Program-made: the position numbers and the translations under genes | Part shown: piece after piece, positions 1 through 64,000 of the stretch | Position numbering within the stretch: position 1 is the first letter of the stretch | Layout: every line of letters begins with the position of its first letter | Origin: an uncultured virus (IMG/VR IMGVR_UViG_3300024308_000304) | Lineage: Duplodnaviria > Heunggongvirae > Uroviricota > Caudoviricetes | Strand: one strand, 5' to 3' | Virus record (IMG/VR): IMGVR_UViG_3300024308_000304 | DNA: 64,000 nt | The notes under the pieces: generated by a model | The model's database searches: none | Told to the model about the DNA's origin: nothing | What the model saw: only the letters and a program-made list of their open reading frames with translations

Positions 1-164
1 ATTCTTCCCATCAGCATACAATGGGTATAATGGAACCGAAAACAAAAAAATAAATCAATAATATGCTCAAATGCATAAATAAAGACACTTCGAGTGTCTT
101 TATTTTTTTGATAAAACTTTTTTTTATGGTACTATAGTAATAGACACACATAAAATCAAATTGT

Positions 165-1319
165 ATGAATTTTGGAAAGTTTGAGAAGGACATCAAAGAT
201 ATATTTGAAGTGAAAGTTGGCCCGTTAGAAGATTTAAGTTATGATGATAAAATAAAATATAGCTTTGAACTAAACTATGCCCTTAAAAAAATAGTAAATT
301 CTTATTATTTTGAAAAAACATTCGATGTAAATTTCATAAAAACCAGAATAGATGGTGCAGCAGCATACTCAATAAAAGCCCCTGATAGAAAATCTCGAAC
401 TTATGAGATTACAGGATTCTTTTCAGATGAATTGCAAAATAATTTTGCAAAAAACAATATCAATGCTGATGCTGAAAAATTAACAGAATTGTCAGTTGAT
501 ATACTGGATGAATTAAGACTAAAAGACGACTTTTATAATGTATTATTTGAGACTAATACAATTAAACAATCCTTATATCTTAAAGTAAAGCATTCAGTAG
601 ATTTTGAGATTTTGCAAATTGATGAGAATACCAACATTCTTAAAGAGCTTGCAAGATTGAATAAAATGAACAATGGAGAAAACTTTGATGATTTCAATGA
701 AAAAGATTTTACAGAAATCATGAAGCAAAATGGGTTTAAACATTTTAATTTAAGTAATATAGAAAATCAAAAATTTTTAGTAGTTGCCAAAAATCAAAAT
801 GAAATTTGTGGAATTGCAGCAATAAGTGAATCTCCAATTTCTGGACTAAATCATTTATCTTATATTGAAGTTGCGAATGCATTTAATGGGCAAGAACTTG
901 GGAAAAGATTATTTACTGAAGTAGAAAGAACACTCAACGTAAATAATAAGATATTGGAAATGAGTCCATATGCAGAAATTGGACTAAAACACATTGCTCC
1001 ATTAATAGCCCCAGTAATTGAACTATCTGATACAATAATTGATTCAAAGTCTGCTCAATTAATGCAACCTTTATTTAAATCTCTAAATAAACATGACTTA
1101 ACTGACACTGAAAGACAAGAAATTATTGTAGAAATGTATCAGCAAGTTAAAAACAAAGACTTGATTGTTGAAAATCTTAATTATACTAATATCAATGATT
1201 ATGTTGCAATCAGTGTTAACAGAGTGCAAAATAATTTTGACAATATAGGCATTGAAGTTATGCCAGAAATAAAACAAGAAAGTAAAATTAAAAAAATGTT
1301 CAACAATTTGTTCCGTTGA
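165..1319 (+). CDS. Hypothetical protein with a C-terminal GNAT-like acetyltransferase domain
   Basis: 384 aa; FLVVAKNQNEICGIA...LSYIEVANAFNGQELGKRLF resembles GNAT motif A. Confidence 0.55.
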   Translation: MNFGKFEKDIKDIFEVKVGPLEDLSYDDKIKYSFELNYALKKIVNSYYFEKTFDVNFIKTRIDGAAAYSIKAPDRKSRTYEITGFFSDELQNNFAKNNINADAEKLTELSVDILDELRLKDDFYNVLFETNTIKQSLYLKVKHSVDFEILQIDENTNILKELARLNKMNNGENFDDFNEKDFTEIMKQNGFKHFNLSNIENQKFLVVAKNQNEICGIAAISESPISGLNHLSYIEVANAFNGQELGKRLFTEVERTLNVNNKILEMSPYAEIGLKHIAPLIAPVIELSDTIIDSKSAQLMQPLFKSLNKHDLTDTERQEIIVEMYQQVKNKDLIVENLNYTNINDYVAISVNRVQNNFDNIGIEVMPEIKQESKIKKMFNNLFR

Positions 1320-1364
1320 CTAAATGATAAAAAGTTATATAATCTAACACAAAAAGGTGATTAT

Positions 1365-1748
1365 ATGAGTAATAAACTTATTATTGAAGAAGAAATAAAA
1401 GAATTCTCATCTGATGATGAGATTTTTTACGATTATATGTTAACAAGAAAGAAAGATCTGATTGAATTAGATGAATCAGAAAGAACTTCAATGAATAAAA
1501 TACAAGGGTGCATGAGTATTGTACATATTGAAATGGAATCAACATCAGAAGGAAGAAAATTGAAAGCTTATTCTGATTCAAGTATAATAAGTGGTATTCT
1601 TGGTATTATAGGATTAGCTATAAAAGATGATAAAAACCCAATAATTGAAAATTATAGACTAATTCTTGAACCATTAAAAAAAGCATTAAGCCAAAATAGA
1701 AGATTAGGCTTCGAAAATATGTTGTTAGTTATATTTAAAAACAAATAA
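1365..1748 (+). CDS. sufE: SufE-family sulfur acceptor protein
   Basis: NKIQGCMSIVHI (conserved Cys), AYSDSSIISG, LSQNRRLGF. Confidence 0.8.
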   Translation: MSNKLIIEEEIKEFSSDDEIFYDYMLTRKKDLIELDESERTSMNKIQGCMSIVHIEMESTSEGRKLKAYSDSSIISGILGIIGLAIKDDKNPIIENYRLILEPLKKALSQNRRLGFENMLLVIFKNK

Positions 1749-1841
1749 AAAAGTGTTGAATTTCATTTTTAGATAGTGTAATATAGTCAATAGATAGAGG
1801 GTATTTCCATATATCTACTAAGAGTTTTTAACGAGGATTTT

Positions 1842-2012
1842 ATGAAAAGAGTTGATGTACGTGATATTGATCTTGAACATCTTGATGAAGTAGCTGATGA
1901 TGAGTTTTTTACGAAAAAAGAACGAGTCGTTAAGCAAGACAGATTTGAAGAAGAATTAAGAAAAGATAGCCACAAAAAAAAGTCAAGCCTTAGAAAAAAT
2001 AGACCAGAATAA
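1842..2012 (+). CDS. Small charged hypothetical protein (56 aa, MKRVDVRDIDLEHLDE...), not in ORF track
   Basis: GAGGA RBS before ATG 1842, open to TAA 2012, upstream of coaD-coaE. Confidence 0.6.
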   Translation: MKRVDVRDIDLEHLDEVADDEFFTKKERVVKQDRFEEELRKDSHKKKSSLRKNRPE

Positions 2013-2078
2013 AACTCTAAATTTTTTAAGCACGAATGCACCTGACAAGGGGCATTTTCTAATTTAAGGAGATACAAA

Positions 2079-3209
2079 ATGACTACTGCTGTATACGCTC
2101 TCTCTGGCGACCCTATCACTCTGGGTCATATTGACATTATTAATCGGGCAGCTAGTGCTTTTGACAATCTCATTGTTGCTCTTGGTGTGAATCCCAAGAA
2201 AACTTATCTTCTGAGCAGTGATGAACGCCTTGAAGTGGCCAAACAATCACTCTCTCATCTGTCAAACGTTAAAGTGATGTTCTTTAATGGTCTTCTTGTA
2301 GATTTTGCTTTTGAAAATGATGCTACTGTTATTGTTCGTGGGATTCGAAATGCTTCTGATGCTGTCGAAGAACAAGCTCTCGATCAAATTAATAGCTCTC
2401 AAATGAATATTGAAACATTCTTTATGTTCTCTCGATCAAAACTGGCTCATGTAAGCTCAAGTAACGTTAAAGCCATCCAAGCAGAAAATGGATTGATTGA
2501 TGAATATGTACCACTGCCAGTGAAAAAAGTGCTGGAAAAGAAAATTTCCAACCAACTTATTTATGGGATTACTGGTGTAATGGGTTCTGGTAAATCTTAT
2601 GTAGCAGAAGAACTTGCTAAATATTCAGAATCAAAAAATCAAGAGTCAGAAGATAACCCAGTAGTATTCAATATTGAACTGGATAAACTTGCTCATGTTG
2701 TTTATACTTCTGATAAACCAAAATATCAACAAATTCGTGAACAGATTCGTGAACACTTTGGTACTCTTGATCGTGCTAAGATTGCTGAAATTGCATTCTC
2801 TGGTGACAACTCCAAAGAGCATGTTGATTTCCTAAATAAAATTTTTGAACAACCTGTCATGGTTCTTCTGAGAAAAGAACTTCGTGGTAAAAAAGGTATT
2901 GTGCTGATTAACTCTGCACTTCTTGTTGAAAGCAACATGCTTAATCTTTGCAACAATCATGTAATAGTTGTTGATGCTGAAGAAAGTGTCCGTCATGAAC
3001 GATTGAAAGAGTTTAGAAAAATCGATCCTGTAAAAGCTGAAAATCGTATTAAACATATGAAAAGTAATAGTGCAAAACAAACAGCTATTAAACAAGCAAT
3101 TTCTAAAAATCATTTTGGTAAAATTGTGAAGTTTGATAATACTCAAAGTACGCATAATGATATTGCTAATCTTTATGAACAATTGAAAAACGAATTTAAC
3201 GGAAAATAA
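2079..3209 (+). CDS. coaD-coaE: Fused phosphopantetheine adenylyltransferase (CoaD) and dephospho-CoA kinase (CoaE)
   Basis: N-term DPITLGHIDII, IVRGIR, VSSSNVK; C-term GITGVMGSGKS P-loop, ALLVE, VIVVDA. Confidence 0.9.
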   Translation: MTTAVYALSGDPITLGHIDIINRAASAFDNLIVALGVNPKKTYLLSSDERLEVAKQSLSHLSNVKVMFFNGLLVDFAFENDATVIVRGIRNASDAVEEQALDQINSSQMNIETFFMFSRSKLAHVSSSNVKAIQAENGLIDEYVPLPVKKVLEKKISNQLIYGITGVMGSGKSYVAEELAKYSESKNQESEDNPVVFNIELDKLAHVVYTSDKPKYQQIREQIREHFGTLDRAKIAEIAFSGDNSKEHVDFLNKIFEQPVMVLLRKELRGKKGIVLINSALLVESNMLNLCNNHVIVVDAEESVRHERLKEFRKIDPVKAENRIKHMKSNSAKQTAIKQAISKNHFGKIVKFDNTQSTHNDIANLYEQLKNEFNGK

Positions 3210-3234
3210 AAAAACTACCTTCGGGTAGTTTTTT
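3209..3234. terminator. Bidirectional intrinsic terminator
   Basis: AAAAAACTACC-TTCG-GGTAGTTTTTT between convergent genes. Confidence 0.85.
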
Positions 3235-3236
3235 AA

Positions 3237-3710
3237 TTATGGCTTGATCTTCTTATTGTTGATGATTTTTTCATTAATTATATTCAAAATATTTTTATTT
3301 AAATCAGTGTGTTTCAGAACATCATTAAAATAGTCTTTGAAATTTATGTAATCTTCATTTTGAAAGTAAACAATTTGAGAAAGCATTACGGCGGCTTCTT
3401 CTTTGGACATTCTAATAAAATCTATAGAATCGTCATCAAAATTATCAGTAATGCAACCAGAATAACGATTGACAGTGTTTTGAATTAAATCTATGCCATG
3501 AGCATCCAAAGCATAAGTATCATTTAGAAATACAAAACTATGTACAATTGTTCCAGATGGCTCAGTTATTACAAGTCCAATGTCAAGTGAATATTGGGCA
3601 GCAATAATTTCAGACATCAAATGACAGTCACCATAACCATAATTAATAATAAAACCTTCAATATCGTCTTTAAAATTATCTTCAAATGTTACATCTTTTA
3701 ATAAATACAT
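3237..3710 (-). CDS. Hypothetical protein, possible Cys-His-Asp (papain/transglutaminase-like) fold
   Basis: GDCHLM...VHSFV...LDAHG motif order. Confidence 0.4.
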   Translation of the reverse strand: MYLLKDVTFEDNFKDDIEGFIINYGYGDCHLMSEIIAAQYSLDIGLVITEPSGTIVHSFVFLNDTYALDAHGIDLIQNTVNRYSGCITDNFDDDSIDFIRMSKEEAAVMLSQIVYFQNEDYINFKDYFNDVLKHTDLNKNILNIINEKIINNKKIKP

Positions 3711-3797
3711 ACATAAACAATTTTGTTATTTCTAATATTATAACATAGAAACAAAAAATATATTGATGTTTCAATTAATTTATGATATAATTATGGC

Positions 3798-4376
3798 ATG
3801 AAAAATAATATAATAGAAATACCTCAAAAAACATTTATTATCACTGATTTAGAAGCTACATGTGATAATAATCCAAACTTTCCAAAATCACTTTCTGAAC
3901 CCATTGAAATTGGTGCAGTAGCTGTAAATGAAAATCTGGAAATTGTTGCTGAATTCCAGACATTTATAAAACCTACGAAGACAGAGCTATTATCAGATTT
4001 CTGCAAAGAACTAACACACATAAAACAAAGTGATGTGGATAATGCACCCAAATTTAAAACTGCGTACAATCAATTTGAAAAGTGGTTTTTAACATTTGAA
4101 AATCCTATCTTCTGCTCTTGGGGTGGATATGATTATAGATGCTTAAAAAGAGAATGTGAACAACATAATTTAAGATTTCACTTCAGTAGTGGTGTCAATC
4201 TTAAGAACCTTTTTTACAAGAAACAAAAACTTGTAAAAGAAGTGGGATTAGGAAAAGCAATGAACATTGCAAAAATGAAATTCATTGGAACACCACATCG
4301 TGGTATAGATGATGCAAAAAATATTGCAAGACTTCTTGAATACTCATACTATGACAAAAACATAAATAAAAAATAA
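3798..4376 (+). CDS. DEDDh 3'-5' exonuclease, ERI-1/KapD-like
   Basis: TDLEATC, IEIGAV, SWGGYD, HRGIDDAKN. Confidence 0.9.
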   Translation: MKNNIIEIPQKTFIITDLEATCDNNPNFPKSLSEPIEIGAVAVNENLEIVAEFQTFIKPTKTELLSDFCKELTHIKQSDVDNAPKFKTAYNQFEKWFLTFENPIFCSWGGYDYRCLKRECEQHNLRFHFSSGVNLKNLFYKKQKLVKEVGLGKAMNIAKMKFIGTPHRGIDDAKNIARLLEYSYYDKNINKK

Positions 4377-4440
4377 TTTGCTATTATTTCTTTTTTTATA
4401 TTAAATATGGTATCATTTTTAAATAAACATTGGAGCCAAC

Positions 4441-5325
4441 ATGAACGAAATTCAAAAAATAGAAAGTCAAATAGACCAATCTGTTAACTTAATATATCCA
4501 GCTTTAAACATTGGACAATATGAAGCTCGTTATGTACGTAGAGAAGATGAATATTTCATTATTTATGTATCATCACAGTCAGGTTGTGATCAGGCATGCC
4601 GTATGTGCCACTTGACAGCTACAGGTCAAAATAAGTTAGAAAACGCAACATTAGATGATTTCTTTAAACAAGCAAACCTTGTATATTCACATTATGATAA
4701 ACAGCCAAACAAAGCTAAATTAGTACATTATAATTTCATGGCTCGTGGAGAAGCATTAAACAATCCAGTTGTCTTGAATCAAAATGATGAACTTTTGGGT
4801 GGATTTGAAAGAATGGCTCATAGTCGTGGATTAGAAGCTAAACATTTAATTTCTACAATAATGCCAGAATCAATGGGTAACAGAACACTGGTAAATATCT
4901 TCCCAAGAACAAATCCTGAGATTTACTATTCTCTTTACAGCACTAATGATAAATTCAGAAAGAAATGGTTGGCCAGAGCACTCCCCTATGAAAGAAGCCT
5001 TGAAATGTTGAAACAATGGCAAGAGTATAGTGGTAAGACACCAAAGATTCATTTTGCATTTATCAAAGGTGAAAACGATTCAGAAGAAGACATGTACAAC
5101 ATGGCAGAAGCTATTAAAAAACATGATCTGAAAGTAAATCTGAATATTGTACGCTATAATCCATATTCTGATAAATATGGGACAGAATCTGATGAATGTG
5201 TGATTCATCGCAATACAGAGATTCTTGTAGAGTTGCTAAAACCAGAACAGTATAGAATTGTACCGAAGGTTGGTTTTGATGTAAAAGCTTCTTGTGGAAT
5301 GTTTGTTGGTAAGACAAAAATGTAA
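4441..5325 (+). CDS. RlmN/Cfr-like radical SAM enzyme, truncated N-terminus, atypical
   Basis: YVSSQSGCDQACRMC (CxxxCxxC), FMARGEAL, NIVRYNP, DVKASCGMF. Confidence 0.8.
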   Translation: MNEIQKIESQIDQSVNLIYPALNIGQYEARYVRREDEYFIIYVSSQSGCDQACRMCHLTATGQNKLENATLDDFFKQANLVYSHYDKQPNKAKLVHYNFMARGEALNNPVVLNQNDELLGGFERMAHSRGLEAKHLISTIMPESMGNRTLVNIFPRTNPEIYYSLYSTNDKFRKKWLARALPYERSLEMLKQWQEYSGKTPKIHFAFIKGENDSEEDMYNMAEAIKKHDLKVNLNIVRYNPYSDKYGTESDECVIHRNTEILVELLKPEQYRIVPKVGFDVKASCGMFVGKTKM

Positions 5326-5431
5326 ATAAAATATTGAAAAATCACTGTTAGATGAGTGGTATACCTGTAATATTGACAAAATTAAGATAGTATGTTAATA
5401 TTAAGTCAATTGAACAATAGAGGTATATGTT

Positions 5432-5668
5432 ATGAACACATCAATTAAAGATATTGGAGGAAAAGTTTTAGATAAGGATGACCAAATCTTATACGCAACC
5501 ACACATGGTACATTACAGGTGGGTAGAGTATTAGAAATTACTGATGAAGGTTTTATCAAAGTAATTGGTAAAGGTAATAGACGAGAGCTAACTATTAAAA
5601 CTCCTGATCAGCAAACTTACCTTAAAGCAAAAGGTTATTACATAAGACTGAAAAAAAGAAGTGCTTAA
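5432..5668 (+). CDS. Small hypothetical protein (SH3-like beta-barrel candidate)
   Basis: 78 aa, RBS, own promoter and terminator; DIGGKVLDKDDQI motif shared with the next gene. Confidence 0.6.
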   Translation: MNTSIKDIGGKVLDKDDQILYATTHGTLQVGRVLEITDEGFIKVIGKGNRRELTIKTPDQQTYLKAKGYYIRLKKRSA

Positions 5669-5758
5669 CAATATTTTCTGACCCGACATGTTCGGGTCTT
5701 TTTTATAGTTTGACAATAATGACTCTCAAGTTACAATTTATAAAAACTGGAGGAATAT

Positions 5759-6274
5759 ATGAGTGAGATATTAGACATCGTTGGAAAAGAATTAGCTGTA
5801 AAAAATGAAGCAATATTTTTTGCATCTAATAAAGTTATGAAAGGAACCATTGTTGCTTTTAACAAAAGTGGTTTTGTAAAACTTAAAGATAGTTTGACTG
5901 GTGAAGAATTTGTATCTAAATCTCCAAGTACAGAAATCTATGGTGTGCCAGAAGATATTGATTTAAATGAAGCCTTTGGTGTTGATACACCTGTTAAACC
6001 GTTAAAGAAAAAACATACTACCAGAGATTTCGATAGAGAACTATCAAAAGTTAAAGATGTTATGGGCAATGGTGTTATTTATGGTGACAAAATAATATTA
6101 GTACATGACAATGAAGTTTGTATAGGTAGAACTTTTGATGTTGTTGAAAACACTTCAAAAATAACTGTCAATTTAAATAAAAACAAACAAGATGTAGTCA
6201 TTGAAGCAGATGGAACGAATATATATTTGTTAAAACCAGATTATTACATCAAAGATAAATCAGCTTACGAATAA
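5759..6274 (+). CDS. Hypothetical protein with two repeats related to 5432..5668
   Basis: DIVGKELAVKNEAIF and DVMGNGVIYGDKIIL; GGAGG RBS. Confidence 0.6.
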   Translation: MSEILDIVGKELAVKNEAIFFASNKVMKGTIVAFNKSGFVKLKDSLTGEEFVSKSPSTEIYGVPEDIDLNEAFGVDTPVKPLKKKHTTRDFDRELSKVKDVMGNGVIYGDKIILVHDNEVCIGRTFDVVENTSKITVNLNKNKQDVVIEADGTNIYLLKPDYYIKDKSAYE

Positions 6275-6331
6275 ATAAAAGAAGCCACCAAGTGGCTTTT
6301 TTTATACCTAAAATATGTTATAATTATTAAT

Positions 6332-6979
6332 ATGTTAAAAAAATATTATACAGGTGTGGGTTCAAGAGAAACGCCAGAAAAATATCTAAAAATGATGACT
6401 GAATTAGCTTATTATTTAGATAGAACAGGTTGGACTCTTAGAAGTGGTGGATCTTGGGGTGCTGATGAAGCATTTCAAAAAGGCGTGTCATCTGACTTTT
6501 CAAATATATTCCTACCAAAACCTAATTGGAGAAAAGAAGATGGTATTCAAGGTGTTTGTATATCTGATAAGGATTTAATCAGAGATGCAATGTACACAAT
6601 AACAAAATATAATGTTCATGAAGACTGGGACCATTTATTAAATAGTCGTGGTGATGGAGCATTAATGACAGTAAAATTGCATACCAGAAATGTATTCCAA
6701 GTATTAGGTGATAATTTAAAAAATCCATCAAAATTCTTTGTATGCTATACTCGTGATGGTGCGACAACAGTAGAGGAAACTACCAAAGATACTGGTGGTA
6801 CAAGAACTGCTTTGAGATTAGCTGCTATTTTCAATGTCCCTATTTTTAACCTTGCCAAAATGGAACATGAACTAAGAATCCGAAATTGGATAGAAGAAAT
6901 GAAAGAGCAAGAACTAGCTAAAAGTAGCAAAATAGAAATCGTTCAAACAAACAATTTCCAAAAAAAAATAAGAATTTAA
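6332..6979 (+). CDS. SLOG / DprA-Smf-like nucleotide-binding protein
   Basis: YTGVGSRETP, LRSGGSWGADEAF, GGTRTA. Confidence 0.75.
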   Translation: MLKKYYTGVGSRETPEKYLKMMTELAYYLDRTGWTLRSGGSWGADEAFQKGVSSDFSNIFLPKPNWRKEDGIQGVCISDKDLIRDAMYTITKYNVHEDWDHLLNSRGDGALMTVKLHTRNVFQVLGDNLKNPSKFFVCYTRDGATTVEETTKDTGGTRTALRLAAIFNVPIFNLAKMEHELRIRNWIEEMKEQELAKSSKIEIVQTNNFQKKIRI

Positions 6980-7047
6980 TTTGACTGCTATATTGATTTT
7001 GGCTTTTTATTGGTATACGATGAACGAACCAATAAAATTTTTGTAAC

Positions 7048-7779
7048 ATGTTTTTTAAAAAGAATATTTTATGGTCATCATTGTTATTATTAACTATAAA
7101 TGCCCATGCCTCCAATTCAGAATCATCAATATACAATGACATTGACGCTGGTTCTGTTTCTAAAATAAATGATGTAAAAACACCTAAAGCTTCTGATGGT
7201 AACCAATATAGCGTATTGAATAAATCTTTTTATATCGATATGAAATCTAAAGTTGGAATGCCGAATCTCAAATTAGAATACACAAATAACGCTTACTCAA
7301 CACGCTTCAGTAATTTGCCTAATAACTATATGAACAATGATTCAAATTTAGTCGATATGGACTTACAATATGGAGATGTAGTGAGCTATTATACATTGTT
7401 TTCACCTTATACATCATTTGGAATGAATGTTGGTGCTGGTTTAAGACAATATATAGGTGATTTTGAATATAGAACAGATAATGTAATAGAAAAAGAGAGT
7501 TTGAATTCAACAATTCCATTATCATATATTGATATGTTCTATGAAGTAAGTGAAAATTCAGCTTACATTGGTATATATAACAAAGAGTCTCAATTAAACA
7601 AAGATAAAATAAAAGAAGCTGGTGTATATTACAAGAAAAGAATTTCAGGAATAGACAATTTAAATTTCACAGCAAGTTATTCATTATCTAATATATCATT
7701 TTCAAAAGCATATAATGCCCATGACTATTCAGGTGCTGAAACATCTGGTTTAAATCTCCAAATGAAATTTACTTACTAA
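7048..7779 (+). CDS. Putative outer-membrane beta-barrel protein
   Basis: Signal peptide ending AHA-S, amphipathic strands, C-terminal LQMKFTY aromatic end. Confidence 0.65.
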   Translation: MFFKKNILWSSLLLLTINAHASNSESSIYNDIDAGSVSKINDVKTPKASDGNQYSVLNKSFYIDMKSKVGMPNLKLEYTNNAYSTRFSNLPNNYMNNDSNLVDMDLQYGDVVSYYTLFSPYTSFGMNVGAGLRQYIGDFEYRTDNVIEKESLNSTIPLSYIDMFYEVSENSAYIGIYNKESQLNKDKIKEAGVYYKKRISGIDNLNFTASYSLSNISFSKAYNAHDYSGAETSGLNLQMKFTY

Positions 7780-7800
7780 AAAAAATAAACCTCGAAAGGT

Positions 7801-8841
7801 TTATTTTGTTTTAAGGTCTGCTTCCAGCGAATTATATAAGTCTTCTTCCGCTTTAATCTCCGCATCTTTTTTAGCTTTTTCAGCAGCTTTAGCTGCTTCT
7901 TCTGCTGCTATTCTCATCTCTTCAATTTTCTTTCTATCAACAACTACAATTGGTTGAACAAATGGAAGAACTCTGCCCATTACAACTTCAATATAATGAT
8001 TTTCATCAATACCAATTTTTTCTTTAGCTCCACGCTCAAACTTTATCCAGAACTCTTTAGTATTATTTGTAGTCTTAATAACAGGTCTTTTTAACTTTTC
8101 AATGGTTCCATCTGATGTCGTAATTTCTTGAGATGTATATGAAGAAATTGATTTATTCTTATAATCAACTCTTAATTTTACTCTATTGTTCTTTTTATCA
8201 AATTCAACAAATTGAACAATGAAATTATAACCATATTCAACAGTTTCTATATTTGGTTTTACAGTTAATTTACCATCTTTAACTGTTTTCTTAAGATCAT
8301 ATAACATATCTTTTTCTTGAACCATATTATTTAATGCAGCAACACGGCCTTTTTCAATATCAGTATAGAATTCTACAATTTCTTTTTCATTTTTGTAAGT
8401 GTCACTTACAGGGAACCCAAATGACATTGCCATCTCATCAGAAGTAAGCGTCTTCTTAATAATGCTGTCTTTAATACGTTTGACTTCAACAACAAAATGA
8501 TTACCAGAGACAGGAACAACTATAGTAGGTTGAGTTTCTGATTGTTTAACTTCGGAAGAAACATTACCAGTATCAACAGATTTGGTATCAGCAACAGGTT
8601 TTGTAGCTGGTGTAGTTTTATTTTCAACTGTCTTAGTGGATTTGGTGTCTTTTATTGTTTCTTTCTTTGTTTCTTTTTTCTCTACTTTCTTAGGTTCTTC
8701 TTTTTTTGTGTCTTTTGATTCTACAGCAGTTGATTCACCTAATATTGCATCAATGTCGGCCATATCGCCATCTGAAATATTTGCTTGAGCATTCAATGAC
8801 AGTCCAGTCATTATAGCTACAGCCAGAATAGTTTTTCTCAT
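7801..8841 (-). CDS. Secreted/periplasmic hypothetical protein
   Basis: MRKTILAVAIMTGLSLNAQA signal peptide, GGAG RBS, low-complexity K/E/T linker. Confidence 0.7.
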   Translation of the reverse strand: MRKTILAVAIMTGLSLNAQANISDGDMADIDAILGESTAVESKDTKKEEPKKVEKKETKKETIKDTKSTKTVENKTTPATKPVADTKSVDTGNVSSEVKQSETQPTIVVPVSGNHFVVEVKRIKDSIIKKTLTSDEMAMSFGFPVSDTYKNEKEIVEFYTDIEKGRVAALNNMVQEKDMLYDLKKTVKDGKLTVKPNIETVEYGYNFIVQFVEFDKKNNRVKLRVDYKNKSISSYTSQEITTSDGTIEKLKRPVIKTTNNTKEFWIKFERGAKEKIGIDENHYIEVVMGRVLPFVQPIVVVDRKKIEEMRIAAEEAAKAAEKAKKDAEIKAEEDLYNSLEADLKTK

Positions 8842-9156
8842 AGTTTCTCCCAAAAACTTTAAAATATCTATTATTAGTTTAATTTATTAGCTTCAAATGT
8901 CAATTTACAATCTGCGTTTAAAAGATAAAATTGATTTTTTTATTTTAAAAATATACAATAAAATTTTATGGAGTTTAACAGAACATATTTTGGTAAAAAC
9001 AATAAAATTGTATTAAAAGATAATAAATACCAACTCAGATTGTATGAAGCCGATGCAAAAAATCTAAGACTTGCAACTGCTTTAGAATTTGATACATAAA
9101 TGCAGTATCTATAAGAAACAAAGTATTATGTTTATACGAAAAATGAGGATATAAAA

Positions 9157-9585
9157 ATGGAAATAGAAATTTATTTTAAAACAGAAGAATATAGAAAAAT
9201 ATTAAGTGATTTATTTGGGTTTGAAATCAGAAGAATTAATAATATACCAGATGAATATTTAGAAACGTATAAAGAATATTTATCCGAGAATATCGTCTTA
9301 GATGATGAAACAGAATGGCAAATGATAGAACGTTCACATTTTTTCTATGAAATAGATGATGAATATTTTGGTGTTTTTAAAAGAAAAAATGGTCAAGAAT
9401 ATATCGTAAAATATCGTGATGAATGTGAGTTGTTTTTTTCTGGAGATACATTATTCAACTGGTTATATACAGAAAAGCCATCTTTAATTAGAAGAAGACA
9501 AAATGAATGGGAAAAATTTAAAAAAATTTGTAAAGATAAATATAACATAGACACATCAAAATTATGGAAAGGTATTCAAGAATAA
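9157..9585 (+). CDS. Hypothetical protein
   Basis: 142 aa, GAGG RBS. Confidence 0.65.
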   Translation: MEIEIYFKTEEYRKILSDLFGFEIRRINNIPDEYLETYKEYLSENIVLDDETEWQMIERSHFFYEIDDEYFGVFKRKNGQEYIVKYRDECELFFSGDTLFNWLYTEKPSLIRRRQNEWEKFKKICKDKYNIDTSKLWKGIQE

Positions 9586-9627
9586 AAAAAGCACTCAGAA
9601 GAGTGCTTTAAATTATTGACATATCGT

Positions 9628-9996
9628 TTAATCCTCAAACATTCTGCGACCACGAGAAAGAGATTCGCCCATGTCTCTTTCAAAGTTGCAATCAAGTTCT
9701 CGTACATCATCGTCATCACGACGTTTTTTAACTTGTACATATTCGCCATCAGTCATTTTATTAGCAAGGCGAACGTTTTCAATATATTTAGCAATCCTTT
9801 TAACACCAGCTAAGTCTGCTTTAGTAAGTGTCACACTTGTATCATCGAATTCATCTTTTTCTTCCTTGAACAATTCGGAGTAATCTCGTTCAATCTTCTT
9901 TAATTGTTTTTGGGTTGGCCCACGTTCAGCCTTTACTACTTCAAATTCATTTGATTCTGAGGCTTCTTCAACGATGTCAATAATTTCATTACTCAT
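9628..9996 (-). CDS. Acidic hypothetical protein
   Basis: AGGAG RBS before MSNEIID start. Confidence 0.65.
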   Translation of the reverse strand: MSNEIIDIVEEASESNEFEVVKAERGPTQKQLKKIERDYSELFKEEKDEFDDTSVTLTKADLAGVKRIAKYIENVRLANKMTDGEYVQVKKRRDDDDVRELDCNFERDMGESLSRGRRMFED

Positions 9997-10335
9997 ATGT
10001 TTACTCCTAATTTCATCTAAGTGACGCCATTCTATCACAATCCAACATTCTTAGCAATACTTTAATATTAAAATTTTTAGTATTTATTTTCTTTTTCAAA
10101 TACGGTTCTATAATAGCATAGCAATGCATATATATACTAATATTTTTCAAAAAAAAATGCATATATATAGAAGAAAAAAATGAGTAAAAAATAATCAAAC
10201 AACAAAATGCTTAATATTCAGAATATTAGAATAAATAAGGTTGAATATTTCATAAAAAGAGATTGAAAAAAAGATTGACATTGTGGCACATCCTAACATA
10301 TAATAGCCGAAAGAATTCAAAAAAAAGGAGATTCT

Positions 10336-12612
10336 ATGAGCAAACCAAAAATGTCTGAAAGTCTTGTAAAGATTTTTACTAATACAAAGGAACTTATTTT
10401 TAAAGAAAACCACGGCCTTCTGTCTCCTGAATATCTACTATTGAAAATGATTGATTACAGTGATGATTTCAAAAATATTCTATCTCAAAATAACATCAAT
10501 GTTGATCTTCTTAGTAAAAAACTGACTGCTATTACTAAAAATTATCTTCCTCGTCAAGCTCATACTGCATTGCATGAATCTGAAAAAATGAAGATGATTA
10601 TGCAACGTACCATCTTGAAAGTTCTCAACCAGTATGTTGAAGAATTCGATGAAATTGATTTACTGCTCACTATCTTTGAAACTGCTGATGTACCAGCACT
10701 CGAAGCATTGGAATCTGTAAACTTGAAAGTAAATGATGTTGTTGAATACATGAATCAACGTAACAACAATAAAACAGTAAAAGAAGAAGAACGTGTTGGT
10801 AGTGCAACTAACGTTAACCAATTGATTCGTTCATTTGTAACTGACCTTACTGAAAAAGCTGAAAAAGGTCAACTAGAACCTATGATTGGTCGTATGGAAG
10901 AAGTTGATCGTATGGAAGTGATTCTTGCTCGCCGCAAGAAAAATAACCCAATCATTGTAGGTGATGCTGGTGTTGGTAAGACTGCAATTGTTGAAGGTCT
11001 TGCTCAAAAGATTGCTTCTGGTCAAGTACCTGATGCACTTAAAGGTTTCCGTCTGCTATCTCTTGATGTAAACGGTATGGTTGCTGGCACTAAATATCGT
11101 GGTGACCTTGAAGATCGTCTTAAAAAGATCATTGAAGCTGTTTCTAATAACAAAACTATTTTGTTCATTGACGAAATTCACAGTATCATTGGTTCTGGTA
11201 AAGCAGAAGGTGGTTCAGATATTGGTAACACACTTAAACCTTACTTGTCATCAGGCAAAGTACGTTGCATTGGTGCTACTACAACTGAGGAATATCGTCA
11301 GATTTTTGAAAAGAACTCTGCTCTTTCCCGTCGCTTCAACAAAATCGATGTGGATGAATTGTCACCAGAAGCAACCTTGCATGTATTGAAACAAATTCGT
11401 GGTGTTTATGAAAAAGATCATGGTGTAACTTATACTGATGCTTCATTGCAAAGTATCGTAAACTTAGCAAATCGCTTCTTGCATACTAAAAAGTTCCCTG
11501 ACAAGGCTATTGATATTCTTGATGAATCTGGTGCGTTTGTAAACCTTAAACTCAAAAATAAAGTTGTTGATGTAAATATTATTGAGGATATCGTTTCAAG
11601 AGCTGCTAAACAGCCCGTAAAAGAAGAAACTGGTCAAACCAGTGAACAACTTAAAAACCTTGAGAGCAACATCAAAAATGTTATCTTTGGTCAAGATGCT
11701 GCTGTTGAGAAGATTGTAGATGCAATTGTATTGAACAAAAGTGGTTTTGGTGCTGCTGATAAACCAATTGGCACTTACCTGTTCATCGGTCCAACTGGTG
11801 TTGGTAAAACTGAATTGGCTAAGCAATTGGCTAAAGAAATGAATATGGCTCTCCTTCGCTTCGACATGAGCGAATATAGAGAAAGTCACACTATTTCCAA
11901 GTTGATTGGTGCTCCAGCAGGTTATGTGGGTCATGGTAAAGGTGGTCTGTTGACTGAACAAGTAAACAAAAACCCTTACTCTGTTGTGTTGCTTGACGAA
12001 TTTGAGAAAGCTCACCCTGACGTATTCAATGCCTTCTTGCAAGTATTTGACTACGGGTTCATGACTGACTCAGAAGGTCGTAAAATTGATTTCCGTAACA
12101 CTGTTGTAATTATGACTTCTAACGTGGGTATTAAATTGTCTAACCAAGAGAAATCTGGTATTGGCTTTATGAAAACTCCAGTAGAAAACAAAAGTCTTGT
12201 TAACTGGGATACTGTGAACAGCACGTTTGCTCCAGAGTTCCGTAACCGTCTTGATGGTTTGGTTGAATTCAAATCAATTGACAAAGACATGATTAACAAT
12301 ATTGTTCAAAAGAATCTTGCTCCAATTTACGCTGAATTGAGTAAAAAAGGCTTGACTCTTGAAATGGAAACTGCAGTATTGGATCAACTTGCTGAGAAGG
12401 GTTATGAACCAGCGATGGGTGCTCGTCCAGTAGCTCGTGTTGTAAGAGAGTTGATTGCTCTACCATTGGCTAAGCTTGTAACGTTCACTGATATACCAGC
12501 AGGAACAAACTTGAAAGCCGTTTGGAAGAACGAAGAAATCTCTTTCGAGATTGGGATTGCTAACAAAAAAGCACCAACTACTCGTAGAAAGAGAACTGCT
12601 GTAGAAAGTTAA
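10336..12612 (+). CDS. clpA: ATP-dependent Clp protease ATPase subunit, ClpA-like
   Basis: Two AAA+ modules ([16 protein letters not shown]), [17 protein letters not shown] loop (SGIGF), no ClpB middle domain. Confidence 0.93.
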
Positions 12613-12613
12613 T

Positions 12614-12638
12614 AAAGAGCCGAAAGGCTCTTTTTTTT
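12614..12638. terminator. Bidirectional intrinsic terminator
   Basis: AAAGAGCC-GAAA-GGCTCTTTTTTTT. Confidence 0.85.
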
Positions 12639-13776
12639 ATTTAATTCTTTTTAAATATTTAGTATATAATACTTTGCTATCTTCAAATACATAATTGAAG
12701 TCATCTTGATTAAAATGACAATTGACTACTTTATTAAAGTCGTCTTTGACCATATGTGTCAGCAAAAATGAAGTAAGAGTATTGACATTAGTTGATATAT
12801 TACTTAAAAATCTTTTCCTTAAACATTCTTTTAAACTGAAAGGAATATTGCATTTAAATTTTTTATAGAATTTCATGCTACGTTTTTCATGATTGAAGTA
12901 ATTGTTAATATCAAAACTAATAGAATCAACATAAGGATCTAAATATTTATCACAATGATGAAGATCATCAGGCATAATCATTAATGGATTATCAGATAAT
13001 GGAGATAACGCTTTCACAAGCAATTCTACATAGGTAACTAAATCAAGATCAGGAATAGCCTTTAAGTAGTTCAAATTGTCTTCTGATAACTGGTATACCC
13101 CTAATAGATAGTTAATGGTGTAATGACAATCAAGAAAAGCTTTATTAGTGTAATAGCTATTGTAACTATAAGAATAAGCTCGAAACATGATCAAGCTCTT
13201 TAAAAAATGTTTAAATTCTATTAAATTAAAATCTTCATCCTTTAATACCTTAATAAGAGAAACAATATCAGCAACTCTTTCATGAAACAAATCAGTTTCA
13301 TTGCGTAGACTTTCTAAAGTAGAGTGTGCTAATTCATGGTAAAGAATTGTTTTAAATGTTAAGTATTCATTTTTAAAGAATACATATCCATTATTTATAT
13401 CTTTATCATTGATAAAAATATTAAAAAGTTTTGAAGCATCTTTTTTATATAGATTGGCTACATAAAAACTTGAATAAGATCTTTTATTAGATTTTGATAT
13501 CGATGTAAGTATAACAGGAACAGTAAAACCACTAAATGGATTATTAATAATAAATTTAATTTGAGATTTATTTGATTTTTTCTTATTAACAAATATATCA
13601 AATAGATTTGTTATAGTATTGTCATATTTTGTCATGGATAGAAAATCTTTTATGGCAATATCAAAGCTGAATTTATCTAAATTTGAAATACGTATATAAG
13701 CATCATTTGATTTCTGAAATGCAGTATCCCAAAAGAAAATTCTTATATCAATCCACAATTTATTCAATCTATTCAT
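12637..13776 (-). CDS. Putative HExxH zinc metallopeptidase
   Basis: LYHELAH followed by HERVAD (zincin-like third ligand). Confidence 0.55.
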   Translation of the reverse strand: MNRLNKLWIDIRIFFWDTAFQKSNDAYIRISNLDKFSFDIAIKDFLSMTKYDNTITNLFDIFVNKKKSNKSQIKFIINNPFSGFTVPVILTSISKSNKRSYSSFYVANLYKKDASKLFNIFINDKDINNGYVFFKNEYLTFKTILYHELAHSTLESLRNETDLFHERVADIVSLIKVLKDEDFNLIEFKHFLKSLIMFRAYSYSYNSYYTNKAFLDCHYTINYLLGVYQLSEDNLNYLKAIPDLDLVTYVELLVKALSPLSDNPLMIMPDDLHHCDKYLDPYVDSISFDINNYFNHEKRSMKFYKKFKCNIPFSLKECLRKRFLSNISTNVNTLTSFLLTHMVKDDFNKVVNCHFNQDDFNYVFEDSKVLYTKYLKRIK

Positions 13777-13886
13777 AATCGGTTCCTCAGTAAACAAATA
13801 ATATCATTATATATTGATTATTCAACTCAAATTGACATTTTTTAAGCCTTTGGTATGATTGTTGAATCGTAGAGGAAATTAAGAAA

Positions 13887-14504
13887 ATGAATGAGATAAT
13901 TAAAGAAGTAAATACGGATAATATTGAATACATAAATGAACAAAAACTCATAAATAAAGAATTAATAAAACAATCAACCAATCTATTGAATACAGAAGAT
14001 GATGATTCATCTAAAGGTATGCCATCAGTAATGGAAGTCATAGGTGTTTTTTTTATAATTTTCTTTATTATTACATTATCTATTTTCTTTTTTACACAAG
14101 CAAAAGAAACAGTAAATCTTAATAATGCAATTCAAGATAACACGAAATTATATACTGAATTAGTTCAAATAAAAGATGAAAATAAAGCAACAACGACACA
14201 AGAACTAATTAATTTAAATCAGTACACTCATACATTATCAAATAGTAATTTCAAAAGTGTTTGGGGTGGAGAAATTATACCAAGTATAGATAAAGATGGA
14301 ACAATTACTATTAATTATGATAATGTGCCAGTTGAATATTGTGAACAATTCATTTATAAACAAAAGTTACTTGGATGGAACTCAGTTAGTATTGCTAGCA
14401 ATAAAGGCCAAATGAAATCAATTGATTATAAAAATGAATCAGAAGTATCAAGAGAATGTTCTAAAAATAAGACTCCTATACAAATATCATTTAAAGGAGC
14501 ATAA
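13887..14504 (+). CDS. Type IVb (PilS-like) pilin-like protein, paralog 1
   Basis: Long hydrophilic leader, SKG|MPSVMEV, hydrophobic helix, SVWGG, YDNVPVEYC, second Cys near the C-terminus. Confidence 0.65.
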   Translation: MNEIIKEVNTDNIEYINEQKLINKELIKQSTNLLNTEDDDSSKGMPSVMEVIGVFFIIFFIITLSIFFFTQAKETVNLNNAIQDNTKLYTELVQIKDENKATTTQELINLNQYTHTLSNSNFKSVWGGEIIPSIDKDGTITINYDNVPVEYCEQFIYKQKLLGWNSVSIASNKGQMKSIDYKNESEVSRECSKNKTPIQISFKGA

Positions 14505-14507
14505 AAA

Positions 14508-15089
14508 ATGATTGATATTATTAAGGAAACCAGTTCAGAAAATATTGAGTATATAAATAAAGAACCAATAGCATCATCAAATAGCCTATTGAAGACTGAA
14601 AATGATAACTCATCCGAAGGAGTTTCATCATTAGTATTAATACCATTTACTTATTTAATATTTATAGTTATTATTATATTTTCAATGCTTTCATTTGACC
14701 AAATAAAACAAATAAAACAAACACAAAATACTGAGTATGCAATTAAAAAGAATGCTTCATTATATAATGAACTAATCGAAATAAAATTTAATAATGAAAG
14801 ATTAGATAATGCTCATATTTTATCAAATAGCAATTTAAAAAGTGTTTGGGGTGGAAAAATTGAGCCAATAATAGATAAATTGGGATTTATTAGTATCAGC
14901 TATAGTAAAGTACCAGTTGAATACTGCAAAGACTTCATTTATAAACAGAAGAATATAGGATGGAGTTCAATTAGTATTTCTGATAAAAAAGATAAAATAA
15001 ATGTAGTAAATTATAAAAATGAGTCAGAACTATCAAAAGAATGTTCTAAATATAATGATAATATCAATATTATATTTAAAGGAGAATAA
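14508..15089 (+). CDS. Type IVb pilin-like protein, paralog 2
   Basis: SVWGG, YSKVPVEYC, ECSK; single TM helix. Confidence 0.6.
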   Translation: MIDIIKETSSENIEYINKEPIASSNSLLKTENDNSSEGVSSLVLIPFTYLIFIVIIIFSMLSFDQIKQIKQTQNTEYAIKKNASLYNELIEIKFNNERLDNAHILSNSNLKSVWGGKIEPIIDKLGFISISYSKVPVEYCKDFIYKQKNIGWSSISISDKKDKINVVNYKNESELSKECSKYNDNINIIFKGE

Positions 15090-15092
15090 TGA

Positions 15093-15695
15093 ATGACTGA
15101 TAAAGTTAAAGAAGTTAATGAGAATAATATTGAATACATCAAAGATCAATCATATACCAATAATATAATTCTAAAGAATAAAAACAAAGTAAACTCTGAA
15201 TATTACAATCTGCAAATTAATGATAAATCAGAAATATCCGCTCCTGCTTTTTTGGTAATATTTTCCGTTGGAATTGTATGTGCTATTTTCCTTTATATTA
15301 TGTCTGAAAAATCAAATTTTATCCAAAATACTAATTATGAAATTAATAATACTTATAAACTATATAAAAAATTAGAAGCAATAAAAGTACATAACAAAAA
15401 TGAGACATCCTATAAAGAAATTACTATATTAAATAAAAATAATAAAAATATTTGGGGTGGAAAGATTGAATCCAATATTGACAAATCTGGAAATATTAAA
15501 ATTATTTATGAAAATGTTCAATCAAATTATTGTGAACCATTTATTAATAGACAAAAAGTATTAGATTGGACATCAATAAGTATTTCAGATAATAAGGATA
15601 AATCCAATATAGTAAATTATAAAGACAAGGTAGAACTATTAAAAGCATGTAGTGCGTCTAATGGTCCTGTATATATTACATTTAAAGGAAAATAA
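15093..15695 (+). CDS. Type IVb pilin-like protein, paralog 3
   Basis: NIWGG, YENVQSNYC, ACSA; single TM helix. Confidence 0.6.
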   Translation: MTDKVKEVNENNIEYIKDQSYTNNIILKNKNKVNSEYYNLQINDKSEISAPAFLVIFSVGIVCAIFLYIMSEKSNFIQNTNYEINNTYKLYKKLEAIKVHNKNETSYKEITILNKNNKNIWGGKIESNIDKSGNIKIIYENVQSNYCEPFINRQKVLDWTSISISDNKDKSNIVNYKDKVELLKACSASNGPVYITFKGK

Positions 15696-15706
15696 AAAAG
15701 AACTTG

Positions 15707-16147
15707 TTAAACAAGTTCTTTATCTACCAACGTTTTTACTTTACCCATATCAGCCTTACCATGCAATCTCTTTTTAAGAATCGGCATAACATCACCAACT
15801 ACAACTACAGATTTATTAGATTTAACTTCTTGGATTACTTCTTTAACCATATTCAATACTTCTTCTTCTGATGCTTGAACTGGTAAATATTGTTGCAAAT
15901 AAGCAACTTCTACTGTTTCTTTATCCACTAATTCTTTAATATGAGAGAATTCAGAAATAGCTTTTTGTCTTTGATTGATCATCATTTTAATGACAGTGAT
16001 AATATCAGTATCTGTCGCCTCTTTCCTATTATCTACTTCAAACTGTTTAATTGCTGAAAGAATATAACCAACTAATGTTTTTGATACATTATCTTTCTCT
16101 TTTAAAGCCTTGATACGAGCCTTTGTTAAATCATCTTTAATTGACAT
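15707..16147 (-). CDS. GatB/YqeY domain protein
   Basis: IKQFEVD, YLPVQ, GKADMG motifs; 146 aa. Confidence 0.88.
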   Translation of the reverse strand: MSIKDDLTKARIKALKEKDNVSKTLVGYILSAIKQFEVDNRKEATDTDIITVIKMMINQRQKAISEFSHIKELVDKETVEVAYLQQYLPVQASEEEVLNMVKEVIQEVKSNKSVVVVGDVMPILKKRLHGKADMGKVKTLVDKELV

Positions 16148-16247
16148 TTCAACCTCCTTTAAGTTAGTTGTTAATTATATACATTTTTCTTAAATTTGTA
16201 AAGTTTTTTTAATAGAGTATAATAATATCAAAACCAAGAGGTCTTTC

Positions 16248-16676
16248 ATGAACAAAATATACTTAGGTATGGGATGTTTTTGGAGTGCTCAACACATCTT
16301 TCAAAAACATATGCCAGAAAAAAATATAAAAGTTGGTTATATTGAAGGTGTTGAAGTGGTTGAAATCCCCTATCATTCTTCTGAATTAGATAAAATCTTG
16401 AAAGCATTCTATGAGAATCATTCTTTCAATATTAGAGAAGTTCCCAATAAATATAAGAGTGTCATTTATTTTACTGATAAAGCTGACTATAATTATTTAA
16501 AGCTAACATTTAATTATTACAACATGCAAATAAAAAAATCAGGTAACAGAGGCTATCATAATACAGAGATAAAACCAATGACTGAATTTGTCTTAGCTGA
16601 TGAATATAATCAGAACTATCTTTTAAAAAATCCAAATGTAAATTGTGTATTAGGTTTTAATGGCGTAGAATATTGA
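16248..16676 (+). CDS. msrA: Peptide methionine sulfoxide reductase MsrA, compact
   Basis: GCFW active site, YKSVIY, ADEYNQNYL, C-terminal Cys. Confidence 0.85.
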   Translation: MNKIYLGMGCFWSAQHIFQKHMPEKNIKVGYIEGVEVVEIPYHSSELDKILKAFYENHSFNIREVPNKYKSVIYFTDKADYNYLKLTFNYYNMQIKKSGNRGYHNTEIKPMTEFVLADEYNQNYLLKNPNVNCVLGFNGVEY

Positions 16677-16955
16677 TATTATAAGCAATAACTATTAATT
16701 AATCATTATCAATTTTCTTTAAAGATCATTGATGTCATCTACAGCCATTATCAGATCATATTTAAGGAATCTTATGATAAAAAAATTGAAGTCGGACAAT
16801 CCTTCAATGAATTTTTCTACACAATAATAAATAAAAAATAACCTCAGAAGAGGTTGTTTTTTTATTTTTAAATTGTTAATATGCTCTATTAAAAAACACA
16901 GTTGGATTAATTTAAAAATGTGATATTATATCTTATATAAATAAAGGATCTTAAA

Positions 16956-17117
16956 ATGAAAAAGAAAAGTGATGTAACAGAAAAGGAAATAGTTAATTTT
17001 GTTGCAAGATACATGCATGATGCTGGCTGCACAACTAAAATAGTTGAAGACAAAAAAGCCAAAATGAAACGTGGGGAAGGTAAGCACAGGTTTAATAGGA
17101 ATAGAATTGATTATTAA
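16956..17117 (+). CDS. ArfA-like ribosome-rescue microprotein candidate (53 aa), not in ORF track
   Basis: AAGGA RBS; MKKKSDVTEKEIVNFVARYMHDAGCTTKIVEDKKAKMKRGEGKHRFNRNRIDY. Confidence 0.55.
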   Translation: MKKKSDVTEKEIVNFVARYMHDAGCTTKIVEDKKAKMKRGEGKHRFNRNRIDY

Positions 17118-17557
17118 TTATTCTCATAATTATTAATCCATACACTTTCTTTTTTATTAAATGCTTTATAATGAGTACATTTTTCATGAGATATGTATCT
17201 TTTTAAAATAATTAAGTCATCATTCTCTTCCATAATTGACCAACCAAAAAGAATTAAAGCAACTAATTTTTCATAATTAATTGGATCAATTTTAATATAT
17301 TCAAATTCATTATAAATTTTTATTTTCATATTATTATATTCATTAAAAGACATAGGTTTTTCATCTGTTCTTTTTATAAATGCTATAATAGGAATTAATA
17401 ATAAAATTATTGTTATAGGAACACTAAAATAAAGTGGTGTAAGTGACATTTCAACATTTGAAATTTTTGCATCATGATACATAAATGCATATCTTAAGTT
17501 AAACATCATAAACAATGAAGTGAATAGAAACCAAAGTATAGGACCAATAGATACCAT
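17114..17557 (-). CDS. Membrane hypothetical protein
   Basis: Two N-terminal hydrophobic segments. Confidence 0.55.
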   Translation of the reverse strand: MVSIGPILWFLFTSLFMMFNLRYAFMYHDAKISNVEMSLTPLYFSVPITIILLLIPIIAFIKRTDEKPMSFNEYNNMKIKIYNEFEYIKIDPINYEKLVALILFGWSIMEENDDLIILKRYISHEKCTHYKAFNKKESVWINNYENN

Positions 17558-17631
17558 ATTATTAAATAAAGTTTTAAATCATTATATAGGCAGGTATAAT
17601 GATGTCAAATCAATGGTATAAAATTAAATCT

Positions 17632-18138
17632 TTAATATAAACGTTCTTTTTCTATTTCTAATAAAGTTTTTTTACGAAGAATATTCCATCTATAACCAGT
17701 ATCTTTACCACTTTTACTCACTACACGATGACAAGGAATAATGACAGCTATACTATTTTTTCCACAAGCAGTTGCAACTGCACGAACTGAATCTGGTTTA
17801 TGTATTTTTGCAGCTAATTCCGTATAAGTTAAAGTTTGACCACTTGGTATTTTCATAATTTCTTTCCAAACTGATTTTTGTAAATCAGACCCATGCATTT
17901 CTACATTGAATTTTTTTTGAGTTGTTGGATTTTTGACATATGCAAATATCTCTCGTATATGATCATTAATAATACCTTCGGTTAAATGAACTTTAGGATA
18001 TTCTGATTTCAGATTATAAATATTATCTTCTTTTGAGTTATCCAAACTTATGAAAACAATATTTTCTTTTTCATTTAAGGCAATAAGTATATTACCAAGA
18101 TTCAAACTGTCTTCTAAATAATAAGTTATCTCTTTCAT
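17632..18138 (-). CDS. ogt: Methylated-DNA-protein-cysteine methyltransferase
   Basis: IPSGQTLTY, RAVATACGKN, IPCHRVV. Confidence 0.93.
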   Translation of the reverse strand: MKEITYYLEDSLNLGNILIALNEKENIVFISLDNSKEDNIYNLKSEYPKVHLTEGIINDHIREIFAYVKNPTTQKKFNVEMHGSDLQKSVWKEIMKIPSGQTLTYTELAAKIHKPDSVRAVATACGKNSIAVIIPCHRVVSKSGKDTGYRWNILRKKTLLEIEKERLY

Positions 18139-18217
18139 GATTGCTCTCAAAATTAGTTGAATTTATAATAACATTAAATCAAAAAAAATCAATATAAAAA
18201 AGACACCTCATGGTGTC

Positions 18218-19042
18218 TTAAATGTCTTCATATAAAATTTCTTTAAATCCTTTAGAAGTAATTTCAAAAAATTTGGCTGCATAACAAGTTGAATTGTGAT
18301 TAAAACAATGCATTTCATGATAATATTCAACCACAATGTCTTCCGTGTCCGAATAAGAAAACATTGGTTTACCAGCATAATTATGCCCCTTCATTAAATA
18401 AAATCCTAATTCATTTTTTCTTTCTAACAATGATTCTTTAACTTTCCATCTTTTAAATTTTGTATGCCTTTTATGATAGAGCTTACCATCAATCATTAAT
18501 TCATCTTTAAACAATTCATTTTTAAAATAATAAACGTTTTTATTCTTACAATATTTTTTAAATAAGTTTGAGCCAAATAATAAACCTTCATATTTATCAG
18601 ATGGAATCATTTTAGAAAGATTAACAAGACGTTCAGATGTCTCGTCATCAATCCCAAGAACAGTAAAATCTTTAATTGAAGGATTATTGGTTGCACCAAA
18701 ATAGATACCATAGCTTTCCTCTGATTTAGAACATATATCAAGAATGAAATTGCCATAATCAGTGTACAGAAAAGCTTTTTTTATAAGTGATGAAGATTTA
18801 AGAATACTTTCTAATTCATTAACGAAAATATCTTGTTCATTTTTTGTATCAATTACAGATACTTGTGGTGCTTCTTGATCAAGTAAAGCTAACATCTCAA
18901 ATGTATTCTTTACACCAAAAGATTTTGCCATAAGATCCTGTGATTGTGTTAAATTAACATCCAAACCAGAAGCTTTTAATGCTTTTTGAAGTCTTTTTGC
19001 ATTTCTTTTAAAATTTTCAACAGTAATAATAATACCAGACAT
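18218..19042 (-). CDS. Protein with N-terminal helical glyoxalase-superfamily-associated (Glyoxalase_8-like) domain
   Basis: FKRNAKRLQKALK...QSQDLMAKSFGVKN; AAGGAG RBS; long structured leader. Confidence 0.55.
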   Translation of the reverse strand: MSGIIITVENFKRNAKRLQKALKASGLDVNLTQSQDLMAKSFGVKNTFEMLALLDQEAPQVSVIDTKNEQDIFVNELESILKSSSLIKKAFLYTDYGNFILDICSKSEESYGIYFGATNNPSIKDFTVLGIDDETSERLVNLSKMIPSDKYEGLLFGSNLFKKYCKNKNVYYFKNELFKDELMIDGKLYHKRHTKFKRWKVKESLLERKNELGFYLMKGHNYAGKPMFSYSDTEDIVVEYYHEMHCFNHNSTCYAAKFFEITSKGFKEILYEDI

Positions 19043-19219
19043 AAAATTCTCCTTAAAATAGAATAATAATTTGACAAATAGGAGGCAACTCATTTTAAGA
19101 AAAATTAAGTTGATTGAATTGTAATTTGTTGATATCGGGTCAATTTTGCCATCTAAGCCTATTTAGCGTGCTTTCAACCAAGCATTTAAGACTATAACAA
19201 ATAAAAAAAAACTTGTCAA
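19043..19219 (-). promoter_or_regulatory. sigma70 promoter plus ~140-nt structured 5' leader
   Basis: TTGACA-17-TATAGT; stems TGCTT/AAGCA and AAATAGG/CCTATTT. Confidence 0.6.
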
Positions 19220-19279
19220 ATGCTCATTTTTTTACTATAATAATGAAACTTTCTAAAACTCAAAACAAAAGGTTTTTTA

Positions 19280-19831
19280 ATGATTAATACAAATTTTTTA
19301 AGGTTTATTGCTGAAATCAATCCATATAAAATTATTCAAAAACAAGTATCATTTATATCTGCATTCTATAAAGATGGAATTCCTGATGAATGGGAGAAAA
19401 CTTTAATTAAAATATTTGAGATAACCTATATTTTTCATGACTTCATAACTATTTCTGTAACATTAGGAAATGATGGGCCAGTTTTTTTAAAATATAACGT
19501 AAACAGATACACTGATGAATTTAAAGAACTCCATATTAAAACATTCGTCAAATCAATATATAATATATTACCTAATTTAGAGGTAAAAGAGTTCAATTAT
19601 CAACATGTAGATAATGTTTTTGAATTAATAATAAATAATCAGTACAAAATAGTTTTAAGTAAGAATAAAAATAATGATGAAATTACTATACACAGTATTC
19701 ACAATAAAAAAACAAAAACAACAAATCACTTTAATATAGTATTAAATTACCAAGAATTTAAAAATTTCTTAAACGAATCAGAAGAAACATTTGAAATGAA
19801 TCGAGATTTGTTTGATATGTGGTCAATGTAG
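19280..19831 (+). CDS. Hypothetical protein (C-terminal motif family)
   Basis: 183 aa, ends DLFDMWSM. Confidence 0.65.
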   Translation: MINTNFLRFIAEINPYKIIQKQVSFISAFYKDGIPDEWEKTLIKIFEITYIFHDFITISVTLGNDGPVFLKYNVNRYTDEFKELHIKTFVKSIYNILPNLEVKEFNYQHVDNVFELIINNQYKIVLSKNKNNDEITIHSIHNKKTKTTNHFNIVLNYQEFKNFLNESEETFEMNRDLFDMWSM

Positions 19832-19915
19832 ATAATAAATATCAGAAAATAATTATTGTTAAATTAAAAAATATTTGGTAGAATCTGAAAAATTTGCATA
19901 TTAAATGGAGTCAAA

Positions 19916-20512
19916 ATGGAAAATCCAATAACAAAGAGAGTTAAAAACCATCAATATTTTGGAGAGTTAGCAATTGAAAATTTCCTTAATAAACATAATG
20001 TAGAGTTCAAAATAACCAATGGTGTACGTGACGGAAAATACTATTCAATTTTTGATAAGTCATCTAATAGTTATGCTTTTTTTTTAGATATTTCAAAAAA
20101 TGGTTATATAGAATATTCTAATAGTGAAAACTCAAAAGAACTTTATAATCTATTTGTCAAAGAACATTCTTGTGAAATAACTAAAGAAGTTTATGATGAA
20201 TATCAAAAAATCAAAAAAATTATGAATAAATATACAAAAAAATTAAATAGTGGTATTAGAATGTATCATAAAGGTTATACAGCAATTTATTCTAAAAAAG
20301 CTAAAAAATTAATAGTATATCCAGATATAGTTTTCCAACGCATTGCTGCCATTTACTATTTAGCTGGGGATTTAAAAAAGACCCATGAATTAGGGCATTT
20401 AAGTGGTATACTTCATGATGAAGCTTATTCTCTAATGGATAATATTTTAGATAAACCATTAAATCAATATACAGAAGATGAATTAACATTAATGGACATG
20501 ATTGACATTTAA
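19916..20512 (+). CDS. Hypothetical protein (C-terminal motif family)
   Basis: 198 aa, ends ELTLMDMIDI. Confidence 0.7.
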   Translation: MENPITKRVKNHQYFGELAIENFLNKHNVEFKITNGVRDGKYYSIFDKSSNSYAFFLDISKNGYIEYSNSENSKELYNLFVKEHSCEITKEVYDEYQKIKKIMNKYTKKLNSGIRMYHKGYTAIYSKKAKKLIVYPDIVFQRIAAIYYLAGDLKKTHELGHLSGILHDEAYSLMDNILDKPLNQYTEDELTLMDMIDI

Positions 20513-20530
20513 CAATATCTGGAGATTAAT

Positions 20531-21133
20531 ATGTTGAAATTTTTAACTAAAATAAAAAACAAGGCAACCCCACCATTATATTTTAATCCAAGCATGAGTT
20601 TTAATATCATGTCAGGAAAAATGTTAGTGCTAACAAATCCAGAAATAGAAATGGGTGATCAAGATACTTTTTTGAAAGAAGAAAACGATGCCATTTTAAG
20701 AAGCAAAGAAAGAATTGAAAATGTGAAAGCTAAATTTTGGATATCAAAAGGTGCCGCAAGAATTCAACTGGAAGACTTAGGGACTGCTATATTTAAAGTA
20801 GGTGATAAAGTTATATTCAAAGATAGTTCAATATACAACATTGAAACATCACAAAAAGAAATAAACTATAGCTCAATGGAAATTATGATTGGTGAAATTG
20901 ATTCAAAGAGTTCTGCCGTTTATGTAATGGATCTTGGAATGTTTTATCAAGCAACACAACAATATCATAAGAACAAAGGTAAATCATTAGAAGATATCTT
21001 AAATAATTTAAACCAAAAATATTACATTATTAATGTAGCTAGTGGATACTATGAATTTGAAGTTTTAAATAAAGAAAGAAAAAGTGTTCGTGATTATTAT
21101 GGGTTATTAAAAATGAGTTATTCAAATAAATAA
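20531..21133 (+). CDS. Hypothetical protein
   Basis: 200 aa, GGAG RBS. Confidence 0.7.
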   Translation: MLKFLTKIKNKATPPLYFNPSMSFNIMSGKMLVLTNPEIEMGDQDTFLKEENDAILRSKERIENVKAKFWISKGAARIQLEDLGTAIFKVGDKVIFKDSSIYNIETSQKEINYSSMEIMIGEIDSKSSAVYVMDLGMFYQATQQYHKNKGKSLEDILNNLNQKYYIINVASGYYEFEVLNKERKSVRDYYGLLKMSYSNK

Positions 21134-21162
21134 AAAAGGCAACCTAAGTTGCCTTTATTTTT

Positions 21163-21912
21163 TTAGATAGTTGAAAGATCAGGTTCAACCCAGTTGACAC
21201 ATTTTAAGAATTTATTTGCTCTATAATCTTTACCACCAACGTTTTGATCTATTGAGGAATAAACAACTTGATATGGTGAGCCATCAGCTTGTTTCAATGG
21301 TGATGGACCATCATGTACCACTACACCTTTATCTCTATAGAATTTTAAGGTCTGATTGACTTCTGTCTCATTTGAACAAAGCTTACTCATATTACTCTCA
21401 GTAATCTTATGAATCAATACAGTTCTGTCTACTGAATATAAAGAACACAATGTTGCAAGATAAATATCTAATTCTTGAACAGCTTGCATAATAGCTTTGT
21501 AATTTCTTTTATCATTTATAGTTTTTATCAATTCATTTATGATAGCTTTAATGTCATCATAAACATTCTCATAGAAAACATCTTTGTCATAACCAATTAA
21601 AACGTCTTTCAATTCTGGGCTTGACTCTTTTTCAAGGTATTTATAACCAAGGAAATGTGGAACACCATAAAGGAAAACAATTAAGTCACCAATTGCATCA
21701 ACCATTCCTATACGACCTTCTTTTTGTTTTTCTGGACCTTCTTTAAGCAATTTAAAACCGTCATCTCTTAATTCATCCAATTCATCATAAAGATTTAAAC
21801 TCTGATTATAGAGCTTGTCATAATTTGTGATGACTCCATTTTCCATACAAGAACCAAAAAGATTGCCGAATGCTGTGTTTGTATCTGATATATTTTTATA
21901 CGCTGTATTCAT
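21163..21912 (-). CDS. MazG-like/PRA-PH nucleotide pyrophosphohydrolase
   Basis: DELDEL, VDAIGDLIVFLYG, SNMSK. Confidence 0.75.
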   Translation of the reverse strand: MNTAYKNISDTNTAFGNLFGSCMENGVITNYDKLYNQSLNLYDELDELRDDGFKLLKEGPEKQKEGRIGMVDAIGDLIVFLYGVPHFLGYKYLEKESSPELKDVLIGYDKDVFYENVYDDIKAIINELIKTINDKRNYKAIMQAVQELDIYLATLCSLYSVDRTVLIHKITESNMSKLCSNETEVNQTLKFYRDKGVVVHDGPSPLKQADGSPYQVVYSSIDQNVGGKDYRANKFLKCVNWVEPDLSTI

Positions 21913-22047
21913 TATAACTCCTTAAATTTTAACGATAAAAATAAACTACCATTAAAAAAGTAAAAGTCAAAAAAAAACTTAGAAATGTTGATTTTACAAG
22001 ATTAGGTGTTACTATTAAAAAACAATAAAAATGGAGATGTATATATT

Positions 22048-22695
22048 ATGAATAAATTAGGTGAATTTAACAGACTACTTTGCCAAGAGGAAATTGATGC
22101 TGAATTATCAAAATTAGGTAAACGTTTAGATGGAAAATTTAGAAAAACGTACATGAAGATGGCTTTAACAGCAAGTGATCTATCTTACTGTGCAAGATTA
22201 AAAGTTGGCTCTTTAATTGTGACTCAATTTAATGAAATGCTTACTGGATATAATGGAACACCATCAGGATTCCCAAACACCTGTGAACTTCCTAATCAAG
22301 ATGTTACAAACCCTATTACACTACATGGTGAGGCAAATGGTATGTCAAAAGCTGAACAAAGTACATTAAGCATCCGAAATGCATCTTTGTTTGTTACTCA
22401 TATACCTTGTATAGAATGTGCAAAAAGAATCATTCAAAGCGGAATGAAAAGAGTTTTCTATATACATGATTACCGATTAACAGATGGATTAGAATTGTTG
22501 ACAGATTTACGGTCAGAAATTCAGGTTATTAAATTAGATGCTGAGACTTTTGATATTGTAAATATACATGGCTATTATAAACCAATATTAACTGTGGAAG
22601 ATGAATTTGTCTATAATACACTTCTTCGTAAAATTGAAACGTTAGAAAATAAAATACAAAGTATGAAATCTTGTAATTGCAAAAATTGTCAATAA
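22048..22695 (+). CDS. dCMP deaminase
   Basis: GYNGTPSG, HGEAN, PCIECAK. Confidence 0.92.
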   Translation: MNKLGEFNRLLCQEEIDAELSKLGKRLDGKFRKTYMKMALTASDLSYCARLKVGSLIVTQFNEMLTGYNGTPSGFPNTCELPNQDVTNPITLHGEANGMSKAEQSTLSIRNASLFVTHIPCIECAKRIIQSGMKRVFYIHDYRLTDGLELLTDLRSEIQVIKLDAETFDIVNIHGYYKPILTVEDEFVYNTLLRKIETLENKIQSMKSCNCKNCQ

Positions 22696-22737
22696 AAAAA
22701 GCCTCTGATGAGGCTTTAATTTTAATAAGAATATCTG

Positions 22738-23316
22738 TTATTCTTTAACAACTCTATGTTCTTTCATAACACGCTTAGGCATTTTTGGTTTCTTAATAGA
22801 CTTATTAACTGTTTTAAATTGTAATGTCATTGGAGTTTTTACAGATTCCATTACATTAACTTCGAATGAATAACCTAATTTAGTCAAATATTCAATCAAT
22901 GAATCCACTGAGAATTTTTCAATTTTCTTGTTTACTAAATCACTAACTCGTGGTTGTTTGATAGCCAGAAGCTCTTGTACTTGACGTTGTTTGAATTTAT
23001 TGCTTTCAATAATTTCTCCAACAATAGTAATCAAACGAGTTTTAATACTGTCAATATATTCTTTTTGATTAACAGGATACCCTTCAATAACATAACCAAT
23101 TTTATTTAAATAATCTAACAGGGAGTCTATAGAGAATTTTTCTACCTTACCATTTACCAGATCACTTACCCTTGGCTGTTTAATGTCAAGAATAACTTCA
23201 ACTTCTCTTTGTTTCAATTTCTTTTGGTTAATTAGTCTAGCAATAGTTTTTGACAGCTTATTTTTAATCTCATCAAAATTTACTTCAACACTGCTAGAAG
23301 TAATTTGTTCTTTCAT
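22738..23316 (-). CDS. Tandem XRE-family HTH regulator
   Basis: Two copies of IKQPRVSDLVNxKxEKFSxDSL. Confidence 0.85.
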   Translation of the reverse strand: MKEQITSSSVEVNFDEIKNKLSKTIARLINQKKLKQREVEVILDIKQPRVSDLVNGKVEKFSIDSLLDYLNKIGYVIEGYPVNQKEYIDSIKTRLITIVGEIIESNKFKQRQVQELLAIKQPRVSDLVNKKIEKFSVDSLIEYLTKLGYSFEVNVMESVKTPMTLQFKTVNKSIKKPKMPKRVMKEHRVVKE

Positions 23317-23517
23317 TTTAATCTCCTTGTTAATATTTCACGTATTATATATCTGATAGTATAATCTGTCAACAACAATATTTTAAAACGAAAATATAAA
23401 TGTAATAAAAATCATATATTTAGGACTAATGTCTCATATTGAGAAAGATATAATGTCAAGAATCAAAATACAACGATGTGACCTATATTTCATTTTGATA
23501 AAAATATTAAAATCTGC

Positions 23518-23546
23518 TTGCATTTAAAAAAACATAGAGCTATAAT
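23518..23546 (+). promoter_or_regulatory. sigma70 promoter for a short noncoding transcript
   Basis: TTGCAT-17-TATAAT. Confidence 0.75.
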
Positions 23547-23550
23547 GACA

Positions 23551-23634
23551 GTCCCCCAAATAATAATAATTATAAAATCCACTGCACTAGTCCTGTAAGT
23601 TATCCCCCCCAAATCGACTTACAGGATTTTTTTT
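23551..23634 (+). ncRNA. Candidate ~84-nt sRNA
   Basis: Between promoter and terminator TCCTGTAAGT...ACTTACAGGA-T8; no ATG; two CCCCCAAAT motifs and an (AAT)4 tract. Confidence 0.65.
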
Positions 23635-23694
23635 GTCTGTAAGAAAAGTATGTTTGAAAGATAATAACAATAAAAAAGAGCCTCTCGGCTCCTT

Positions 23695-26061
23695 TTATAC
23701 TTTAGGTTTATTTTTCTTTGGTAAAACAGATAACTCCTGTACCAATTCTTTATTGTTAACCATAAATTCATCTCTTAAATCAATAATGCTACGCTTCCTT
23801 TGCTCTGATGGCAATACTTTGATGTAATTCAAAAATTCAACTGCTAATTTTTTATCAACATCATTAATTAAGAAGTGATTATTAACTAAATTAACAGTAT
23901 CAAATTTATCACCTTTAAGTTCAGAACGTTCCATCTTCTCAACAAAGCCACGCATAGTTTTCCAGAAGCTGTAATATGGAAGTTTAATCTTAATCATATT
24001 CAATGCATCATCTTCACACACAAAACCTTCAAATTGTCTCTTAGTAGTGAAAGCACTTTCATTAGAAACTGAATTAAAGAATTTTTCAAAATTTTCTGGA
24101 GATTCAAAATGAGCAAATCTTTTTTTCACTTTAAGATCTTTAAATCCTTCTGCAAACTTTGTTAATTCTTCATAATTCAATTGTGAGAACTTGAATTCTC
24201 TCTTAACAATACCAATCAATACCAAGTGTGGTGTATCATATTTCACAATATGAGGATCATTTACTGGATCATTCACTTCAAACAGATAATTAACATTATG
24301 CTTGTTAGCAAAAATCTTCATATGTTCTAATTCAGATTTAGTAAACTGAGCTTTGGCAATATCTTTCAAATAAGTAGAAAATTCTCCACCAATATCTGAT
24401 TTAGAAGCAAAGATGAGGCTATCATTCTTTGAATCATAACCAACAATACCTAAGAAACCATTCTCTTTTTCATAAAGATTGATTTTTCCTTTAAAATTAC
24501 TTTTTACAACTTCCATTTTCGCAGAAGGAATTCCTCGTTCATTAACATTAAAGAACTTTTCAAAACCACGAGCTACAATTTCACCTGACTCAGTATTAAT
24601 AAACAAACCACGAGCATGAATTAAAAGCTCATTTTCAAAACGTTTATCAAAAAAAGCTTCTTTCTTGAAATTGAAAGCTGAAATATGTGGTAAGTCTTCA
24701 AATGTTTTTTCACGAATAAGTTCATTTGCTCTCAAATCTTTAACAATCTCAAGATTTTCTTTACTGTAGTTTACTTTATTTTCTAAAAAATCACTCAAAT
24801 TGTTAACATCTGCTTTTGTTATAAACATATTTTTTTCTTTTTCAATCTTCTCAACAGCAGTTTTATTAAATACTTTATTAGTAATATAAATACCATTAAA
24901 ACCGTTTTTATCCAATCTAAGAATTGGCAAGCTACCACCATATTCAACATCAGCCTCAAGAGCAAAGCTTTTTGGGTGAGTCTCAAAACCATGTTTATAT
25001 TGGTTTCTATGGCCATGAACTTGATACCAGTTATTATCTTGGTTTAGTTCATTAAATGTTTTATCAACATCATAACTGTAAGAACCATAACCTCTCATAT
25101 ATTCAATAGTAGTCAAAAGTCTTGGATGTTTAGGTACATTAGCAAGACCAGCATGAGTTGCCATAATATTTTTATCTCTATAATGAATAAAGCTGTAAAG
25201 ATGAAGCTTATTATAAAGCTCACGCATATCTTCTTTATTAATACCAGCTTTTAACAACTGTGGTAATGTATTATAAGTAAATTCACTTGGTGGAGTCAAA
25301 ATATCATTACTGTAGTTATACAAGTGTAATTCATGGTTCCCAGCTAAAAAAACAAAGTTCTCATAATCAATATATTTCTGAACGAAACGGAAACATTTAT
25401 CATTCTGAATACCACGATCAAGATAGTCGCCAACTAAAATATAGACTTCATCCTTGCTATAAGTGTTTTGTTCAAAGAACTGTTTCAATGGATAGAATGA
25501 ACCTTGAAGATCACCAATCCAGTTAATTTTCTTATAATGACTAAGATCCAAAAGTAAAGATTCTGGAGTTGCTTTTACATAAGCAAGAGCTTGTTCTGGT
25601 GTAATAATTTTAGATGGATCATCAAATTTTGAATTAACAAACAAATCATAGTTACGATCAAGGGCTTCTTTAGGAAGTCTTTTATACGTTTCACGTTGTT
25701 CATTTCTTTTATAATAGAATTCTTTATCCATCAATGGGAAACGAACAATTCTGTAGTCATAATGATATTGTTTCATAATGTCTAAATAAGTATCAATTGA
25801 TTTTTGATCTTGGTTTAAGTTATCAATGAAAATAGCTCCGCCATTACTCAACCTTACTTTAAATGCTTCAATAAATTTAGCAAAAACAAAATCCTCTCTA
25901 TTATTAGAAAGAACAAGATTACCAAACATATCAGTAGCAGCACCAGCGTAGACATGACGAATCGCATCCAAAGACAATGTATGTGGGTCTAATTCGTTCT
26001 CATGAATAAATGTTGATTTACCTGTTCCTGGCATTGCTGAAAGAAAATACACAATTCTCAT
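23695..26061 (-). CDS. Trifunctional RNA repair enzyme: polynucleotide kinase, metallophosphoesterase and Rnl1-like RNA ligase
   Basis: AMPGTGKS; GDLQG, GDYLDRG, GNHE, HGH; EKFFN, KENGFLG (motif I), EGFV, IKIK. Confidence 0.88.
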   Translation of the reverse strand: MRIVYFLSAMPGTGKSTFIHENELDPHTLSLDAIRHVYAGAATDMFGNLVLSNNREDFVFAKFIEAFKVRLSNGGAIFIDNLNQDQKSIDTYLDIMKQYHYDYRIVRFPLMDKEFYYKRNEQRETYKRLPKEALDRNYDLFVNSKFDDPSKIITPEQALAYVKATPESLLLDLSHYKKINWIGDLQGSFYPLKQFFEQNTYSKDEVYILVGDYLDRGIQNDKCFRFVQKYIDYENFVFLAGNHELHLYNYSNDILTPPSEFTYNTLPQLLKAGINKEDMRELYNKLHLYSFIHYRDKNIMATHAGLANVPKHPRLLTTIEYMRGYGSYSYDVDKTFNELNQDNNWYQVHGHRNQYKHGFETHPKSFALEADVEYGGSLPILRLDKNGFNGIYITNKVFNKTAVEKIEKEKNMFITKADVNNLSDFLENKVNYSKENLEIVKDLRANELIREKTFEDLPHISAFNFKKEAFFDKRFENELLIHARGLFINTESGEIVARGFEKFFNVNERGIPSAKMEVVKSNFKGKINLYEKENGFLGIVGYDSKNDSLIFASKSDIGGEFSTYLKDIAKAQFTKSELEHMKIFANKHNVNYLFEVNDPVNDPHIVKYDTPHLVLIGIVKREFKFSQLNYEELTKFAEGFKDLKVKKRFAHFESPENFEKFFNSVSNESAFTTKRQFEGFVCEDDALNMIKIKLPYYSFWKTMRGFVEKMERSELKGDKFDTVNLVNNHFLINDVDKKLAVEFLNYIKVLPSEQRKRSIIDLRDEFMVNNKELVQELSVLPKKNKPKV

Positions 26062-26182
26062 CTATTTTTATCCTGTAGTGTGTTTATATGCTTATTGTAC
26101 CACATAAGTTCCAGATTTTGAAATATTTTTTTATTGACTTGCAAGGTATTTTTTGATAAAATTTCAAAAAAAAGGAGAGTAT

Positions 26183-26899
26183 ATGTCAAGTCAACCTTCA
26201 TTGCAGTCATTCATTGAGAACTTACATAATATGGAGCATGCATTTGATGTTAGTTGCAAAGCTTTAAATTTTGAAGATTCAAAAGCATTTGGTCAATTTA
26301 ATATGTTAATTGCAGAAGGCATGGAATATTCAGCAGCCAATGTGGTTGTTCAAAGATTATTTATTTATCATATTGAAAGAAGTTTGCTTGATCATGTAGA
26401 GAAAACTAAAAGAACTGCAAATGCTTCAACTTACTATAATCACATTAATGATTATTTAGATAACCGCTCTGGCCCTTATCGTGATTTGGTATTGTTTGAA
26501 ATTGAATGCCTTATTAAAGACTCCAAGTTTTCTGTAGAATCAATTGAAAAAGAAGTTATTATTGAAACAACTTCAATTGGTCTTAATATCCTAAAAACAA
26601 TTATGGTAAATGATTGGGGCATCAACTTCGATTTAAGAAAAATAAAACAATCAGATGTTGAAGATTATTTAATGAATTATATTGGCCTTGATCGTAAAAT
26701 GGCCCTAAAATTCTGTTTAGCTACAATGTGCCGTGGCTTCGAACAAGGAGATGCAGATGTTTCAGCATTTATCCCTGAAAAATATATGGCTTGTTTTGAT
26801 GATTTCTATAATTATGTATTAGATGAACATCTTGCAAATGACCAACGTTTAGTATTAGCATTCGCAATGGTTGTATTTATGTATATGTTCAGAATTTAA
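26183..26899 (+). CDS. Hypothetical protein
   Basis: AGGAG RBS, 238 aa. Confidence 0.7.
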   Translation: MSSQPSLQSFIENLHNMEHAFDVSCKALNFEDSKAFGQFNMLIAEGMEYSAANVVVQRLFIYHIERSLLDHVEKTKRTANASTYYNHINDYLDNRSGPYRDLVLFEIECLIKDSKFSVESIEKEVIIETTSIGLNILKTIMVNDWGINFDLRKIKQSDVEDYLMNYIGLDRKMALKFCLATMCRGFEQGDADVSAFIPEKYMACFDDFYNYVLDEHLANDQRLVLAFAMVVFMYMFRI

Positions 26900-27532
26900 T
26901 TATGGTTTAAGTGTTTTAGGTTTAGGACAAAGAGCTTTAAATTCAGATGCCACTTTATTATAGAGTGGCTTATATTTTTCATGCAAACTATCCCAATTAT
27001 TTTGTGTAATAAGATAGCTTTTAGAAATATCATCATATAAATCATTAACTGATGTTGGATTAATTTTAGAATCCACTACAATTTGTTTTGCAAAATCTAA
27101 TATTCTAAATGAATGCCATAGAGATTTAAGTGATGTTGAAACGTTGAAATCTTCATCTACTATTAATTTTTTCTTAGCTTTAACATAGCTGTTAGAACTT
27201 TTTTGAGAACAGCTTTCTCTTAATTTTTCTTTGTTTAAGACAAATGAATCAAATTCTTTTTGTATCTCAGGAGAAACAAAGGCTGTTTCATGCTTGATAT
27301 ATAAACATTCTAAAACAGAAATTTCATGTTCTTTCAGTCTTTGAATGAATTCATCTTTACTGTAGTTACTAATTTCAAACTGGATACCATTTTCTTCAAA
27401 TGTTTCTTGGAAATAAGGTTTATCTGATACAACTATAAAATCAAAATCATCTGGTTTTTTATTGCCATATACTGCTGAACCATATGGGAAAATAGCTAAT
27501 GCATTGTATTTATTTTTTAAAGTGTTTATCAT
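26900..27532 (-). CDS. Pol-beta superfamily nucleotidyltransferase
   Basis: PYGSAVYG...DDFDFIVV (GS-x-DxD); GAGG RBS. Confidence 0.8.
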   Translation of the reverse strand: MINTLKNKYNALAIFPYGSAVYGNKKPDDFDFIVVSDKPYFQETFEENGIQFEISNYSKDEFIQRLKEHEISVLECLYIKHETAFVSPEIQKEFDSFVLNKEKLRESCSQKSSNSYVKAKKKLIVDEDFNVSTSLKSLWHSFRILDFAKQIVVDSKINPTSVNDLYDDISKSYLITQNNWDSLHEKYKPLYNKVASEFKALCPKPKTLKP

Positions 27533-27575
27533 GAAGTGCCTCGTTGTTATTATTATAATACCATAAAACGGAAAT

Positions 27576-27848
27576 AAAAAAAGAGAGCCTTTCGACTCTC
27601 TTATCATTCCTTTGTACAACTTCCTTTATTGTTTTACAACTTCCGTTTACATAAATTAGAATATTATCCATCAAGCATCTAATTCTTCTTCCTTCCAGCG
27701 TAACAGTCCATTATTATTTGTAATCCTTCACAACATCATCCTGATAATTTGTTCCCGATTCCTTTATTGTTTTGCAGTCCATTACATCTTGCCAGCTTGT
27801 GTTAGAAATCATTTCTTACACTATTATTGTTCTTGTCCCTGCTGACAA
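27576..27848 (-). ncRNA. CsrB/RsmZ-like sRNA with additional A-rich (CrcZ-like) motifs
   Basis: 13 GGA motifs on the minus strand, promoter TTGACA-16-TAATAT at 27880..27853, terminator AAGAGAGTC-GAAA-GGCTCTCTT-T run. Confidence 0.8.
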
Positions 27849-28130
27849 TTACATATTAACAGTATTTTTTTTGATGTCAATAAAAATTATAGCATTTCGC
27901 ATGATTTTTTATTGGCGTCAATGCTGTAACGCCATATTTTTTATAATTTTGTTATCATTTTTTATATATTTTTTTAAAGTAAATATATGTTCTATAAGGT
28001 TTTTTTATAAAAAATAAAAATAATAACATTGAACCAAAAAAAATATTGTTTTTTGCACTGTTTTATCTCTTAAATCATGTTTTTTGCAAGATGGCCATTT
28101 ACCATCAAACAGAAATATTGCTAAAAAGCT

Positions 28131-28148
28131 TGTAAGAGGAAGCTTACA
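28131..28148. promoter_or_regulatory. GacA/UvrY-type upstream activating sequence
   Basis: TGTAAG-AGGAAG-CTTACA matches TGTAAG-N6-CTTACA. Confidence 0.7.
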
Positions 28149-28167
28149 TCAATATTATTTTTCATAT

Positions 28168-28184
28168 ATCAAAATTCGTGCCAA
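28168..28184 (-). promoter_or_regulatory. Possible sigma54 -24/-12 promoter facing the sRNA
   Basis: TTGGCACGAATTTTGAT vs consensus TGGCACG-N4-TTGC (one mismatch at -12). Confidence 0.45.
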
Positions 28185-28371
28185 CTTTTTAGTTCGTAAA
28201 AAATAACAGACAAAGTGAACGCTAAATGCAGTTTTATCCAATGTGTTACAGTAATTTAACAGTCATAATAAAATAGTGACAAAAAAATGATAATTTTCAT
28301 TATTATCTTCCTTTTCAAATAAATTATGATATTACTTTATAGATGATATAAAATAAATTGGAGAAAATATT

Positions 28372-28656
28372 ATGAAATTTTTAGAAAAACTTAATCAATT
28401 ATCAGAAGGGTTATTAGACCTTAAAGAAAAATTTGAAAAAATTGACAAAGATTCTTTAATGAAAGATGATCGTGAAGAACTTGAAAAAATAGAAGATTTG
28501 CTTAGATTCTACATCAATACAACCCTTGAATTAGCTATTGATCAAAACCAAGAAATTATTTTGGAAAATAAAGATATGGTAAAAAGAATAGTGAAAGATA
28601 TAGAAAACTTCATAAAAGAAGTGAAAGAAAATATAAACGAAGATTTTGTAGGATAA
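28372..28656 (+). CDS. Coiled-coil hypothetical protein
   Basis: 94 aa, GGAG RBS. Confidence 0.65.
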   Translation: MKFLEKLNQLSEGLLDLKEKFEKIDKDSLMKDDREELEKIEDLLRFYINTTLELAIDQNQEIILENKDMVKRIVKDIENFIKEVKENINEDFVG

Positions 28657-28713
28657 TCTTTTATTTATTTAGTTTTATAGTATAATAATTATATAACAAC
28701 AGGAATAAAATTT

Positions 28714-29163
28714 ATGTCAAAGATAATTGAAAACCAATATGGTCTTCTAATTACCTTGAGTGCAAAAATAATTTTTGACGCCAAGATAAAGGAAGATAAG
28801 TGGCTTGAGGTAACTAACTATGTCAAAGATTTTGTAGGTTCAAACGTCAAAAAAGAGACATATGCCTTAAAATTGATAAAAGAACAAATTACTGAAGTTG
28901 ACCCAAACTGTATAAAAAATTTTAAAAATGATTTCACTTATAAACCAGAGTGTAAAAAATGTTATTTCAAATTGATTGATTGGATTGTCCAGATTAGTCT
29001 TAAAAGAAAACGATTAGCACGTTCGGTTAATAAAAAGACTGTGGCTAAGCATATAATTCTTGAAGAACTTATGGAAGCTAATAAGTATTTTGATAAAAAA
29101 ATAGTAGATTCTATTTTGGTTGAGAAAATCATTGATGTAAGTTTACAAAGTTATATAAAATAA
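28714..29163 (+). CDS. Hypothetical protein
   Basis: 149 aa, AGGA RBS. Confidence 0.65.
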   Translation: MSKIIENQYGLLITLSAKIIFDAKIKEDKWLEVTNYVKDFVGSNVKKETYALKLIKEQITEVDPNCIKNFKNDFTYKPECKKCYFKLIDWIVQISLKRKRLARSVNKKTVAKHIILEELMEANKYFDKKIVDSILVEKIIDVSLQSYIK

Positions 29164-29215
29164 TTGATTTAACACTAATAATAGTATAGAATAAAGCCTC
29201 CAATGGAGGTTTTTT

Positions 29216-30109
29216 ATGCTTGCAAAAATGCTTGATGATTTCAAAAAATTCGAAAATGAACAAACATTAGAATATGAAAAGTCAAAAGAAATACAAAAAA
29301 ATTATTCATTAATCTTAGAACAAGCAAAAGCTGAATTTGCTAAGATTGGTTTCTTCAAAAGACTCTTTGCAAGTGGAGATAAAAGAGATGAAATAAAAAA
29401 TCTTTCTGACTTTATTACCAAAGAAAAAGAAAAAGCCAGACAAACCGTAACATCTATTGCTAACAGAAAGCTCAATTTATATGAGGAAACAGTAAATCAA
29501 TTCATTAATGAAAATGAGTCATCTGTTAAAGAATTAAAAACTATTAATGATAGAATTAGTTACATTAGCAAAATTTATAATACATTTGCAAAAACTGTTA
29601 AAGCTGGGGATTTTGCCATCTCAGAAATTAAAGATGCAATATCAGCAGTAGATTCAGCACAGTCAACTGAGACACTTGATTTATTTACTAATAACAAAGC
29701 AATATCATTAATGTCAAGTATGAGTAATAGCAGTGCAAGAGATGAAAGTGCTTCGGCTGCTCATGCTGTTAAAAAATTCAAGAAAGAACTTGAATATACA
29801 AAAGTTGTAATTGGTGAAATGGAGTTAGACACATCATGGGGTACATTTGATTTTGTTGTTGATATGATGTCTGATGGTGGATTCTTAGATACTTTTGGCA
29901 GCTTTATGGCATTAAGTGCATTAAATGATGCAGAAGAGAATCTTAAAGAAGCTAAAAGAGAAGTATCAAAAGTATTAGATGGTGTCAAAAAAGAATTCTC
30001 TGAAATTACAAAACAAAAAGATCATGAAGATAATGTTAAGTCAGAATTCTTAAAAAATTACAGAATTAAAGCTAAAATGTATTTAAAAGAAAATGGAATT
30101 GATATCTAA
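29216..30109 (+). CDS. Coiled-coil hypothetical protein
   Basis: 297 aa, GGAGG RBS, helical with hydrophobic FDFVVD...DTFG segment. Confidence 0.7.
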   Translation: MLAKMLDDFKKFENEQTLEYEKSKEIQKNYSLILEQAKAEFAKIGFFKRLFASGDKRDEIKNLSDFITKEKEKARQTVTSIANRKLNLYEETVNQFINENESSVKELKTINDRISYISKIYNTFAKTVKAGDFAISEIKDAISAVDSAQSTETLDLFTNNKAISLMSSMSNSSARDESASAAHAVKKFKKELEYTKVVIGEMELDTSWGTFDFVVDMMSDGGFLDTFGSFMALSALNDAEENLKEAKREVSKVLDGVKKEFSEITKQKDHEDNVKSEFLKNYRIKAKMYLKENGIDI

Positions 30110-30125
30110 TCAATTCCATTCTATT

Positions 30126-30851
30126 CTATTTAAAATATTCCATTTCTAAAACATCTTTTATATTATTAGCATTGTGCCAAAAATAAATAATGTTACTAAG
30201 GCTTAAATCATTTGTGAATAATGATTGATACAAATCACCATCCAAATCAATAAATGTATAAGCGTCATGCAATGCTATTTCAAAGCTCTCCAATTTACTA
30301 TCTCTGAAAACAATATCATTTAACTTTACATTATGTTTATCTTTGATAGATAATTTTTCAACATTATAGTTTGAAAAAGGAAGATACTTGTATGCAATCA
30401 GTGAATGCTTATCCATAACATAGTAGGCTTCATATGTTTTTAAATCTAAATCAGTAGTCAAATGAAAAAACTCTTTTGTAGGAATGTCTAAATCATAATA
30501 GTATTCAGATCTATAAGTAAACTGTAAATCATTCCTATATTCACTTTTCTTTTTAGTCATCAGTTCTAAAGTTGATTGCTCATTTTTCAAAATAATCTTA
30601 GAGTAAACATAAGCACTATCAGTACGACCATAATAGGGAGTAAACAAAGTAAGAAATAATATCTTATCTTCATATTGTAAATAATAACTTCCATGAAAAG
30701 GTACAAAACCATGAGTAGTCAAAGCTTCAAGATAATTGTGTACTGAAAAAATAACACACGTTCCGGGTTCCATTAAGTATGGAATAATATTAATATCTGG
30801 TGTATATTTTATTATCTTTGTTTTTGCTGGCTTAAATTTATCTTCTATCAC
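30126..30851 (-). CDS. Hypothetical protein (C-terminal motif family)
   Basis: 241 aa, ends DVLEMEYFK. Confidence 0.65.
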   Translation of the reverse strand: MIEDKFKPAKTKIIKYTPDINIIPYLMEPGTCVIFSVHNYLEALTTHGFVPFHGSYYLQYEDKILFLTLFTPYYGRTDSAYVYSKIILKNEQSTLELMTKKKSEYRNDLQFTYRSEYYYDLDIPTKEFFHLTTDLDLKTYEAYYVMDKHSLIAYKYLPFSNYNVEKLSIKDKHNVKLNDIVFRDSKLESFEIALHDAYTFIDLDGDLYQSLFTNDLSLSNIIYFWHNANNIKDVLEMEYFK

Positions 30852-31050
30852 TTAAATATGCTCCATACAAGGATTGACTATTATAACATAAAAAAAAATA
30901 ATAATAAACACTAAAAAAGACAGACACATTTATTTCTAATAACATTTAATTATTAAAATATGTTCTTTATTGGAAAATGTTTTGTATTAACATATTGTTT
31001 TGACTTTATATAATTGATATAATTTTTAATATAACAAGAGGATAAATATC

Positions 31051-31236
31051 ATGACATCCAGAAATAAAAATCTTGTAGAAAGAAAAACCAGAATAGATCT
31101 GATTGTAATATCTGTACTAGCACTAACTTTTGTAATTGGTATTGGTTACTGGGCTTACACAGATCAATCTAATAATAAATCTTTATCCAATACATTAGAG
31201 CAACAATTCAAATCTTTGCAAGATAAGAATAAATAA
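31051..31236 (+). CDS. Small single-pass membrane protein
   Basis: 61 aa, GAGG RBS, one TM helix. Confidence 0.7.
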   Translation: MTSRNKNLVERKTRIDLIVISVLALTFVIGIGYWAYTDQSNNKSLSNTLEQQFKSLQDKNK

Positions 31237-31237
31237 G

Positions 31238-31411
31238 TTGACATTTGATAAGGAAGCACTTATTATACAGAAGGCTTCCTTTAACCAGTAATGGATCTCA
31301 TAAGCCTGCCGCTTCCAAATTGGCGAACAAAGGATTTGTAACACCTAAAAACATTGACTAATTGCCTGAAAGCAATGGAAGCACTTGATGGATATCAATT
31401 AGGAGATCATC
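31238..31411 (+). promoter_or_regulatory. sigma70 promoter plus ~140-nt structured 5' leader
   Basis: TTGACA-17-TATTAT; stems GGCTT/AAGCC, GCTTCCA/TGGAAGC, ATTGC/GCAAT. Confidence 0.65.
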
Positions 31412-31894
31412 ATGTACTACGAAATAAACAAAAAGAACATCAAACAATCTGCAAAAAATCTTTCTGAACAACTCCAAAAAGATGGATATTTAGTGCCTAA
31501 AAATAAAGTATTGGAACTATTGTCAAAAGTATTCTTCTATAAAAATTGGAATACACTTGAAGGAATTGCTGCCAGTCCTGAAAAAGTCGATTCTATAAAA
31601 AAAGTAAAACGATATCTAATAGAAATAGAAACAAATTGTCCAAAAGATAAAATGTTTAAACTATTAGAAACAGCTTTTAAAAATGGCAACTGTCAATTCA
31701 ATGTTGAAGATTATCAATCCAATGAGAAAGTGCATTTACTGACATTAGATCTTACAAAAAACAATGATAACGTCATTACTGCTATATTCATGCTGAAAAA
31801 AGAAATGAAAAAAAATGGATATAAAGTAGAACGAGCAGAAATGGCAAGAATTTTTATGGAAAAAGAAGATATGTCAGCACTTTTCAAAGATTAA
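31412..31894 (+). CDS. Protein with N-terminal Glyoxalase_8-like helical domain
   Basis: IKQSAKNLSEQL...LELLSKVFFYKNWNTL. Confidence 0.55.
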   Translation: MYYEINKKNIKQSAKNLSEQLQKDGYLVPKNKVLELLSKVFFYKNWNTLEGIAASPEKVDSIKKVKRYLIEIETNCPKDKMFKLLETAFKNGNCQFNVEDYQSNEKVHLLTLDLTKNNDNVITAIFMLKKEMKKNGYKVERAEMARIFMEKEDMSALFKD

Positions 31895-31957
31895 CGAATA
31901 AGAGGTTGTTCCAGACAAAAAAAGAGCCTTTGAAAAGGCTCTTAATAATTGATGTAA

Positions 31958-32959
31958 TTAAATCAGTTCATACTGTTTCAATTCTTGTTTTATATAGCAA
32001 TATAGTATAGGTGCAGCTATTAGACCAATAACACCAAAGACTGATTCCATCAATAACATTGCTATCAATAATTCAAATGCTTTAGCCTCTATTCTGCTGC
32101 CAATAATCTTAGCATTCAAGAAATATTCAAATTTGTGAATGAATATCAAATAACCTAATGCACTTAATCCAACGTATGGTGACACTGACAATCCAATTAC
32201 CAGAACAATAACGTTAACTATTATATTACCAATAATAGGAATAAGACCAATAACGAATGTTAATGTCACAATGGTTTTAGCAAATGGGAAGTCAACACCA
32301 AATAATGGCATAGCAACAAATAGGAATATACTGGTCATAACAGCATTAAATCCAGCAATACCAGCTTGTGCTACCATAACATGTTTAAATGACATTACTA
32401 AATTGTTAGTTTTTTCTCTTATAGATAAAAGAAGTGGTTTTTCTGTTTTCAAGAAATCACTTGCGGCTATCATAATACCAATAATCATGCCTAAAATCAT
32501 AGTAATAAGGGTATGAGTAGCCCCACGACTAAAATCTCTCAACAATGCAATATTTTCATGAGTGAACTCAATCAAGTTCTGTTTCAACTTTTGAATATCT
32601 TGTGGGAAAAATTCTGATATATTTGGTGGCAAATCTTTTATTGTTTTATCCAACACAGCAGTTGTTTCATTCACAATAGTTTCTGGATTGCTAACAGTTT
32701 TGTAAAGCCAAGATATGGAATACATTGATAGTAAAGTCAGAACACCAATAATAAGTAATGAAATAAATATGGTGGCTATAAATCGTGATTTGTTACCTAA
32801 ATTCAAATAATTCGATATGAATGTTTCAGCCCCTCTCATCATCAAGAATGTAATCATACCAGCTATCAAGGCAGGTAATAATCCAATTTTCATAACGAAT
32901 ATAAAAGAAACAAGAACAGTACATATAACAAATATGTCTATCTTTTGTCTTAATTGCAT
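31958..32959 (-). CDS. AI-2E family transporter
   Basis: Multi-TM; LIPIIGN, IHKFEYFLNAKIIG, FGVIGLIAAPILY. Confidence 0.88.
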   Translation of the reverse strand: MQLRQKIDIFVICTVLVSFIFVMKIGLLPALIAGMITFLMMRGAETFISNYLNLGNKSRFIATIFISLLIIGVLTLLSMYSISWLYKTVSNPETIVNETTAVLDKTIKDLPPNISEFFPQDIQKLKQNLIEFTHENIALLRDFSRGATHTLITMILGMIIGIMIAASDFLKTEKPLLLSIREKTNNLVMSFKHVMVAQAGIAGFNAVMTSIFLFVAMPLFGVDFPFAKTIVTLTFVIGLIPIIGNIIVNVIVLVIGLSVSPYVGLSALGYLIFIHKFEYFLNAKIIGSRIEAKAFELLIAMLLMESVFGVIGLIAAPILYCYIKQELKQYELI

Positions 32960-33083
32960 TTTTATAAATCTCCTGTTTTAATTAATTATAAATTTTTGCT
33001 GATAAAAAATCAATTAGATATTTAAAAAAATTGACTTAACATTGTCTTAAAGTATTATGATGATAGGAGAGAAGGATTTCGAT

Positions 33084-33452
33084 ATGAGAGAAGATATAAG
33101 ATTAATAAACTATCAAATAGAAGTACATACAGTAAATCGCGTATATATAACCAGTGTCTATGAAAAAAAAGGGTTCATAAAAAGATTTAACGACATGGAT
33201 TATGATAGATACTTCTGGTATATGTTTGATATAAAAAAGAAAATACTTAGCCAAGAAAAAGAAGTACCTATATTTGTAGCCAATAAAGAAATATTTATAA
33301 ATCCAAAACACATTGAGTTTATGGAAGTATACAAGAACGTCAATGAAAACAAAACGGCTAAAGAAGGTGTGTATTTATTAGATGATTTCCCATACAAAAC
33401 CTTCTATCAATCTGAAAAAGGTTACTTATCAAGACTTTTAGATATTGATTGA
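33084..33452 (+). CDS. Hypothetical protein
   Basis: AAGGA RBS; about 122 aa. Confidence 0.55.
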   Translation: MREDIRLINYQIEVHTVNRVYITSVYEKKGFIKRFNDMDYDRYFWYMFDIKKKILSQEKEVPIFVANKEIFINPKHIEFMEVYKNVNENKTAKEGVYLLDDFPYKTFYQSEKGYLSRLLDID

Positions 33453-33496
33453 TTTTAAAAATAGTGTAATATTAAGCTAATTTAGGAGAAATCAAT

Positions 33497-34294
33497 ATGC
33501 CAGAATTACCAGAAGTTCAATGCGTTGTTAATTCATTAGCCAGCGTAAAAGGCAAAAAAGTAAAAAATGTAAACATATTCAATCATAAACTCAGAGAACC
33601 TGTTCAAGAAAATCTAAGTCTACTCTTAAAAGATAAAACTATTGTAGATGTAATTAGAAGAGGTAAGTTTATTATTTTCAAATTAGACAATGGAGATATT
33701 GTTTCACATTTGGGAATGACAGGAAAGTTTTTAATCCATTCTGATGTAAACGAAGAAAAACATGCTAGAGTTCAAATAGAGTTTACTGATGGTACTGATC
33801 TAATTTATTCTGATATAAGAAAATTTGGATTCTTAACATATGAAAAAACTGCAATTGCTAATAAATACATTAAAAATTTAGGTGTAGAGCCATTAACTGA
33901 AAATTTCACTGGTGATTTTCTTTACAACATTACTCGTAGTTTAAAAAAGAATGTAAAGCAATTCTTATTGGATCAATCATATATTGTTGGTTTAGGTAAT
34001 ATTTATGTGATAGAACTCATGTATATATGCAAAATTAATCCAATGAATACAGTTAATCAGTTAACTCGTGGAGAATGTGAACAGTTAGTTGATGAAATTA
34101 AGATAATTTTAGAGAAATCCATTAAAGCAGGCGGATCTTCAATATCAGATTACAGAGATGCATTTGATAAAGAAGGTAGCTTCCAAGATAATTTCTTCGT
34201 TTATGGAAAAGACACTGACCCACTTGGTCATAAGGTTGAACGTATTAAGCAAAATGGTCGTGGTACATACTACTGTCCTATCTGTCAAAAATAG
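33497..34294 (+). CDS. mutM: Formamidopyrimidine-DNA glycosylase
   Basis: MPELPEV, RRGK, HLGMTG, GLGNIY (H2TH), GRGTYYCPICQ. Confidence 0.95.
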   Translation: MPELPEVQCVVNSLASVKGKKVKNVNIFNHKLREPVQENLSLLLKDKTIVDVIRRGKFIIFKLDNGDIVSHLGMTGKFLIHSDVNEEKHARVQIEFTDGTDLIYSDIRKFGFLTYEKTAIANKYIKNLGVEPLTENFTGDFLYNITRSLKKNVKQFLLDQSYIVGLGNIYVIELMYICKINPMNTVNQLTRGECEQLVDEIKIILEKSIKAGGSSISDYRDAFDKEGSFQDNFFVYGKDTDPLGHKVERIKQNGRGTYYCPICQK

Positions 34295-34359
34295 ATAAAT
34301 TTATGGTTTATTATTTTGTATTATTTTGATATAATGCATATCTATCAAGAGACTATTAA

Positions 34360-35592
34360 ATGAACAAATCATTATTTGAAAACTTAACAGAACAAAAAAA
34401 TATGAAAACCCTTATTGAAGATAAGGGTTTTACTTTTGTTGATAAATTAGAAAATAACTATGATGTTGTATATTCATATGAAAAGACACAGTTTCCATTT
34501 TCAGATGGGATCTACGAATATGCCTATATCAAATTTCCATCTGCTATAGAAGCTTTTGAATTTGTTTTTGAAAATTATACCAAATCACAAATTAATATTA
34601 TTGTATCTTCCTTGAGATATTTGAATAAAATTTTTTCAATTAAAGTTACAAAAGATGTTGACGAAAATAATTTTGTATTAAAAGTACGCCAGAATTCTGG
34701 GGGAGTACACATTGATCTGGGATATTTCACAATTCAGACATATATTCAAAATAAGTATTCAATATTTTTTGGTGAATATAATGTAAATAAAAGAACTCTA
34801 TTGAAAGAATTAGCATACGAAAAAATCTATGAGACTATTCTTTTTGAGTATAAAAAGAAATTAAATGAAATCTTTAAAGAGCCTTCACTAAATGATTATA
34901 GCTCTAAACATTTTAAAGCTTTAGAAAATGTTATGACTTCACATGATCTTTTCGCATTGAGAACTGAAAGAATTTTTAAAAAAGAAAGAGATTATATTTT
35001 TGCAAGAAAATTATTCAATTTTAAAAATATTGAAGTCGTCGAAACAATTTCAATGTCTTATCAATTGAAATCTAAAGTCAATCATGAAAATATACTTTAT
35101 GTGGCTGGTGATGAAAGAATAAAAAAGAATGTCGCTAATACAGTAAAACATGGAAGTACAATGGTTGGGTTCAAACCAAGAAACATTGATTATTTAGATG
35201 CACTTTTAGATGGTAATATGACTAAAGAGAACATTGAAATCATCAAGAAGTCTCTCAAGTTAATTATTACAATAGAAAAAGCTTTTGGGCAATACAAAGA
35301 TGATGCGATTGTCTTTGAACGTTACAATAATGATAAAGTTGCAATGCATAACTTATCAACATTTGATAAAATAGTTTCTATACATTATGGAAGATCAAAT
35401 ATTTTATTTGGAACTAAAATTAGTGCAAATATGTATGGATTTGATTATAGCTCAAAAGAGTCATTGAGTTATTCAGAAATCTATGAATCAATAAAGAAAG
35501 GTGCGGATAATGAAATTGCTAAATTTTTAGATATACCAGTTGAAAACGTTACCGAAAATGAGTATCATTTAGTAGAAATGATGCATTATTAA
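34360..35592 (+). CDS. Hypothetical protein with apparent internal duplication (C-terminal motif family)
   Basis: YEKIYETI...FKALENVM mid-protein mirrors YSEIYESI...YHLVEMMHY at the end. Confidence 0.65.
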   Translation: MNKSLFENLTEQKNMKTLIEDKGFTFVDKLENNYDVVYSYEKTQFPFSDGIYEYAYIKFPSAIEAFEFVFENYTKSQINIIVSSLRYLNKIFSIKVTKDVDENNFVLKVRQNSGGVHIDLGYFTIQTYIQNKYSIFFGEYNVNKRTLLKELAYEKIYETILFEYKKKLNEIFKEPSLNDYSSKHFKALENVMTSHDLFALRTERIFKKERDYIFARKLFNFKNIEVVETISMSYQLKSKVNHENILYVAGDERIKKNVANTVKHGSTMVGFKPRNIDYLDALLDGNMTKENIEIIKKSLKLIITIEKAFGQYKDDAIVFERYNNDKVAMHNLSTFDKIVSIHYGRSNILFGTKISANMYGFDYSSKESLSYSEIYESIKKGADNEIAKFLDIPVENVTENEYHLVEMMHY

Positions 35593-35597
35593 ATCAA

Positions 35598-35626
35598 TTG
35601 ACTTTATTATTGAAAATTGATAAAAT
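35598..35626 (+). promoter_or_regulatory. sigma70 promoter of the Leu leader transcript
   Basis: TTGACT-17-TAAAAT. Confidence 0.75.
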
Positions 35627-35654
35627 GTAAAAATACAAACAGAGGAATGAAACT

Positions 35655-35717
35655 ATGTTCACTATAATTCGATTATCACTCCTACTCTTAAGCTCACTAT
35701 TACTTAGCTTGGGCTAG
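35655..35717 (+). CDS. Leucine-rich attenuator leader peptide MFTIIRLSLLLLSSLLLSLG
   Basis: GAGGA RBS 8 nt upstream; 9 Leu codons in 20; resembles LeuL-type leaders. Confidence 0.8.
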   Translation: MFTIIRLSLLLLSSLLLSLG

Positions 35718-35720
35718 TAT

Positions 35721-35825
35721 ATCTATTTGTCTGCATTTTGGACGGGTAGATGTCCAGATGCAGAGTTGATCGAATTAACTTCATTCTACAACTATCGCGT
35801 CTGGACCCCAAAAGGGTCTTTTTTT
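35721..35825 (+). promoter_or_regulatory. Transcription attenuator (alternative hairpins, antiterminator, terminator)
   Basis: GTCCAGATGC (35752-61) pairs with GCGTCTGGAC (35797-806), which overlaps terminator GGACCC-CAAAA-GGGTCT followed by a T run. Confidence 0.8.
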
Positions 35826-35865
35826 ATGGGCGATAGCCTAGGATAGACTACGACTTTAAATAATG

Positions 35866-35878
35866 CAAGTTATTGATT
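35866..35878 (-). promoter_or_regulatory. IHF-binding consensus
   Basis: AATCAATAACTTG matches WATCAANNNNTTR. Confidence 0.45.
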
Positions 35879-35915
35879 TTAAAGGAAAATATTTAAAAAT
35901 AATTTAAAAAAGTAG

Positions 35916-35944
35916 TTGACAAAATGTTTTTCACTTGGTAATAT
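35916..35944 (+). promoter_or_regulatory. Strong sigma70 promoter for the tRNA array
   Basis: TTGACA-17-TAATAT with A-tract UP element. Confidence 0.8.
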
Positions 35945-36053
35945 GTACAACATGAAGAGTTAAGAAACAAATTAAAAAGATAGAATCAATAAAGCGGTAA
36001 ATCAAAAGTTTTAAGTTATAATGTGTCAAAAGCACAAATTGATTTTATCATAT

Positions 36054-36139
36054 GCGGATGTGGCGAAATTTGGTAAACGCGACCGTCTCAAAAACGGTTC
36101 TTTATAAGATTGTGAGTTCGAGTCTCACCATCCGCACCA
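36054..36139 (+). tRNA. tRNA-Leu(CAA)
   Basis: Cloverleaf, loop CT-CAA-AA, long variable arm, ACCA end. Confidence 0.92.
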
Positions 36140-36224
36140 AATAAAAAATGGGTTGCTCTGGTCACTGACTGGAACCTTTAAAACATACTAACTATGAATA
36201 CTAGTATTATTAAAGGCAAACCCC

Positions 36225-36309
36225 TGACAAAAGTGATGAAATGGTAGCCATGACACCGAGCGAAGGTGTGCCCAATAAGGCGTGAGGGTTCAAGTCCCTT
36301 CTTTTGTCA
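36225..36309 (+). ncRNA. tRNA-Leu-like RNA with aberrant anticodon loop (GAGCGAA), 9-bp acceptor helix, no CCA
   Basis: Intact D arm, variable arm and T arm (GGGTTCAAGTCCC); lacks U33. Confidence 0.7.
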
Positions 36310-36320
36310 AGTTTAAGAAT

Positions 36321-36404
36321 GCGTTAGTGGTGGAATGGTATACACGTTGGTCTAAGAAGCCAATGCCGCAAGGATTGAGAGTTCAAGTCTCTCCTAACGC
36401 ACCA
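36321..36404 (+). tRNA. tRNA-Leu(AAG)
   Basis: Loop CT-AAG-AA, long variable arm, ACCA. Confidence 0.92.
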
Positions 36405-36415
36405 AATTAAGATAT

Positions 36416-36500
36416 GCCCTGATGTTGGAATAGGTAGACATAACGGTCTAAGAAGCCGTGGCCGAAAGGCATGCGAGTTCGAGTCTCGCTTAGGGCACCA
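36416..36500 (+). tRNA. tRNA-Leu(AAG)
   Basis: Loop CT-AAG-AA, ACCA. Confidence 0.92.
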
Positions 36501-36509
36501 AATATAAAA

Positions 36510-36594
36510 GCCTCTCTGGCGGAATTGGTAGACGCGGCGGATTCAAAATCCGCTTCCGAAAGGAGTGTGGGTTCGAGTCCCACGGGAGGCACCA
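36510..36594 (+). tRNA. tRNA-Leu(CAA)
   Basis: Loop TT-CAA-AA, ACCA. Confidence 0.93.
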
Positions 36595-36610
36595 AATTGT
36601 TACAAATTAT

Positions 36611-36696
36611 GCCCAAATGGTGAAATTGGTAGTACACAGGAGACTTAAAATCTCCCGGCGAAAGTCGTGTCGGTTCGAGTCCGACTTTGGGCACCA
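36611..36696 (+). tRNA. tRNA-Leu(TAA)
   Basis: Loop CT-TAA-AA, ACCA. Confidence 0.93.
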
Positions 36697-36835
36697 GATT
36701 ATTACAAACAGCCCGTAGTTACTAGGGTGTTGATAGGAGCTAAAGAAATGCTGCTTGATAAGTGTTTAAATGTACACCTCTTGCGGGAGAAAGGTCAAGG
36801 TGCGGGCGTTGATTATCAACTTGTAATAAAAATAT

Positions 36836-36919
36836 GCGGAAGTGACGAAATGGTAGACGTGCTGGTCTTAGAAGCCAGTGTCGAAAGACGTGTGGGTTCG
36901 AGTCCCACCTTCCGCACCA
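36836..36919 (+). tRNA. tRNA-Leu(TAG)
   Basis: Loop CT-TAG-AA, ACCA. Confidence 0.93.
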
Positions 36920-36921
36920 GA

Positions 36922-37073
36922 TTGCTTAAATGATGGAATGGTAGACATAGGGTGATAGCCCTGTCATTTACAGGTTCGAATCCTGTTATTAGCAGAAATG
37001 TTAATATGGCGGAACGGTAGACGCGATGGACATTGAGTCCATGACTTGTAGGTTCGAGTCCTACTTTAAGCAA
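36922..37073 (+). ncRNA. Strand-swapped double tRNA-like RNA
   Basis: Two D/T-arm sets; outer 9-bp helix TTGCTTAAA/TTTAAGCAA; inner 8-bp helix TATTAGCA-GAAA-TGTTAATA. Confidence 0.75.
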
Positions 37074-37081
37074 CATATTAT

Positions 37082-37165
37082 GCGTTAGTGGTGGAATGGT
37101 ATACACGCTGGTCTAAGAAGCCAGTGCCGAAAGGATTGTGAGTTCGACTCTCACCTAACGCACCA
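37082..37165 (+). tRNA. tRNA-Leu(AAG)
   Basis: Loop CT-AAG-AA, ACCA; near-duplicate of 36321..36404. Confidence 0.92.
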
Positions 37166-37186
37166 GATTAAAAAAAATGTGTTTAT

Positions 37187-37271
37187 CCCCGGATGGTGGA
37201 ATTGGTAGACACAGGAGACTTAAAATCTCCCGGCGAAAGCCGTGTCGGTTCGAGTCCGACTCCGGGGACCA
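37187..37271 (+). tRNA. tRNA-Leu(TAA)
   Basis: Loop CT-TAA-AA, ACCA. Confidence 0.93.
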
Positions 37272-37281
37272 GTTTTAAAAA

Positions 37282-37373
37282 TTCAATATCGAAGGTTCGA
37301 ATCCTTCTCTCGTGTAATAACGGGGTGGTGAAGTGGTAGACACGTTTGCTGAAATGCATTCTAAAATATTGGA
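37282..37373 (+). ncRNA. Circularly permuted tRNA-like RNA (T arm, closed acceptor helix, D arm), Y-RNA-like topology
   Basis: GAAGG-TTCGAAT-CCTTC, then TCTCGT/ACGGGG, then GTG-AAGTGGTAGA-CAC, enclosed by TTCAATAT/ATATTGGA. Confidence 0.65.
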
Positions 37374-37385
37374 TTACTTTTTTAA

Positions 37386-37471
37386 GCCCGAGTGGTGAAA
37401 TGGTAGACGCGGGGGACTTAAAATCCCTTTCCTTAATCGGAGTGCCGGTTCGAGTCCGGCTTCGGGCACCA
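37386..37471 (+). tRNA. tRNA-Leu(TAA)
   Basis: Loop CT-TAA-AA, ACCA. Confidence 0.92.
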
Positions 37472-37541
37472 AATGTATACTAAAATTTGTTGACTTATTT
37501 TAATATTTGATTTAAAATATCGGCAAATTGAGGTAAATAAA

Positions 37542-37883
37542 ATGAATAAAAAATCTAAAGGACAAGTAGTTTTTGTCAATCTGTATGATAACCGTTATTG
37601 GAATGTATTTCTTGATGGTGAATTATTTCATGAAATACATAAGGAAGACTTCACAACATATGTCTTCAGAGAATCAAACAGAAAAGCATTGGCTAAAGCA
37701 TCATCACTTGATGAAAAAGATCTTCGTTATTCTTATATAGATCTTGAAAATGGCATTAATGAAGATGAATACAATTCAAATGATTATCAAGAATTTCAAG
37801 TAGTTTTAAGTGCTTGCAATTTCTATAATATTGATTATGTATTTAAAGATGTAAACTACGAATACATTGAAACTAAATACTAA
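37542..37883 (+). CDS. Hypothetical protein inside the tRNA array
   Basis: 113 aa, GAGGT RBS, own TTGACT promoter. Confidence 0.7.
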   Translation: MNKKSKGQVVFVNLYDNRYWNVFLDGELFHEIHKEDFTTYVFRESNRKALAKASSLDEKDLRYSYIDLENGINEDEYNSNDYQEFQVVLSACNFYNIDYVFKDVNYEYIETKY

Positions 37884-37912
37884 TAATTGGTAGAATGTAG
37901 TAATAAATTAAT

Positions 37913-37997
37913 GCGGAAGTGATGGAATGGTAGACATAGCAGTCTCAGAAGCTGCTGCTGTAATGGCGTGAGAGTTCAAGTCTCTTCTTCCGTACCA
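37913..37997 (+). tRNA. tRNA-Leu(CAG)
   Basis: Loop CT-CAG-AA, ACCA. Confidence 0.92.
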
Positions 37998-38008
37998 AAA
38001 AAACAAAG

Positions 38009-38035
38009 ATCCAACGGAAACGTTGGATTTTTTTT
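38009..38035 (+). terminator. Terminator ending the tRNA array
   Basis: ATCCAACG-GAAA-CGTTGGAT followed by T run. Confidence 0.88.
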
Positions 38036-38085
38036 GATTACAATTTCATTAAGTCTATAATAAAAGTACCCGAAGGTACTTTTTA

Positions 38086-39372
38086 TTATTTATTAATATG
38101 ATTTTGGAAATCAATATTAAATGCAAAACCTAAATTTAACATTTCATGATGTATTTTATCATGACTCCAGTTAGTTTCAAAAAAATAACTATTACCATGA
38201 ACATTATAAATATTCCATTCTTTTGGGAAGAACGTTCCTAATATATCACAATCTTGATCATATTCACACTTATAATGCTCCCAAATTTTTACAGGAGTGG
38301 TCAATATAACCGTCCCACCCTCAACTTTATCTCTCTTAAATATAGCAAATAAAAAATCAGACGAATTTGTATAGCTAGATTGATCAAAGTAATCAAAGTT
38401 ATTGGTTGATGAATATTCAGTGTGCTCAGTAGAAGGTTCTTTGAGTTCAACATCACGATGAATGAATTCATCAAATTTTTTGTCATATATAAAGCCTTGT
38501 TTAATCATAATACTGTGAATTTCTTCATTTGAAAGATCTGTTTCCATCATCCATGTTCCACATTCATTTACATCGTCAATAATCCATTCTTTTGGGACGA
38601 ATTTAGCTGGTGTGTAATCTGGTTGATCATACATGCAATTTTGCATATTCCAATACTTAATTGGAGTGATCAAAATAGTTTTAAATCCACGCATACCATA
38701 ATCTTCTTCGCCTCGCCAAACAGTAAATACATAATCTGCTGCAGTTTTTAATTTTTTTTGTTTGCTTTCTTTTTCTGGTGGCTCATCTTTGTTGATATAA
38801 TCGTCAAATTCTTGATCAAAAGTGAACCCAATTTTTATTAACTCTTTTTTAATTTTCGCATTGGTTAATTCTGTTTCGAATACCCATGTACCAGATTCAT
38901 TCACATCTTCAATTAGCCAATCTTTTGGGAAAAATTCTGCTGGTGTTTCATCAGGAGTACATGACTGTGCTTTGTGCTCTTTCCAGTGGCTTAATTTATT
39001 AATATAGATTACTGTTTCATCTTCACTTTGAATATCATAATCAAATCCTCGCCAAATAGAGAATACATAATCAGAAGCTTTCAATCCATTAGAGGCTACC
39101 TTTTCAAAACCATCTTTGAAAGCATTACGATCTTCTTGAGTTACATGATAATTAAGAGGGTTTGCATTTTTTCTTTCTAAAGATTCATTTTCTTGAACCA
39201 GAGATAATACACCATCGTTTTCTACAATACCAACCATCTTATCGCCATTATATTGAAATACTCTCACATCTTGGTTTGCAGAGTTTTTGTATTTTGTTAC
39301 ACGTTTCCAACCACTTGCTTTAGTATCAGGAAAAAGCTTAATTAAATAGTTCTTACAATCTGCTGTACTCAT
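38086..39372 (-). CDS. Hypothetical protein with three ~105-aa repeats
   Basis: Repeated D(Y/F)xFxxW/F...PKxW...ET...GFxFD units. Confidence 0.8.
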   Translation of the reverse strand: MSTADCKNYLIKLFPDTKASGWKRVTKYKNSANQDVRVFQYNGDKMVGIVENDGVLSLVQENESLERKNANPLNYHVTQEDRNAFKDGFEKVASNGLKASDYVFSIWRGFDYDIQSEDETVIYINKLSHWKEHKAQSCTPDETPAEFFPKDWLIEDVNESGTWVFETELTNAKIKKELIKIGFTFDQEFDDYINKDEPPEKESKQKKLKTAADYVFTVWRGEEDYGMRGFKTILITPIKYWNMQNCMYDQPDYTPAKFVPKEWIIDDVNECGTWMMETDLSNEEIHSIMIKQGFIYDKKFDEFIHRDVELKEPSTEHTEYSSTNNFDYFDQSSYTNSSDFLFAIFKRDKVEGGTVILTTPVKIWEHYKCEYDQDCDILGTFFPKEWNIYNVHGNSYFFETNWSHDKIHHEMLNLGFAFNIDFQNHINK

Positions 39373-39832
39373 TTATTATCCTCCAATAAGGTTATATATT
39401 GTACAATAAAATAGACAAATTATCAACTTATTTTTATATATTGCATTTCTCAAAAATATAACCTAACGATAAAGTAGAGTAAATACCAGATGAATCTTGG
39501 TTATTAGCGTCTTTAATAGATTTAATGATTTCATTTTTGACGTTACTTGGACATTTTTTCAGATTACTTTGCATTATAGATCCCCATTCATATGTATTTT
39601 TAGAACTGATACTTACATTGTCAAAACAAAAATATCAATTTTTCTGTACTTTTTCCTAAATTATTTATAGGAAGAAAAATAAAACACTATAATAACATTT
39701 ATCGATAAAAATAGCAATTATTTTTAAGTATATATGTATTTTGCTTAAAAATTAAGTTTTTTATATTGCTTTCTATTGACTTTATTATTTTTAGATCTAC
39801 TCTATTTTTAACTTATTAAAATGGAGTTTCTT

Positions 39833-40558
39833 ATGAACGAAAAGGTAATAGAGGTGACTATCACTTCAAAAGATGTTCACATGAACAATGATCACAAAAT
39901 AGATTCAACAATGACTATCACTCAACAAGACAAACAATCTACTACACCTGTCTTTAGCCCAAATGGTTCTTATTTTCACCTAATAAGAACAGAAACAAAA
40001 ACTAAATATCAAGATACATCTTATTATGATAACTACACTGTAACCAAAATTGAGGCTATTGATAAAGATGACAAAAAATATACTCTAAGAATCCTGAGAG
40101 AAGACTTTTTACCTATGGTTGGTGATACGTTGAAAGTCTGCATCAATGAACACAATATTATTATTGGTTACATACCTTATACAAATGCAGCACCCATTTC
40201 AATGATTAAACAACATAAATTTGATTCACTTGATTTTTATAGATGGTCGTTTATTATCCATGCGTTTCCAATTACGGCTCCATTTTATGCATTAGCTGGA
40301 TTAAAGCCCGTTAAAAGATTCTCTGACGGAGCATATAAAAATAGTTACTTCTTTGCTTTATTTGCCTTATTGATTGTCGCAATACAAGTCTATTCTTCAT
40401 ATAACCTATATCAATATGGTGGTGATGCGTTCTTAAAATCTATTATCGGATACGTTATATCAGGCGTTATCTATATCTCAGCCATGCTGTTGTTTGATGT
40501 CCGAGAATTTGCGAGTAAATCATTATACATATCAAAGATAAAACAAATGTTGAAATAA
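39833..40558 (+). CDS. Membrane hypothetical protein
   Basis: Soluble N-half, about 3 C-terminal TM segments. Confidence 0.7.
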   Translation: MNEKVIEVTITSKDVHMNNDHKIDSTMTITQQDKQSTTPVFSPNGSYFHLIRTETKTKYQDTSYYDNYTVTKIEAIDKDDKKYTLRILREDFLPMVGDTLKVCINEHNIIIGYIPYTNAAPISMIKQHKFDSLDFYRWSFIIHAFPITAPFYALAGLKPVKRFSDGAYKNSYFFALFALLIVAIQVYSSYNLYQYGGDAFLKSIIGYVISGVIYISAMLLFDVREFASKSLYISKIKQMLK

Positions 40559-40571
40559 ATAAGGAGTTTTT

Positions 40572-41267
40572 ATGTTTAAAATTTATAAATGCGAAGTGAG
40601 AGATAAGAAAAAACATCTTATCAAAGACGAAGAAACTAAATATGTTAGAGAATTAAATTCACATGAATCAAATAATTATTATCAAATTAAGAAAAAAGTA
40701 GGCGGTAAAGTTGCAGGTGACTATCATCTTTATTACTATGACTTAAAAGACATGGAAACAGGAAAGCTTTTCTCTATGAAAACAGAACATGATATAGAAA
40801 TTGATGATAAACCTTTGTATGTAGGTGCGGAGGTTGATGATATTGTTGCTTTCTCTAAAAATAAAATGACCAATGATGGTAATAACTACACTATGATCGA
40901 AACAAAATCATCTGGATTTAAACTCTCTGATATTTTTTATGGAATTGTGTTATTTGTTCTCTTGTTAGTGCCTTTAATATCGGTTGGTATCAACTGGTAC
41001 TTCATTAAAAGTGGAACTGACTTAATAAAGACAGATTACAAAGAATATCCAGCACTCATTATAAAAGGTATTTTATCTTGTATTGCTGCTTATCAAGTTT
41101 ACATTTATGTGATTGCTATGATATCTGGTTCGCATAATTTCTTTAACTTCATACAAGCTAAAACGTTCTCAACAGGAATGTTGTCAATTCTTGTGATATT
41201 ATTAAGCGTCGGCTATTTCAAATTAACCAGACAAAAAAATCTAGAACAATTTAAAACGTTAAAATAA
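40572..41267 (+). CDS. Membrane hypothetical protein
   Basis: Same architecture as the upstream gene; AAGGAG RBS. Confidence 0.7.
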   Translation: MFKIYKCEVRDKKKHLIKDEETKYVRELNSHESNNYYQIKKKVGGKVAGDYHLYYYDLKDMETGKLFSMKTEHDIEIDDKPLYVGAEVDDIVAFSKNKMTNDGNNYTMIETKSSGFKLSDIFYGIVLFVLLLVPLISVGINWYFIKSGTDLIKTDYKEYPALIIKGILSCIAAYQVYIYVIAMISGSHNFFNFIQAKTFSTGMLSILVILLSVGYFKLTRQKNLEQFKTLK

Positions 41268-41369
41268 AAAAAGAGCTTAAGCTCTTTTTTTTATAATGAA
41301 AATCATTTTGTTCTGCAAATAACTTTTTATATTTCCATTCTCATAATTTTTATCTTTTTCACCATGCCT

Positions 41370-41483
41370 TTAGAAAATGGGAACCCCTAGATTCATCAGG
41401 TGAGTATCAGATTGGGAATATTTTTCAATAGTCTGACATCCACTTGAAATTAAAATAGGTAATATGAGTATTAATTTTTTCAT
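41370..41483 (-). CDS. Possible 37-aa lipoprotein, not in ORF track
   Basis: MKKLILILPILISSGC lipoprotein-like signal; no clear RBS. Confidence 0.4.
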   Translation of the reverse strand: MKKLILILPILISSGCQTIEKYSQSDTHLMNLGVPIF

Positions 41484-41533
41484 CAAACAATAAATAGTTA
41501 ATTAAAATAATTTTACACTTTTAACATCATTAA

Positions 41534-42394
41534 TCAATATACAGTCATAGACAATAGATCTAGAGATTGCATAAATGACTCATTGCTCATTTTTACATTC
41601 ATATCAACAGACTGACATAATCCATGATTTAATCTTGTAACAACTAAATATTTTAAAATAAAATCAATATCAGAACGTTCAAACTTCCTACATTTAAACA
41701 TTTCTTCTCTTGAATATATTGCTTTATATTCTTTAAAATAATGTCTATCAACAATATAATTAGTATTGCTTTCAATATCAAAGAATATAACAGTATCTCC
41801 AATATGAAATGTGTTGACGTAAGTCATTGTCAAATCATCTTTAATAAAAGCATGAATCAATTGTTTAAAATCAAAATTCATAAATTCATCACTTCCATTT
41901 TTAATTAAAGCTGATGAATAGCTATTCACATATTCTGGAGAAACATGAAACAAACTATTAAATTTGTCATCATTTGAATAAGAATAAAATGCTTTACTCA
42001 TAGAAATATCTTGGAATGGTTTAAAATATTCCTTAAAAATAATATTAGAATTAAAAGCTTCAATGATTTCCCCAAGATAAGCATTATCAAACTTAGTCAG
42101 AGAACTAATATCAAATAGTTTAAACACAATGGATTCATCTAAGTTTGAAATAATTCGATAAATGAAATGACGCATTTCATACATAGCAAATCTAATGTAC
42201 CCATCAGGATCAGATGAAATATTTTCAATTGAAAACTCATATCGTGTATTATTGGTTTTTTGAATTTCAACTATCAATGAACATTCTGGTAGCTTACTCA
42301 AAATATAGGAAACCATATTTTTAACTTGATACGCAGTAATCTGCTCGAAACCAGTTTCCCGATTCAATGTGATTGTTGAAATATCTTTTGTCAT
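41534..42394 (-). CDS. Hypothetical protein (C-terminal motif family)
   Basis: GAGG RBS before MTKDIST; ends LDLLSMTVY. Confidence 0.7.
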   Translation of the reverse strand: MTKDISTITLNRETGFEQITAYQVKNMVSYILSKLPECSLIVEIQKTNNTRYEFSIENISSDPDGYIRFAMYEMRHFIYRIISNLDESIVFKLFDISSLTKFDNAYLGEIIEAFNSNIIFKEYFKPFQDISMSKAFYSYSNDDKFNSLFHVSPEYVNSYSSALIKNGSDEFMNFDFKQLIHAFIKDDLTMTYVNTFHIGDTVIFFDIESNTNYIVDRHYFKEYKAIYSREEMFKCRKFERSDIDFILKYLVVTRLNHGLCQSVDMNVKMSNESFMQSLDLLSMTVY

Positions 42395-42530
42395 TTGTAA
42401 GCCTCTATATTTTTGATGTGTAATTATACCATTAATCTCCCTTAAAAGCAATATATCAAAAAAAATGTAAAATTTTATATAATTATGAATACAAATATTT
42501 TTTTTTATGATATAATGATTAAGTTGAACA

Positions 42531-43124
42531 ATGATTAAGACAATGGCATATAATAACAATAAACCTAAAATAAGAGCATACATGGCTGGTCCTGATGTAT
42601 TCTTTCCAAACGCAATTGAAAATGCTGCAGTAGTAAGAGAATTATGTGAAAAATATGATATTGAAGCATTAATTCCTCTTGATAATGAAGTACAACACAC
42701 TAATGATAAAGTACAGATCTCTACAGATATTTTTGAAAAGAACGTCAGATTGCTTGAGAGTGCTGATATTGTAATAGCAAACTTATCACCATTTAGAGGC
42801 CCATCTGCTGATGTCGGAACTGTTTGGGAAATAGGATTTGGTTATGCTCAGAAAAAACCAATCTTTGCATTTACAAATGATACTAGAGAATATAAACATA
42901 GAGTAACTGCTGATGGTATGGCAATTGAAGATTTTGGAAACATTGATAATACAATGATAGATAAAAGTATAGTTAAAATATTTGACTCATTAGAAAATAC
43001 CTTAAAGTCAGAAGCATTAAGTAAAACTTTATTTTTATTGCAAAGACAAAAGATGGATGAATTTGTAGAAAAAGAAATTTTAACACCTAATGTACCTAAA
43101 AATCGTGCAAAGGTTAAAATGTAA
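42531..43124 (+). CDS. Nucleoside 2-deoxyribosyltransferase / N-glycosidase family
   Basis: YMAGPDVF, DIVIANL, DVGTVWEIGFGYA. Confidence 0.9.
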   Translation: MIKTMAYNNNKPKIRAYMAGPDVFFPNAIENAAVVRELCEKYDIEALIPLDNEVQHTNDKVQISTDIFEKNVRLLESADIVIANLSPFRGPSADVGTVWEIGFGYAQKKPIFAFTNDTREYKHRVTADGMAIEDFGNIDNTMIDKSIVKIFDSLENTLKSEALSKTLFLLQRQKMDEFVEKEILTPNVPKNRAKVKM

Positions 43125-43177
43125 TATTGCTATTGTATAATTCTTTGTTAAAATGGAGGTTTCAAGGGGAAACTTCC

Positions 43178-43708
43178 ATGACTATCAATAGATCATATAC
43201 AGTAAAAGAAATTTGTGAAAAACCGTTTAATGAAGAAAACATATCTGAATTCAAGAAAAAAATAAAAGATTTCAGATATAAGCAAGATAAGTTGGGTGTA
43301 CAATTATTATTCAGCTTTCCAATCATACTAATAGCGTCAATTTATTTATTCTATAAGATTATGGGTGAAAGCCTTGCAAACCACAATAGTGGAGATCAAT
43401 TTGTAATTTGGGCTGGTGCTGGTATTGCTATAACTGCAGCAATAGCTGCTGTCTTATTATCTATATATTTTTTAAGAATATATTTCAAACTACCACTTAA
43501 AATAATATTAGACAGAAATCAAAGAAGTGAACATTTAATGGATATCACATCTGAATCATTTGAAATTGCTAATGACTTTAACGTAGGTATGGTAAACAAT
43601 AAGCTTGCCCAAGATATGTATGCAAAAATACAGCAACAAAACAGAAAGGTTTATGTTTTTGAATACCAAATTATGCTCTATTTAAATGAAAAGATGCAAA
43701 AATTATAA
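43178..43708 (+). CDS. Two-TM membrane hypothetical protein
   Basis: Two hydrophobic helices; AAGGGG RBS. Confidence 0.65.
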   Translation: MTINRSYTVKEICEKPFNEENISEFKKKIKDFRYKQDKLGVQLLFSFPIILIASIYLFYKIMGESLANHNSGDQFVIWAGAGIAITAAIAAVLLSIYFLRIYFKLPLKIILDRNQRSEHLMDITSESFEIANDFNVGMVNNKLAQDMYAKIQQQNRKVYVFEYQIMLYLNEKMQKL

Positions 43709-43729
43709 AAGACACTTAGGTGTCTTTTT

Positions 43730-44407
43730 TTATACATCCATCATATCTAAAATTTCCATATATTTCTTGTGAGATGAAGCAATTTCTTCTATAGAGTAAT
43801 CATATAATCTCAAATCATTGAATTTCCTTTTTAACACCCTTGAGATAAGTCTAAGATCACTACTATCAAGAACAACATCAGGTATACTGGTATATGCTTT
43901 AATTAAATCATATTCTCTATTTTTACATATAAAGTTAAAATCAATCCGGTAAACATTAGGTTTAAGTTTAAAATTAAGTTTAAGAAAACTTGAATGTAAC
44001 TTTGCTGAAAGATTATTATCAGAATCTACAATTAACATTCTTTCAGAAGATTGTATTACACCAGCATTTTCAAAACTAAAATTGAGCAGTTTAGTATTGA
44101 TAGATAAATCGGTATCAAATAAATCTGAATGCAATTTTAATGAAAAAAAAGATTCAGAACCATAAGTTCCATGACCTTCAAGAAAACAAGAATATGATTT
44201 TTCAGTAATGCCCATACTTTTAAAGACAGGCATAGAAAATTGTAAGCTATTATCATCTTTGTCTAATACACATCTAAAAACAGCAATATTAAAAATATTT
44301 AAATTGAGTAGTAGATCATTTTTAAAATAACCTGATTGATAAATCTTACTGCAAATATCTTTTAATGCTAATTCATCTTGTTCTAAAGGATTGAGTGAAG
44401 AATGCAT
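43730..44407 (-). CDS. Hypothetical protein (C-terminal motif family)
   Basis: GGAG RBS; ends MEILDMMDV. Confidence 0.65.
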   Translation of the reverse strand: MHSSLNPLEQDELALKDICSKIYQSGYFKNDLLLNLNIFNIAVFRCVLDKDDNSLQFSMPVFKSMGITEKSYSCFLEGHGTYGSESFFSLKLHSDLFDTDLSINTKLLNFSFENAGVIQSSERMLIVDSDNNLSAKLHSSFLKLNFKLKPNVYRIDFNFICKNREYDLIKAYTSIPDVVLDSSDLRLISRVLKRKFNDLRLYDYSIEEIASSHKKYMEILDMMDV

Positions 44408-44556
44408 ATAAATTAACTCCAAAGAAAGCATTATTATACTACAACTACAAAATTCTATCAATTAATTTTTTCTATTGATGATATTTACATTTAAAATTGA
44501 TAATGAATTGATTTTATAAGGGCATAAGGTATAATTTAACTATTAATTTTTGATAG

Positions 44557-45504
<948 letters not shown>

Positions 45505-45529
45505 AAATAAAGCCTCCGATGAGGCTTTT

Positions 45530-46276
45530 TTAATAGGTTAAAATTTCTGAAAGTTCCACAAATTTATCAATATGTTCACTGTCCAAATACTCAGAAAAAT
45601 CAACTCCTTCATAAGCAGGAACCTTCATTTTCTTTAATTTTAAAGATATTGTTTTATCAGTTTTATAATTATACATAAAACCCAAATCTCTCGATGTAGG
45701 TACAAATTTATGATAATCTTCTAATATACGCCTTACAATATCGTAAGAGTTACATCTTCCTTGACTAGTTGGAACCGTCATTACAACAATACCATCTGGA
45801 TGATATGTATATGATGGATTTTCTGACTCTCTATAACTGTCTATAAATTTTATTGTTTGTAATGTAATTAAACTGTTTTTCAACGTAAAATTAATCTCTA
45901 AATCACCACTGATAACAGGATCAGGATAACGTTTTTTATCAATAAATAACTTTAATATTGTTATATAGTTATCCATAATGTTTAGTAATCTACTTTTTTC
46001 ATTAAGCAGAAGATTTTGATCTATTTGATTTCTAATATAATCAAGTCTACCATTAATAATAAGTGTACATAAGAATGTAGAATTATCTTTTTCAATCACT
46101 TTCAAATGAATGTCATTATGGATTCCAAAACAAATATCATAATCAGATAAGGGTGTCTTTTCACTTAATGATGCCAAATAAAACTTGTCTTTCAAATTAA
46201 ATTGAATATCAGTTTTATAAAAATTGAAAATTTTCAATAATTCTTGTAATAAAATATCTGAATTAATTTTATTCAT
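45530..46276 (-). CDS. Hypothetical protein, paralog of 46276..47085
   Basis: Shared IxGxxxY...EKS, (I/V)xFTL, FxEYL blocks. Confidence 0.7.
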   Translation of the reverse strand: MNKINSDILLQELLKIFNFYKTDIQFNLKDKFYLASLSEKTPLSDYDICFGIHNDIHLKVIEKDNSTFLCTLIINGRLDYIRNQIDQNLLLNEKSRLLNIMDNYITILKLFIDKKRYPDPVISGDLEINFTLKNSLITLQTIKFIDSYRESENPSYTYHPDGIVVMTVPTSQGRCNSYDIVRRILEDYHKFVPTSRDLGFMYNYKTDKTISLKLKKMKVPAYEGVDFSEYLDSEHIDKFVELSEILTY

Positions 46277-47085
46277 TAATACTTTACCAAAGAGATGAAA
46301 TCTAATGCTTCTTGAATATTATCTTCATAAAGATATTCATGAAAATTAACATTATTATCAAATTTGTCATTTAAAGAGTCCAACTTAGAAGAATGAATAT
46401 TATTATCAATACGAGATAAAACTAATCCTTGTGTTGGAAGATTGATAGAAGAAGCAGTATAACAATCATCTATAAAGAATAAACCTTTATAAAAATAGTG
46501 AGTCCTGTGATTTATATAAGATTTAATAGATTTTATAAAGTTGCCAGAAATATATTCATATGTTTTGATGTGATCAAGACACCAATCATGATTAACTAAA
46601 GTAAATTGAACATCAATACTTCCAACTATATGTGCCCCTTTACTATAATTGTCATTATAATTATCTTCATCACCTTGTAGAATAATTTTATAATAATTTT
46701 CAATAGCTTTTAAATAATTTGATTTTTCCTCAAAATTAAGGATGTTTTCGAACTGTGCCAACATGTAATTGGCATCCCCTGAAATAGTAATTTGAAATTT
46801 TCGAAAAGCATTTTTAGTTTTCAAAACAGTAACTGTTACACTATTTTCTTTGTCAAAGTCTTTAATCATATTAATAACTGAACTATATTGAATATCTGAT
46901 TTAGACATATAATAATTCTTTGTTTCATAATAATTTTTACGATGTTTTCTGGAATAAGCATTATGTCTCTTATCAATATATTTTTTAGACCATTTAAGAT
47001 CTTTATGATCAATCATACTAAAATTCAACAAATCAATATTAAGAAAATTATTGAGCACATCTACATTTAATTTGTGATTTTTCAT
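46276..47085 (-). CDS. Hypothetical protein, paralog of 45530..46276
   Basis: Translationally coupled to the nadR-like gene. Confidence 0.7.
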   Translation of the reverse strand: MKNHKLNVDVLNNFLNIDLLNFSMIDHKDLKWSKKYIDKRHNAYSRKHRKNYYETKNYYMSKSDIQYSSVINMIKDFDKENSVTVTVLKTKNAFRKFQITISGDANYMLAQFENILNFEEKSNYLKAIENYYKIILQGDEDNYNDNYSKGAHIVGSIDVQFTLVNHDWCLDHIKTYEYISGNFIKSIKSYINHRTHYFYKGLFFIDDCYTASSINLPTQGLVLSRIDNNIHSSKLDSLNDKFDNNVNFHEYLYEDNIQEALDFISLVKY

Positions 47086-48101
47086 ATTGCATCCTTATAA
47101 ATTTGTTTTGCATTGTTGCTGAAATAACTTAAAGCTTCATTAGCATTTAATTCTATAAATTTTTTACCATAAAGAACTAACTCTTTTTTAAATTCATCAT
47201 GAAACCAATTTCGATCTACTTCATTTTCAAAATAACGATAAGTTTCATCAACCCAAGGGATAGATGGTGATAAAAGAACATAGAAACCATCTTTTTGTTT
47301 ATTGATAATATTATCAAAAAACTCTATTCCATCATTTCCAAAAAACTTTCGATACCAAATTTTAGATGAGATAGCATCAGTATCATGGAAACAGAAAATG
47401 TTACTTTCTTTTCGTACAGTATTTTGCAAGGCTAACTGACCACGAACAATGTTGTACATGTCATTAGGTGAAATATCGCTACCTTTTTCCGCAATATAAT
47501 CAATTGCATATTCAGGGACGTTAATTGTTTTATATTCCTGAGCTAGTTTCTTTGCTAAAGTAGTTTTGCCAGTGGATTCACCACCAACAATAAAAATATC
47601 TTTAGTTAAATAATCATTAGTAACATTAGGAATGAATTTTTTTACATTGAGAAAATCTTCTTGATTTCCATCAAGATAAGCATCAATAGCATTACGAATA
47701 ATAGTTGCAGAAATAGGATAAATGGTTCTTGCTTTATCAACCATGATATATTCACAACCAATGACTTCGCCTAATTTTTTAATATAATCCATAGATCCAA
47801 TAATATAATCGGGTTTATAGCCTACGTTTCTGACAATATAGTCTCGCCAAGCCTCCCAAAAAACAGGAGATTCTTCTGGTTCCTGAAAAGTAACTTCATC
47901 AATGCCTTTAACGATAACATCAGGAAAACGTGCAGAAACAATATCTACACGATCTTTCAGATTCATTGTGTCTACATGCAAAGGAAGGTTATCGACAAGA
48001 ACAGTAATTTCATCTACAAAATTTTTGGCAAATTCAATTAAATAAACATGCCCCTCATGAAGAGGCATAAACTTACCAATAACAACACCAGTAGTAGTCA
48101 T
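47082..48101 (-). CDS. nadR: NadR-like NMN adenylyltransferase / ribosylnicotinamide kinase (no HTH)
   Basis: GKFMPLHEGH, ISATIIR, GGESTGKTTLA, DTDAI. Confidence 0.88.
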   Translation of the reverse strand: MTTTGVVIGKFMPLHEGHVYLIEFAKNFVDEITVLVDNLPLHVDTMNLKDRVDIVSARFPDVIVKGIDEVTFQEPEESPVFWEAWRDYIVRNVGYKPDYIIGSMDYIKKLGEVIGCEYIMVDKARTIYPISATIIRNAIDAYLDGNQEDFLNVKKFIPNVTNDYLTKDIFIVGGESTGKTTLAKKLAQEYKTINVPEYAIDYIAEKGSDISPNDMYNIVRGQLALQNTVRKESNIFCFHDTDAISSKIWYRKFFGNDGIEFFDNIINKQKDGFYVLLSPSIPWVDETYRYFENEVDRNWFHDEFKKELVLYGKKFIELNANEALSYFSNNAKQIYKDAI

Positions 48102-48144
48102 AAAAATCTCCTATAATCACTGGATTATATAGGAATTTAAAAAA

Positions 48145-50832
48145 TTAAACAACTTTATTTTCAAAATAAAATACATAATTTCTTATAATATCATCAATAT
48201 TAAAATCATAAGGAATATAATTTTGAATATTGCTTACCACAAAATAATCAATATATGTCATTTCAAAAAGATTAACGCTTGGATATTTAAAGCCATTTAA
48301 CATATTAAGCAAAATAGATAAATAGTTATTGTGATTGTTAAACCACTTTTCACTTTCTACCAAATCTTTATTAAAAGATAACACAATATCATTATAGTAA
48401 ACTTTTTTATTTGCTGAAACATTATAGATATGATGGTATTCATTAGAATCAAAAGACACATCAGCAATTATCTTTGCGGCCCAATTTATAGGAGTGAAAT
48501 CAAAAGATAAACCAATGGAATCCGTTGGAAGAGTTGATGATTTCAAAGACTCATCAATGAATTGATATAAAAAGGAATTTTTATCATCTGAACTCAATTG
48601 TTCTGGAAGTAATAATCCTAATCTAAACTGCTGTATATGATTATGTTTATTATAATAACTCATCATATAGTCACTTAACCATTTTGTTTGAGCATATCCA
48701 TTATACAACTCTTCACTATCAATCATCAAAGTATCTTCATCAATAATTGAATTATTAAGATGACTACCAGAGACATGAACAGATAAAGTAGACGAATAAT
48801 AAATTTTTTTAAGTATTCCATCAAAAGAGAATTGAATTATATTTGCTGATGACTTTACATTATCATTAAATAACTGATCAAAAGTTCCTATATTATTAAC
48901 ATTAGCTGCATTATGATAGATATGAGATACATTGTCTTTTATCATCTCATAATCTTTCTTGGAAAGCCCAATAAGATCATCTGAAAGACTTGTTATAGGT
49001 AATATTACTATATTGTCTTGAAGTGTATTTTTTTTCATAAACTTAGAAATAGCATCTTCATAACTAACAGCACGAATTAAACAATATATTGTTTTATAAG
49101 CGTCTTTAATTTGATGTAATATTGCACTACCAAGATGGCCAGTAACACCTGTCATTAAAGCTACATTTGTATCATGAAAATCAAGGTCTTGTGAAATTTT
49201 AATCAGACTCCAATCAATTGAGTTTACCAATTCATATTTAGTAATTGGTTTCACATGAACATAACTTATAATATCTTCAATAGTGTTTTTATCCATTAAA
49301 TAATCAAATGAAATATTCATGCCAATATTTTGAAGTTCTTTTTGTAACAAGATGAACTTCATTGAGTCTGCCCCATTATCTCTAAATGAAATATCTTCTA
49401 CTATCTCATGTCCTAATATAGAAGTAAAAATAGATGAAATTAACTTGAATAAATTATCATTGGTTAAATGTTTACTGTCATTTTTCCCATTAGCTGTTTT
49501 TGGAATGGATGTATGTAGAAAATAATGTGGGATCATATATTGTGGTAACATTTTAGAAATGAAATTTACAATATCTTTTTTATCAACATCACCTTCATAA
49601 TAAGCATGTATTTTATTATCTTTATAAACGACAGAGACATTACTAACGGCTTCAATCGCATTGATAGCTTGTTCTATCTCTTCTAAACATATTAATTGAC
49701 CATTATGTTTTATTTGTCTATCAATACGACCTATAAACTCAATACCCATATCGGTTTTAATAACTTTATCGCCTGTTTTATACCAAACAGAACCATTAAT
49801 TTCAATGAATCGTTCTTGAGTCAATTTAGGATTAGTATAACCACGAGCTAATTGAACTCCAGAAATATAAAGTTCTCCCGCTATATTGCTAACTTCTAAT
49901 TGATTTTCATCTAAAATAATATAGTGAACACCATCTAATGCTTGTCCAATTAATGGCCTTGACCAATTATTGTCACAAATAGAATAGCTTGTGCAAATGG
50001 TAGCCTCTGTTGGCCCATAAACATTAATGACTTTCATACATGCAGAATATTTTCTAACTGTTTCTGGATCTGCAACTTCACCACCAATAACAATTGATTT
50101 TAATGATGGCACATCAATTGGATTAATGAGTTTAATAAATGACGGAGGAATATCCACATAAGTAATTAAATAATCATTAATAAATTCTATAAAAGATGAA
50201 ACTTCATATTTAACACGCTCATCAATAAAAAATGTAGATGCTGATAATAATGAACAGTAAATATCTGAAAGTGAAGCATCAAAATTCATTGAAAGAAACC
50301 AATAAATATTTGAATAGTCCAACTCAAATATTTCAATTTGCTGTGAAATAACATTATCTATACCTTTAAAGTTAACTTCAACACCTTTTGGAACACCTGT
50401 AGTACCAGAAGTATAAATTGTATACATAAGGTTATTGTCATCATAATTAATGATCAAATCATCATTTGATTGAGTTAAGACATGAACGTTCAACGATTCA
50501 ATAACTGCGTTATCTTTAAATCGATTTACTGTTAAAATATCTTTAATACCTGAATCGTTAATTATAAAATTTAGTCTCTCAATTGGTAGTGAAGGATCTA
50601 ATGGAACAAAAGAACAATCTGACAAAGTTAAAGCATAGACAGCCGCCACAAAATCTGCTGATTTATCTATGAAAATACCAATTTTTTTATTTTTAATGTT
50701 TAAAGTTTGAAAACCTTTTGCATAAGATAAAAGATCTTCAAAAGTATAAGATTTTTGATAAAAGAGATCTGTTACAGCTACTGTATTCTTGTTGTTTTCT
50801 GATATAGTTGTTAATTTACTTTTAAAATTCAT
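48145..50832 (-). CDS. Stand-alone NRPS-like enzyme: adenylation, carrier (T) and thioester reductase domains
   Basis: YTSGTTGVPKG, FDAS, YGPTE, GELYISG, YKTGD, NGK; GADS carrier Ser; TGVTGHLG, YAQTK. Confidence 0.92.
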   Translation of the reverse strand: MNFKSKLTTISENNKNTVAVTDLFYQKSYTFEDLLSYAKGFQTLNIKNKKIGIFIDKSADFVAAVYALTLSDCSFVPLDPSLPIERLNFIINDSGIKDILTVNRFKDNAVIESLNVHVLTQSNDDLIINYDDNNLMYTIYTSGTTGVPKGVEVNFKGIDNVISQQIEIFELDYSNIYWFLSMNFDASLSDIYCSLLSASTFFIDERVKYEVSSFIEFINDYLITYVDIPPSFIKLINPIDVPSLKSIVIGGEVADPETVRKYSACMKVINVYGPTEATICTSYSICDNNWSRPLIGQALDGVHYIILDENQLEVSNIAGELYISGVQLARGYTNPKLTQERFIEINGSVWYKTGDKVIKTDMGIEFIGRIDRQIKHNGQLICLEEIEQAINAIEAVSNVSVVYKDNKIHAYYEGDVDKKDIVNFISKMLPQYMIPHYFLHTSIPKTANGKNDSKHLTNDNLFKLISSIFTSILGHEIVEDISFRDNGADSMKFILLQKELQNIGMNISFDYLMDKNTIEDIISYVHVKPITKYELVNSIDWSLIKISQDLDFHDTNVALMTGVTGHLGSAILHQIKDAYKTIYCLIRAVSYEDAISKFMKKNTLQDNIVILPITSLSDDLIGLSKKDYEMIKDNVSHIYHNAANVNNIGTFDQLFNDNVKSSANIIQFSFDGILKKIYYSSTLSVHVSGSHLNNSIIDEDTLMIDSEELYNGYAQTKWLSDYMMSYYNKHNHIQQFRLGLLLPEQLSSDDKNSFLYQFIDESLKSSTLPTDSIGLSFDFTPINWAAKIIADVSFDSNEYHHIYNVSANKKVYYNDIVLSFNKDLVESEKWFNNHNNYLSILLNMLNGFKYPSVNLFEMTYIDYFVVSNIQNYIPYDFNIDDIIRNYVFYFENKVV

Positions 50833-50886
50833 TATTTTTTTCCTAATTATAATCTAAAATATAAAAGCTCCCATAGGAGCATTTAA

Positions 50887-52752
50887 TTAATCATTGTTCC
50901 TTTTACAATAATTTTTATCTAAGTAATAAATACTGAAAATCATCATAATTACTGGGTCAAATGAATTGGCATTAAGTTTACCATTTTTTAATTCAGTAAT
51001 CATATTAAGAATTTTACTTTGGTCAAAGTATTCACTATTAAATATTGTAGAAGAATGAACAATATCCATAAGATGTTCGTAAACATATTTACTGTTTGTC
51101 CAATTGAAAAGTGGTGGAGCAACAAAAGGATGTTTTTGTTTGTTATAGATAGTATCACTAATATAGGGCTTCATAGCTTCTTTTAAAATATGTTTTTCAT
51201 TACCCATATATATTTTTTGTTCAAGTGGAATAGTTCTTACAAAATCAAAAAACTCTCTATCTAAAAATGGCACTCTTCCTTCAATTGTATTTGCCATCTC
51301 TAATTTATCACCCAAAGCATTGAGAATATAATTACTTAAACAAATTTTTGTCCACAAAAATGTAGAATTATTGATTTTAGGAGTCTCTTTGGACATTTCA
51401 TAAAGTCTAATCATATAACTTGCTGGGTCAGAATTGATATAATGATCCAAGAATTCTTTTTTCAATGTATAATTCTTCAATTTATAGCCCATAGAATATT
51501 TAGCTTTCAAAAATGTAGGTACATAACCCAATGTCTTTTCTATTTTTGAAACATCTAACATATCAGTGTCTGGAATTTGCATTCCACTTAAATACTTGTT
51601 TTTCTCAACATGTTTTTCATAGTCAATATCCATTTTCAAATGTGGATAACCAAAGAGTATTTCATCAGAACCTTCACCACTTAATGAAACTTTACAACCA
51701 TCATTGGCCATGTGCTTGAAGAGTAAATATTTAGATGAAACATGCATATTGATAGAAACTTGTTCTGAATGGAATATTGCCTTTTCAAGATTATCAAGAA
51801 GAATCTTTTCATTTACTTCAATAGGGTTAAATTTAGCATTATACATATTAGCCATTTCTTTAGCCGCATTCAATTCATCAAAGTCAGCACCATTTTTAAA
51901 ACTAATAGTATAAGCATTAAGATCTTTTGTAAATTCAGAAGATAATGCCAATACAGAAGCTGAATCTATACCACCACTTAAAGCAATACCTGTTTTTTTT
52001 GTAGTTTTTATTCTGCGAGATACACTTTTTTTCAATTTTTCTAAAAGAATAATTTTGTTCTCTTCTATAGAATTGTAATTCTCTTCAAATGACATTTTAA
52101 AATAGTTTATTTCTGAGAATGTTCTTTTTTTAACATCAATAACTAAAACTGTTCCCGGTTGAATTTGCTTAACTTCATCAAACAAAGTATTGTAGGTGTC
52201 ATGATATTGCATTGTAAATACACTATTTAATGAATTCATATCAAAATTTAAAGAATGCAATGCAAGGTACGCTTTTATTTCTGATGAAACATAAACATTT
52301 TCATTGTTTCTATACATATAGAGAGGTTTTATACCAAAAGAATCTCTACCTAAAAAGACACGACCTTTAATACTGTCATAAAGAAAGAATGCATATTCAC
52401 CATTTAAACGCCCCTTTTCCAAATAATCGAATAACAGACCACGCTCATATAACTGAATAATCATTTCAGAATCGGATTGAGTTTTAAAATCCATATTGAG
52501 TTCTTTTTTAATATCTTCGTAATCATAGAACTCACCATTAACTGCTGCAAAAATAGTGTTTACGGTGTTTGAAACTGGTTGCTTAGTCTTTTCACCAGTA
52601 ATACTTAAAAGATTGTGACCAATAGAAACATTGTTATCCAAGAAATAACCTGTTTCATCTCTACCACGATGACTAATACAATTTAAACCTTTTTTTACAA
52701 AATAATTATTAACTTGACCATCAAAAGAAATTTGTCCTATTATTCCACACAT
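50887..52752 (-). CDS. asnB: Asparagine synthetase (glutamine-hydrolysing) family amidotransferase
   Basis: MCGI N-terminus, RDSFGIKPLY, LSGGIDS, SGEGSDE, RVPFLD. Confidence 0.92.
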   Translation of the reverse strand: MCGIIGQISFDGQVNNYFVKKGLNCISHRGRDETGYFLDNNVSIGHNLLSITGEKTKQPVSNTVNTIFAAVNGEFYDYEDIKKELNMDFKTQSDSEMIIQLYERGLLFDYLEKGRLNGEYAFFLYDSIKGRVFLGRDSFGIKPLYMYRNNENVYVSSEIKAYLALHSLNFDMNSLNSVFTMQYHDTYNTLFDEVKQIQPGTVLVIDVKKRTFSEINYFKMSFEENYNSIEENKIILLEKLKKSVSRRIKTTKKTGIALSGGIDSASVLALSSEFTKDLNAYTISFKNGADFDELNAAKEMANMYNAKFNPIEVNEKILLDNLEKAIFHSEQVSINMHVSSKYLLFKHMANDGCKVSLSGEGSDEILFGYPHLKMDIDYEKHVEKNKYLSGMQIPDTDMLDVSKIEKTLGYVPTFLKAKYSMGYKLKNYTLKKEFLDHYINSDPASYMIRLYEMSKETPKINNSTFLWTKICLSNYILNALGDKLEMANTIEGRVPFLDREFFDFVRTIPLEQKIYMGNEKHILKEAMKPYISDTIYNKQKHPFVAPPLFNWTNSKYVYEHLMDIVHSSTIFNSEYFDQSKILNMITELKNGKLNANSFDPVIMMIFSIYYLDKNYCKRNND

Positions 52753-52764
52753 ATATTGTTATCC

Positions 52765-53625
52765 TTAAAATTTGAAAAATATTTTTTTGTCGCCTGTTTC
52801 ACTTGCTGTAAATGCTTTTTTCCAATCATCAAGTATATAGCTATCACCCAACAAGTGGTTAAAGTCCATATAATGATTTTTAGCATATTCAACAGCAAAA
52901 GCAAAGTCATGATAATATAAAGATTCAATTAAAATTTCTTTTCTGACATAATCATAGAAATTAACAGGAATATGATTTGGAAAACGACTTTTTAAAATTA
53001 ATACACCATTTTTCTTTATAATTTTAGACATAATATCAAAAGTGTGAGTTGTTGCTAACGTCTCAATTACATAATCAAAAGAATTAGGTTCAAGAACAGT
53101 TAAGCTATCAATAAGAACTACATTGTAACCATTTTTTATCATGATTTCATAAGTTAATTTGCCAATCCTATTCTCACCATAAACTGCACCAACCATTTGT
53201 TTATTAATCAATCTGCTTTTTAATGGAGCTAATGATGCTGCTATAGGTTCAATATAAGCTGAAACTCTCATATTATTAAAATTGCCCATAGAGTATACTT
53301 GAGAAGAAGGAATACTTACAAACTCTGCAAAACATCCATGATGCTCAACACCAATCATAGTTAAGTCATCATAAATTGGGTTAACAGTTACAATGTCACC
53401 TTCTTTAAATTTATTACTTTTTGATTGAGCAACATATCCAGAGAACTCATGACCTAAAACAACAGTTTCTGCTGTAATAATTTTGTTCTGAGAAGCGTAG
53501 ATATCTGTACGGCAAATACCTGCCGTATCAACTTTAATTAATACATCATGTTGATGATTTAGACTATAATCAGTAACTTCTGTGGTTTCTATATTTTTTA
53601 ATAATGCTTTCATATTTATATTCAC
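52765..53625 (-). CDS. Zn-dependent MDR alcohol dehydrogenase-like protein, compact (alternative start 53613)
   Basis: GICRTD, GHEFSG, EPIA; lacks structural-Zn loop and canonical GxGxxG. Confidence 0.8.
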   Translation of the reverse strand: MNINMKALLKNIETTEVTDYSLNHQHDVLIKVDTAGICRTDIYASQNKIITAETVVLGHEFSGYVAQSKSNKFKEGDIVTVNPIYDDLTMIGVEHHGCFAEFVSIPSSQVYSMGNFNNMRVSAYIEPIAASLAPLKSRLINKQMVGAVYGENRIGKLTYEIMIKNGYNVVLIDSLTVLEPNSFDYVIETLATTHTFDIMSKIIKKNGVLILKSRFPNHIPVNFYDYVRKEILIESLYYHDFAFAVEYAKNHYMDFNHLLGDSYILDDWKKAFTASETGDKKIFFKF

Positions 53626-53675
53626 TTAATTGATATTTGCTATTATATCATATATAAATAAAATAAGAAAGTGTT

Positions 53676-54281
53676 TTAAATCATCATCATCTCAAATAAT
53701 TCAAATTTTTCTTTATATCCCATATTCTTAACATCAACGCCATTTGCTATAAAATAAGCATTATATTGATTCTCAATGTCATTAAATAAGTCATTAAGCT
53801 TATGATTTTCAAACATTAAAAAATAAGATGAGCTTACATAATTTTTTTTGTCAAAACAAATAGGTGTCGTACTATCATTAAAAACAAAAGTTGTAGTAAT
53901 TAAAGGTTTATTTATTATTAAATGTTTTACAAAACTTATTTCTTTGGAATATTGCTTTGACAAAAAAAAGTAAAAATTATTAATATAAAAAAGAGCTTTT
54001 TCCCCTAAATCATTAAAATTTTTATCATAAAATTTAATACATTTATTATTTTTTTTATCATATTGAATGGAAACACAAACAACAATTTCATTATTAAGCT
54101 GTTTAAGATAGGCATTTGCAATATCGCCACTGCCATTTGTCAAAGAATCATGATAAATACAAAGTCTAACATGATCAAAATATACATCACGTTTAACTTT
54201 ATAACTATCAAATTTTAAATTTAATTCTTTTTCTATCAAGTTAACAAAAAAAGAATCATTCAATTGATTTATGTTAATCAT
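53676..54281 (-). CDS. Hypothetical protein (C-terminal motif family)
   Basis: Ends FELFEMMMI. Confidence 0.65.
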   Translation of the reverse strand: MININQLNDSFFVNLIEKELNLKFDSYKVKRDVYFDHVRLCIYHDSLTNGSGDIANAYLKQLNNEIVVCVSIQYDKKNNKCIKFYDKNFNDLGEKALFYINNFYFFLSKQYSKEISFVKHLIINKPLITTTFVFNDSTTPICFDKKNYVSSSYFLMFENHKLNDLFNDIENQYNAYFIANGVDVKNMGYKEKFELFEMMMI

Positions 54282-55206
54282 TCAATTCCTTAAATGCTGG
54301 GTATTTTTTTGTAAAAATAAGTTCATAGAAATCATTGTCATTTGGAACACGCTCAATGTATTCAGGAAGTAATATTTTATCGCCTTTTAATAATTCTTCT
54401 TGAACAATATCTTCTGCATCCATAGTAAGACCTGTTAACTCATGAATTGCCAATTCAGACTTATCCTTGCCTGTTTTCAAAAGAAGTTCAATATACAATT
54501 CATTTCTTCTTAAACTCTTGAAAATAATCTCAAGACGTTTTAATTCAGAATAGAGGAATGGAACAATATCTTCTGCGTCAATATTAAAAAAATCTACGTC
54601 AACAGAGATACCATTCATAACTTCTTTTGACATTGAACTCTTTTTAAATAAAGATGACCAAACTTTATCCCTAAATCTGTATTCAGTTCTGGTTAAATCA
54701 TCTGTACAATACGTTTCATATGAAAAATCTTCAAGAATTTTTAGTTCTTCATTAATTACATTGAAGTCATCAACTATTTCTTGGTCAAAAGCCATAATAT
54801 AGACAGTGTGTTTTTTCTGACTTTTAAAATAAATATGATTGTTTGCATAATTATAATCTCTACCTTCTAAATCATAACGTGTAAACAATTTATAAGTATT
54901 TTTAACTGCTTCAAAAATGGTATCTTCATTTTTAACATAATGAGTATAAAGTGTTTTAACAGGCTCTGATTTAATATAAAAAATTTCTTTAGAGAGAATA
55001 TCAAAAATATTATCATTTGCAATATTTTTTTCTAATTTAGGATTTGAATAAACTGAGGATAATTTCGAGACTGTTTGAGCCATCTTTTTACACGCATGTT
55101 TTCGCAATAGCTCTGTAAAAATTACACGCAACTGTGCATTAACTTTATCAACCTTAGCTGAATTAGAAGTTTTTAATATAAACCCTTTAGAAATATTGAA
55201 TCCCAT
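54274..55206 (-). CDS. Hypothetical protein, paralog family A
   Basis: FSYETYCTDDLTRTEYRFRDKVW resembles the neighbours. Confidence 0.65.
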   Translation of the reverse strand: MGFNISKGFILKTSNSAKVDKVNAQLRVIFTELLRKHACKKMAQTVSKLSSVYSNPKLEKNIANDNIFDILSKEIFYIKSEPVKTLYTHYVKNEDTIFEAVKNTYKLFTRYDLEGRDYNYANNHIYFKSQKKHTVYIMAFDQEIVDDFNVINEELKILEDFSYETYCTDDLTRTEYRFRDKVWSSLFKKSSMSKEVMNGISVDVDFFNIDAEDIVPFLYSELKRLEIIFKSLRRNELYIELLLKTGKDKSELAIHELTGLTMDAEDIVQEELLKGDKILLPEYIERVPNDNDFYELIFTKKYPAFKELND

Positions 55207-55264
55207 ATCTGATACCTTTATAAATTTGATAGCAATTATACTAAATTATAGACAAAAAATCAAT

Positions 55265-56167
55265 TCAAATTACTGGATAACTCAATTTCATATTTAATAA
55301 ACTATCCATAATCAAACTTTTCGTAAACCCTGCTTCAATAGCTTTTTGTGTATACGTTAAATGTACGCCATTGTTAATGTCTTCACTAAATCTATCATGA
55401 ACATAAGAGCCAATTTTAACGGCACTAATCTCATTTTCTTCAAATTCACGCCAATAAATCTGTTTCATAGTTTTCTTATAAAATCTAATTAACAGTTCAT
55501 GATCATCAGGAATCATTTCAAACAATTTATCATTTTCTTTCGATTCTTTTTTCAAATTTATTTTTGATGGACTAATAACAAATTGATTCATTTCTAATTC
55601 TGGTTTGTACTTGAAAATATGATCCCAGTTTTTTCCTCTCAAGTTCCATTCTCTTGTTGAAATATTATCTGGCTGATCAGTAGAGGTCCAATAATTATAT
55701 GAATTTAAACCATCAATAATACTGAGATCAGTGTTATATGATAAAAGATAGTCTGAGATGCCTTGACCACCAGAAATAATGTAGTATGTAGAATTTTTAT
55801 GAGATTTAAAGAATACCGAAGCTTTATAATTGAGAACAAAATTTAAATTATGGTTTGAGCATAATTCTATCATTGATAAATGTTGCATAAAGAAACTACT
55901 TATAGATAACCTTTCTGAAAAAAATTTCTTTACAAGCATAGATTCTTGATGGTCTAAATCATAAGCATGTTCAAAATAATACCAAAAATCTAAATTTGGT
56001 CGAGTCAAAGACTCTAATTTATAATCAATTAAAGACTCTACGCATAATTTATAAATATTATTTTGTGTTAAATCAGTGATAATTTTTTTTATTTCTTCAT
56101 TAACATGTTGAACCTTATTTAAATTAGCAGAATTTAATCTATAGCCACTAAATATTGTCGTAGACAT
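55265..56167 (-). CDS. Hypothetical protein, paralog family A
   Basis: YNYWTSTDQPDNISTREWNLRGKNWD. Confidence 0.7.
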   Translation of the reverse strand: MSTTIFSGYRLNSANLNKVQHVNEEIKKIITDLTQNNIYKLCVESLIDYKLESLTRPNLDFWYYFEHAYDLDHQESMLVKKFFSERLSISSFFMQHLSMIELCSNHNLNFVLNYKASVFFKSHKNSTYYIISGGQGISDYLLSYNTDLSIIDGLNSYNYWTSTDQPDNISTREWNLRGKNWDHIFKYKPELEMNQFVISPSKINLKKESKENDKLFEMIPDDHELLIRFYKKTMKQIYWREFEENEISAVKIGSYVHDRFSEDINNGVHLTYTQKAIEAGFTKSLIMDSLLNMKLSYPVI

Positions 56168-56178
56168 AATCAAACTCC

Positions 56179-57099
56179 TTATTTATTAATATCTGAAAAG
56201 TTAAATACTTCAGTAAAAAGATCTTGAGTAATCATATCTTTTTGCAATCTATATTCTTTAGCTATATCCGCCATTTCTAACAGATGACCTGAATTTAACC
56301 CTTCTTCTATATGTTCTTTAGCATACTTATTTGCTTTAGCCATACTTCTAGATTCACCAGATGCAATTTGTCTTTCTAGTTCTTCTGCTACAAAATCGTT
56401 ATATTTAATTTCTTTGTACATTAATTTAAGAAGGTTAAAATCATTAGGTACTAATTCATATATGCTACTGAATTCTTGCATTTCAAGAACATTTGGCAAT
56501 ACATACACAGTGTTCATATCTTGAGATGGATAATACTTAACAATATTATCCCAATTCTCAATTCGTTTGTTCCAATCAGCAGAAGTAATGTGAGAAGGAC
56601 GGTCAGTATTATTCCAATATTCATACAATTTGAAATCTCTACCAGCAACTGAACGGTATTTTGATTTAAAATATGATTTTACAGCAGAAACACCAAGCAT
56701 GATATAATAAGTATGACCTTCATAAAACTTAAAGCCAAAACCTGTTCGTTTATTAAGATGTAAATCTAAATTCATTTCAGATGCTAATTCAATCATGCGA
56801 ATATAATTATGATAAAATGTACGATGACTATGTTCATCTACAAGCATATTTTTAAATCGTGTAAATTCTCGGCTATTACCCAAAATACTAGCATGTTCTA
56901 AATATTGCCAAAATGTAATATCTTTATTTTTTTCTTCTGCTTGATATAAACGGAAATGAATCATTTCATTAACAATATTATTTTTTACAATATTATAAAC
57001 TTCATCTTTCATGAATTGTTTAATTTTATCATTAATGATTTGAATGTTTTCACCATTAACGTCATTAATTCTATAAGCATCGGCAATAACTGTAGACAT
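56179..57099 (-). CDS. Hypothetical protein, paralog family A
   Basis: YEYWNNTDRPSHITSADWNKRIENWD. Confidence 0.7.
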   Translation of the reverse strand: MSTVIADAYRINDVNGENIQIINDKIKQFMKDEVYNIVKNNIVNEMIHFRLYQAEEKNKDITFWQYLEHASILGNSREFTRFKNMLVDEHSHRTFYHNYIRMIELASEMNLDLHLNKRTGFGFKFYEGHTYYIMLGVSAVKSYFKSKYRSVAGRDFKLYEYWNNTDRPSHITSADWNKRIENWDNIVKYYPSQDMNTVYVLPNVLEMQEFSSIYELVPNDFNLLKLMYKEIKYNDFVAEELERQIASGESRSMAKANKYAKEHIEEGLNSGHLLEMADIAKEYRLQKDMITQDLFTEVFNFSDINK

Positions 57100-57175
57100 A
57101 GTTTTCTCCATTAAAATATGCTTAATGGTATCAAAAATTAATTATATAGTCAATAAAAAAAGCTCCGAAGAGCTT

Positions 57176-58186
57176 TTATTTTGCGTTTTTAACACTAATG
57201 GCCAAATCAAGCATTCTATTAGAGAATCCCCATTCATTGTCATACCAAGCAAAAACTTTAATCATTTTATCTTGAACAAAAGTTTGAGTGGAATCAAAAA
57301 CACTTGATTGACTGTTATGGTTGAAATCTACAGACACCAAAGGCTCTTCATTATAACCAAGAACACCATTAAATATTTTATTAGCTACTGCTGTTTTAAA
57401 CACGGCATTCAGTTCTTCTTTGGTTGTTGACTTAGAAATATTACAAGTAAAATCTACCAAAGATACATTTGGAGTAGGCACACGCACAGCCAAACCATTA
57501 ATCTTGCCCTGTAACTCTGGAATAATTAACCCAATTGCTTTGGCAGCACCTGTTTTAGATGGAATCATAGATAATGTTGCCGCTCTTGCTCTATACAGAT
57601 CACTGTGATCAGTATCAATTAAACGTTGGTCACCAGTATATGAATGGATAGTCGTCATGAACCCACTTTCAATTCCAAACTCACTATGAATCAGTGCAGC
57701 AACAGGTGCCAAGCAATTTGTTGTACAGGATGCATTGGAAATAACTATATCATCTTTTGTGAGAGATTTTTCATTTACCCCCCATACTATAGTCTTATCT
57801 GCTCCATCACAAGGGGCTGAAATTATCACTTTTTTAGCACCAGCTTGAATATGAGCTAAAGCTGTTTCTTTTTTAGTGTATTTACCAGTACAATCAAAAA
57901 CAATATCAATATCCAATTCTTTCCAAGGGAGTTGTGCAGCATCTTTGATTGAATAATATTTTATTTTGTGATTATTGATGCAAATATTGCCATCATTAAT
58001 TTTTAGATTTCTATCGAAAGCTTTATGTACACTATCATATTTAAGTAAATGAGTTGCATGTTCAATAGAAGATAAATCATTTATGGCCACGATTTGTATA
58101 GAACTTTTATAATGTGGAGCTTCATAGAATGCTCTTAATATATTTCTACCAATCCTTCCAAAACCATTAATAGCTATTTTAACCAT
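57176..58186 (-). CDS. gap: Type I glyceraldehyde-3-phosphate dehydrogenase
   Basis: INGFGRIGR, NASCTTNCL, TGAAKA, WYDNEWG. Confidence 0.96.
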   Translation of the reverse strand: MVKIAINGFGRIGRNILRAFYEAPHYKSSIQIVAINDLSSIEHATHLLKYDSVHKAFDRNLKINDGNICINNHKIKYYSIKDAAQLPWKELDIDIVFDCTGKYTKKETALAHIQAGAKKVIISAPCDGADKTIVWGVNEKSLTKDDIVISNASCTTNCLAPVAALIHSEFGIESGFMTTIHSYTGDQRLIDTDHSDLYRARAATLSMIPSKTGAAKAIGLIIPELQGKINGLAVRVPTPNVSLVDFTCNISKSTTKEELNAVFKTAVANKIFNGVLGYNEEPLVSVDFNHNSQSSVFDSTQTFVQDKMIKVFAWYDNEWGFSNRMLDLAISVKNAK

Positions 58187-58315
58187 ATATTTCTCCTTTT
58201 AGCTTATTAGATTATAAATAAATAAACAAAAAAGTCAAAGGAAATCAATCCATTTAAATTGTTGACAAAAATGGTCGAAAACATTAGAATTAAACGTTTA
58301 AAATAGGAGTAATCA

Positions 58316-58858
58316 ATGTTTATAGAATCTGAATTGAAAAAATCATTGCTGAAAAAAGACATATCTTTGAGATTTGATGACAATACAGATATTATAAAAT
58401 TATTCAGTAAAAATAATGTCTATATTACAAGATATGGAAAAAGAGAAAAATTCTTACAGAGTAATTCGCAACAATACAGACTAAGAGATGGCGTTAATGA
58501 TGTTGTCTTTAAAATAGAATCCTACCCATATCTTCATATAGCTGCTAAAACATTTTCATATAAAAATGGAAAATATGAAGAAAGCTTTATTTACAATACA
58601 GATTTGAAATTAAAAAGATACTTCAAAACTATGAAGCCTAAATATTTTGGATTAGATATACATCGACTAAAACCTGTATTAATAGATTTTGAAAATGATA
58701 TAACTTATGTATATTTTAGGAAAAATAGCAGTATAAAAGACGAAAGGATAATAACTACATATGATAGATTGAAAGATTTGGGTATAGCTCTTGATGATAT
58801 AACAAATATAAAGTTATCTTCAGAAGAAATGGAAATATTAAAAATGATTACAATTTAA
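58316..58858 (+). CDS. Hypothetical protein (C-terminal motif family)
   Basis: Ends EMEILKMITI. Confidence 0.7.
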   Translation: MFIESELKKSLLKKDISLRFDDNTDIIKLFSKNNVYITRYGKREKFLQSNSQQYRLRDGVNDVVFKIESYPYLHIAAKTFSYKNGKYEESFIYNTDLKLKRYFKTMKPKYFGLDIHRLKPVLIDFENDITYVYFRKNSSIKDERIITTYDRLKDLGIALDDITNIKLSSEEMEILKMITI

Positions 58859-58943
58859 AAAAAATCTGACTAATGGCCAATTGCCGTCTAATCTAAAATA
58901 TTATATAATTATTATTAATACTACAATAAAAATAAGGAAAGTT

Positions 58944-59618
58944 ATGTTAAAATGTATATTTAAAGTAGTAGCCGTAGTTGCTATGGCTAGTGTACTTTGT
59001 GCCTGCAATGGGGTAGTAAAAATGGATTCATCAGAAGACGCTATAGGATACAAACCAATATATTCGACATTTCCTCTGCCATATGTTTTTATTGCTTCTT
59101 CTATTCAATGGAATGAAGATTATGCAGTATCTGCTGCTCATACCCCATTTTTAAAAGATGTTGTTTATCGTTGCAGCACTGGATGCGATTTAGTTTTCAT
59201 AAAAAGAAAAGCCTCTGGAAGAATACCAGAATGGCGGTATTCCACACTTAATGAAAAAATTAAATCATATGGAACAACACCTATGTATATGACAGTCTCA
59301 TCAGAGGGAAATTTATTAAAAACAAGATTTATTCAAAATGTCAGTAATGGCAAAAAATCAGGAAGAGAATTTTATAAACTTGCTAATATGGCATTGATTA
59401 AAGGAATGTCGGGTGGTCCAGTTTATGGCCTTGATGGAAAAGTAATTGGTATATCATTAGGTTTTGTTAATAAATCCATGATGACTGCAAGTGAATTAGA
59501 TCAAGCTCCAGATATTAAAAATACTGAACATCCATCTTATATTCTACAAACAGAGATTGTTGAACGAGAATGGAAAAGATTTCAATATCAAGAAAATCAA
59601 AAAATAAAAAAGAGCTGA
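58944..59618 (+). CDS. Trypsin-like serine protease, probable lipoprotein
   Basis: LCAC lipobox-like, SAAH, DLVFI, GMSGGPV. Confidence 0.8.
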   Translation: MLKCIFKVVAVVAMASVLCACNGVVKMDSSEDAIGYKPIYSTFPLPYVFIASSIQWNEDYAVSAAHTPFLKDVVYRCSTGCDLVFIKRKASGRIPEWRYSTLNEKIKSYGTTPMYMTVSSEGNLLKTRFIQNVSNGKKSGREFYKLANMALIKGMSGGPVYGLDGKVIGISLGFVNKSMMTASELDQAPDIKNTEHPSYILQTEIVEREWKRFQYQENQKIKKS

Positions 59619-59783
59619 TGCTCTTTTTTTATTAAATTGTATAGTGTTTATGAAAAGAAAAATAGTGTAGTAGACATATGTACAAGTATTAAACAAAAAT
59701 GTAATATAATATGAAAAGATGTTCACATTAAAGTAAAAATGTGTTATTGTATAATAAATAAAGAATAAAAAGGAAATTGAATT

Positions 59784-60755
59784 ATGTGGGAAATTATGGC
59801 TCTTATAGCAGCTTCTATCTGTGTAGTTGGTATCTCTGGATTGTTCGCATTAGTTGAGTCATCAATTATCATCATGGATGATATCAAGATGCATATTTTC
59901 ATGAATAGACCAGATGTTTCTGATAAAGTAAAGAAACGTATTACAAAAATCATGAATAAAAAAGACTGGCATATTACTGCAATGGTTGTTGCAATTACAT
60001 TCAGTAGTATTTCTGGTAGCTCAATATTAGCTGCATTATCTACAAAGTATATTCCACCAGAATATCTATTATGGTTTACTTTTGGTTTGACTTATTGCAT
60101 GTTGGTATTTGCAAGAACATTGCCAAAAATTGTAGCTAACTATAGATATGAAAGAATCCTTATCAAATTTGCGTGGGTTGCAAGATGGTCTTACTTCTTG
60201 AACTATCCATTTGTTCTTCTTACTTATATGTGGGTGAAGTTGTTCAAATTGGAATCAAAAAGACAAATGAGCTTGAACGAGCTTAAGATGATTATCAAAC
60301 ATTATAGAAAGAATGGCATTATTGATAAAGCTGAACAAAAAATGCTTGAAAAGATTTTCGTAATCAAGCAAGAGAAAGTTCATGAAGTAGTTGAAAAAAT
60401 AGATCCAGTCATTATGAACTATGACAGCTTTATTGAAGATTATAGAATAGCTTTTGAGAATACCAATAACAAAAGGTTCTTTGTGAAGAAAGATAATGAA
60501 ATGGTTGGTATTGTATTCTATAGAGATGTTGCCGCTGAATTTGTTAAAGGGACTACAGTTGAGATTCCAGTATCAGAATTCTGTCGCCCAGCTATTATAT
60601 TAGAAGCCGATGATAACTTGATGGATGTCATTGTTGAACTGAAAGAACATAATACTGTGTTAGGTATTGTTGTTGATAATGAAACAGGTTCACCAATAGG
60701 AACAATTACGCTAAAACAAATATACAGTTATATTTTAAGTAATGAAGAAAACTAA
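59784..60755 (+). CDS. CNNM/DUF21-CBS membrane protein (CorC/HlyC-like)
   Basis: SGLFALVESS, TLPK, C-terminal CBS pair. Confidence 0.85.
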   Translation: MWEIMALIAASICVVGISGLFALVESSIIIMDDIKMHIFMNRPDVSDKVKKRITKIMNKKDWHITAMVVAITFSSISGSSILAALSTKYIPPEYLLWFTFGLTYCMLVFARTLPKIVANYRYERILIKFAWVARWSYFLNYPFVLLTYMWVKLFKLESKRQMSLNELKMIIKHYRKNGIIDKAEQKMLEKIFVIKQEKVHEVVEKIDPVIMNYDSFIEDYRIAFENTNNKRFFVKKDNEMVGIVFYRDVAAEFVKGTTVEIPVSEFCRPAIILEADDNLMDVIVELKEHNTVLGIVVDNETGSPIGTITLKQIYSYILSNEEN

Positions 60756-60775
60756 ACCAGCTAATGCTGGTTTTT

Positions 60776-61495
60776 TTATATTTCAATCATGTTAAAGATT
60801 TCAATGAAATTTTGATAATTGTCTGATTGTGCATAAGGAGAATTAGCAATTGATTTTAAATCGACACAAGATATAAAGGCTTCTCCCAAGTCTAAGGAAA
60901 ATTTAAGTTTTGATTTCTTAGTTAAGATAAAAGGAATACTATAATCTGCTTGTAGAGATATTATTTGAGAATTTAACTTTTGTTTTTGATTTTCAATCTC
61001 AAAATAATATACAGATTGTTGACTCATATACAATTCATTCTTATATTCATAATCAATTTTGTTAATACAGATAATATAATCATTTGTTTTGTTATTTTTG
61101 TAAAGAATATACATTTGCAAATCTTCTGAAATATATAATGCTCTACTCACATACTGTCTTATCTGTTCACGATGACCATAACCTTTACCCGTTAACTGTC
61201 CTTTTTTAAATTTATAAGCTGCTATTGGAATTGCAGATGCACCAAAAAATTCATGTTCAAGCATATATTCCTTTTTTTCATCATACAATAATAAATGCAA
61301 TGAATCTTTTTTAAGATTCTTATATTTCATAAAGTAGTGAGTATTATTTCCATCTCTAATTGCAAACATACTTGAAGTCTCACTATCCCTGAATTGATAG
61401 TTATCAGGACTCTTAATGCCTATTGCATACGTACTTATACGTAATTTATCATTAGCATTAAATGATGATGATTTTAATATATTTTCAATATTCAT
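60776..61495 (-). CDS. Hypothetical protein (C-terminal motif family)
   Basis: Ends IEIFNMIEI. Confidence 0.7.
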   Translation of the reverse strand: MNIENILKSSSFNANDKLRISTYAIGIKSPDNYQFRDSETSSMFAIRDGNNTHYFMKYKNLKKDSLHLLLYDEKKEYMLEHEFFGASAIPIAAYKFKKGQLTGKGYGHREQIRQYVSRALYISEDLQMYILYKNNKTNDYIICINKIDYEYKNELYMSQQSVYYFEIENQKQKLNSQIISLQADYSIPFILTKKSKLKFSLDLGEAFISCVDLKSIANSPYAQSDNYQNFIEIFNMIEI

Positions 61496-61590
61496 ATTGA
61501 CTCCAATTTTAATTTATAAAATGTAGCATTATTTTATTTGATTTTCAATATAATTTAACATATAATATAGAAAAATTTTAGGAGATGATA

Positions 61591-62136
61591 ATGGGTACAA
61601 GACATCTTGTTTGTGTGAAGTTAGATAACGAATACAAAGTCGCTCAATTTGGGAGTATGGGGGGCTATCCTGACGGAGCAGGTGTCAGATGTATAAAGGC
61701 TATAAAAGATATCATTAAAAATCTTGAAGATTTTAAACAAAGAGTAAAAATGGTTGAATTAGTAGAATTTGAAGAAGACAATCAAATAGACGATGTAACG
61801 ATGGTATTACCAGCAGCAAAAATTCTTGAATTAATTAATACTACAGATGAGAAATTTAAATTATACAACAATATTGATTATACTGGAAGTTCGTCTTGTG
61901 ATTGGGTTTATGTGTTAGATTTAGATGCAAACAAATTTCATGTTTACGAAGGTCATAACAGAGATAAATCAAAAGAAGCACCAGAGTTTGCAAAATATGT
62001 AGATAAACGTTCAAAAAATCGTGCTGTTAAAAAAATTGAATCATATGATATATTCAATTTACCAGAAGAAAAAGATTTTATTTATTTTTATAGAGAGAAA
62101 GAAATTAAGGAGGCAAAAGATAGAGGCGAATTTTAA
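61591..62136 (+). CDS. Hypothetical protein of the MGTR...GYP type
   Basis: MGTRHLV...GGYPDGAG, DWVYVLDLD. Confidence 0.7.
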   Translation: MGTRHLVCVKLDNEYKVAQFGSMGGYPDGAGVRCIKAIKDIIKNLEDFKQRVKMVELVEFEEDNQIDDVTMVLPAAKILELINTTDEKFKLYNNIDYTGSSSCDWVYVLDLDANKFHVYEGHNRDKSKEAPEFAKYVDKRSKNRAVKKIESYDIFNLPEEKDFIYFYREKEIKEAKDRGEF

Positions 62137-62171
62137 TAAACATAAAAAATTAAAGAGCCGTGAGGCTCTTT

Positions 62172-63332
62172 TTATTGTGATTTTAATTCTTTTAATTCAA
62201 TATCTCTTTGAGATTCCATAATATAAACAAGGTTTTCTTCAAATGGAATACCAATATAGTTATTATTTTGATTTTTAATTATTTGATAAGGACAACTACT
62301 TTCAACATTATAATAACTGTTAAAAGATGTTTCTCTATCAAGCAGCTTTGAAAGAATATCTTCAATAATAGGATCATCTTCTGGAATGTCTAAAAATATT
62401 TTTGAAAGTCTATTTCCCTCTAAATAGACAACTAAATCAGGATCTTTAACAGAATTTTCTTCTTGTTTTGTTAAAAACTCAACTTTATCAGGCAGGATAA
62501 ATGCAATTTGAGTAGCTAAAGAATTAACATAAAGATCTAACGGAGCCATTCTAATTATTGAATTAAGAATAGACTTCATTTCTATGTTTTTTTCTTCTGG
62601 CAAAAACTCGATGTCAGGTTTATTGCTATACCCCATTCTATATTTAGAAGTTGCACAATAAAAAGAATCAAATTTGTTAACAAGAGATGATATAGCTGGC
62701 ATATAGAAATCTTCATCATTCATATTCTTAATTATATTTTTATAAACCATATAAAAATCACGCCAAAAAATAGGGATTAATAAAATTTCTTTGATAAGAT
62801 CATTAATCGTAATATTTTTAAATTTAACATCTATATAGGTTTCTTCATGATTTTCTGAGGTGGGCATCATTTTTATACGAAGTATTTGATATGTATCAAT
62901 ATTTTTTAATTCTACTGTTTCTGGTAATACATGAATGTTTTCTTTAAAATATATATTTCCATTATTAATTTCAGTAATTAAAGATGGTTGGTTCTTTTTC
63001 CAATAATTATTCAATGTATCATCTGCTTTTGATGGTAATGGGTGATGATGACTAAAAGACTTGCTTGATAACAAAAAAGCAGTCGTAGAAATAGTCGGAC
63101 GATTTAGATGGCTATTGAAATAATTTTGAAAATTAGTAATCCATTCTCTCAAATGAACGGTATAAGGAGCATCGGTCAATAAATTAGCCTTGAATAAATC
63201 AATAAATGTCTGCCACTGATTAATTGATTCAGTAATGCTTTCTTTTATATCAGGTATAAAACCATCCCATCGAGTGTACAATTCTATATAATCATCATAT
63301 TCTTGTATTCTGGTGGTTGCTCGTGTTCCCAT
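62172..63332 (-). CDS. Hypothetical protein with MGTR...WDG N-terminus, paralog family B
   Basis: MGTRAT...LYTRWDGF; C-half matches the next gene. Confidence 0.7.
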   Translation of the reverse strand: MGTRATTRIQEYDDYIELYTRWDGFIPDIKESITESINQWQTFIDLFKANLLTDAPYTVHLREWITNFQNYFNSHLNRPTISTTAFLLSSKSFSHHHPLPSKADDTLNNYWKKNQPSLITEINNGNIYFKENIHVLPETVELKNIDTYQILRIKMMPTSENHEETYIDVKFKNITINDLIKEILLIPIFWRDFYMVYKNIIKNMNDEDFYMPAISSLVNKFDSFYCATSKYRMGYSNKPDIEFLPEEKNIEMKSILNSIIRMAPLDLYVNSLATQIAFILPDKVEFLTKQEENSVKDPDLVVYLEGNRLSKIFLDIPEDDPIIEDILSKLLDRETSFNSYYNVESSCPYQIIKNQNNNYIGIPFEENLVYIMESQRDIELKELKSQ

Positions 63333-63333
63333 T

Positions 63334-64000
63334 TTATTTTAACTCCAATTCTCTTTGTGATTCAAAAACTTTTACAATAGACTCTTCATAAGGTATCATT
63401 ACGTAGCCATTATCATAGTTCAAGCTAAAATCAGTGGATGCTGAACACTTATTATATTGAGTGTATTCAAGTTCTCTTTTAAACCATTCTTCTTCAATTT
63501 CTTTTTGCAATTCTGATGACATGTATGTCCCAATTGTTGTTAATCTTTTATCAACCAAGTCAATCATGAAACTTGGGGTGTATTCAGCATTCATTTCGGC
63601 TGTTGTAAGAGGTTCAACTTTACCCGGAAACCGCAACATCAAATGAGTTAAAAATGCTGATGAATACATATCAAAAGGAATTAGAGCAATCAACTCTTCA
63701 ATCAAATCATCTTTATACTCATTCAACCTTTCTGGCGTCAATTCTTGTTCTTGGTATCGACCATAAGCACTATAATCTTTAGATGGTATGTAAAACATAT
63801 TCAATTTACGAGCGAGTTTGTAAATACAATCAGAAATAAAATTATTTTCTTTTTTAGATGGACGATGGTTGATAATTTTTATGAAAGAATACAAATCCCG
63901 CCAGAACAAAGGCATTAAAAAAATCTCTTTCAAAAATAGATCCTTATCAATTCCCTTTAATTTAAAATCAAGTATCCCACTATTTGTTGTATGAATACTG
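63334..64000 (-). CDS. Paralog of 62172..63332, 5' end truncated by the window edge
   Basis: Frame stays open to 64000; shared KEIxLxPxFWRD and ESQR blocks. Confidence 0.75.
   Translation of the reverse strand, partial: SIHTTNSGILDFKLKGIDKDLFLKEIFLMPLFWRDLYSFIKIINHRPSKKENNFISDCIYKLARKLNMFYIPSKDYSAYGRYQEQELTPERLNEYKDDLIEELIALIPFDMYSSAFLTHLMLRFPGKVEPLTTAEMNAEYTPSFMIDLVDKRLTTIGTYMSSELQKEIEEEWFKRELEYTQYNKCSASTDFSLNYDNGYVMIPYEESIVKVFESQRELELK

Follow-up and report, generated by a model that had tools for sequence, protein, structure and literature searches.

The window analyzed here, a stretch of 64,000 nucleotides (64 kb) with a G+C content of 29%, carries open reading frames with Shine-Dalgarno sequences and TATAAT boxes, including genes for ClpA, GAPDH, thioredoxin reductase (TrxB), Fpg, CoaD/CoaE, asparagine synthase, NadR and MGMT, and is overall unusually poor in recognizable families. 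On its minus strand, we observed a predicted noncoding RNA gene placed behind an upstream spacer of 490 nt and directly upstream of a nucleotidyltransferase gene (P0001), which is followed by a gene for a kinase-phosphatase-ligase fusion (P0003). The features of the locus are presented in Table 1.

Table 1. Coordinates of the predicted RNA gene, its signals and structural elements, and the two downstream genes in the window.
Feature	Position	Strand	Basis
GacA/UvrY-type box, palindrome TGTAAG-CTTCCT-CTTACA	28131..28148		Exact consensus match; center about 293 nt upstream of the predicted RNA start
Sigma-70-type promoter TTGACA-16 nt-TAATAT, TG extension before the -10	27853..27880	-	Consensus scan, 10/12 matches
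Predicted noncoding RNA, about 270 nt, 13 GGA	27574..27846	-	Start placed from the -10, 3' end from the U tract
Stem P1, 5' arm (UUGUCAGC)	27841..27848	-	RNAalifold consensus
(AAN)n tract AAGAACAAUAAUA in the P1 loop	27822..27834	-	A-A positions invariant, third positions vary
Stem P1, 3' arm (GCUGGCAA)	27789..27796	-	RNAalifold consensus
Hairpin UUAUCA-GGA-UGAUG, carrying CAGGAUG	27734..27747	-	RNAalifold; consensus UAUCA-GGA-UGAUA
Hairpin P4, GAUGGA in the loop	27653..27686	-	RNAalifold, 11-bp stem
Intrinsic terminator, preceded by CAAAGGAAUGAUAAG	27576..27602	-	9-bp stem, 4 GC pairs, U tract (U7)
Putative separate extended -10 (TGGTATTATAAT) for the downstream gene	27552..27563	-	Sequence reading
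Pol-beta-superfamily nucleotidyltransferase P0001	26900..27532	-	Weak Pfam NTP_transf_2 match, E 0.0017
Kinase-phosphatase-Rnl1 RNA ligase fusion P0003	23695..26061	-	Pfam AAA_33, Metallophos, RNA_lig_T4_1

Conservation of the RNA in related loci

An alignment of P0001 homologues led to 80 metagenome loci and 16 IMG/VR loci. In the five closest (L001-L005; L081 is the same locus as L003), the P0001 enzyme is 58-70% identical and the gene order matches that of the window for more than 10 kb to either side, on contigs of 0.008-1.86 Mb (1.86 Mb for L003, 0.6 Mb for L004). The nucleotidyltransferase, Pnkp and adjacent syntenic proteins of these relatives mostly share 50-77% identity with those of the window, one fast-evolving gene being at 27-36%. 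An RNA with 10-21 GGA was present at the same place in all five relatives, and UCC occurs 0-1 times in the six RNAs. With an nhmmer profile of the six RNAs, we obtained one match per relative (E 2e-37 to 2e-71) and no other in the 1.16 Mb searched. The 181-kb record G001, a relative, contains one copy of the RNA, and a pattern scan of viral contigs for further copies gave no new record. No such RNA was detected upstream of the more distant P0001 homologues (L006-L012 and L082-L084, 39-52% identity), which lie in other contexts. In the L001 homologue (9535-9962), the central module (GUAAUGGAC block through P4 hairpin) is duplicated in tandem, which brings the number of GGA to 21; such a gain would be expected for a titrating RNA. 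Scans with single proteins, two of genome contigs and a first one of viral contigs, found no relatives, and a lenient blastn run as a conservation control was not discriminating, having aligned straight through AT-rich DNA.

CsrB, CsrC, RsmY, PrrB_RsmZ and rsmX are Rfam families. The initial annotation had set the RNA beside CsrB, RsmY/Z and CrcZ; a covariance-model search of positions 27400-28050 (cmscan, E of at most 10) gave no match to these models and only five weak unrelated matches, the best being rli56 (E 0.35), and an Rfam search of two of the homologous loci returned no matches.

A strand-biased cluster of GGA motifs

Both direct reading and a script count returned the 13 GGA motifs on the minus strand and none on the plus strand of positions 27576-27848 that the initial annotation had described, in the contexts that it listed (AGGGA, ATGGA three times, AAGGA five times, CAGGATG, ACGGA, CGGGA and CTGGA). 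This segment is the strongest GGA cluster of the 64-kb window. Sliding segments of 273 nt held a mean of 2.0 GGA on the plus strand and 1.7 on the minus strand, and only 0.06% of them reached at least 13 on either strand, every one overlapping 27576-27848. Mononucleotide shuffles of the RNA contained 5.95 ± 1.97 GGA, with at least 13 in 0.08% of 10,000 shuffles.

The motifs also share a sequence context. Over the six RNAs, an A stands at position -2 of the GGA (A-N-GGA) in 70 of 89 sites compared to a window background of 36%, and a G follows it (GGAG) in only 2 of 89 compared to 17%, these sites being drawn from related, not independent, sequences, for which p-values overstate independence. 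For the window RNA alone, the numbers are 10/13 and 0/13. The rarity of GGAG suggests that true Shine-Dalgarno cores are avoided by the sites of the RNA. The most conserved element of the six RNAs is CAGGA(U/A/C)G, present in every homologue, with nine instances in these RNAs and three elsewhere in the window on both strands. This element is described as the repeat first found in CsrB, and CsrA binding sites as GGA in loops or single strands, in PMC7652899.

A predicted independent transcription unit

The GGA cluster had been placed between a promoter and a terminator, and our scans placed a sigma-70 promoter close to the consensus and an intrinsic terminator (27602-27581) on either side of it. 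The -35, the spacing and the -10 of the promoter are preserved in the window and all five relatives. The terminator stem and the GGA before it are kept in five of the six sequences, the stem of L005 being different. Consensus scans and conservation both point to an independent gene that has a promoter and a rho-independent terminator of its own. In all six loci, TGGTATAAT, TGGTATACT, TGGTATTAT or TGTTAAAAT stands at the place of the -10 of the downstream gene; this conserved extended -10 between the terminator and the next gene suggests that the RNA probably forms a transcription unit by itself. Small ORFs occur in the RNA (32 aa in the window). A coding function was rejected since frames are not preserved between conserved blocks, which lie in different frames in L003 and L001.

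Predicted structure of the RNA

The RNAalifold consensus comprised four elements: the 5' stem P1, a 5-bp hairpin, an 11-bp hairpin (P4) and the terminator. Compensatory changes affected only three pairs of the consensus fold. In P1, the pairs 7:66 and 10:63 showed changes on both sides. The 5-bp stem of the CAGGAUG hairpin is kept in all six RNAs, two of its pairs with a one-side change, and the changes in P4 are one-sided only (G-U/A-U), four pairs being broken in one or two sequences. The overall folding z was -1.39.

GGA was predicted to be more unpaired than other bases in all six RNAs (0.54-0.70 vs 0.37-0.45), clearly above flank-shuffled controls in one of them; this difference fits C-poor RNA, the C content of the six being 8-11%. 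The number of GGA in short hairpin loops (39/89) was not above that in shuffles (33.6 ± 4.8). A covarying stem picked by eye, P3, was dropped, its sum score of 79 not being significant compared to 69.9 ± 5.2 in shuffles (p=0.054).

A GacA/UvrY-type box in the upstream spacer

The original prediction protocol for Csr sRNAs is reportedly that of Kulkarni et al. from 2006. The GacA box consensus is given as TGTAAGN6CTTACA, and a GacA box, a high A(N)GGA density and a rho-independent terminator are described as the recognition marks of Csr sRNAs in Shewanella and Marinomonas (PMC3171408, PMC8523701). For E. coli and Salmonella, PMC4682653 describes an inverted repeat of 18 nt to which UvrY binds, far upstream of csrB with its center at -183. 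The exact consensus has a single match in the 64 kb and none in 100 shuffles; with up to two mismatches, four were found compared to 4.1 expected, which is the level of chance. The 18-mer box is identical at 18/18 positions in L001 and L003, where its distance from the -35 is the same (-268/-270). In the alignment of these two loci with the window, it is part of 20 consecutive invariant columns surrounded by diverged intergenic DNA. The spacer is short in L002, L004 and L005, where no box was detected within three mismatches in the 600 nt upstream, so that the exact box is present in only three of the six loci. Instead of the RNA, the target of the box could be the divergent gene at 28372.

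Other elements were observed in the spacer. A sigma-54-like sequence, TGGCAC-GAATT-TTGA (28169-28183, minus strand), lies about 330 nt upstream of the RNA and just upstream of the box, facing the RNA. The key C of its -12 is replaced, it is partly kept in L003 (TGGCACGTATTTTGG), and near-matches are no commoner in the window than chance (3 found vs 1.5 expected). Between the box and the promoter, two islands (28040-28100 and 27881-27945, minus strand) are conserved in the window, L001 and L003. One consists of a repeated motif, TTGCAAAAAAC; the other is the promoter-proximal CAATAAAAAAyCATGCrAAATrCTATAA, just upstream of the -35. These islands may be sites for accessory factors; L004 has ATCATGCAAAATGCAA at a similar place.

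A-rich tracts

The A-rich strings AAGAACAATAA, AAAACAATAAA (twice), AAATAATAA and AAGAAGAA reported earlier are present on the minus strand, as is the direct repeat of AAAACAATAAAGGAA (27773-27759 and 27635-27621). The RNA contains five (A-R-N)n tracts with n of at least 3, compared to a window background of 1.66 ± 1.36, and 3.4% of segments reach five. This number is not significant with regard to the composition of the RNA itself, 9.3% of own-composition shuffles reaching five; likewise, 15% of such shuffles reach the two tracts observed with n of at least 4. Only the 5' tract is conserved in all homologues, being kept as (AAN)4-6 in the six RNAs. By analogy with motifs bound by the distal face of Hfq, this tract might, as a guess, be a fair candidate for an Hfq site. 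RsmY is known to bind Hfq according to PMC7298702, which cites Sorger-Domenigg 2007 (its reference 49), and an Hfq site here would therefore be no new principle.

For CrcZ, PMC4063720 describes six A-rich stretches that bind the Hfq distal face, in 407 nt, and an RpoN/CbrB promoter. The part of the initial annotation that made the RNA a sponge for Hfq and Crc did not hold: in this genome with 71% A+T, the A-rich tracts do not go beyond the RNA's own composition and a single one is conserved, the promoter is of the sigma-70 type and not RpoN/CbrB, and no CrcZ match was found. No hfq gene was detected in the window or in the 181-kb G001, together about 0.25 Mb.

Genomic context

The locus had also been taken as encoded by a phage or another element. 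We found no match to the phage structural families of PHROGs among 49 otherwise unexplained proteins of the window, none in G001 to three terminase/capsid Pfam families, and none for the locus in 50,697 phage records or 72,556 plasmid records. Housekeeping genes surround the locus, which is syntenic in contigs of 0.6 and 1.86 Mb. Judged by the marks of a mobile element, namely structural or mobility genes and a patchy distribution, the locus does not qualify as part of one. These results speak against an element- or phage-encoded RNA, and the gene is best read as chromosomal and conserved in an uncultured AT-rich bacterial lineage.

A cluster of phage-like ancestry lies at 21163-27532, with genes for a MazG-like pyrophosphatase, a dCMP deaminase and an HTH protein in addition to P0003 and P0001. 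Its order is conserved in the five relatives and it sits inside the chromosomal region. P0003 is a full-length match to phrog_8238 (E 2.7e-145). In the P0001 family, 13 of 28 members match NTP_transf_2 and 0 of 28 match RlaP (PF10127); most Atlas neighbors of P0001 are viral, and RlaP occurs in some clusters. IMG/VR labels G001, the stretch around the RNA copy of a relative, as a provirus, probably because of this gene cluster.

Regarding the lineage, metagenomic relatives of ClpA reach 61-98% identity, followed by a gap to at most 46% for named organisms. The best named matches are Thermodesulfovibrio, Polyangiaceae, Bdellovibrionales and Zoogloea, the phyla including Nitrospirota, Myxococcota and Bdellovibrionota. 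No 16S rRNA was found in G001, and an Atlas search with the upstream 149-aa protein gave scores below 0.9. No csrA (PF02599) was detected among 62 window proteins, including 26 small ORFs, or in G001, about 0.25 Mb together. A giant-virus origin, prompted by the AT-richness, the tRNA-Leu array and Fpg/MGMT/AsnB, was rejected since the mimivirus early-promoter motif AAAATTGA was found 25 times compared to 24.1 expected and genes carry Shine-Dalgarno and TATAAT signals.

The window further contains a tandem array of 12 tRNA genes (36054-37997, plus strand) with encoded CCA where read: ten class II tRNA-Leu with anticodons CAA, AAG (three), TAA (three), TAG and CAG, one 84-nt Leu-like gene with anticodon GCG (called Arg), and one tRNA-Gln; Rfam indicated a weak 13th tRNA at 36924-36994. 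In bacteria, Leu-AAG is unusual. With a mean column identity of 72%, the copies have diverged, indicating that the array is no recent duplication. At 13887-15695 (plus strand), three paralogous genes, each of about 200 aa, lie side by side, two of them matching the PilS N-terminal (type IV pilin-like) family.

A predicted CsrA sponge and its alternatives

We consider it likely that the RNA is an sRNA of the Csr/Rsm type that acts as a CsrA sponge and is controlled in a GacA/UvrY-like manner. This reading is based on the density and strand bias of GGA, the A-N-GGA context, the CAGGA(U/A/C)G core and the GacA box, together with the RNA's own promoter and terminator, its conservation in five syntenic relatives, its noncoding nature and the more unpaired state predicted for GGA. 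From the sequence, we infer transcription, activation by a GacA/UvrY orthologue and CsrA binding. In the mechanism that we propose, a strong sigma-70 promoter, probably activated from the far-upstream GacA/UvrY-type box, would drive an RNA of about 270 nt that would end at the intrinsic terminator. This C-poor RNA would display 13 A-N-GGA sites, predicted to be mostly single-stranded and including the invariant CAGGAUG hairpin, and dimers of a CsrA/RsmA homologue would be captured by these sites. The sponge would thereby pull CsrA/RsmA off the Shine-Dalgarno regions of target mRNAs and CsrA control would be relieved. As in RsmY, the conserved (AAN)4-6 tract might, at a guess, additionally bind Hfq. 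Several observations count against a Csr/Rsm sponge: csrA was not found in the window or G001 and no Csr-family Rfam match was obtained; the box is present in three of six loci, lies at about -293 and possibly belongs to the divergent gene; GGA in hairpin loops are at the level of chance, the folding z is -1.39 and only three pairs show compensatory changes; and the named ClpA matches are not Gammaproteobacteria, the group of the known Gac/Csr sRNAs.

Other explanations were weighed against these data. The one initially proposed, a phage- or element-encoded RNA titrating both CsrA/RsmA and Hfq/Crc and lifting catabolite repression of the host, agrees with the reality of the GGA sites, the existence of (A-R-N)n tracts of which the 5' one is conserved in 6/6 RNAs, the IMG/VR provirus call for the 181-kb stretch around a relative's copy, and the two downstream genes from families common in phages. 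It is nevertheless very improbable: the 49 window proteins include no structural gene and G001 lacks the three terminase/capsid families, the locus is flanked by housekeeping genes and syntenic on contigs of 0.6-1.86 Mb, the phage and plasmid records hold no match, the A-rich tracts show no enrichment relative to the composition of the RNA, the promoter is sigma-70 rather than RpoN, hfq was found neither in the window nor in G001, and Crc is known as a Pseudomonas-group protein. Of the dual sponge, the CsrA/RsmA half is thus retained, with its A-N-GGA sites, CAGGA(U/A/C)G core and conserved GacA/UvrY box, and the Hfq/Crc half is not. A GGA-rich RNA whose partner is not CsrA but, for instance, a different RNA-binding protein or the 16S rRNA end with the anti-Shine-Dalgarno sequence would be consistent with the failure to find csrA in the window or G001, with the complementarity of AAAGGA to the 16S 3' tail and with a lineage that is not demonstrably gammaproteobacterial. 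We give it a low probability, since GGAG, the best anti-Shine-Dalgarno partner, is avoided (2/89), and a Gac/Csr circuit is specifically indicated by both the CAGGAUG core and the GacA box.

The neighboring genes suggest two further readings. Y-like RNAs in Rsr/RtcB repair operons would offer a parallel for an RNA that serves the adjacent RNA-repair genes (RlaP-like nucleotidyltransferase, kinase-phosphatase-ligase), for example in a regulatory, decoy or scaffold role. In all six loci, the nucleotidyltransferase gene directly follows the RNA, with the ligase fusion next, and RlaP-type enzymes are described as acting on RNA 3' ends alongside ligases (PMC12776372; PMC7824862). This adjacency weighs little because the six loci are syntenic over more than 10 kb, and the distant enzyme homologues (39-52% identity) lack the RNA upstream; with a -10 element belonging to the enzyme gene itself, and the GacA box and the A-N-GGA grammar left unexplained, a role in RNA repair appears improbable. 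Were the stretch to act in cis, as a leader (attenuator) in the mRNA for the nucleotidyltransferase instead of a free-standing RNA, this would account for the shared strand and for a terminator placed about 40 nt ahead of that gene's ribosome-binding site, with no intervening gene. Such a leader is very unlikely given the strong terminator (9-bp stem, U7), for which the consensus fold offered no alternative antiterminator, and the conserved extended -10 between terminator and gene; moreover, at least 13 protein-type sites and the module duplication of L001 are not features of known leaders, and riboswitch and leader families gave no match.

The preferred reading, a Csr/Rsm-type sponge, would bring no new mechanism, and the phage and dual-sponge claims, from which the apparent exceptionality came, fail. 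If confirmed, the RNA would represent a new sequence family of Csr/Rsm sponges that Rfam models do not detect, and a canonical circuit of GacA/UvrY box and sponge in an uncultured, very AT-rich lineage without named close relatives. It would aid the annotation of post-transcriptional control in metagenome-assembled genomes and bear on the reach of sRNA antagonists of CsrA beyond Gammaproteobacteria. In PMC7652899, CsrB-family sRNAs are described as widespread in Gammaproteobacteria and fliW as anti-correlated with BarA-UvrY. It is possible, though unlikely, that the host lies outside Gammaproteobacteria and that a complete CsrA sponge driven by a GacA box exists in a phylum whose only known antagonists are proteins (FliW) and also engages Hfq through (AAN)4-6; in that case, one RNA would link two global regulators, CsrA and Hfq.

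Comparison with known sponge RNAs

With regard to the Pseudomonas RNAs CrcZ and CrcY, the RNA shares A-rich tracts of the A-R-N type, of which CrcZ has six in 407 nt (PMC4063720). It differs in that only a single tract is kept throughout the homologues and the tracts show no enrichment relative to composition, in its sigma-70 promoter instead of RpoN/CbrB, in the dominance of the GGA grammar and in the lack of an Rfam match. The marks of CrcZ/CrcY, namely A-rich tracts beyond composition and an RpoN-dependent promoter under CbrB, were not found.

The TGTAAGN6CTTACA element of RsmX/Y/Z (Pseudomonas) and of CsrB1/CsrB2 (Shewanella) is matched exactly here, and further features in common with these RNAs are A(N)GGA motifs plus a terminator, as described in PMC3171408 and PMC8523701. 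The conserved (AAN)n tract would parallel the binding of Hfq by RsmY (PMC7298702). Unlike the Rsm RNAs, the RNA has no Rfam match, and the exact box is present in only three of the six homologous loci. RsmY/Z have about half its length of about 270 nt.

CsrB has a length of 369 nt; the RNA is shorter, about 270 nt, and very AT-rich, and its box is centered at about -293 compared to -183. In contrast to CsrB/CsrC, it could not be related to these families by sequence or covariance-model similarity. What it has in common with CsrB/CsrC of E. coli and Salmonella is the high number of GGA on one strand (22 in CsrB; PMC7652899, PMC4682653), the CAGGA(U/A/C)G repeat, its own promoter and intrinsic terminator, and an 18-nt inverted repeat for UvrY far upstream. 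Sites in loops or single-stranded stretches, as in CsrB/CsrC, are suggested here by the predicted unpaired state of GGA but not by the number of GGA in short hairpin loops, which is at the level of chance. Of the marks of the Csr/Rsm class, many A(N)GGA on the transcribed strand, a GacA/UvrY box upstream (in three of the six loci) and a predicted promoter and terminator were observed. From these features, the RNA is best read as no sequence homologue of the CsrB and RsmZ families and as one that would work like them.

Follow-up and report, generated by a model that had tools for sequence, protein, structure and literature searches.

A GacA/UvrY box ahead of a CsrA-sponge RNA is a textbook arrangement in Gammaproteobacteria. 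Work in E. coli and Salmonella identifies the RNA genes csrB and csrC as the strong direct targets of UvrY/SirA (PMC4682653). Much like the locus described below, the Pseudomonas genes rsmX, rsmY and rsmZ share an 18-bp motif, through which a Gac two-component system drives RsmA-titrating RNA (PMC4950607, PMC2375449). Published positions of such boxes are -75 for rsmY and -196 for rsmZ (PMC4950607), and -183 for csrB (PMC4682653).

We analyzed a 64-kb stretch of DNA (hereafter, the window) in which a palindrome of this type sits in a gap of ~525 bp that separates a 94-codon gene from a GGA-rich small RNA (sRNA) gene of divergent orientation. A first-pass annotation of the same DNA had singled out four motifs upstream of the sRNA: an exact TGTAAG-N6-CTTACA, a sigma-54-like element, a TGTTAC hexamer, and a second palindrome, TGGCGT-N10-ACGCCA. 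All four are present at the positions it gave, and only TGTAAG-N6-CTTACA among them exceeds chance. With little better than even confidence, we lean towards reading this palindrome (28131-28148) as a selectively maintained site of predicted GacA/UvrY type (BarA-UvrY, GacS-GacA) that would act on the adjoining sRNA of CsrA/RsmA-sponge type.

A unique palindrome beside the only GGA-rich RNA gene of the window

The 18-bp box, TGTAAGAGGAAGCTTACA at positions 28131-28148 (strand-neutral), is the sole exact TGTAAG-N6-CTTACA in the 64-kb window, and none of 100 dinucleotide shuffles of the window contained one. It agrees with all 12 specified bases of the published UvrY/GacA consensus TGTAAGNNNNNNCTTACA (PMC4682653, PMC4950607), a match expected about 0.007 times per window when calculated from base composition. 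Since matches with up to two mismatches are as frequent as expected (four against 4.11), only the exact box stands out. Its near edge lies 285 bp from the sRNA start at ~27846 and its center at about -293, both counted from a start predicted by a promoter scan. On the other side, the box is 224 bp from the ATG of the divergent 94-codon gene (28372), and as a palindrome it favors neither orientation. Its surroundings hold no -10, GGA-rich stretch or terminator on either side, ruling out a canonical promoter ~50 nt from the box, as found in Moraxellaceae. We likewise rejected the idea of a miniature element in many copies for this segment, since a second copy of the 492-nt gap occurs neither in the window nor in any of the loci compared.

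The sRNA gene occupies ~275 nt of the minus strand (27572..27847) and is of the Csr/Rsm-sponge type by its GGA count, conserved hairpins and terminator. The GGA count over its 276 nt is 13, where the window averages 1.89 (sd 1.49), and no other place in the window reaches 11 GGA per 276 nt; its relatives carry 10-21 GGA each. Conserved features include a UAUCA-GGA-UGAUA hairpin, a hairpin with a GAUGGA loop, and the terminator, with hairpin conservation judged on five sequences (L081 was left out because of an internal duplication). The intrinsic terminator stem lies at 27581..27602 (minus strand) and is followed by a T run; one such terminator was found against 0.2 expected, and it is conserved. 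Searches against Rfam gave no match to a Csr/Rsm family, either at the gathering score or, for 27450-28400, with the E limit relaxed to 10; tRNAs and sub-threshold noise were all that these searches returned. The sRNA appears to have the anatomy of a CsrA/RsmA sponge, yet belongs to no family that Rfam has cataloged.

A promoter scan placed a near-consensus sigma-70 promoter ahead of the sRNA (27853..27880, minus strand), with a -35 TTGACA at 27880-27875, a 16-nt spacer, and a TG-extended -10 TAATAT at 27858-27853. Its TTGACA and TA(A/G)TAT are kept in all six orthologous loci that we compared. To judge by its sequence, such a promoter does not look activator-dependent.

We observed the same arrangement in a relative for which 181 kb are available. 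There, the sRNA is the clear GGA maximum (15 per 280 nt, the next locus elsewhere having nine), and the record holds a single box at up to one mismatch, upstream of the sRNA. The box thus co-locates one-to-one with the sole GGA-rich RNA gene in both the window and the relative's 181 kb.

Two protein-coding genes frame the locus. Just downstream of the sRNA lies a gene for a 211-aa nucleotidyltransferase-like protein (26900..27535, minus strand), recognized through its homologs, on some of which PF18765/PF01909 is recorded. The divergent 94-codon gene (28372..28656, plus strand) is an open reading frame that shares the intergenic region with the sRNA; its product found no match in family searches and so carries no family assignment, and homologs occupy the same position in all five other loci (L081-L085).

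The box belongs to a variable module

Using the 211-aa nucleotidyltransferase-like gene as an anchor, we compared six orthologous loci, namely the window and L081-L085. The identical 18-mer box lies at the corresponding place in two metagenome loci, L081 and L083; of the proteins encoded on either side there, the nucleotidyltransferase shares 68% and the 94-aa protein 49-51% identity with its counterpart in the window. In a three-way alignment of the intergenic region, the window is 65% identical to L081 and 63% to L083, and half of the columns are invariant. The longest invariant run, the 20-nt TGTAAGCTTCCTCTTACAAG, includes the box and exceeds any promoter block. Because L081 and L083 are close to each other (their nucleotidyltransferases are 91% identical), this conservation rests on two independent lineages. 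The first-pass call of an exact palindrome ~285 bp upstream of the sRNA was thus borne out, being unique in 64 kb and absent from 100 shuffles. Its assignment as a GacA/UvrY-type element also held up, given the full consensus match, the retention in two diverged relatives, and the adjoining sRNA gene, the only GGA-rich one in the window.

The box is identical in three of the six loci (the window, L081 and L083). The other three, L082, L084 and L085, have no box even at up to three mismatches in the 1.6 kb upstream of the nucleotidyltransferase gene start, a search that reaches about 1.1-1.3 kb upstream of the sRNA start. These boxless loci are without ~340 bp of the gap, yet they keep the sRNA and its promoter. 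The box is part of a ~340-bp module present in three of six orthologous loci. As the sRNA promoter is intact without the module, the box input looks like an add-on, not a requirement. A module kept or lost among related genomes, with the RNA retained, amounts to a natural experiment in the rewiring of Csr control.

The spacer between the box and the promoter contains further aligned features. Two direct copies of TGCAAAAAAC, 31 bp apart, lie at 28048..28088 (minus strand); the second is invariant in the three box-bearing loci, and the window and L081 share the first. An IHF consensus between the box and the promoter is exact in L081 and has one mismatch in L083, at the same alignment column; between the box and the sRNA promoter of the window, we found none.

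The distances bear on which promoter the box may serve. From the box center to the start of the -35, the three box-bearing loci measure 259.5, 261.5 and 261.5 bp, a spacing held within 2 bp. The distance to the conserved promoter block of the divergent gene is more variable, at 178.5, 192.5 and 191.5 bp, a difference of 13-14 bp. This contrast weighs against the reading that the box is a real regulator site, of GacA/UvrY type or other, that serves either the 94-codon gene together with the two genes that follow it or both promoters at once, with the sRNA running from its own strong promoter regardless. The same reading also fits poorly with csrB and csrC being the strong direct UvrY/SirA targets reported in E. 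coli and Salmonella (PMC4682653). It does gain from the palindrome having no orientation and lying 224 bp from the ATG at 28372, from the near-consensus promoter of the sRNA, and from the three boxless loci that still keep the sRNA with its promoter. Which loci have the box does not help to choose between the two targets, since the boxless loci keep the 94-codon gene as well. Overall, we consider a divergent or shared target unlikely.

No support for a second, sigma-54-dependent input

The first-pass annotation had proposed that a sigma-54/CbrB input operates alongside GacA. Sigma-54 promoters have a GG at -24 and a GC at -12, with the spacing TGGCAC-N5-TTGC. The element in question, TGGCACG-N4-TTGA, lies 35 nt before the box on the minus strand (28169..28183) and reads TGGCACGAATTTTGA from 28183 to 28169, with a -24-like half and no -12 GC. 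Counting TGGCAC-N5-TTG at up to one mismatch, we found four matches in the window against 7.79 expected, and 97 of 100 shuffles reached four. The corresponding segment is TGGCACGTATTTTGG in L083 and TGGTATGATTTTTGA in L081, and its offset from the box is equal across the three loci. Two of them (the window and L083) retain the -24-like TGGCACG and all three retain TGG, and the -12 GC is absent from every one (TTGA in the window and L081, TTGG in L083).

The TGTTAC hexamer (28244..28249, plus strand) is single and most likely a chance occurrence. The window has 28 copies of it against 31.8 expected, and the one upstream of the sRNA is conserved in neither L081 nor L083. Its best pairing as TGTTAC-N12-GTAACA has two mismatches, and the window contains 33 such sites at up to three mismatches against 39.8 expected.

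A dual input would have a sigma-54 promoter at 28183-28169 and a CbrB-like activator at TGTTAC act alongside GacA control, with a longer transcript starting near 28157 and reading through the box into the sRNA. Its best support is the placement of TGGCACG in the window and L083, and of TGG in all three loci, always 35 nt before the box. Set against this are the -12 GC missing from all three, motif counts at chance frequency, and a hexamer kept in none of the two relatives; CbrB sites, moreover, are reported to need at least three subsites (PMC6296734), and CbrAB has been reported as exclusive to pseudomonads. The six Moraxellaceae boxes that we examined have no sigma-54-like element upstream, and there is no terminator or RNA-like feature between the box of the window and the sRNA promoter. 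We regard a dual input as very improbable. Of the scheme originally proposed, the GacA/UvrY-type half stands, and the sigma-54/CbrB half is unsupported, given the missing -12 GC, the chance frequencies, and the unconserved TGTTAC.

The TGGCGT-N10-ACGCCA palindrome (27913..27934, strand-neutral) is mildly unusual on its own, because about 0.16 six-bp inverted repeats with G+C-rich arms are expected per 386 nt of the window. Of its two arms, just the promoter-proximal one falls within a conserved block (GCGTCAATAAAAAA), with an A-tract after that arm, and a block of the form G.C.A(A/T)AAAAAA was found in all six loci. We dropped the palindrome as a regulator site, as it is not retained in L081 or L083. 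The sigma-54-like element, TGTTAC, and this palindrome are no evidence of a second, CbrB/sigma-54 input.

Nature of the replicon and its lineage

The DNA is part of a prokaryotic, AT-rich replicon that measures at least 1.5 Mb. For the window's own TrxB protein, the contig of record is 1.54 Mb long, and contigs carrying window-type genes reach 1.54 and 1.86 Mb. Shine-Dalgarno sites were found at 46 of 66 genes, against four and eight in two controls, a signal by which a eukaryotic giant virus was rejected. TrxB is ~70% identical to gammaproteobacterial versions (best 70%, Moraxella, among the matches listed, from species genomes) and was placed inside the gamma/beta-proteobacterial radiation, with no named sister; for ClpA, identity to the protein of named bacteria does not exceed 47%. 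Between them, these two proteins suggest a placement that is ambiguous.

Lineage matters for a further reading, in which the palindrome is a conserved operator of an unrelated dimeric regulator, in a lineage without a Gac system, and its identity with the GacA consensus is coincidental. In keeping with this, neither the window nor the relative's 181 kb contains a GerE-domain gene (nor, in the same searches, a CsrA gene), ClpA is not gammaproteobacterium-like, and a position of about -293 is atypical. Coincidence, however, would have to produce a 12/12 match expected ~0.007 times per window and absent from all 100 shuffles, and place it, in the window as well as in the relative's 181 kb, beside the sole RNA gene that is rich in GGA. 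In three Acinetobacter and Psychrobacter genomes, moreover, six of seven exact boxes have, within the next ~100 nt, a GGA-rich RNA that ends in a terminator; once the L074 box is counted, the exact motif marks such RNA genes in six of eight cases, among named relatives. An unrelated operator is an improbable explanation.

As to the replicon itself, we lean fairly clearly, if not firmly, towards a cellular chromosome over an element. The region is odd in either case: most of its open reading frames match no family, tRNA arrays occur alongside extra aminoacyl-tRNA synthetases and genes for RNA repair, and a public catalog labels it a provirus. Gene order is kept across genomes at ~70% nucleotide identity, which fits the chromosome and the element readings alike.

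It is possible but doubtful that a gammaproteobacterium harbors the locus within an integrated phage, or other mobile element, of very large size, so that the box connects a CsrA sponge carried by the element to the Gac system of the host. In IMG/VR, a stretch of 181,270 bp is classed as a provirus, at a CheckV completeness of 58%; this stretch is 100% identical to L083, and its 34-134 kb are colinear with the window. An element would also account for the 60 of 68 flank ORFs that have no NCBIfam match at 1e-25, the redundant tRNA arrays, the RNA-repair genes (Pnkp-ligase, RtcB), the atypical IleRS and AspRS, and the nucleotide and NAD genes. It would likewise suit origins that look mixed, with TrxB ~70% identical to gammaproteobacterial proteins and ClpA not above 47% for any named bacterium. 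The Atlas clusters nearest the neighboring nucleotidyltransferase are labeled 63-100% viral, which we treat as a lead only. Yet no PHROG capsid, portal, terminase or tail match was found in 45 ORFs of the window and 152 ORFs of the 181 kb, and rescanning the 34 largest unannotated ORFs gave no virion family at E ≤0.001. No DNA match was obtained in a phage collection (for 27400-28700) or a plasmid collection (for 26000-30200), and IMG/VR searches anchored on the 211-aa or the 94-aa neighbor protein gave no relative. Contigs with such genes reach 1.54 and 1.86 Mb, and the literature records searched contained no phage above 1 Mb. The first-pass annotation had written of a "host", as for a phage; the provirus label of the relative's stretch sides with that wording, and the absence of virion genes and the 1.54-Mb contig bearing TrxB side against it.

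Two more IMG/VR matches to a degenerate promoter pattern (L109 and L111; 43% G+C) were set aside as unrelated chance hits, and an Atlas look-up of one ORF without family matches returned no usable match.

Still more doubtful is the proposal that the window and its 181-kb counterpart both form part of an integrated element of very large size, or of a virus-like replicon, in a gammaproteobacterium, with its own CsrA/RsmA sponge tied to the host's GacS/GacA by a remote, spacing-constrained box, some sisters having lost the module. It draws on the numerous ORFs that match no family, the redundant tRNA arrays, the region's own IleRS and AspRS, and the RNA-repair genes. If true, the element would have taken over the global post-transcriptional switch of its host. 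If the provirus label is true, a mobile element with a Gac-controlled CsrA sponge would be new; no title or abstract in the literature searched describes one.

Proposed mechanism and comparison with known systems

Returning to the favored reading, a GacA/UvrY-type site acting on the sRNA, a phosphorylated response-regulator dimer of the GacA/UvrY family would bind the box. From about -293, it would bend or loop the DNA of the fixed-length, A-tract-rich spacer and so raise transcription from the sigma-70 promoter of the sRNA. When a Gac-type kinase is active, levels of the sponge RNA would rise, and CsrA-repressed mRNAs would be released. Three parts of this scheme we infer: the binding protein, the target promoter, and the activating effect. 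Weighing against it are a position of about -293, which is outside the published ones, the near-consensus promoter, the three of six loci that are boxless, the absence of an IHF consensus ahead of the promoter in the window, the palindrome's lack of orientation at 224 bp from the divergent ATG, the window and the relative's 181 kb being free of CsrA and GerE-domain genes, and the ambiguous lineage.

The case mainly extends a known pattern, that of a box before a sponge RNA, to what appears to be an uncataloged RNA family in an AT-rich lineage. If functional, the box works from about -293, farther than in the published cases compared.

With Pseudomonas crcZ/crcY, which are transcribed by sigma-54 with CbrB (PMC6296734), the locus shares a TGGCAC-type -24 and one TGTTAC upstream of a non-coding RNA, but it has a single subsite where at least three are needed, an unconserved hexamer, and no GC at -12. 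In Acinetobacter and Psychrobacter (L102-L107), the exact TGTAAG-N6-CTTACA, often with TGTAAGC on one arm, likewise stands beside short, GGA-rich, terminator-ended RNAs. There, the box is promoter-proximal, ~48-52 nt before the -10 in all six, whereas in the lineage of the window ~260 bp separate it from the -35. The boxes of Pseudomonas rsmY and rsmZ, at -75 and -196 (PMC4950607), are also closer than the ~-293 of the window, whose RNA matches no Rfam Rsm/Csr model. At csrB, the repeat is centered at -183/-182 and is separated from the promoter by an IHF site (PMC4682653), unlike the window with its ~-293, no IHF consensus, and a consensus -35. Beyond these differences, the likeness to csrB is in the overall design: in both, an 18-bp palindrome of the consensus TGTAAGNNNNNNCTTACA lies far upstream of the sigma-70 promoter of a GGA-rich RNA, a CsrA sponge at csrB and a predicted one here (PMC4682653).

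Motifs upstream of the sRNA gene

The four motifs that the first-pass annotation had described in this region all lie where it had placed them: a palindromic GacA/UvrY-type box, TGTAAGAGGAAGCTTACA, at 28131-28148 (exact match), and, as sequence matches, a minus-strand sigma-54-like element, TGGCACGAATTTTGA (28183 to 28169), a TGTTAC hexamer at 28244-28249, and the palindrome TGGCGT-N10-ACGCCA at 27913-27934. Among these, the box alone is above chance. It is the single exact match in 64 kb, about 0.007 per window are calculated from base composition, and none of 100 dinucleotide shuffles contained any match; at up to two mismatches, the window holds four matches versus 4.11 expected. The sigma-54-like pattern (four matches in the window at up to one mismatch versus 7.79 expected) and TGTTAC (28 copies versus 31.8) occur at background frequency, and about 0.16 inverted repeats of 6 bp with G+C-rich arms are expected per 386 nt.

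The sRNA gene and its neighbours

The gap holding these motifs spans ~525 bp, bordered on the plus strand by a 94-codon gene without family match (28372-28656) and on the minus strand by a non-coding RNA gene. The latter has a near-consensus sigma-70 promoter (TTGACA at 27880-27875, a 16-nt spacer, and a TG-extended TAATAT at 27858-27853), a predicted start at ~27846, and an intrinsic terminator (27602-27581) with a T run behind it; downstream on the same strand lies a gene for a 211-aa nucleotidyltransferase-like protein (27535-26900). The 276-nt transcript contains 13 GGA (window mean 1.89, sd 1.49), making it the sole place in the window with at least 11, and it matched no Rfam family, even at E <=10. 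Five orthologous metagenome loci (L081-L085) have kept both the promoter and the terminator, with 10-21 GGA in the RNA. When five of the six RNAs were folded as an alignment, with that of L081 excluded for its internal duplication, three elements persisted: a UAUCA-GGA-UGAUA hairpin, a second, longer hairpin whose loop is GAUGGA, and the terminator. Based on its GGA content, conserved hairpins, promoter, and terminator, the sRNA is a sound candidate for a Csr/Rsm-type sponge of an uncatalogued family.

The L081 orthologue (3542-3959) is 418 nt long with 21 GGA and has an internal block of ~150 nt duplicated, suggesting that the sponge RNA grows by tandem duplication. Elsewhere in the window, directly after the ClpA gene, 31 nt (12612-12642) are 91% identical to the sRNA terminator region in a 33-column alignment; the two look like a shared terminator module.

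Conservation and absence of the box

Using the neighbouring nucleotidyltransferase-like protein and its homologues as an anchor, we found relatives in 20 metagenome loci, five of which (L081-L085) share the window's order of 94-codon gene, gap, sRNA, and nucleotidyltransferase gene. Both L081 and L083 carry the identical box 18-mer, spacer included, with flanking proteins that are 68% (nucleotidyltransferase) and 49-51% (94-aa protein) identical to those of the window. In a three-way alignment of the gap, identity is 65% between the window and L081, 63% between the window and L083, and 74% between L081 and L083; half of the columns are invariant, and the longest invariant run, the 20-nt TGTAAGCTTCCTCTTACAAG, exceeds every promoter block. 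The box centre lies 259.5, 261.5, and 261.5 bp from the sRNA -35 and 178.5, 192.5, and 191.5 bp from the divergent gene's conserved promoter block in the three loci. Since L081 and L083 are close kin (their nucleotidyltransferases are 91% identical), the comparison amounts to two independent lineages. The L083 genome, over 181 kb, has a single box (up to one mismatch allowed) and a single strongly GGA-rich stretch, and the two are adjacent. These sequence comparisons indicate a genuine, rare box that selection maintains and that is physically linked to the gene of a Csr/Rsm-type sponge RNA.

The remaining loci of the same gene order, L082, L084, and L085, retain the sRNA and its promoter, and a search allowing up to three mismatches detected no box in the 1.6 kb preceding the nucleotidyltransferase gene (reaching ~1.1-1.3 kb upstream of where the sRNA starts). 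Because their gap measures just ~160-185 bp, ~340 bp including the box are missing. L084 is the closest relative of the box-bearing L081/L083 pair (~70%), which makes more than one loss of the box module probable. We also considered the ~340-bp segment as a repeated element and rejected this, as no second copy occurs in the window or any compared locus.

Other elements of the gap

Of the dual input proposed at first pass, the GacA-type half finds support in the box, and the sigma-54/CbrB half is not supported. The sigma-54-like element lies 35 nt before the box in the window, L081, and L083, with a -24 half of TGGCACG in the window and L083 and TGGTATG in L081. Its -12 element reads TTGA, TTGA, and TTGG (window, L081, and L083) and, judged against the sigma-54 consensus, lacks the GC doublet in all three. 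TGTTAC is not conserved in either L081 or L083 in the three-way alignment, and a hypothetical start near 28157 would transcribe straight through the GacA-type box. With both motifs at background frequency as well, a sigma-54/CbrB input is very unlikely to be real. CbrB sites are described as having at least three subsites (PMC6296734), and abstracts describe CbrAB as exclusive to pseudomonads.

The conserved TGG-N-A-N-G...TTTTG block may be the site of another protein. L081 and L083 do not preserve the TGGCGT motif as a palindrome; just its promoter-proximal arm falls within a block common to all six loci, and from this arm and the A-tract that follows it we infer a possible UP-element-like role. 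The box-promoter spacer of the window further holds two direct copies of TGCAAAAAAC, 31 bp apart, on the minus strand (28048-28057 and 28079-28088). All three box-bearing loci share the second copy unchanged, and the repeats are only partly conserved overall; they may be the site of another DNA-binding or DNA-bending protein.

Nature of the replicon

The first-pass annotation's word "host" had framed the replicon as a phage. We consider it probably a cellular chromosome, possibly from a host-associated bacterium with many lineage-specific genes; a phage or virus-like element is unproven and less likely. The window's TrxB protein is recorded on a contig of 1,539,155 bp and the relatives' contigs measure 1.04, 0.60, and 1.86 Mb; a literature search listed no phage above 1 Mb. 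Shine-Dalgarno sites precede 46 of 66 genes, compared with 4 and 8 in two controls, and the window encodes TrxB, GAPDH, CoaD-CoaE, NadR, AsnB, ClpA, Fpg, Ogt, MsrA, and SufE. A viral identity is favoured by the box 18-mer's one occurrence in IMG/VR: the record, G006 (181,270 bp), is classed as a provirus (CheckV completeness 58%) and is 100% identical to L083, and its ~34-134 kb align colinearly with the window's 1.5-60.7 kb (65-75% nucleotide identity). Against this, there was no DNA match in phage or plasmid collections; no PHROG capsid, portal, terminase, or tail protein appeared among 45 window ORFs and 152 of the 191 ORFs of G006, nor in a rescan of the 34 largest unannotated ORFs at E <=0.001. 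The provirus label may thus be a false call or mark a very unusual element.

Gene content also speaks for the viral reading. ORFs without family match dominate the region (60 of 68 flank ORFs lack an NCBIfam match at 1e-25), and, as a lead only, the Atlas clusters closest to the nucleotidyltransferase are 63-100% viral by label. Origins appear mixed: TrxB is ~70% identical to gammaproteobacterial versions and, in a quick tree, its clade sits on a long branch within the gamma/beta radiation, without a named sister; ClpA identity is 61-98% inside its own unnamed clade and no higher than 47% to any named bacterium. The tRNA arrays are redundant, with 12 genes in 2 kb of the window (36054-37997; 10 tRNA-Leu with five different anticodons) and, in the relative, one array of 13 genes, most for Leu, plus one of 12 for Ala/Arg/Met (G006/L115 17614-19500 and L119 16104-18247); such density is odd for a genome of 1.5-1.9 Mb. 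The region further carries a 788-aa kinase-phosphatase-RNA ligase (Pnkp-RNA ligase) fusion (AAA_33, Metallophos, RNA_lig_T4_1; 23695-26061, minus strand), 1.5 kb from the sRNA, and, in the relative, an RtcB ligase (L112 8791-10227), which together with the arrays look like a tRNA-repair tool kit. The relative's 841-aa IleRS (L117 13758-16283, minus strand; TIGR00392, 644 bits, above cut-off) and 422-aa archaeal-type non-discriminating AspRS (L112 5308-6576, minus strand; PRK05159, 428 bits) are atypical for Gammaproteobacteria.

Tandem runs of similar-sized ORFs without family match occur in the window at 54274-57111 (minus strand), 13887-15695, and 19280-21133 (both plus strand), comprising three of ~305 aa, three of ~200 aa (two weakly matching the PilS N-terminal), and three of ~190 aa; a seven-ORF run of ~250-285 aa lies in the relative (L117 3613-9381). 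Judged by size, these may be paralogues. No CsrA or GerE-domain gene was found in the window and the relative's 181 kb, which cover roughly a tenth of a genome of this size.

Comparison with known GacA/UvrY systems

The box equals the UvrY/GacA consensus printed as TGTAAGNNNNNNCTTACA in two reports (PMC4682653; PMC4950607). With its single occurrence in 64 kb and its retention in L081 and L083, the original reading of a GacA/UvrY-type box upstream of the sRNA holds. We also checked five named genomes, reached through TrxB, for exact boxes. Three (Acinetobacter nosocomialis, A. parvus, and a Psychrobacter) contained seven in total, and six of the seven, located 48-52 nt before the -10, are followed within ~100 nt by a GGA-rich, terminator-ended RNA. 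These six short RNA genes (L102-L107) are probable Moraxellaceae Rsm/Csr sponge RNAs. An eighth exact box, 86 bp after trxB of a Gammaproteobacteria MAG (L074 11013-11030), has no GGA-rich RNA beside it, so a sponge RNA does not accompany every exact motif. Given six of seven boxes in three genomes, with this exception, the exact motif marks Gac-controlled sponge RNA genes fairly specifically.

Compared with the 48-52 nt before the -10 in Acinetobacter and Psychrobacter, the window's box is remote, centred at about -293. The same reports place the boxes of csrB at -183/-182 (PMC4682653) and of rsmY and rsmZ at -75 and -196 (PMC4950607); csrB has an IHF site between box and promoter (PMC4682653), whereas the window's box-promoter spacer contains no IHF consensus. 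The window's arrangement is unusual in two respects: the box lies as far out as about -293, and the promoter's -35 matches the consensus. The box of the window is unusually remote and dispensable, in what is otherwise a well-known kind of Gac/Csr wiring.

Follow-up and report, generated by a model that had tools for sequence, protein, structure and literature searches.

A predicted leader-peptide attenuator upstream of a tRNA-Leu operon in a phage-like element

Why would a leucine-rich leader, followed by alternative RNA helices that end in a terminator, stand in front of an array of tRNA genes and not of genes for making leucine? The question is raised by a locus in IMG/VR record IMGVR_UViG_3300024308_000304, of which the whole stretch of DNA analysed here, 64,000 nucleotides in length, is referred to as the window. 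Leader-peptide attenuation is a textbook mechanism: leuL attenuates the enterobacterial leuABCD operon, similar leaders serve trp, his, phe, thr and ilv, and the pheM leader attenuator controls the Escherichia coli pheST (phenylalanyl-tRNA synthetase) operon. To our knowledge, its recorded targets are confined to amino-acid biosynthesis and a few synthetase operons. The present analysis favours a ribosome-mediated (leader-peptide) transcription attenuator that gates a tRNA-Leu operon rather than genes for biosynthesis, a reading to which we assign a probability of about 0.65; the element would then probably make more tRNA-Leu when ribosomes read leucine codons slowly.

The leader, its helices and the position of the ribosome

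All elements of the locus lie on the plus strand. A promoter scan called a promoter, P1 (TTGACT-17-TAAAAT with a TG-extended -10, 35598–35626), from which transcription is expected to start near 35633. It is followed by a Shine–Dalgarno sequence, GAGGA (35642–35646), located 9 nt upstream of the ATG at 35655 (such motifs precede most genes of the window), and by a leader ORF of 20 codons and a stop, MFTIIRLSLLLLSSLLLSLG (35655–35717). Nine of the 20 codons specify leucine and they are of five types (TTA x3, CTC x2, CTA x2, CTT and TTG). Promoter, ribosome-binding site and leader are all present, as a previous sequence-only reading of this DNA had described. At least 40% leucine is found in six of the 589 short ATG-initiated ORFs of the window, and only the leader ORF among them has a Shine–Dalgarno-like motif. 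A cognate anticodon for every leucine codon of the leader is present in the tRNA array downstream.

The encoded peptide is hydrophobic, and its richness in leucine could simply reflect this property. The short ORF would then be an independent gene for a 20-residue membrane peptide, for example of the type I toxin kind, with its own promoter, an mRNA structure that hides the Shine–Dalgarno sequence and its own terminator, while the tRNA array would be transcribed from a second promoter only. We consider this account unlikely. A hydrophobic peptide that is nearly identical in a diverged relative (described below) agrees with it, but rare leucine codons are over-used: four of the nine are rare (CTC x2, CTA x2), and the probability that at least four of nine would be drawn from the rare CTC, CTA and CTG is 0.026 under the codon usage of the window. 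Further, a scan for promoter consensus sequences, which could miss one, detected no promoter-like site on the minus strand of 35598–35830 from which an antisense RNA might be made.

Downstream of the leader, folding delineates a chain of pairing segments. Segment A (35721–35732), which starts 3 nt after the leader stop and would be covered by a ribosome standing there, pairs with segment B (35740–35751) through 12 pairs, four of them G-U (-11.2 kcal/mol). Segment B can instead pair, as part of 35730–35744, with segment C (GTCCAGATGC, 35752–35761) in a helix of 14 pairs between 35730–35744 and 35751–35764 (-17.8 kcal/mol). Segment C in turn pairs either with B, in the terminator form, or with segment D (GCGTCTGGAC, 35797–35806), yielding an antiterminator of ten pairs, one of them G-U (-21.1 kcal/mol including an inner hairpin). 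Segment D overlaps the 5' arm of an intrinsic terminator (35803–35825; -8.1 kcal/mol) composed of a six-pair stem (35803–35819), a 5 nt loop and a T-run to 35825. A:B and B:C are thus mutually exclusive, and C:D shares bases with the terminator 5' arm, as the sequence-only reading had described. Between C and D, a spacer (35762–35796) is complementary to the Shine–Dalgarno/start region and to leader codons 4–7, and in the absence of a ribosome the resulting long-range helix shifts the balance towards the terminator form. The mRNAs of small toxic peptides usually have their Shine–Dalgarno/start region paired with a downstream stretch; the occurrence of this pairing here, in both genomes compared, is a further point in favour of a membrane-peptide gene.

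The attenuator reading would work as follows. A ribosome loading on the P1 transcript at GAGGA/ATG would translate the 20-codon leader. With Leu-tRNA plentiful, it would reach the stop codon at 35715 and cover segment A, whereupon B:C would form, leaving D free to fold into the terminator and transcription to end. Were the ribosome to lag on the leucine codons, which make up nine of 20 and include the rare CTC and CTA, A would be free and A:B would form; C:D could then assemble, blocking the terminator, and RNA polymerase would pass P2, the second promoter. Read-through would extend over the tRNA genes, a 113-residue ORF and tRNA-Leu(CAG), up to a terminator at 38005, and would be expected to raise the level of tRNA-Leu. 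In the absence of translation, pairing of the Shine–Dalgarno/start region with the C–D spacer would favour termination. The slow reading might arise from the codon demand of an element with 28% GC, from starvation, from codon mismatch or from cleavage of tRNA by the host.

The dependence on ribosome position was computed with a thermodynamic model in which a ribosome occupies given positions of the leader, folding kinetics being ignored. In silico, the antiterminator is obtained with the ribosome on codons 1–18 and the terminator with the ribosome at the stop. When the ribosome masks only its footprint, from -15 to +13, the probability of the terminator is 0.67 without a ribosome and 0.04–0.16 with a ribosome on codons 1–12, rising to 0.99 once it stands on codon 20 or the stop; under this mask, stalls on codons 13–16 and 19 also yield the terminator. 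When, in addition, the RNA 5' of the ribosome is made unavailable, the antiterminator has a probability of 0.66–0.98 with the ribosome front edge at or before 35722, and the terminator one of 0.96 with the front edge at 35731. The outcome at a given ribosome position is therefore model-dependent, and the 5'-masked model reproduces the logic previously predicted from the sequence, with termination for a ribosome at the stop codon and antitermination for an earlier stall.

Controls set the locus apart from random sequence and from other sites of the window. The fold is stronger than those of 200 of 200 shuffled sequences (z -3.63), and the switch score of 0.94 compares with a shuffle mean of 0.057 and was reached by none of 300 shuffles. 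When all 54 terminator-like sites of the window are scored, the value is 0.89 here and no higher than 0.37 elsewhere. It is the sole conditional site of the 54, and a plain peptide gene would need no antiterminator overlapping its terminator.

The coexistence of alternative antiterminator and terminator helices would also suit an RNA switch independent of translation, which would bind tRNA-Leu or a protein directly and choose between the two helices in the manner of a T-box. This we regard as very improbable, since no Rfam family, T-box included, matches 35598–35830 at E values up to 10, and since the element, of approximately 190 nt, contains a well placed Shine–Dalgarno sequence and ORF. The same search (cmscan of 35300–38300, E up to 10, 28 matches) detected neither Leu_leader nor any other amino-acid leader family in 35598–35830.

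Conservation in a diverged relative

A homologous array preceded by the same leader module was identified in one diverged IMG/VR contig, L139/G001 (hereafter the relative), the neighbouring proteins of which are 54–74% identical to those of the window. Its array comprises 11 Leu tRNAs, one Gln-like and one odd tRNA. Over 360 nt, the module shows 80.8% identity, compared with 66.9% for the neighbouring fpg gene. The promoter hexamers, Shine–Dalgarno sequence, ORF, segments A to D and the terminator are all kept, whereas the promoter spacers and the C–D spacer have diverged. In particular, the -35 and -10 elements of P1 are identical, the P1 of the relative is likewise called by the promoter scan, and the GAGGA motif, segments A and C and the terminator are unchanged.

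The relative's leader, MFTTIRLSLLLLSSLLLSLG, differs in three codons and uses all six leucine codons (probability 0.017). From codon 10 to the stop, the two leaders are identical over 36 nt; synonymous sites are thus almost frozen, in contrast to the 54–74% identity of the neighbouring proteins, which speaks against selection on a membrane peptide alone. Such conservation at the nucleotide level would, on the other hand, suit a non-coding element, either a small RNA with a defined structure or a terminator that insulates the tRNA operon from transcription arriving from outside, with the ORF being incidental. Nearly every gene of the window does have its own terminator, and at the second tRNA array of the relative a terminator, with no predicted switch, immediately precedes the same P2 module, both of which accord with an insulating role. 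Nevertheless, we judge a non-coding element to be quite unlikely: the Shine–Dalgarno sequence, ATG, frame and stop are all kept, two of the three codon changes are synonymous, and the leader stop lies 1–3 nt before segment A in both genomes (3 nt in the window and 1 nt in the relative). Moreover, the effect of ribosome position on the conformer is far larger than in shuffled sequences.

The genes upstream of the module are also informative. In the window, the upstream gene encodes a co-directional protein of 410 residues, while that of the relative encodes 237 residues and is divergent. The module stays with the leucine array despite this difference, indicating that its link is with the tRNA operon rather than with the upstream gene, an association that a free-standing peptide gene would not lead one to expect. 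The conservation of P1 even where the upstream gene is divergent implies that the transcript is made on purpose, which again disfavours an insulating terminator.

At the level of base pairing, the helices described by the sequence-only reading keep 41 of 42 core pairs in the relative, and four one-sided changes convert G-U into A-U pairs, among them the replacement of G35799 in segment D by A. In segment B, GGG is replaced by AAT and one T is inserted, and both alternative pairings still fit. No two-sided changes were found in the four core helices in the comparison of the window with the relative (n = 2). The diverged C–D spacer pairs with its own 5' region at -15.5 kcal/mol in both genomes, whereas the cross-genome combinations are weaker (-11.9 and -10.9 kcal/mol), and only 8/1000 and 2/1000 shuffles, for the two genomes, match the -15.5 kcal/mol value. 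The 5'-masked model preserves the switch in the relative; with the footprint-only mask, the terminator has a probability of 0.76–0.99 for all stalls from codon 4 on, meaning that antitermination at its leucine codons would require the RNA behind the ribosome to be unavailable.

The sequence-only reading had proposed a search for other amino-acid-specific leaders paired with tRNA arrays. The second array of the relative (Ala/Arg/Met) is indeed preceded by a leader-like ORF, MNIQLTIRARAIS, but no switch is predicted there, the terminator having a probability of 1.00 in 29 of the 29 states computed.

The tRNA operon and its relation to known systems

Downstream of the attenuator, no terminator-like site was detected by the terminator scan between 35826 and the first tRNA gene (36054). 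This interval contains the promoter P2 (35880–35944), called by the promoter scan, in which an A/T-rich upstream tract precedes a near-consensus TTGACA-17-TAATAT (35916–35944) with a TG-extended -10, confirming the second promoter proposed at 35916. P2 is conserved in the relative ahead of both of its tRNA arrays and may provide a basal supply of tRNA that is independent of the attenuator. A strong, conserved promoter between the terminator and the tRNAs means that the array can do without read-through and that the regulatory gain may be small; it is also what would be expected if the short ORF were a peptide gene in its own right.

ARAGORN reports 12 genes in the array, ten of which are tRNA-Leu: two with anticodon CAA (36054–36139 and 36510–36594), three with AAG (36321–36404, 36416–36500 and 37082–37165), three with TAA (36611–36696, 37187–37271 and 37386–37471), one with TAG (36836–36919) and, 3' of the 113-residue ORF, a tenth with CAG (37913–37997). 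The sequence-only reading had described ten tRNA-Leu genes and nothing else downstream; the ten genes are there and no biosynthetic genes were identified, but other elements are interspersed. These comprise a non-canonical long-arm tRNA-like gene at 36226–36309 (ARAGORN 'Arg-GCG', without U33 or an encoded CCA), which is found at the equivalent position of the relative, where its acceptor stem shows compensatory changes, a weak tRNA-like sequence at 36924–36994 (Rfam tRNA, 31.2 bits, no ARAGORN call), a tRNA-Gln(UUG)-like gene of 76 nt at 36999–37074, nearly identical in the relative, tRNA fragments and the 113-residue ORF (37542–37883). The latter is partly conserved at the equivalent position of the relative and has 22 relatives among 1.84 billion representatives; its structure model is confident (pLDDT 94.6), and neither Foldseek (E at least 0.095) nor VIA (best Z 3.9) gave a structural match. 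The operon ends in a strong terminator of 12 pairs (38005–38032, terminator scan), and the relative likewise has a terminator directly after its last tRNA.

The closest parallel to the proposed attenuator is leuL, which similarly has a short translated leader with cognate leucine codons, rare ones included, a stop near the first pairing segment and a chain of exclusive helices ending in an intrinsic terminator, and in which termination follows both smooth translation and no translation, as predicted here. Unlike leuL, the present element belongs to a phage-like genome, has no sequence similarity to leuL as judged by Rfam, has a second promoter after the attenuator and would gate tRNA-Leu genes in place of leucine biosynthesis. 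It also has five segments (A–E, the last being the terminator 3' arm), as a consequence of which a ribosome at the stop would trigger termination by covering A. The pheM attenuator shares with the predicted system its action on a component of the translation apparatus and the sensing of charged cognate tRNA supply, but gates a synthetase and resides in a cellular operon, not in a mobile element. T-box riboswitches also report on one tRNA species through an antiterminator/terminator choice and control translation-related genes; however, they recognise uncharged tRNA by direct binding, without the involvement of a ribosome. Bacterial rRNA and tRNA operons have tandem P1–P2 promoters, and here too two sigma-70-type promoters stand in series, of which the inner has an A/T-rich tract upstream, the difference being the translated leader and conditional terminator between them.

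The genes that the attenuator would control are tRNAs and the 113-residue ORF, with neither cognate amino-acid biosynthesis nor a synthetase among them, and this tie to tRNA genes is the point of novelty and not a failure of the mechanism. A search of the literature at the level of abstracts, together with passages of PMC13056530, yielded no case of leader attenuation gating tRNA genes. The role of phage tRNA arrays is debated between codon supply and escape from host tRNA nucleases (PMC10264068, PMC13015707). If the attenuator reading is correct, a mobile element would gauge the reading of leucine codons and respond by producing the tRNAs in short supply, which would place decoding capacity under direct feedback. 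Phage tRNA arrays would thereby gain a concrete regulatory rationale, and the attenuator would be a compact part for synthetic circuits sensing tRNA supply. A broader proposal, which we put forward tentatively and at somewhat less than even odds, is that such loci form an undescribed, recurrent class of phage circuits, in which codon-matched leaders probe how well the infected cell can decode and, upon shortage of a given tRNA set, switch on the tRNA arrays of the phage itself; here, the probe would sample almost every leucine isoacceptor and may counter depletion or cleavage of host tRNA-Leu.

Nature and distribution of the element

The element is AT-rich (28% GC) and phage-like, and encodes a tRNA-repair-type fusion of polynucleotide kinase-phosphatase and RNA ligase. 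The 181 kb of the relative gave no match to Terminase_6N, HK97-type capsid, tail sheath or RNA polymerase beta, and none to Gp23, for which the control also matched nowhere; a phage, a plasmid-like element and a small cell accordingly all stay candidates. A giant virus was considered and rejected, given that AAAATTGA, an early-promoter motif of mimivirus, shows no enrichment (25 occurrences, 24.1 expected) and that the genes have Shine–Dalgarno motifs and intrinsic terminators. An alternative genetic code was likewise dismissed, as the long ORFs gain little from translation with table 4.

Searches with the 410-residue, Fpg and 428-residue proteins returned nothing from IMG/VR, and one with Fpg nothing from GTDB genomes; ClpA gave only a 44% match, from a Campylobacter MAG, and the 80 IMG/VR loci in the ClpA-clade alignment are all at most 53% identical. 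Closer protein relatives do exist, at 99% and 68% for the 410-residue protein and at 73–98% for ClpA. For the 410- and 428-residue proteins, no family and no usable Atlas match were found, the similarity of the latter to EndoU being below threshold (E 0.0064, 17.3 bits, cut-off 25.3). INPHARED phages have in common with the window only single tRNA-Leu genes, or distant ClpA and Pnkp-ligase proteins.

Within IMG/VR, no contig besides the relative has the terminator/D block or the P2 module. A metagenome scan with a DNA pattern returned seven matches of 45–72% GC, none of them similar to the window, which points to chance; the true relative escaped the pattern owing to its different base at position 35799. 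Tandem Leu-type tRNAs matched at 81 IMG/VR loci, and of the 80 analysed, the relative alone has the leader. Other leucine-rich mini-ORFs occur among these loci at L103, L150 and L163.

A leucine-rich leader between two promoters

Outside the tRNA block the window has a GC content of 25–34%, and it carries bacterial expression signals: GGAG-type ribosome-binding sites precede most of its long ORFs, and almost every gene ends in a short G+C hairpin followed by a T-run. Many of these hairpins are palindromic and are shared by convergent genes on the two strands. Upstream of the tRNA genes, a promoter scan located a promoter-like site (P1; TTGACT-17-TAAAAT with a TG extension) at 35598–35626, followed by a GAGG ribosome-binding site (35642–35645) placed 9 nt 5′ of the ATG at 35655 that opens the leucine-rich leader ORF MFTIIRLSLLLLSSLLLSLG* (35655–35717). 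The intrinsic terminator at 35803–35819, with a T-run to 35825, is the sole plus-strand terminator-like site before the tRNAs, and a second promoter-like site (P2; TTGACA-17-TAATAT with TG and an upstream A/T-rich tract) lies on the same strand at 35916–35944. The promoter, ribosome-binding site, terminator (35803–35825) and second promoter of the sequence-only reading are all present, and its list of leader leucine codons agrees exactly with the ORF.

Leucine-rich short ORFs are rare in the window: six of the 589 ATG-ORFs of 12–40 codons on both strands contain at least 40% leucine, and the leader ORF is the one among these six with a Shine–Dalgarno-like motif, the other five being taken, from their coordinates, to lie inside long genes. 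Leucine codon usage in the 66 long ORFs of the window is TTA 0.44, CTT 0.22, TTG 0.20, CTA 0.063, CTG 0.043 and CTC 0.033; under this usage, the probability that at least four of the nine leader leucine codons are CTC, CTA or CTG is 0.026.

Alternative helices and the position of the ribosome

The region 3′ of the leader ORF contains segments A (35721–35732), B (35740–35751), C (35752–35761), D (35797–35806) and E, in which A:B and B:C are alternatives, C:D is the antiterminator and D:E the terminator. Their local energies are −11.2 (A:B), −17.8 (B:C), −21.1 (C:D with its inner hairpin) and −8.1 kcal/mol (terminator), and segments A to E folded alone adopt A:B plus C:D (−37.3 kcal/mol). The predicted folding energy of a 206-nt stretch is −54.6 kcal/mol (z −3.63), a value equalled by none of 200 shuffles.

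The transcript 35633–35819 was folded with a ribosome footprint (−15 to +13 around the A-site codon) forced single-stranded. The terminator probability was 0.67 without a ribosome, 0.04–0.16 with a ribosome on codons 1–12, where the C:D antiterminator reached 0.72–0.90, and 0.99 with a ribosome on codon 20 or the stop. Stalls at codons 13–16 and 19 led to the terminator because a long-range helix (35665–35675:35767–35777) re-forms behind the ribosome. When all RNA 5′ of the front edge of the ribosome was made unavailable, the antiterminator dominated (0.66–0.98) with the front edge up to 35722, and the terminator reached 0.62–0.72 at 35725–35728 and 0.96 at 35731.

A switch score, defined as P(terminator, stop) × [1 − P(terminator, codons 9–12)], was 0.94 for the real sequence. 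When the sequence upstream of D was dinucleotide-shuffled 300 times, it was 0.057 ± 0.098 and in no case reached the real value; one of the 300 shuffles satisfied a looser three-way criterion. When the same test was applied to all 54 terminator-like sites detected in the 64-kb window, the leader site scored 0.89 and every other site at most 0.37. The proposal that ribosome position chooses between mutually exclusive helices is reproduced in a folding model controlled by shuffles and by the 54 sites.

A conserved module in a diverged relative

Protein-based searches for relatives of the window gave no usable relative. A DNA pattern for two adjacent Leu-type tRNAs matched 81 IMG/VR loci, 80 of which were analysed. 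One of them, L139, carries 11 tRNA-Leu genes together with a Gln(UUG)-like one and an unusual gene with a four-base anticodon, in nearly the same order as in the window. It lies on IMGVR_UViG_3300031088_000737 (181 270 bp; IMG/VR class provirus; CheckV 58% complete). Within 24 kb, three of its 23 flanking ORFs match the window (Fpg, 67% identity; AI-2E transporter, 74%; nucleoside deoxyribosyltransferase, 54%), and ClpA is 73% identical, which marks the contig as a real but diverged relative. The same module, with leader MFTTIRLSLLLLSSLLLSLG, stands upstream of its first tRNA-Leu, and P1, the terminator, P2 and the operon-end terminator were also called there. Module identity is 80.8% over 360 nt, compared with 66.9% for the fpg gene (DNA). 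The gene upstream of the module is co-directional and encodes 410 aa in the window, whereas it is divergent and encodes 237 aa in L139, which indicates that the module travels with the tRNA array.

The pattern of change reads as a footprint of function. The −35 and extended −10 of P1 are identical in L139, its spacer is not, and GAGGA is kept. Three leader codons have changed, ACT>ACA, ATA>ACT (Ile>Thr) and CTC>CTG, while codons 10–20 and the stop are identical; the leader of the relative uses all six leucine codons (probability 0.017), and its main array includes a tRNA-Leu(CAG). Segments A, C and D, the terminator and its T-run are identical with the sole exception of G35799>A, by which one G-U pair in C:D becomes A-U, and the changes in B (GGG>AAT and one inserted T) are compatible with A:B as well as B:C. 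P2 likewise keeps its upstream tract, −35, −10 and initial transcribed bases, and the P2 spacer and the 35-nt C–D spacer (35762–35796) have diverged. Over the four helices, 41 of 42 pairs are still standard pairs in the relative, with four one-sided changes, one lost pair and no two-sided change. Despite its divergence, the C–D spacer has the same pairing energy with the 5′ region of its own genome in the window and in L139, −15.5 kcal/mol (cross pairs, −11.9 and −10.9), a strength reached by 8 and 2 of 1000 shuffled spacers.

With the RNA behind the ribosome masked, the switch is kept in the relative (antiterminator 0.73–0.98 on codons 1–18, terminator 0.84–0.97 from codon 19). The footprint-only model counts against a simple reading, as the terminator prevails (0.76–0.99) for stalls at codon 4 and beyond; whether a switch is predicted therefore turns on the availability of the RNA behind the ribosome.

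The module most likely works as a five-segment leader-peptide attenuator: its elements, the helices, their mutual exclusion and the conservation are observed, and leader translation, stalling, read-through and the physiological trigger are inferred. A ribosome at the stop would cover A, so that B:C and the terminator form; one held back on leucine codons would leave A free for A:B, and C:D would let RNA polymerase read on. An untranslated transcript would terminate, aided by anti-Shine–Dalgarno pairing, and transcripts reading through from P1 would supplement those started at P2. Since P2 is conserved and strong, the array is not silent without read-through, which limits the regulatory range that can be claimed. 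The observation behind the sequence-only reading is confirmed, and its interpretation is supported as far as computation reaches by the folding controls and the conserved module; we put at roughly two in three the probability that a functional Leu-codon attenuator supplies a tRNA-Leu operon here.

The tRNA cargo and its carrier

The leu, his and trp leaders work in the same way but are not homologous to this element, nor is it a T-box; Rfam returned no family match for 35598–35830 at E up to 10. What chiefly sets the element apart is its cargo, tRNA genes: a known mechanism, leader-peptide attenuation, would have a new load. Full-text literature searches, judged at title and abstract level, found no leader-peptide attenuator before tRNA genes.

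ARAGORN called 12 genes within 36054–37997, 11 of which Rfam confirmed as tRNA. The ten tRNA-Leu genes (CAA ×2, AAG ×3, TAA ×3, TAG, CAG) match each leader leucine codon with a cognate anticodon, and their copy numbers follow the leucine usage of the element (TTA 0.44, TTG 0.20, CTT+CTC 0.26, CTA 0.06, CTG 0.04). The array uses AAG in place of GAG, the usual bacterial anticodon.

The ten tRNA-Leu genes had been thought to stand alone; their number holds, but they have company. A 76-nt Gln(UUG)-like gene (36999–37074), set in an otherwise all-Leu array, has a Leu-type D arm and A rather than U at position 33, and is nearly identical in L139 (2377–2452, minus strand). The second gene, a long-arm 'Arg-GCG' (36226–36309), has a non-canonical anticodon loop without U33 and no encoded CCA, and Rfam does not accept it as tRNA; because the differences from L139 in its acceptor stem are compensatory, it probably functions as an RNA rather than being a defunct tRNA. 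Its counterpart (L139 2842–2927, minus strand) received the four-base anticodon 'cgct' from ARAGORN. A weak tRNA match that ARAGORN did not call (36924–36994; Rfam 31.2 bits) and isolated T-arm and 5′-half fragments (about 37290–37360), lying among intact tRNA-Leu genes, look like decay after duplication within the array. A 113-aa ORF (37542–37883), between the tenth tRNA-Leu and other tRNAs, is conserved in part at the corresponding position of L139. A search of 1.84 billion representatives gave 22 relatives of this ORF; its predicted model is confident (pLDDT 94.6), but no structural neighbour was found (Foldseek E at least 0.095; best VIA Z 3.9). A 12-pair terminator (38005–38032) ends the operon. 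Converging on it, a 428-aa minus-strand ORF (38086–39372) gave a sub-threshold match to bacterial EndoU nuclease (E 0.0064; 17.3 bits, cut-off 25.3), no other family match and no Atlas match.

Full-length PHROG family matches in the window comprise a polynucleotide kinase-phosphatase-RNA ligase fusion, a ClpA-type ATPase, NMN adenylyltransferase, dCMP deaminase, MazG-like and DprA-like proteins. The element is best labelled phage-like, with phage, plasmid-like element and small cell all candidates, because the 181 kb of the relative gave no match to capsid, terminase, sheath or RNA polymerase beta and ClpA relatives (64–73% identity) lie on metagenome contigs of 0.27–1.04 Mb. The 788-aa fusion (23695–26061, minus strand; phrog_8238, E 2.7e-145) has relatives in SPbeta-like and Staphylococcus phages (29–33% identity); the element that carries the tRNA-Leu array also encodes, in this fusion, an RNA-repair enzyme of the type that mends cleaved tRNAs. 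Passages of an article on bacterial Schlafen tRNases give tRNA-Lys, tRNA-Met and a T5 tRNA-Ala as cleaved, and the terms 'leucine', 'tRNA-Leu' and 'tRNALeu' are absent from its main text (PMC13056530).

On other codon-matched leaders before tRNA arrays, a second array in the relative (L170 925–1311, G001:C1:155724–156110; array up to L170 3448), with Ala-TGC ×6, Ala-GGC, Arg-TCT ×2, Arg-CCT, Met ×2 and one gene unassigned by ARAGORN, gives a mixed result. Its layout is that of the Leu module (P1-like site, AGGA, the 13-codon ORF MNIQLTIRARAIS* and a terminator, followed by the same P2 module), and the codons of the ORF for Arg (AGA) and Ala (GCC, GCG) match its tRNAs, but no switch is predicted: the alternative helix chain is weak and the 11-pair terminator wins with probability 1.00 in 29 of 29 modelled states. 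Many large IMG/VR viral contigs group tRNA genes by amino acid (L119, L149, L103, L123, L156, L165 and others), and regions upstream of such arrays were screened for amino-acid-rich mini-ORFs only; L119 reads Trp-Trp-Lys ×4-Met-Leu ×6-Arg ×3, and L123 holds seven Leu plus Tyr.
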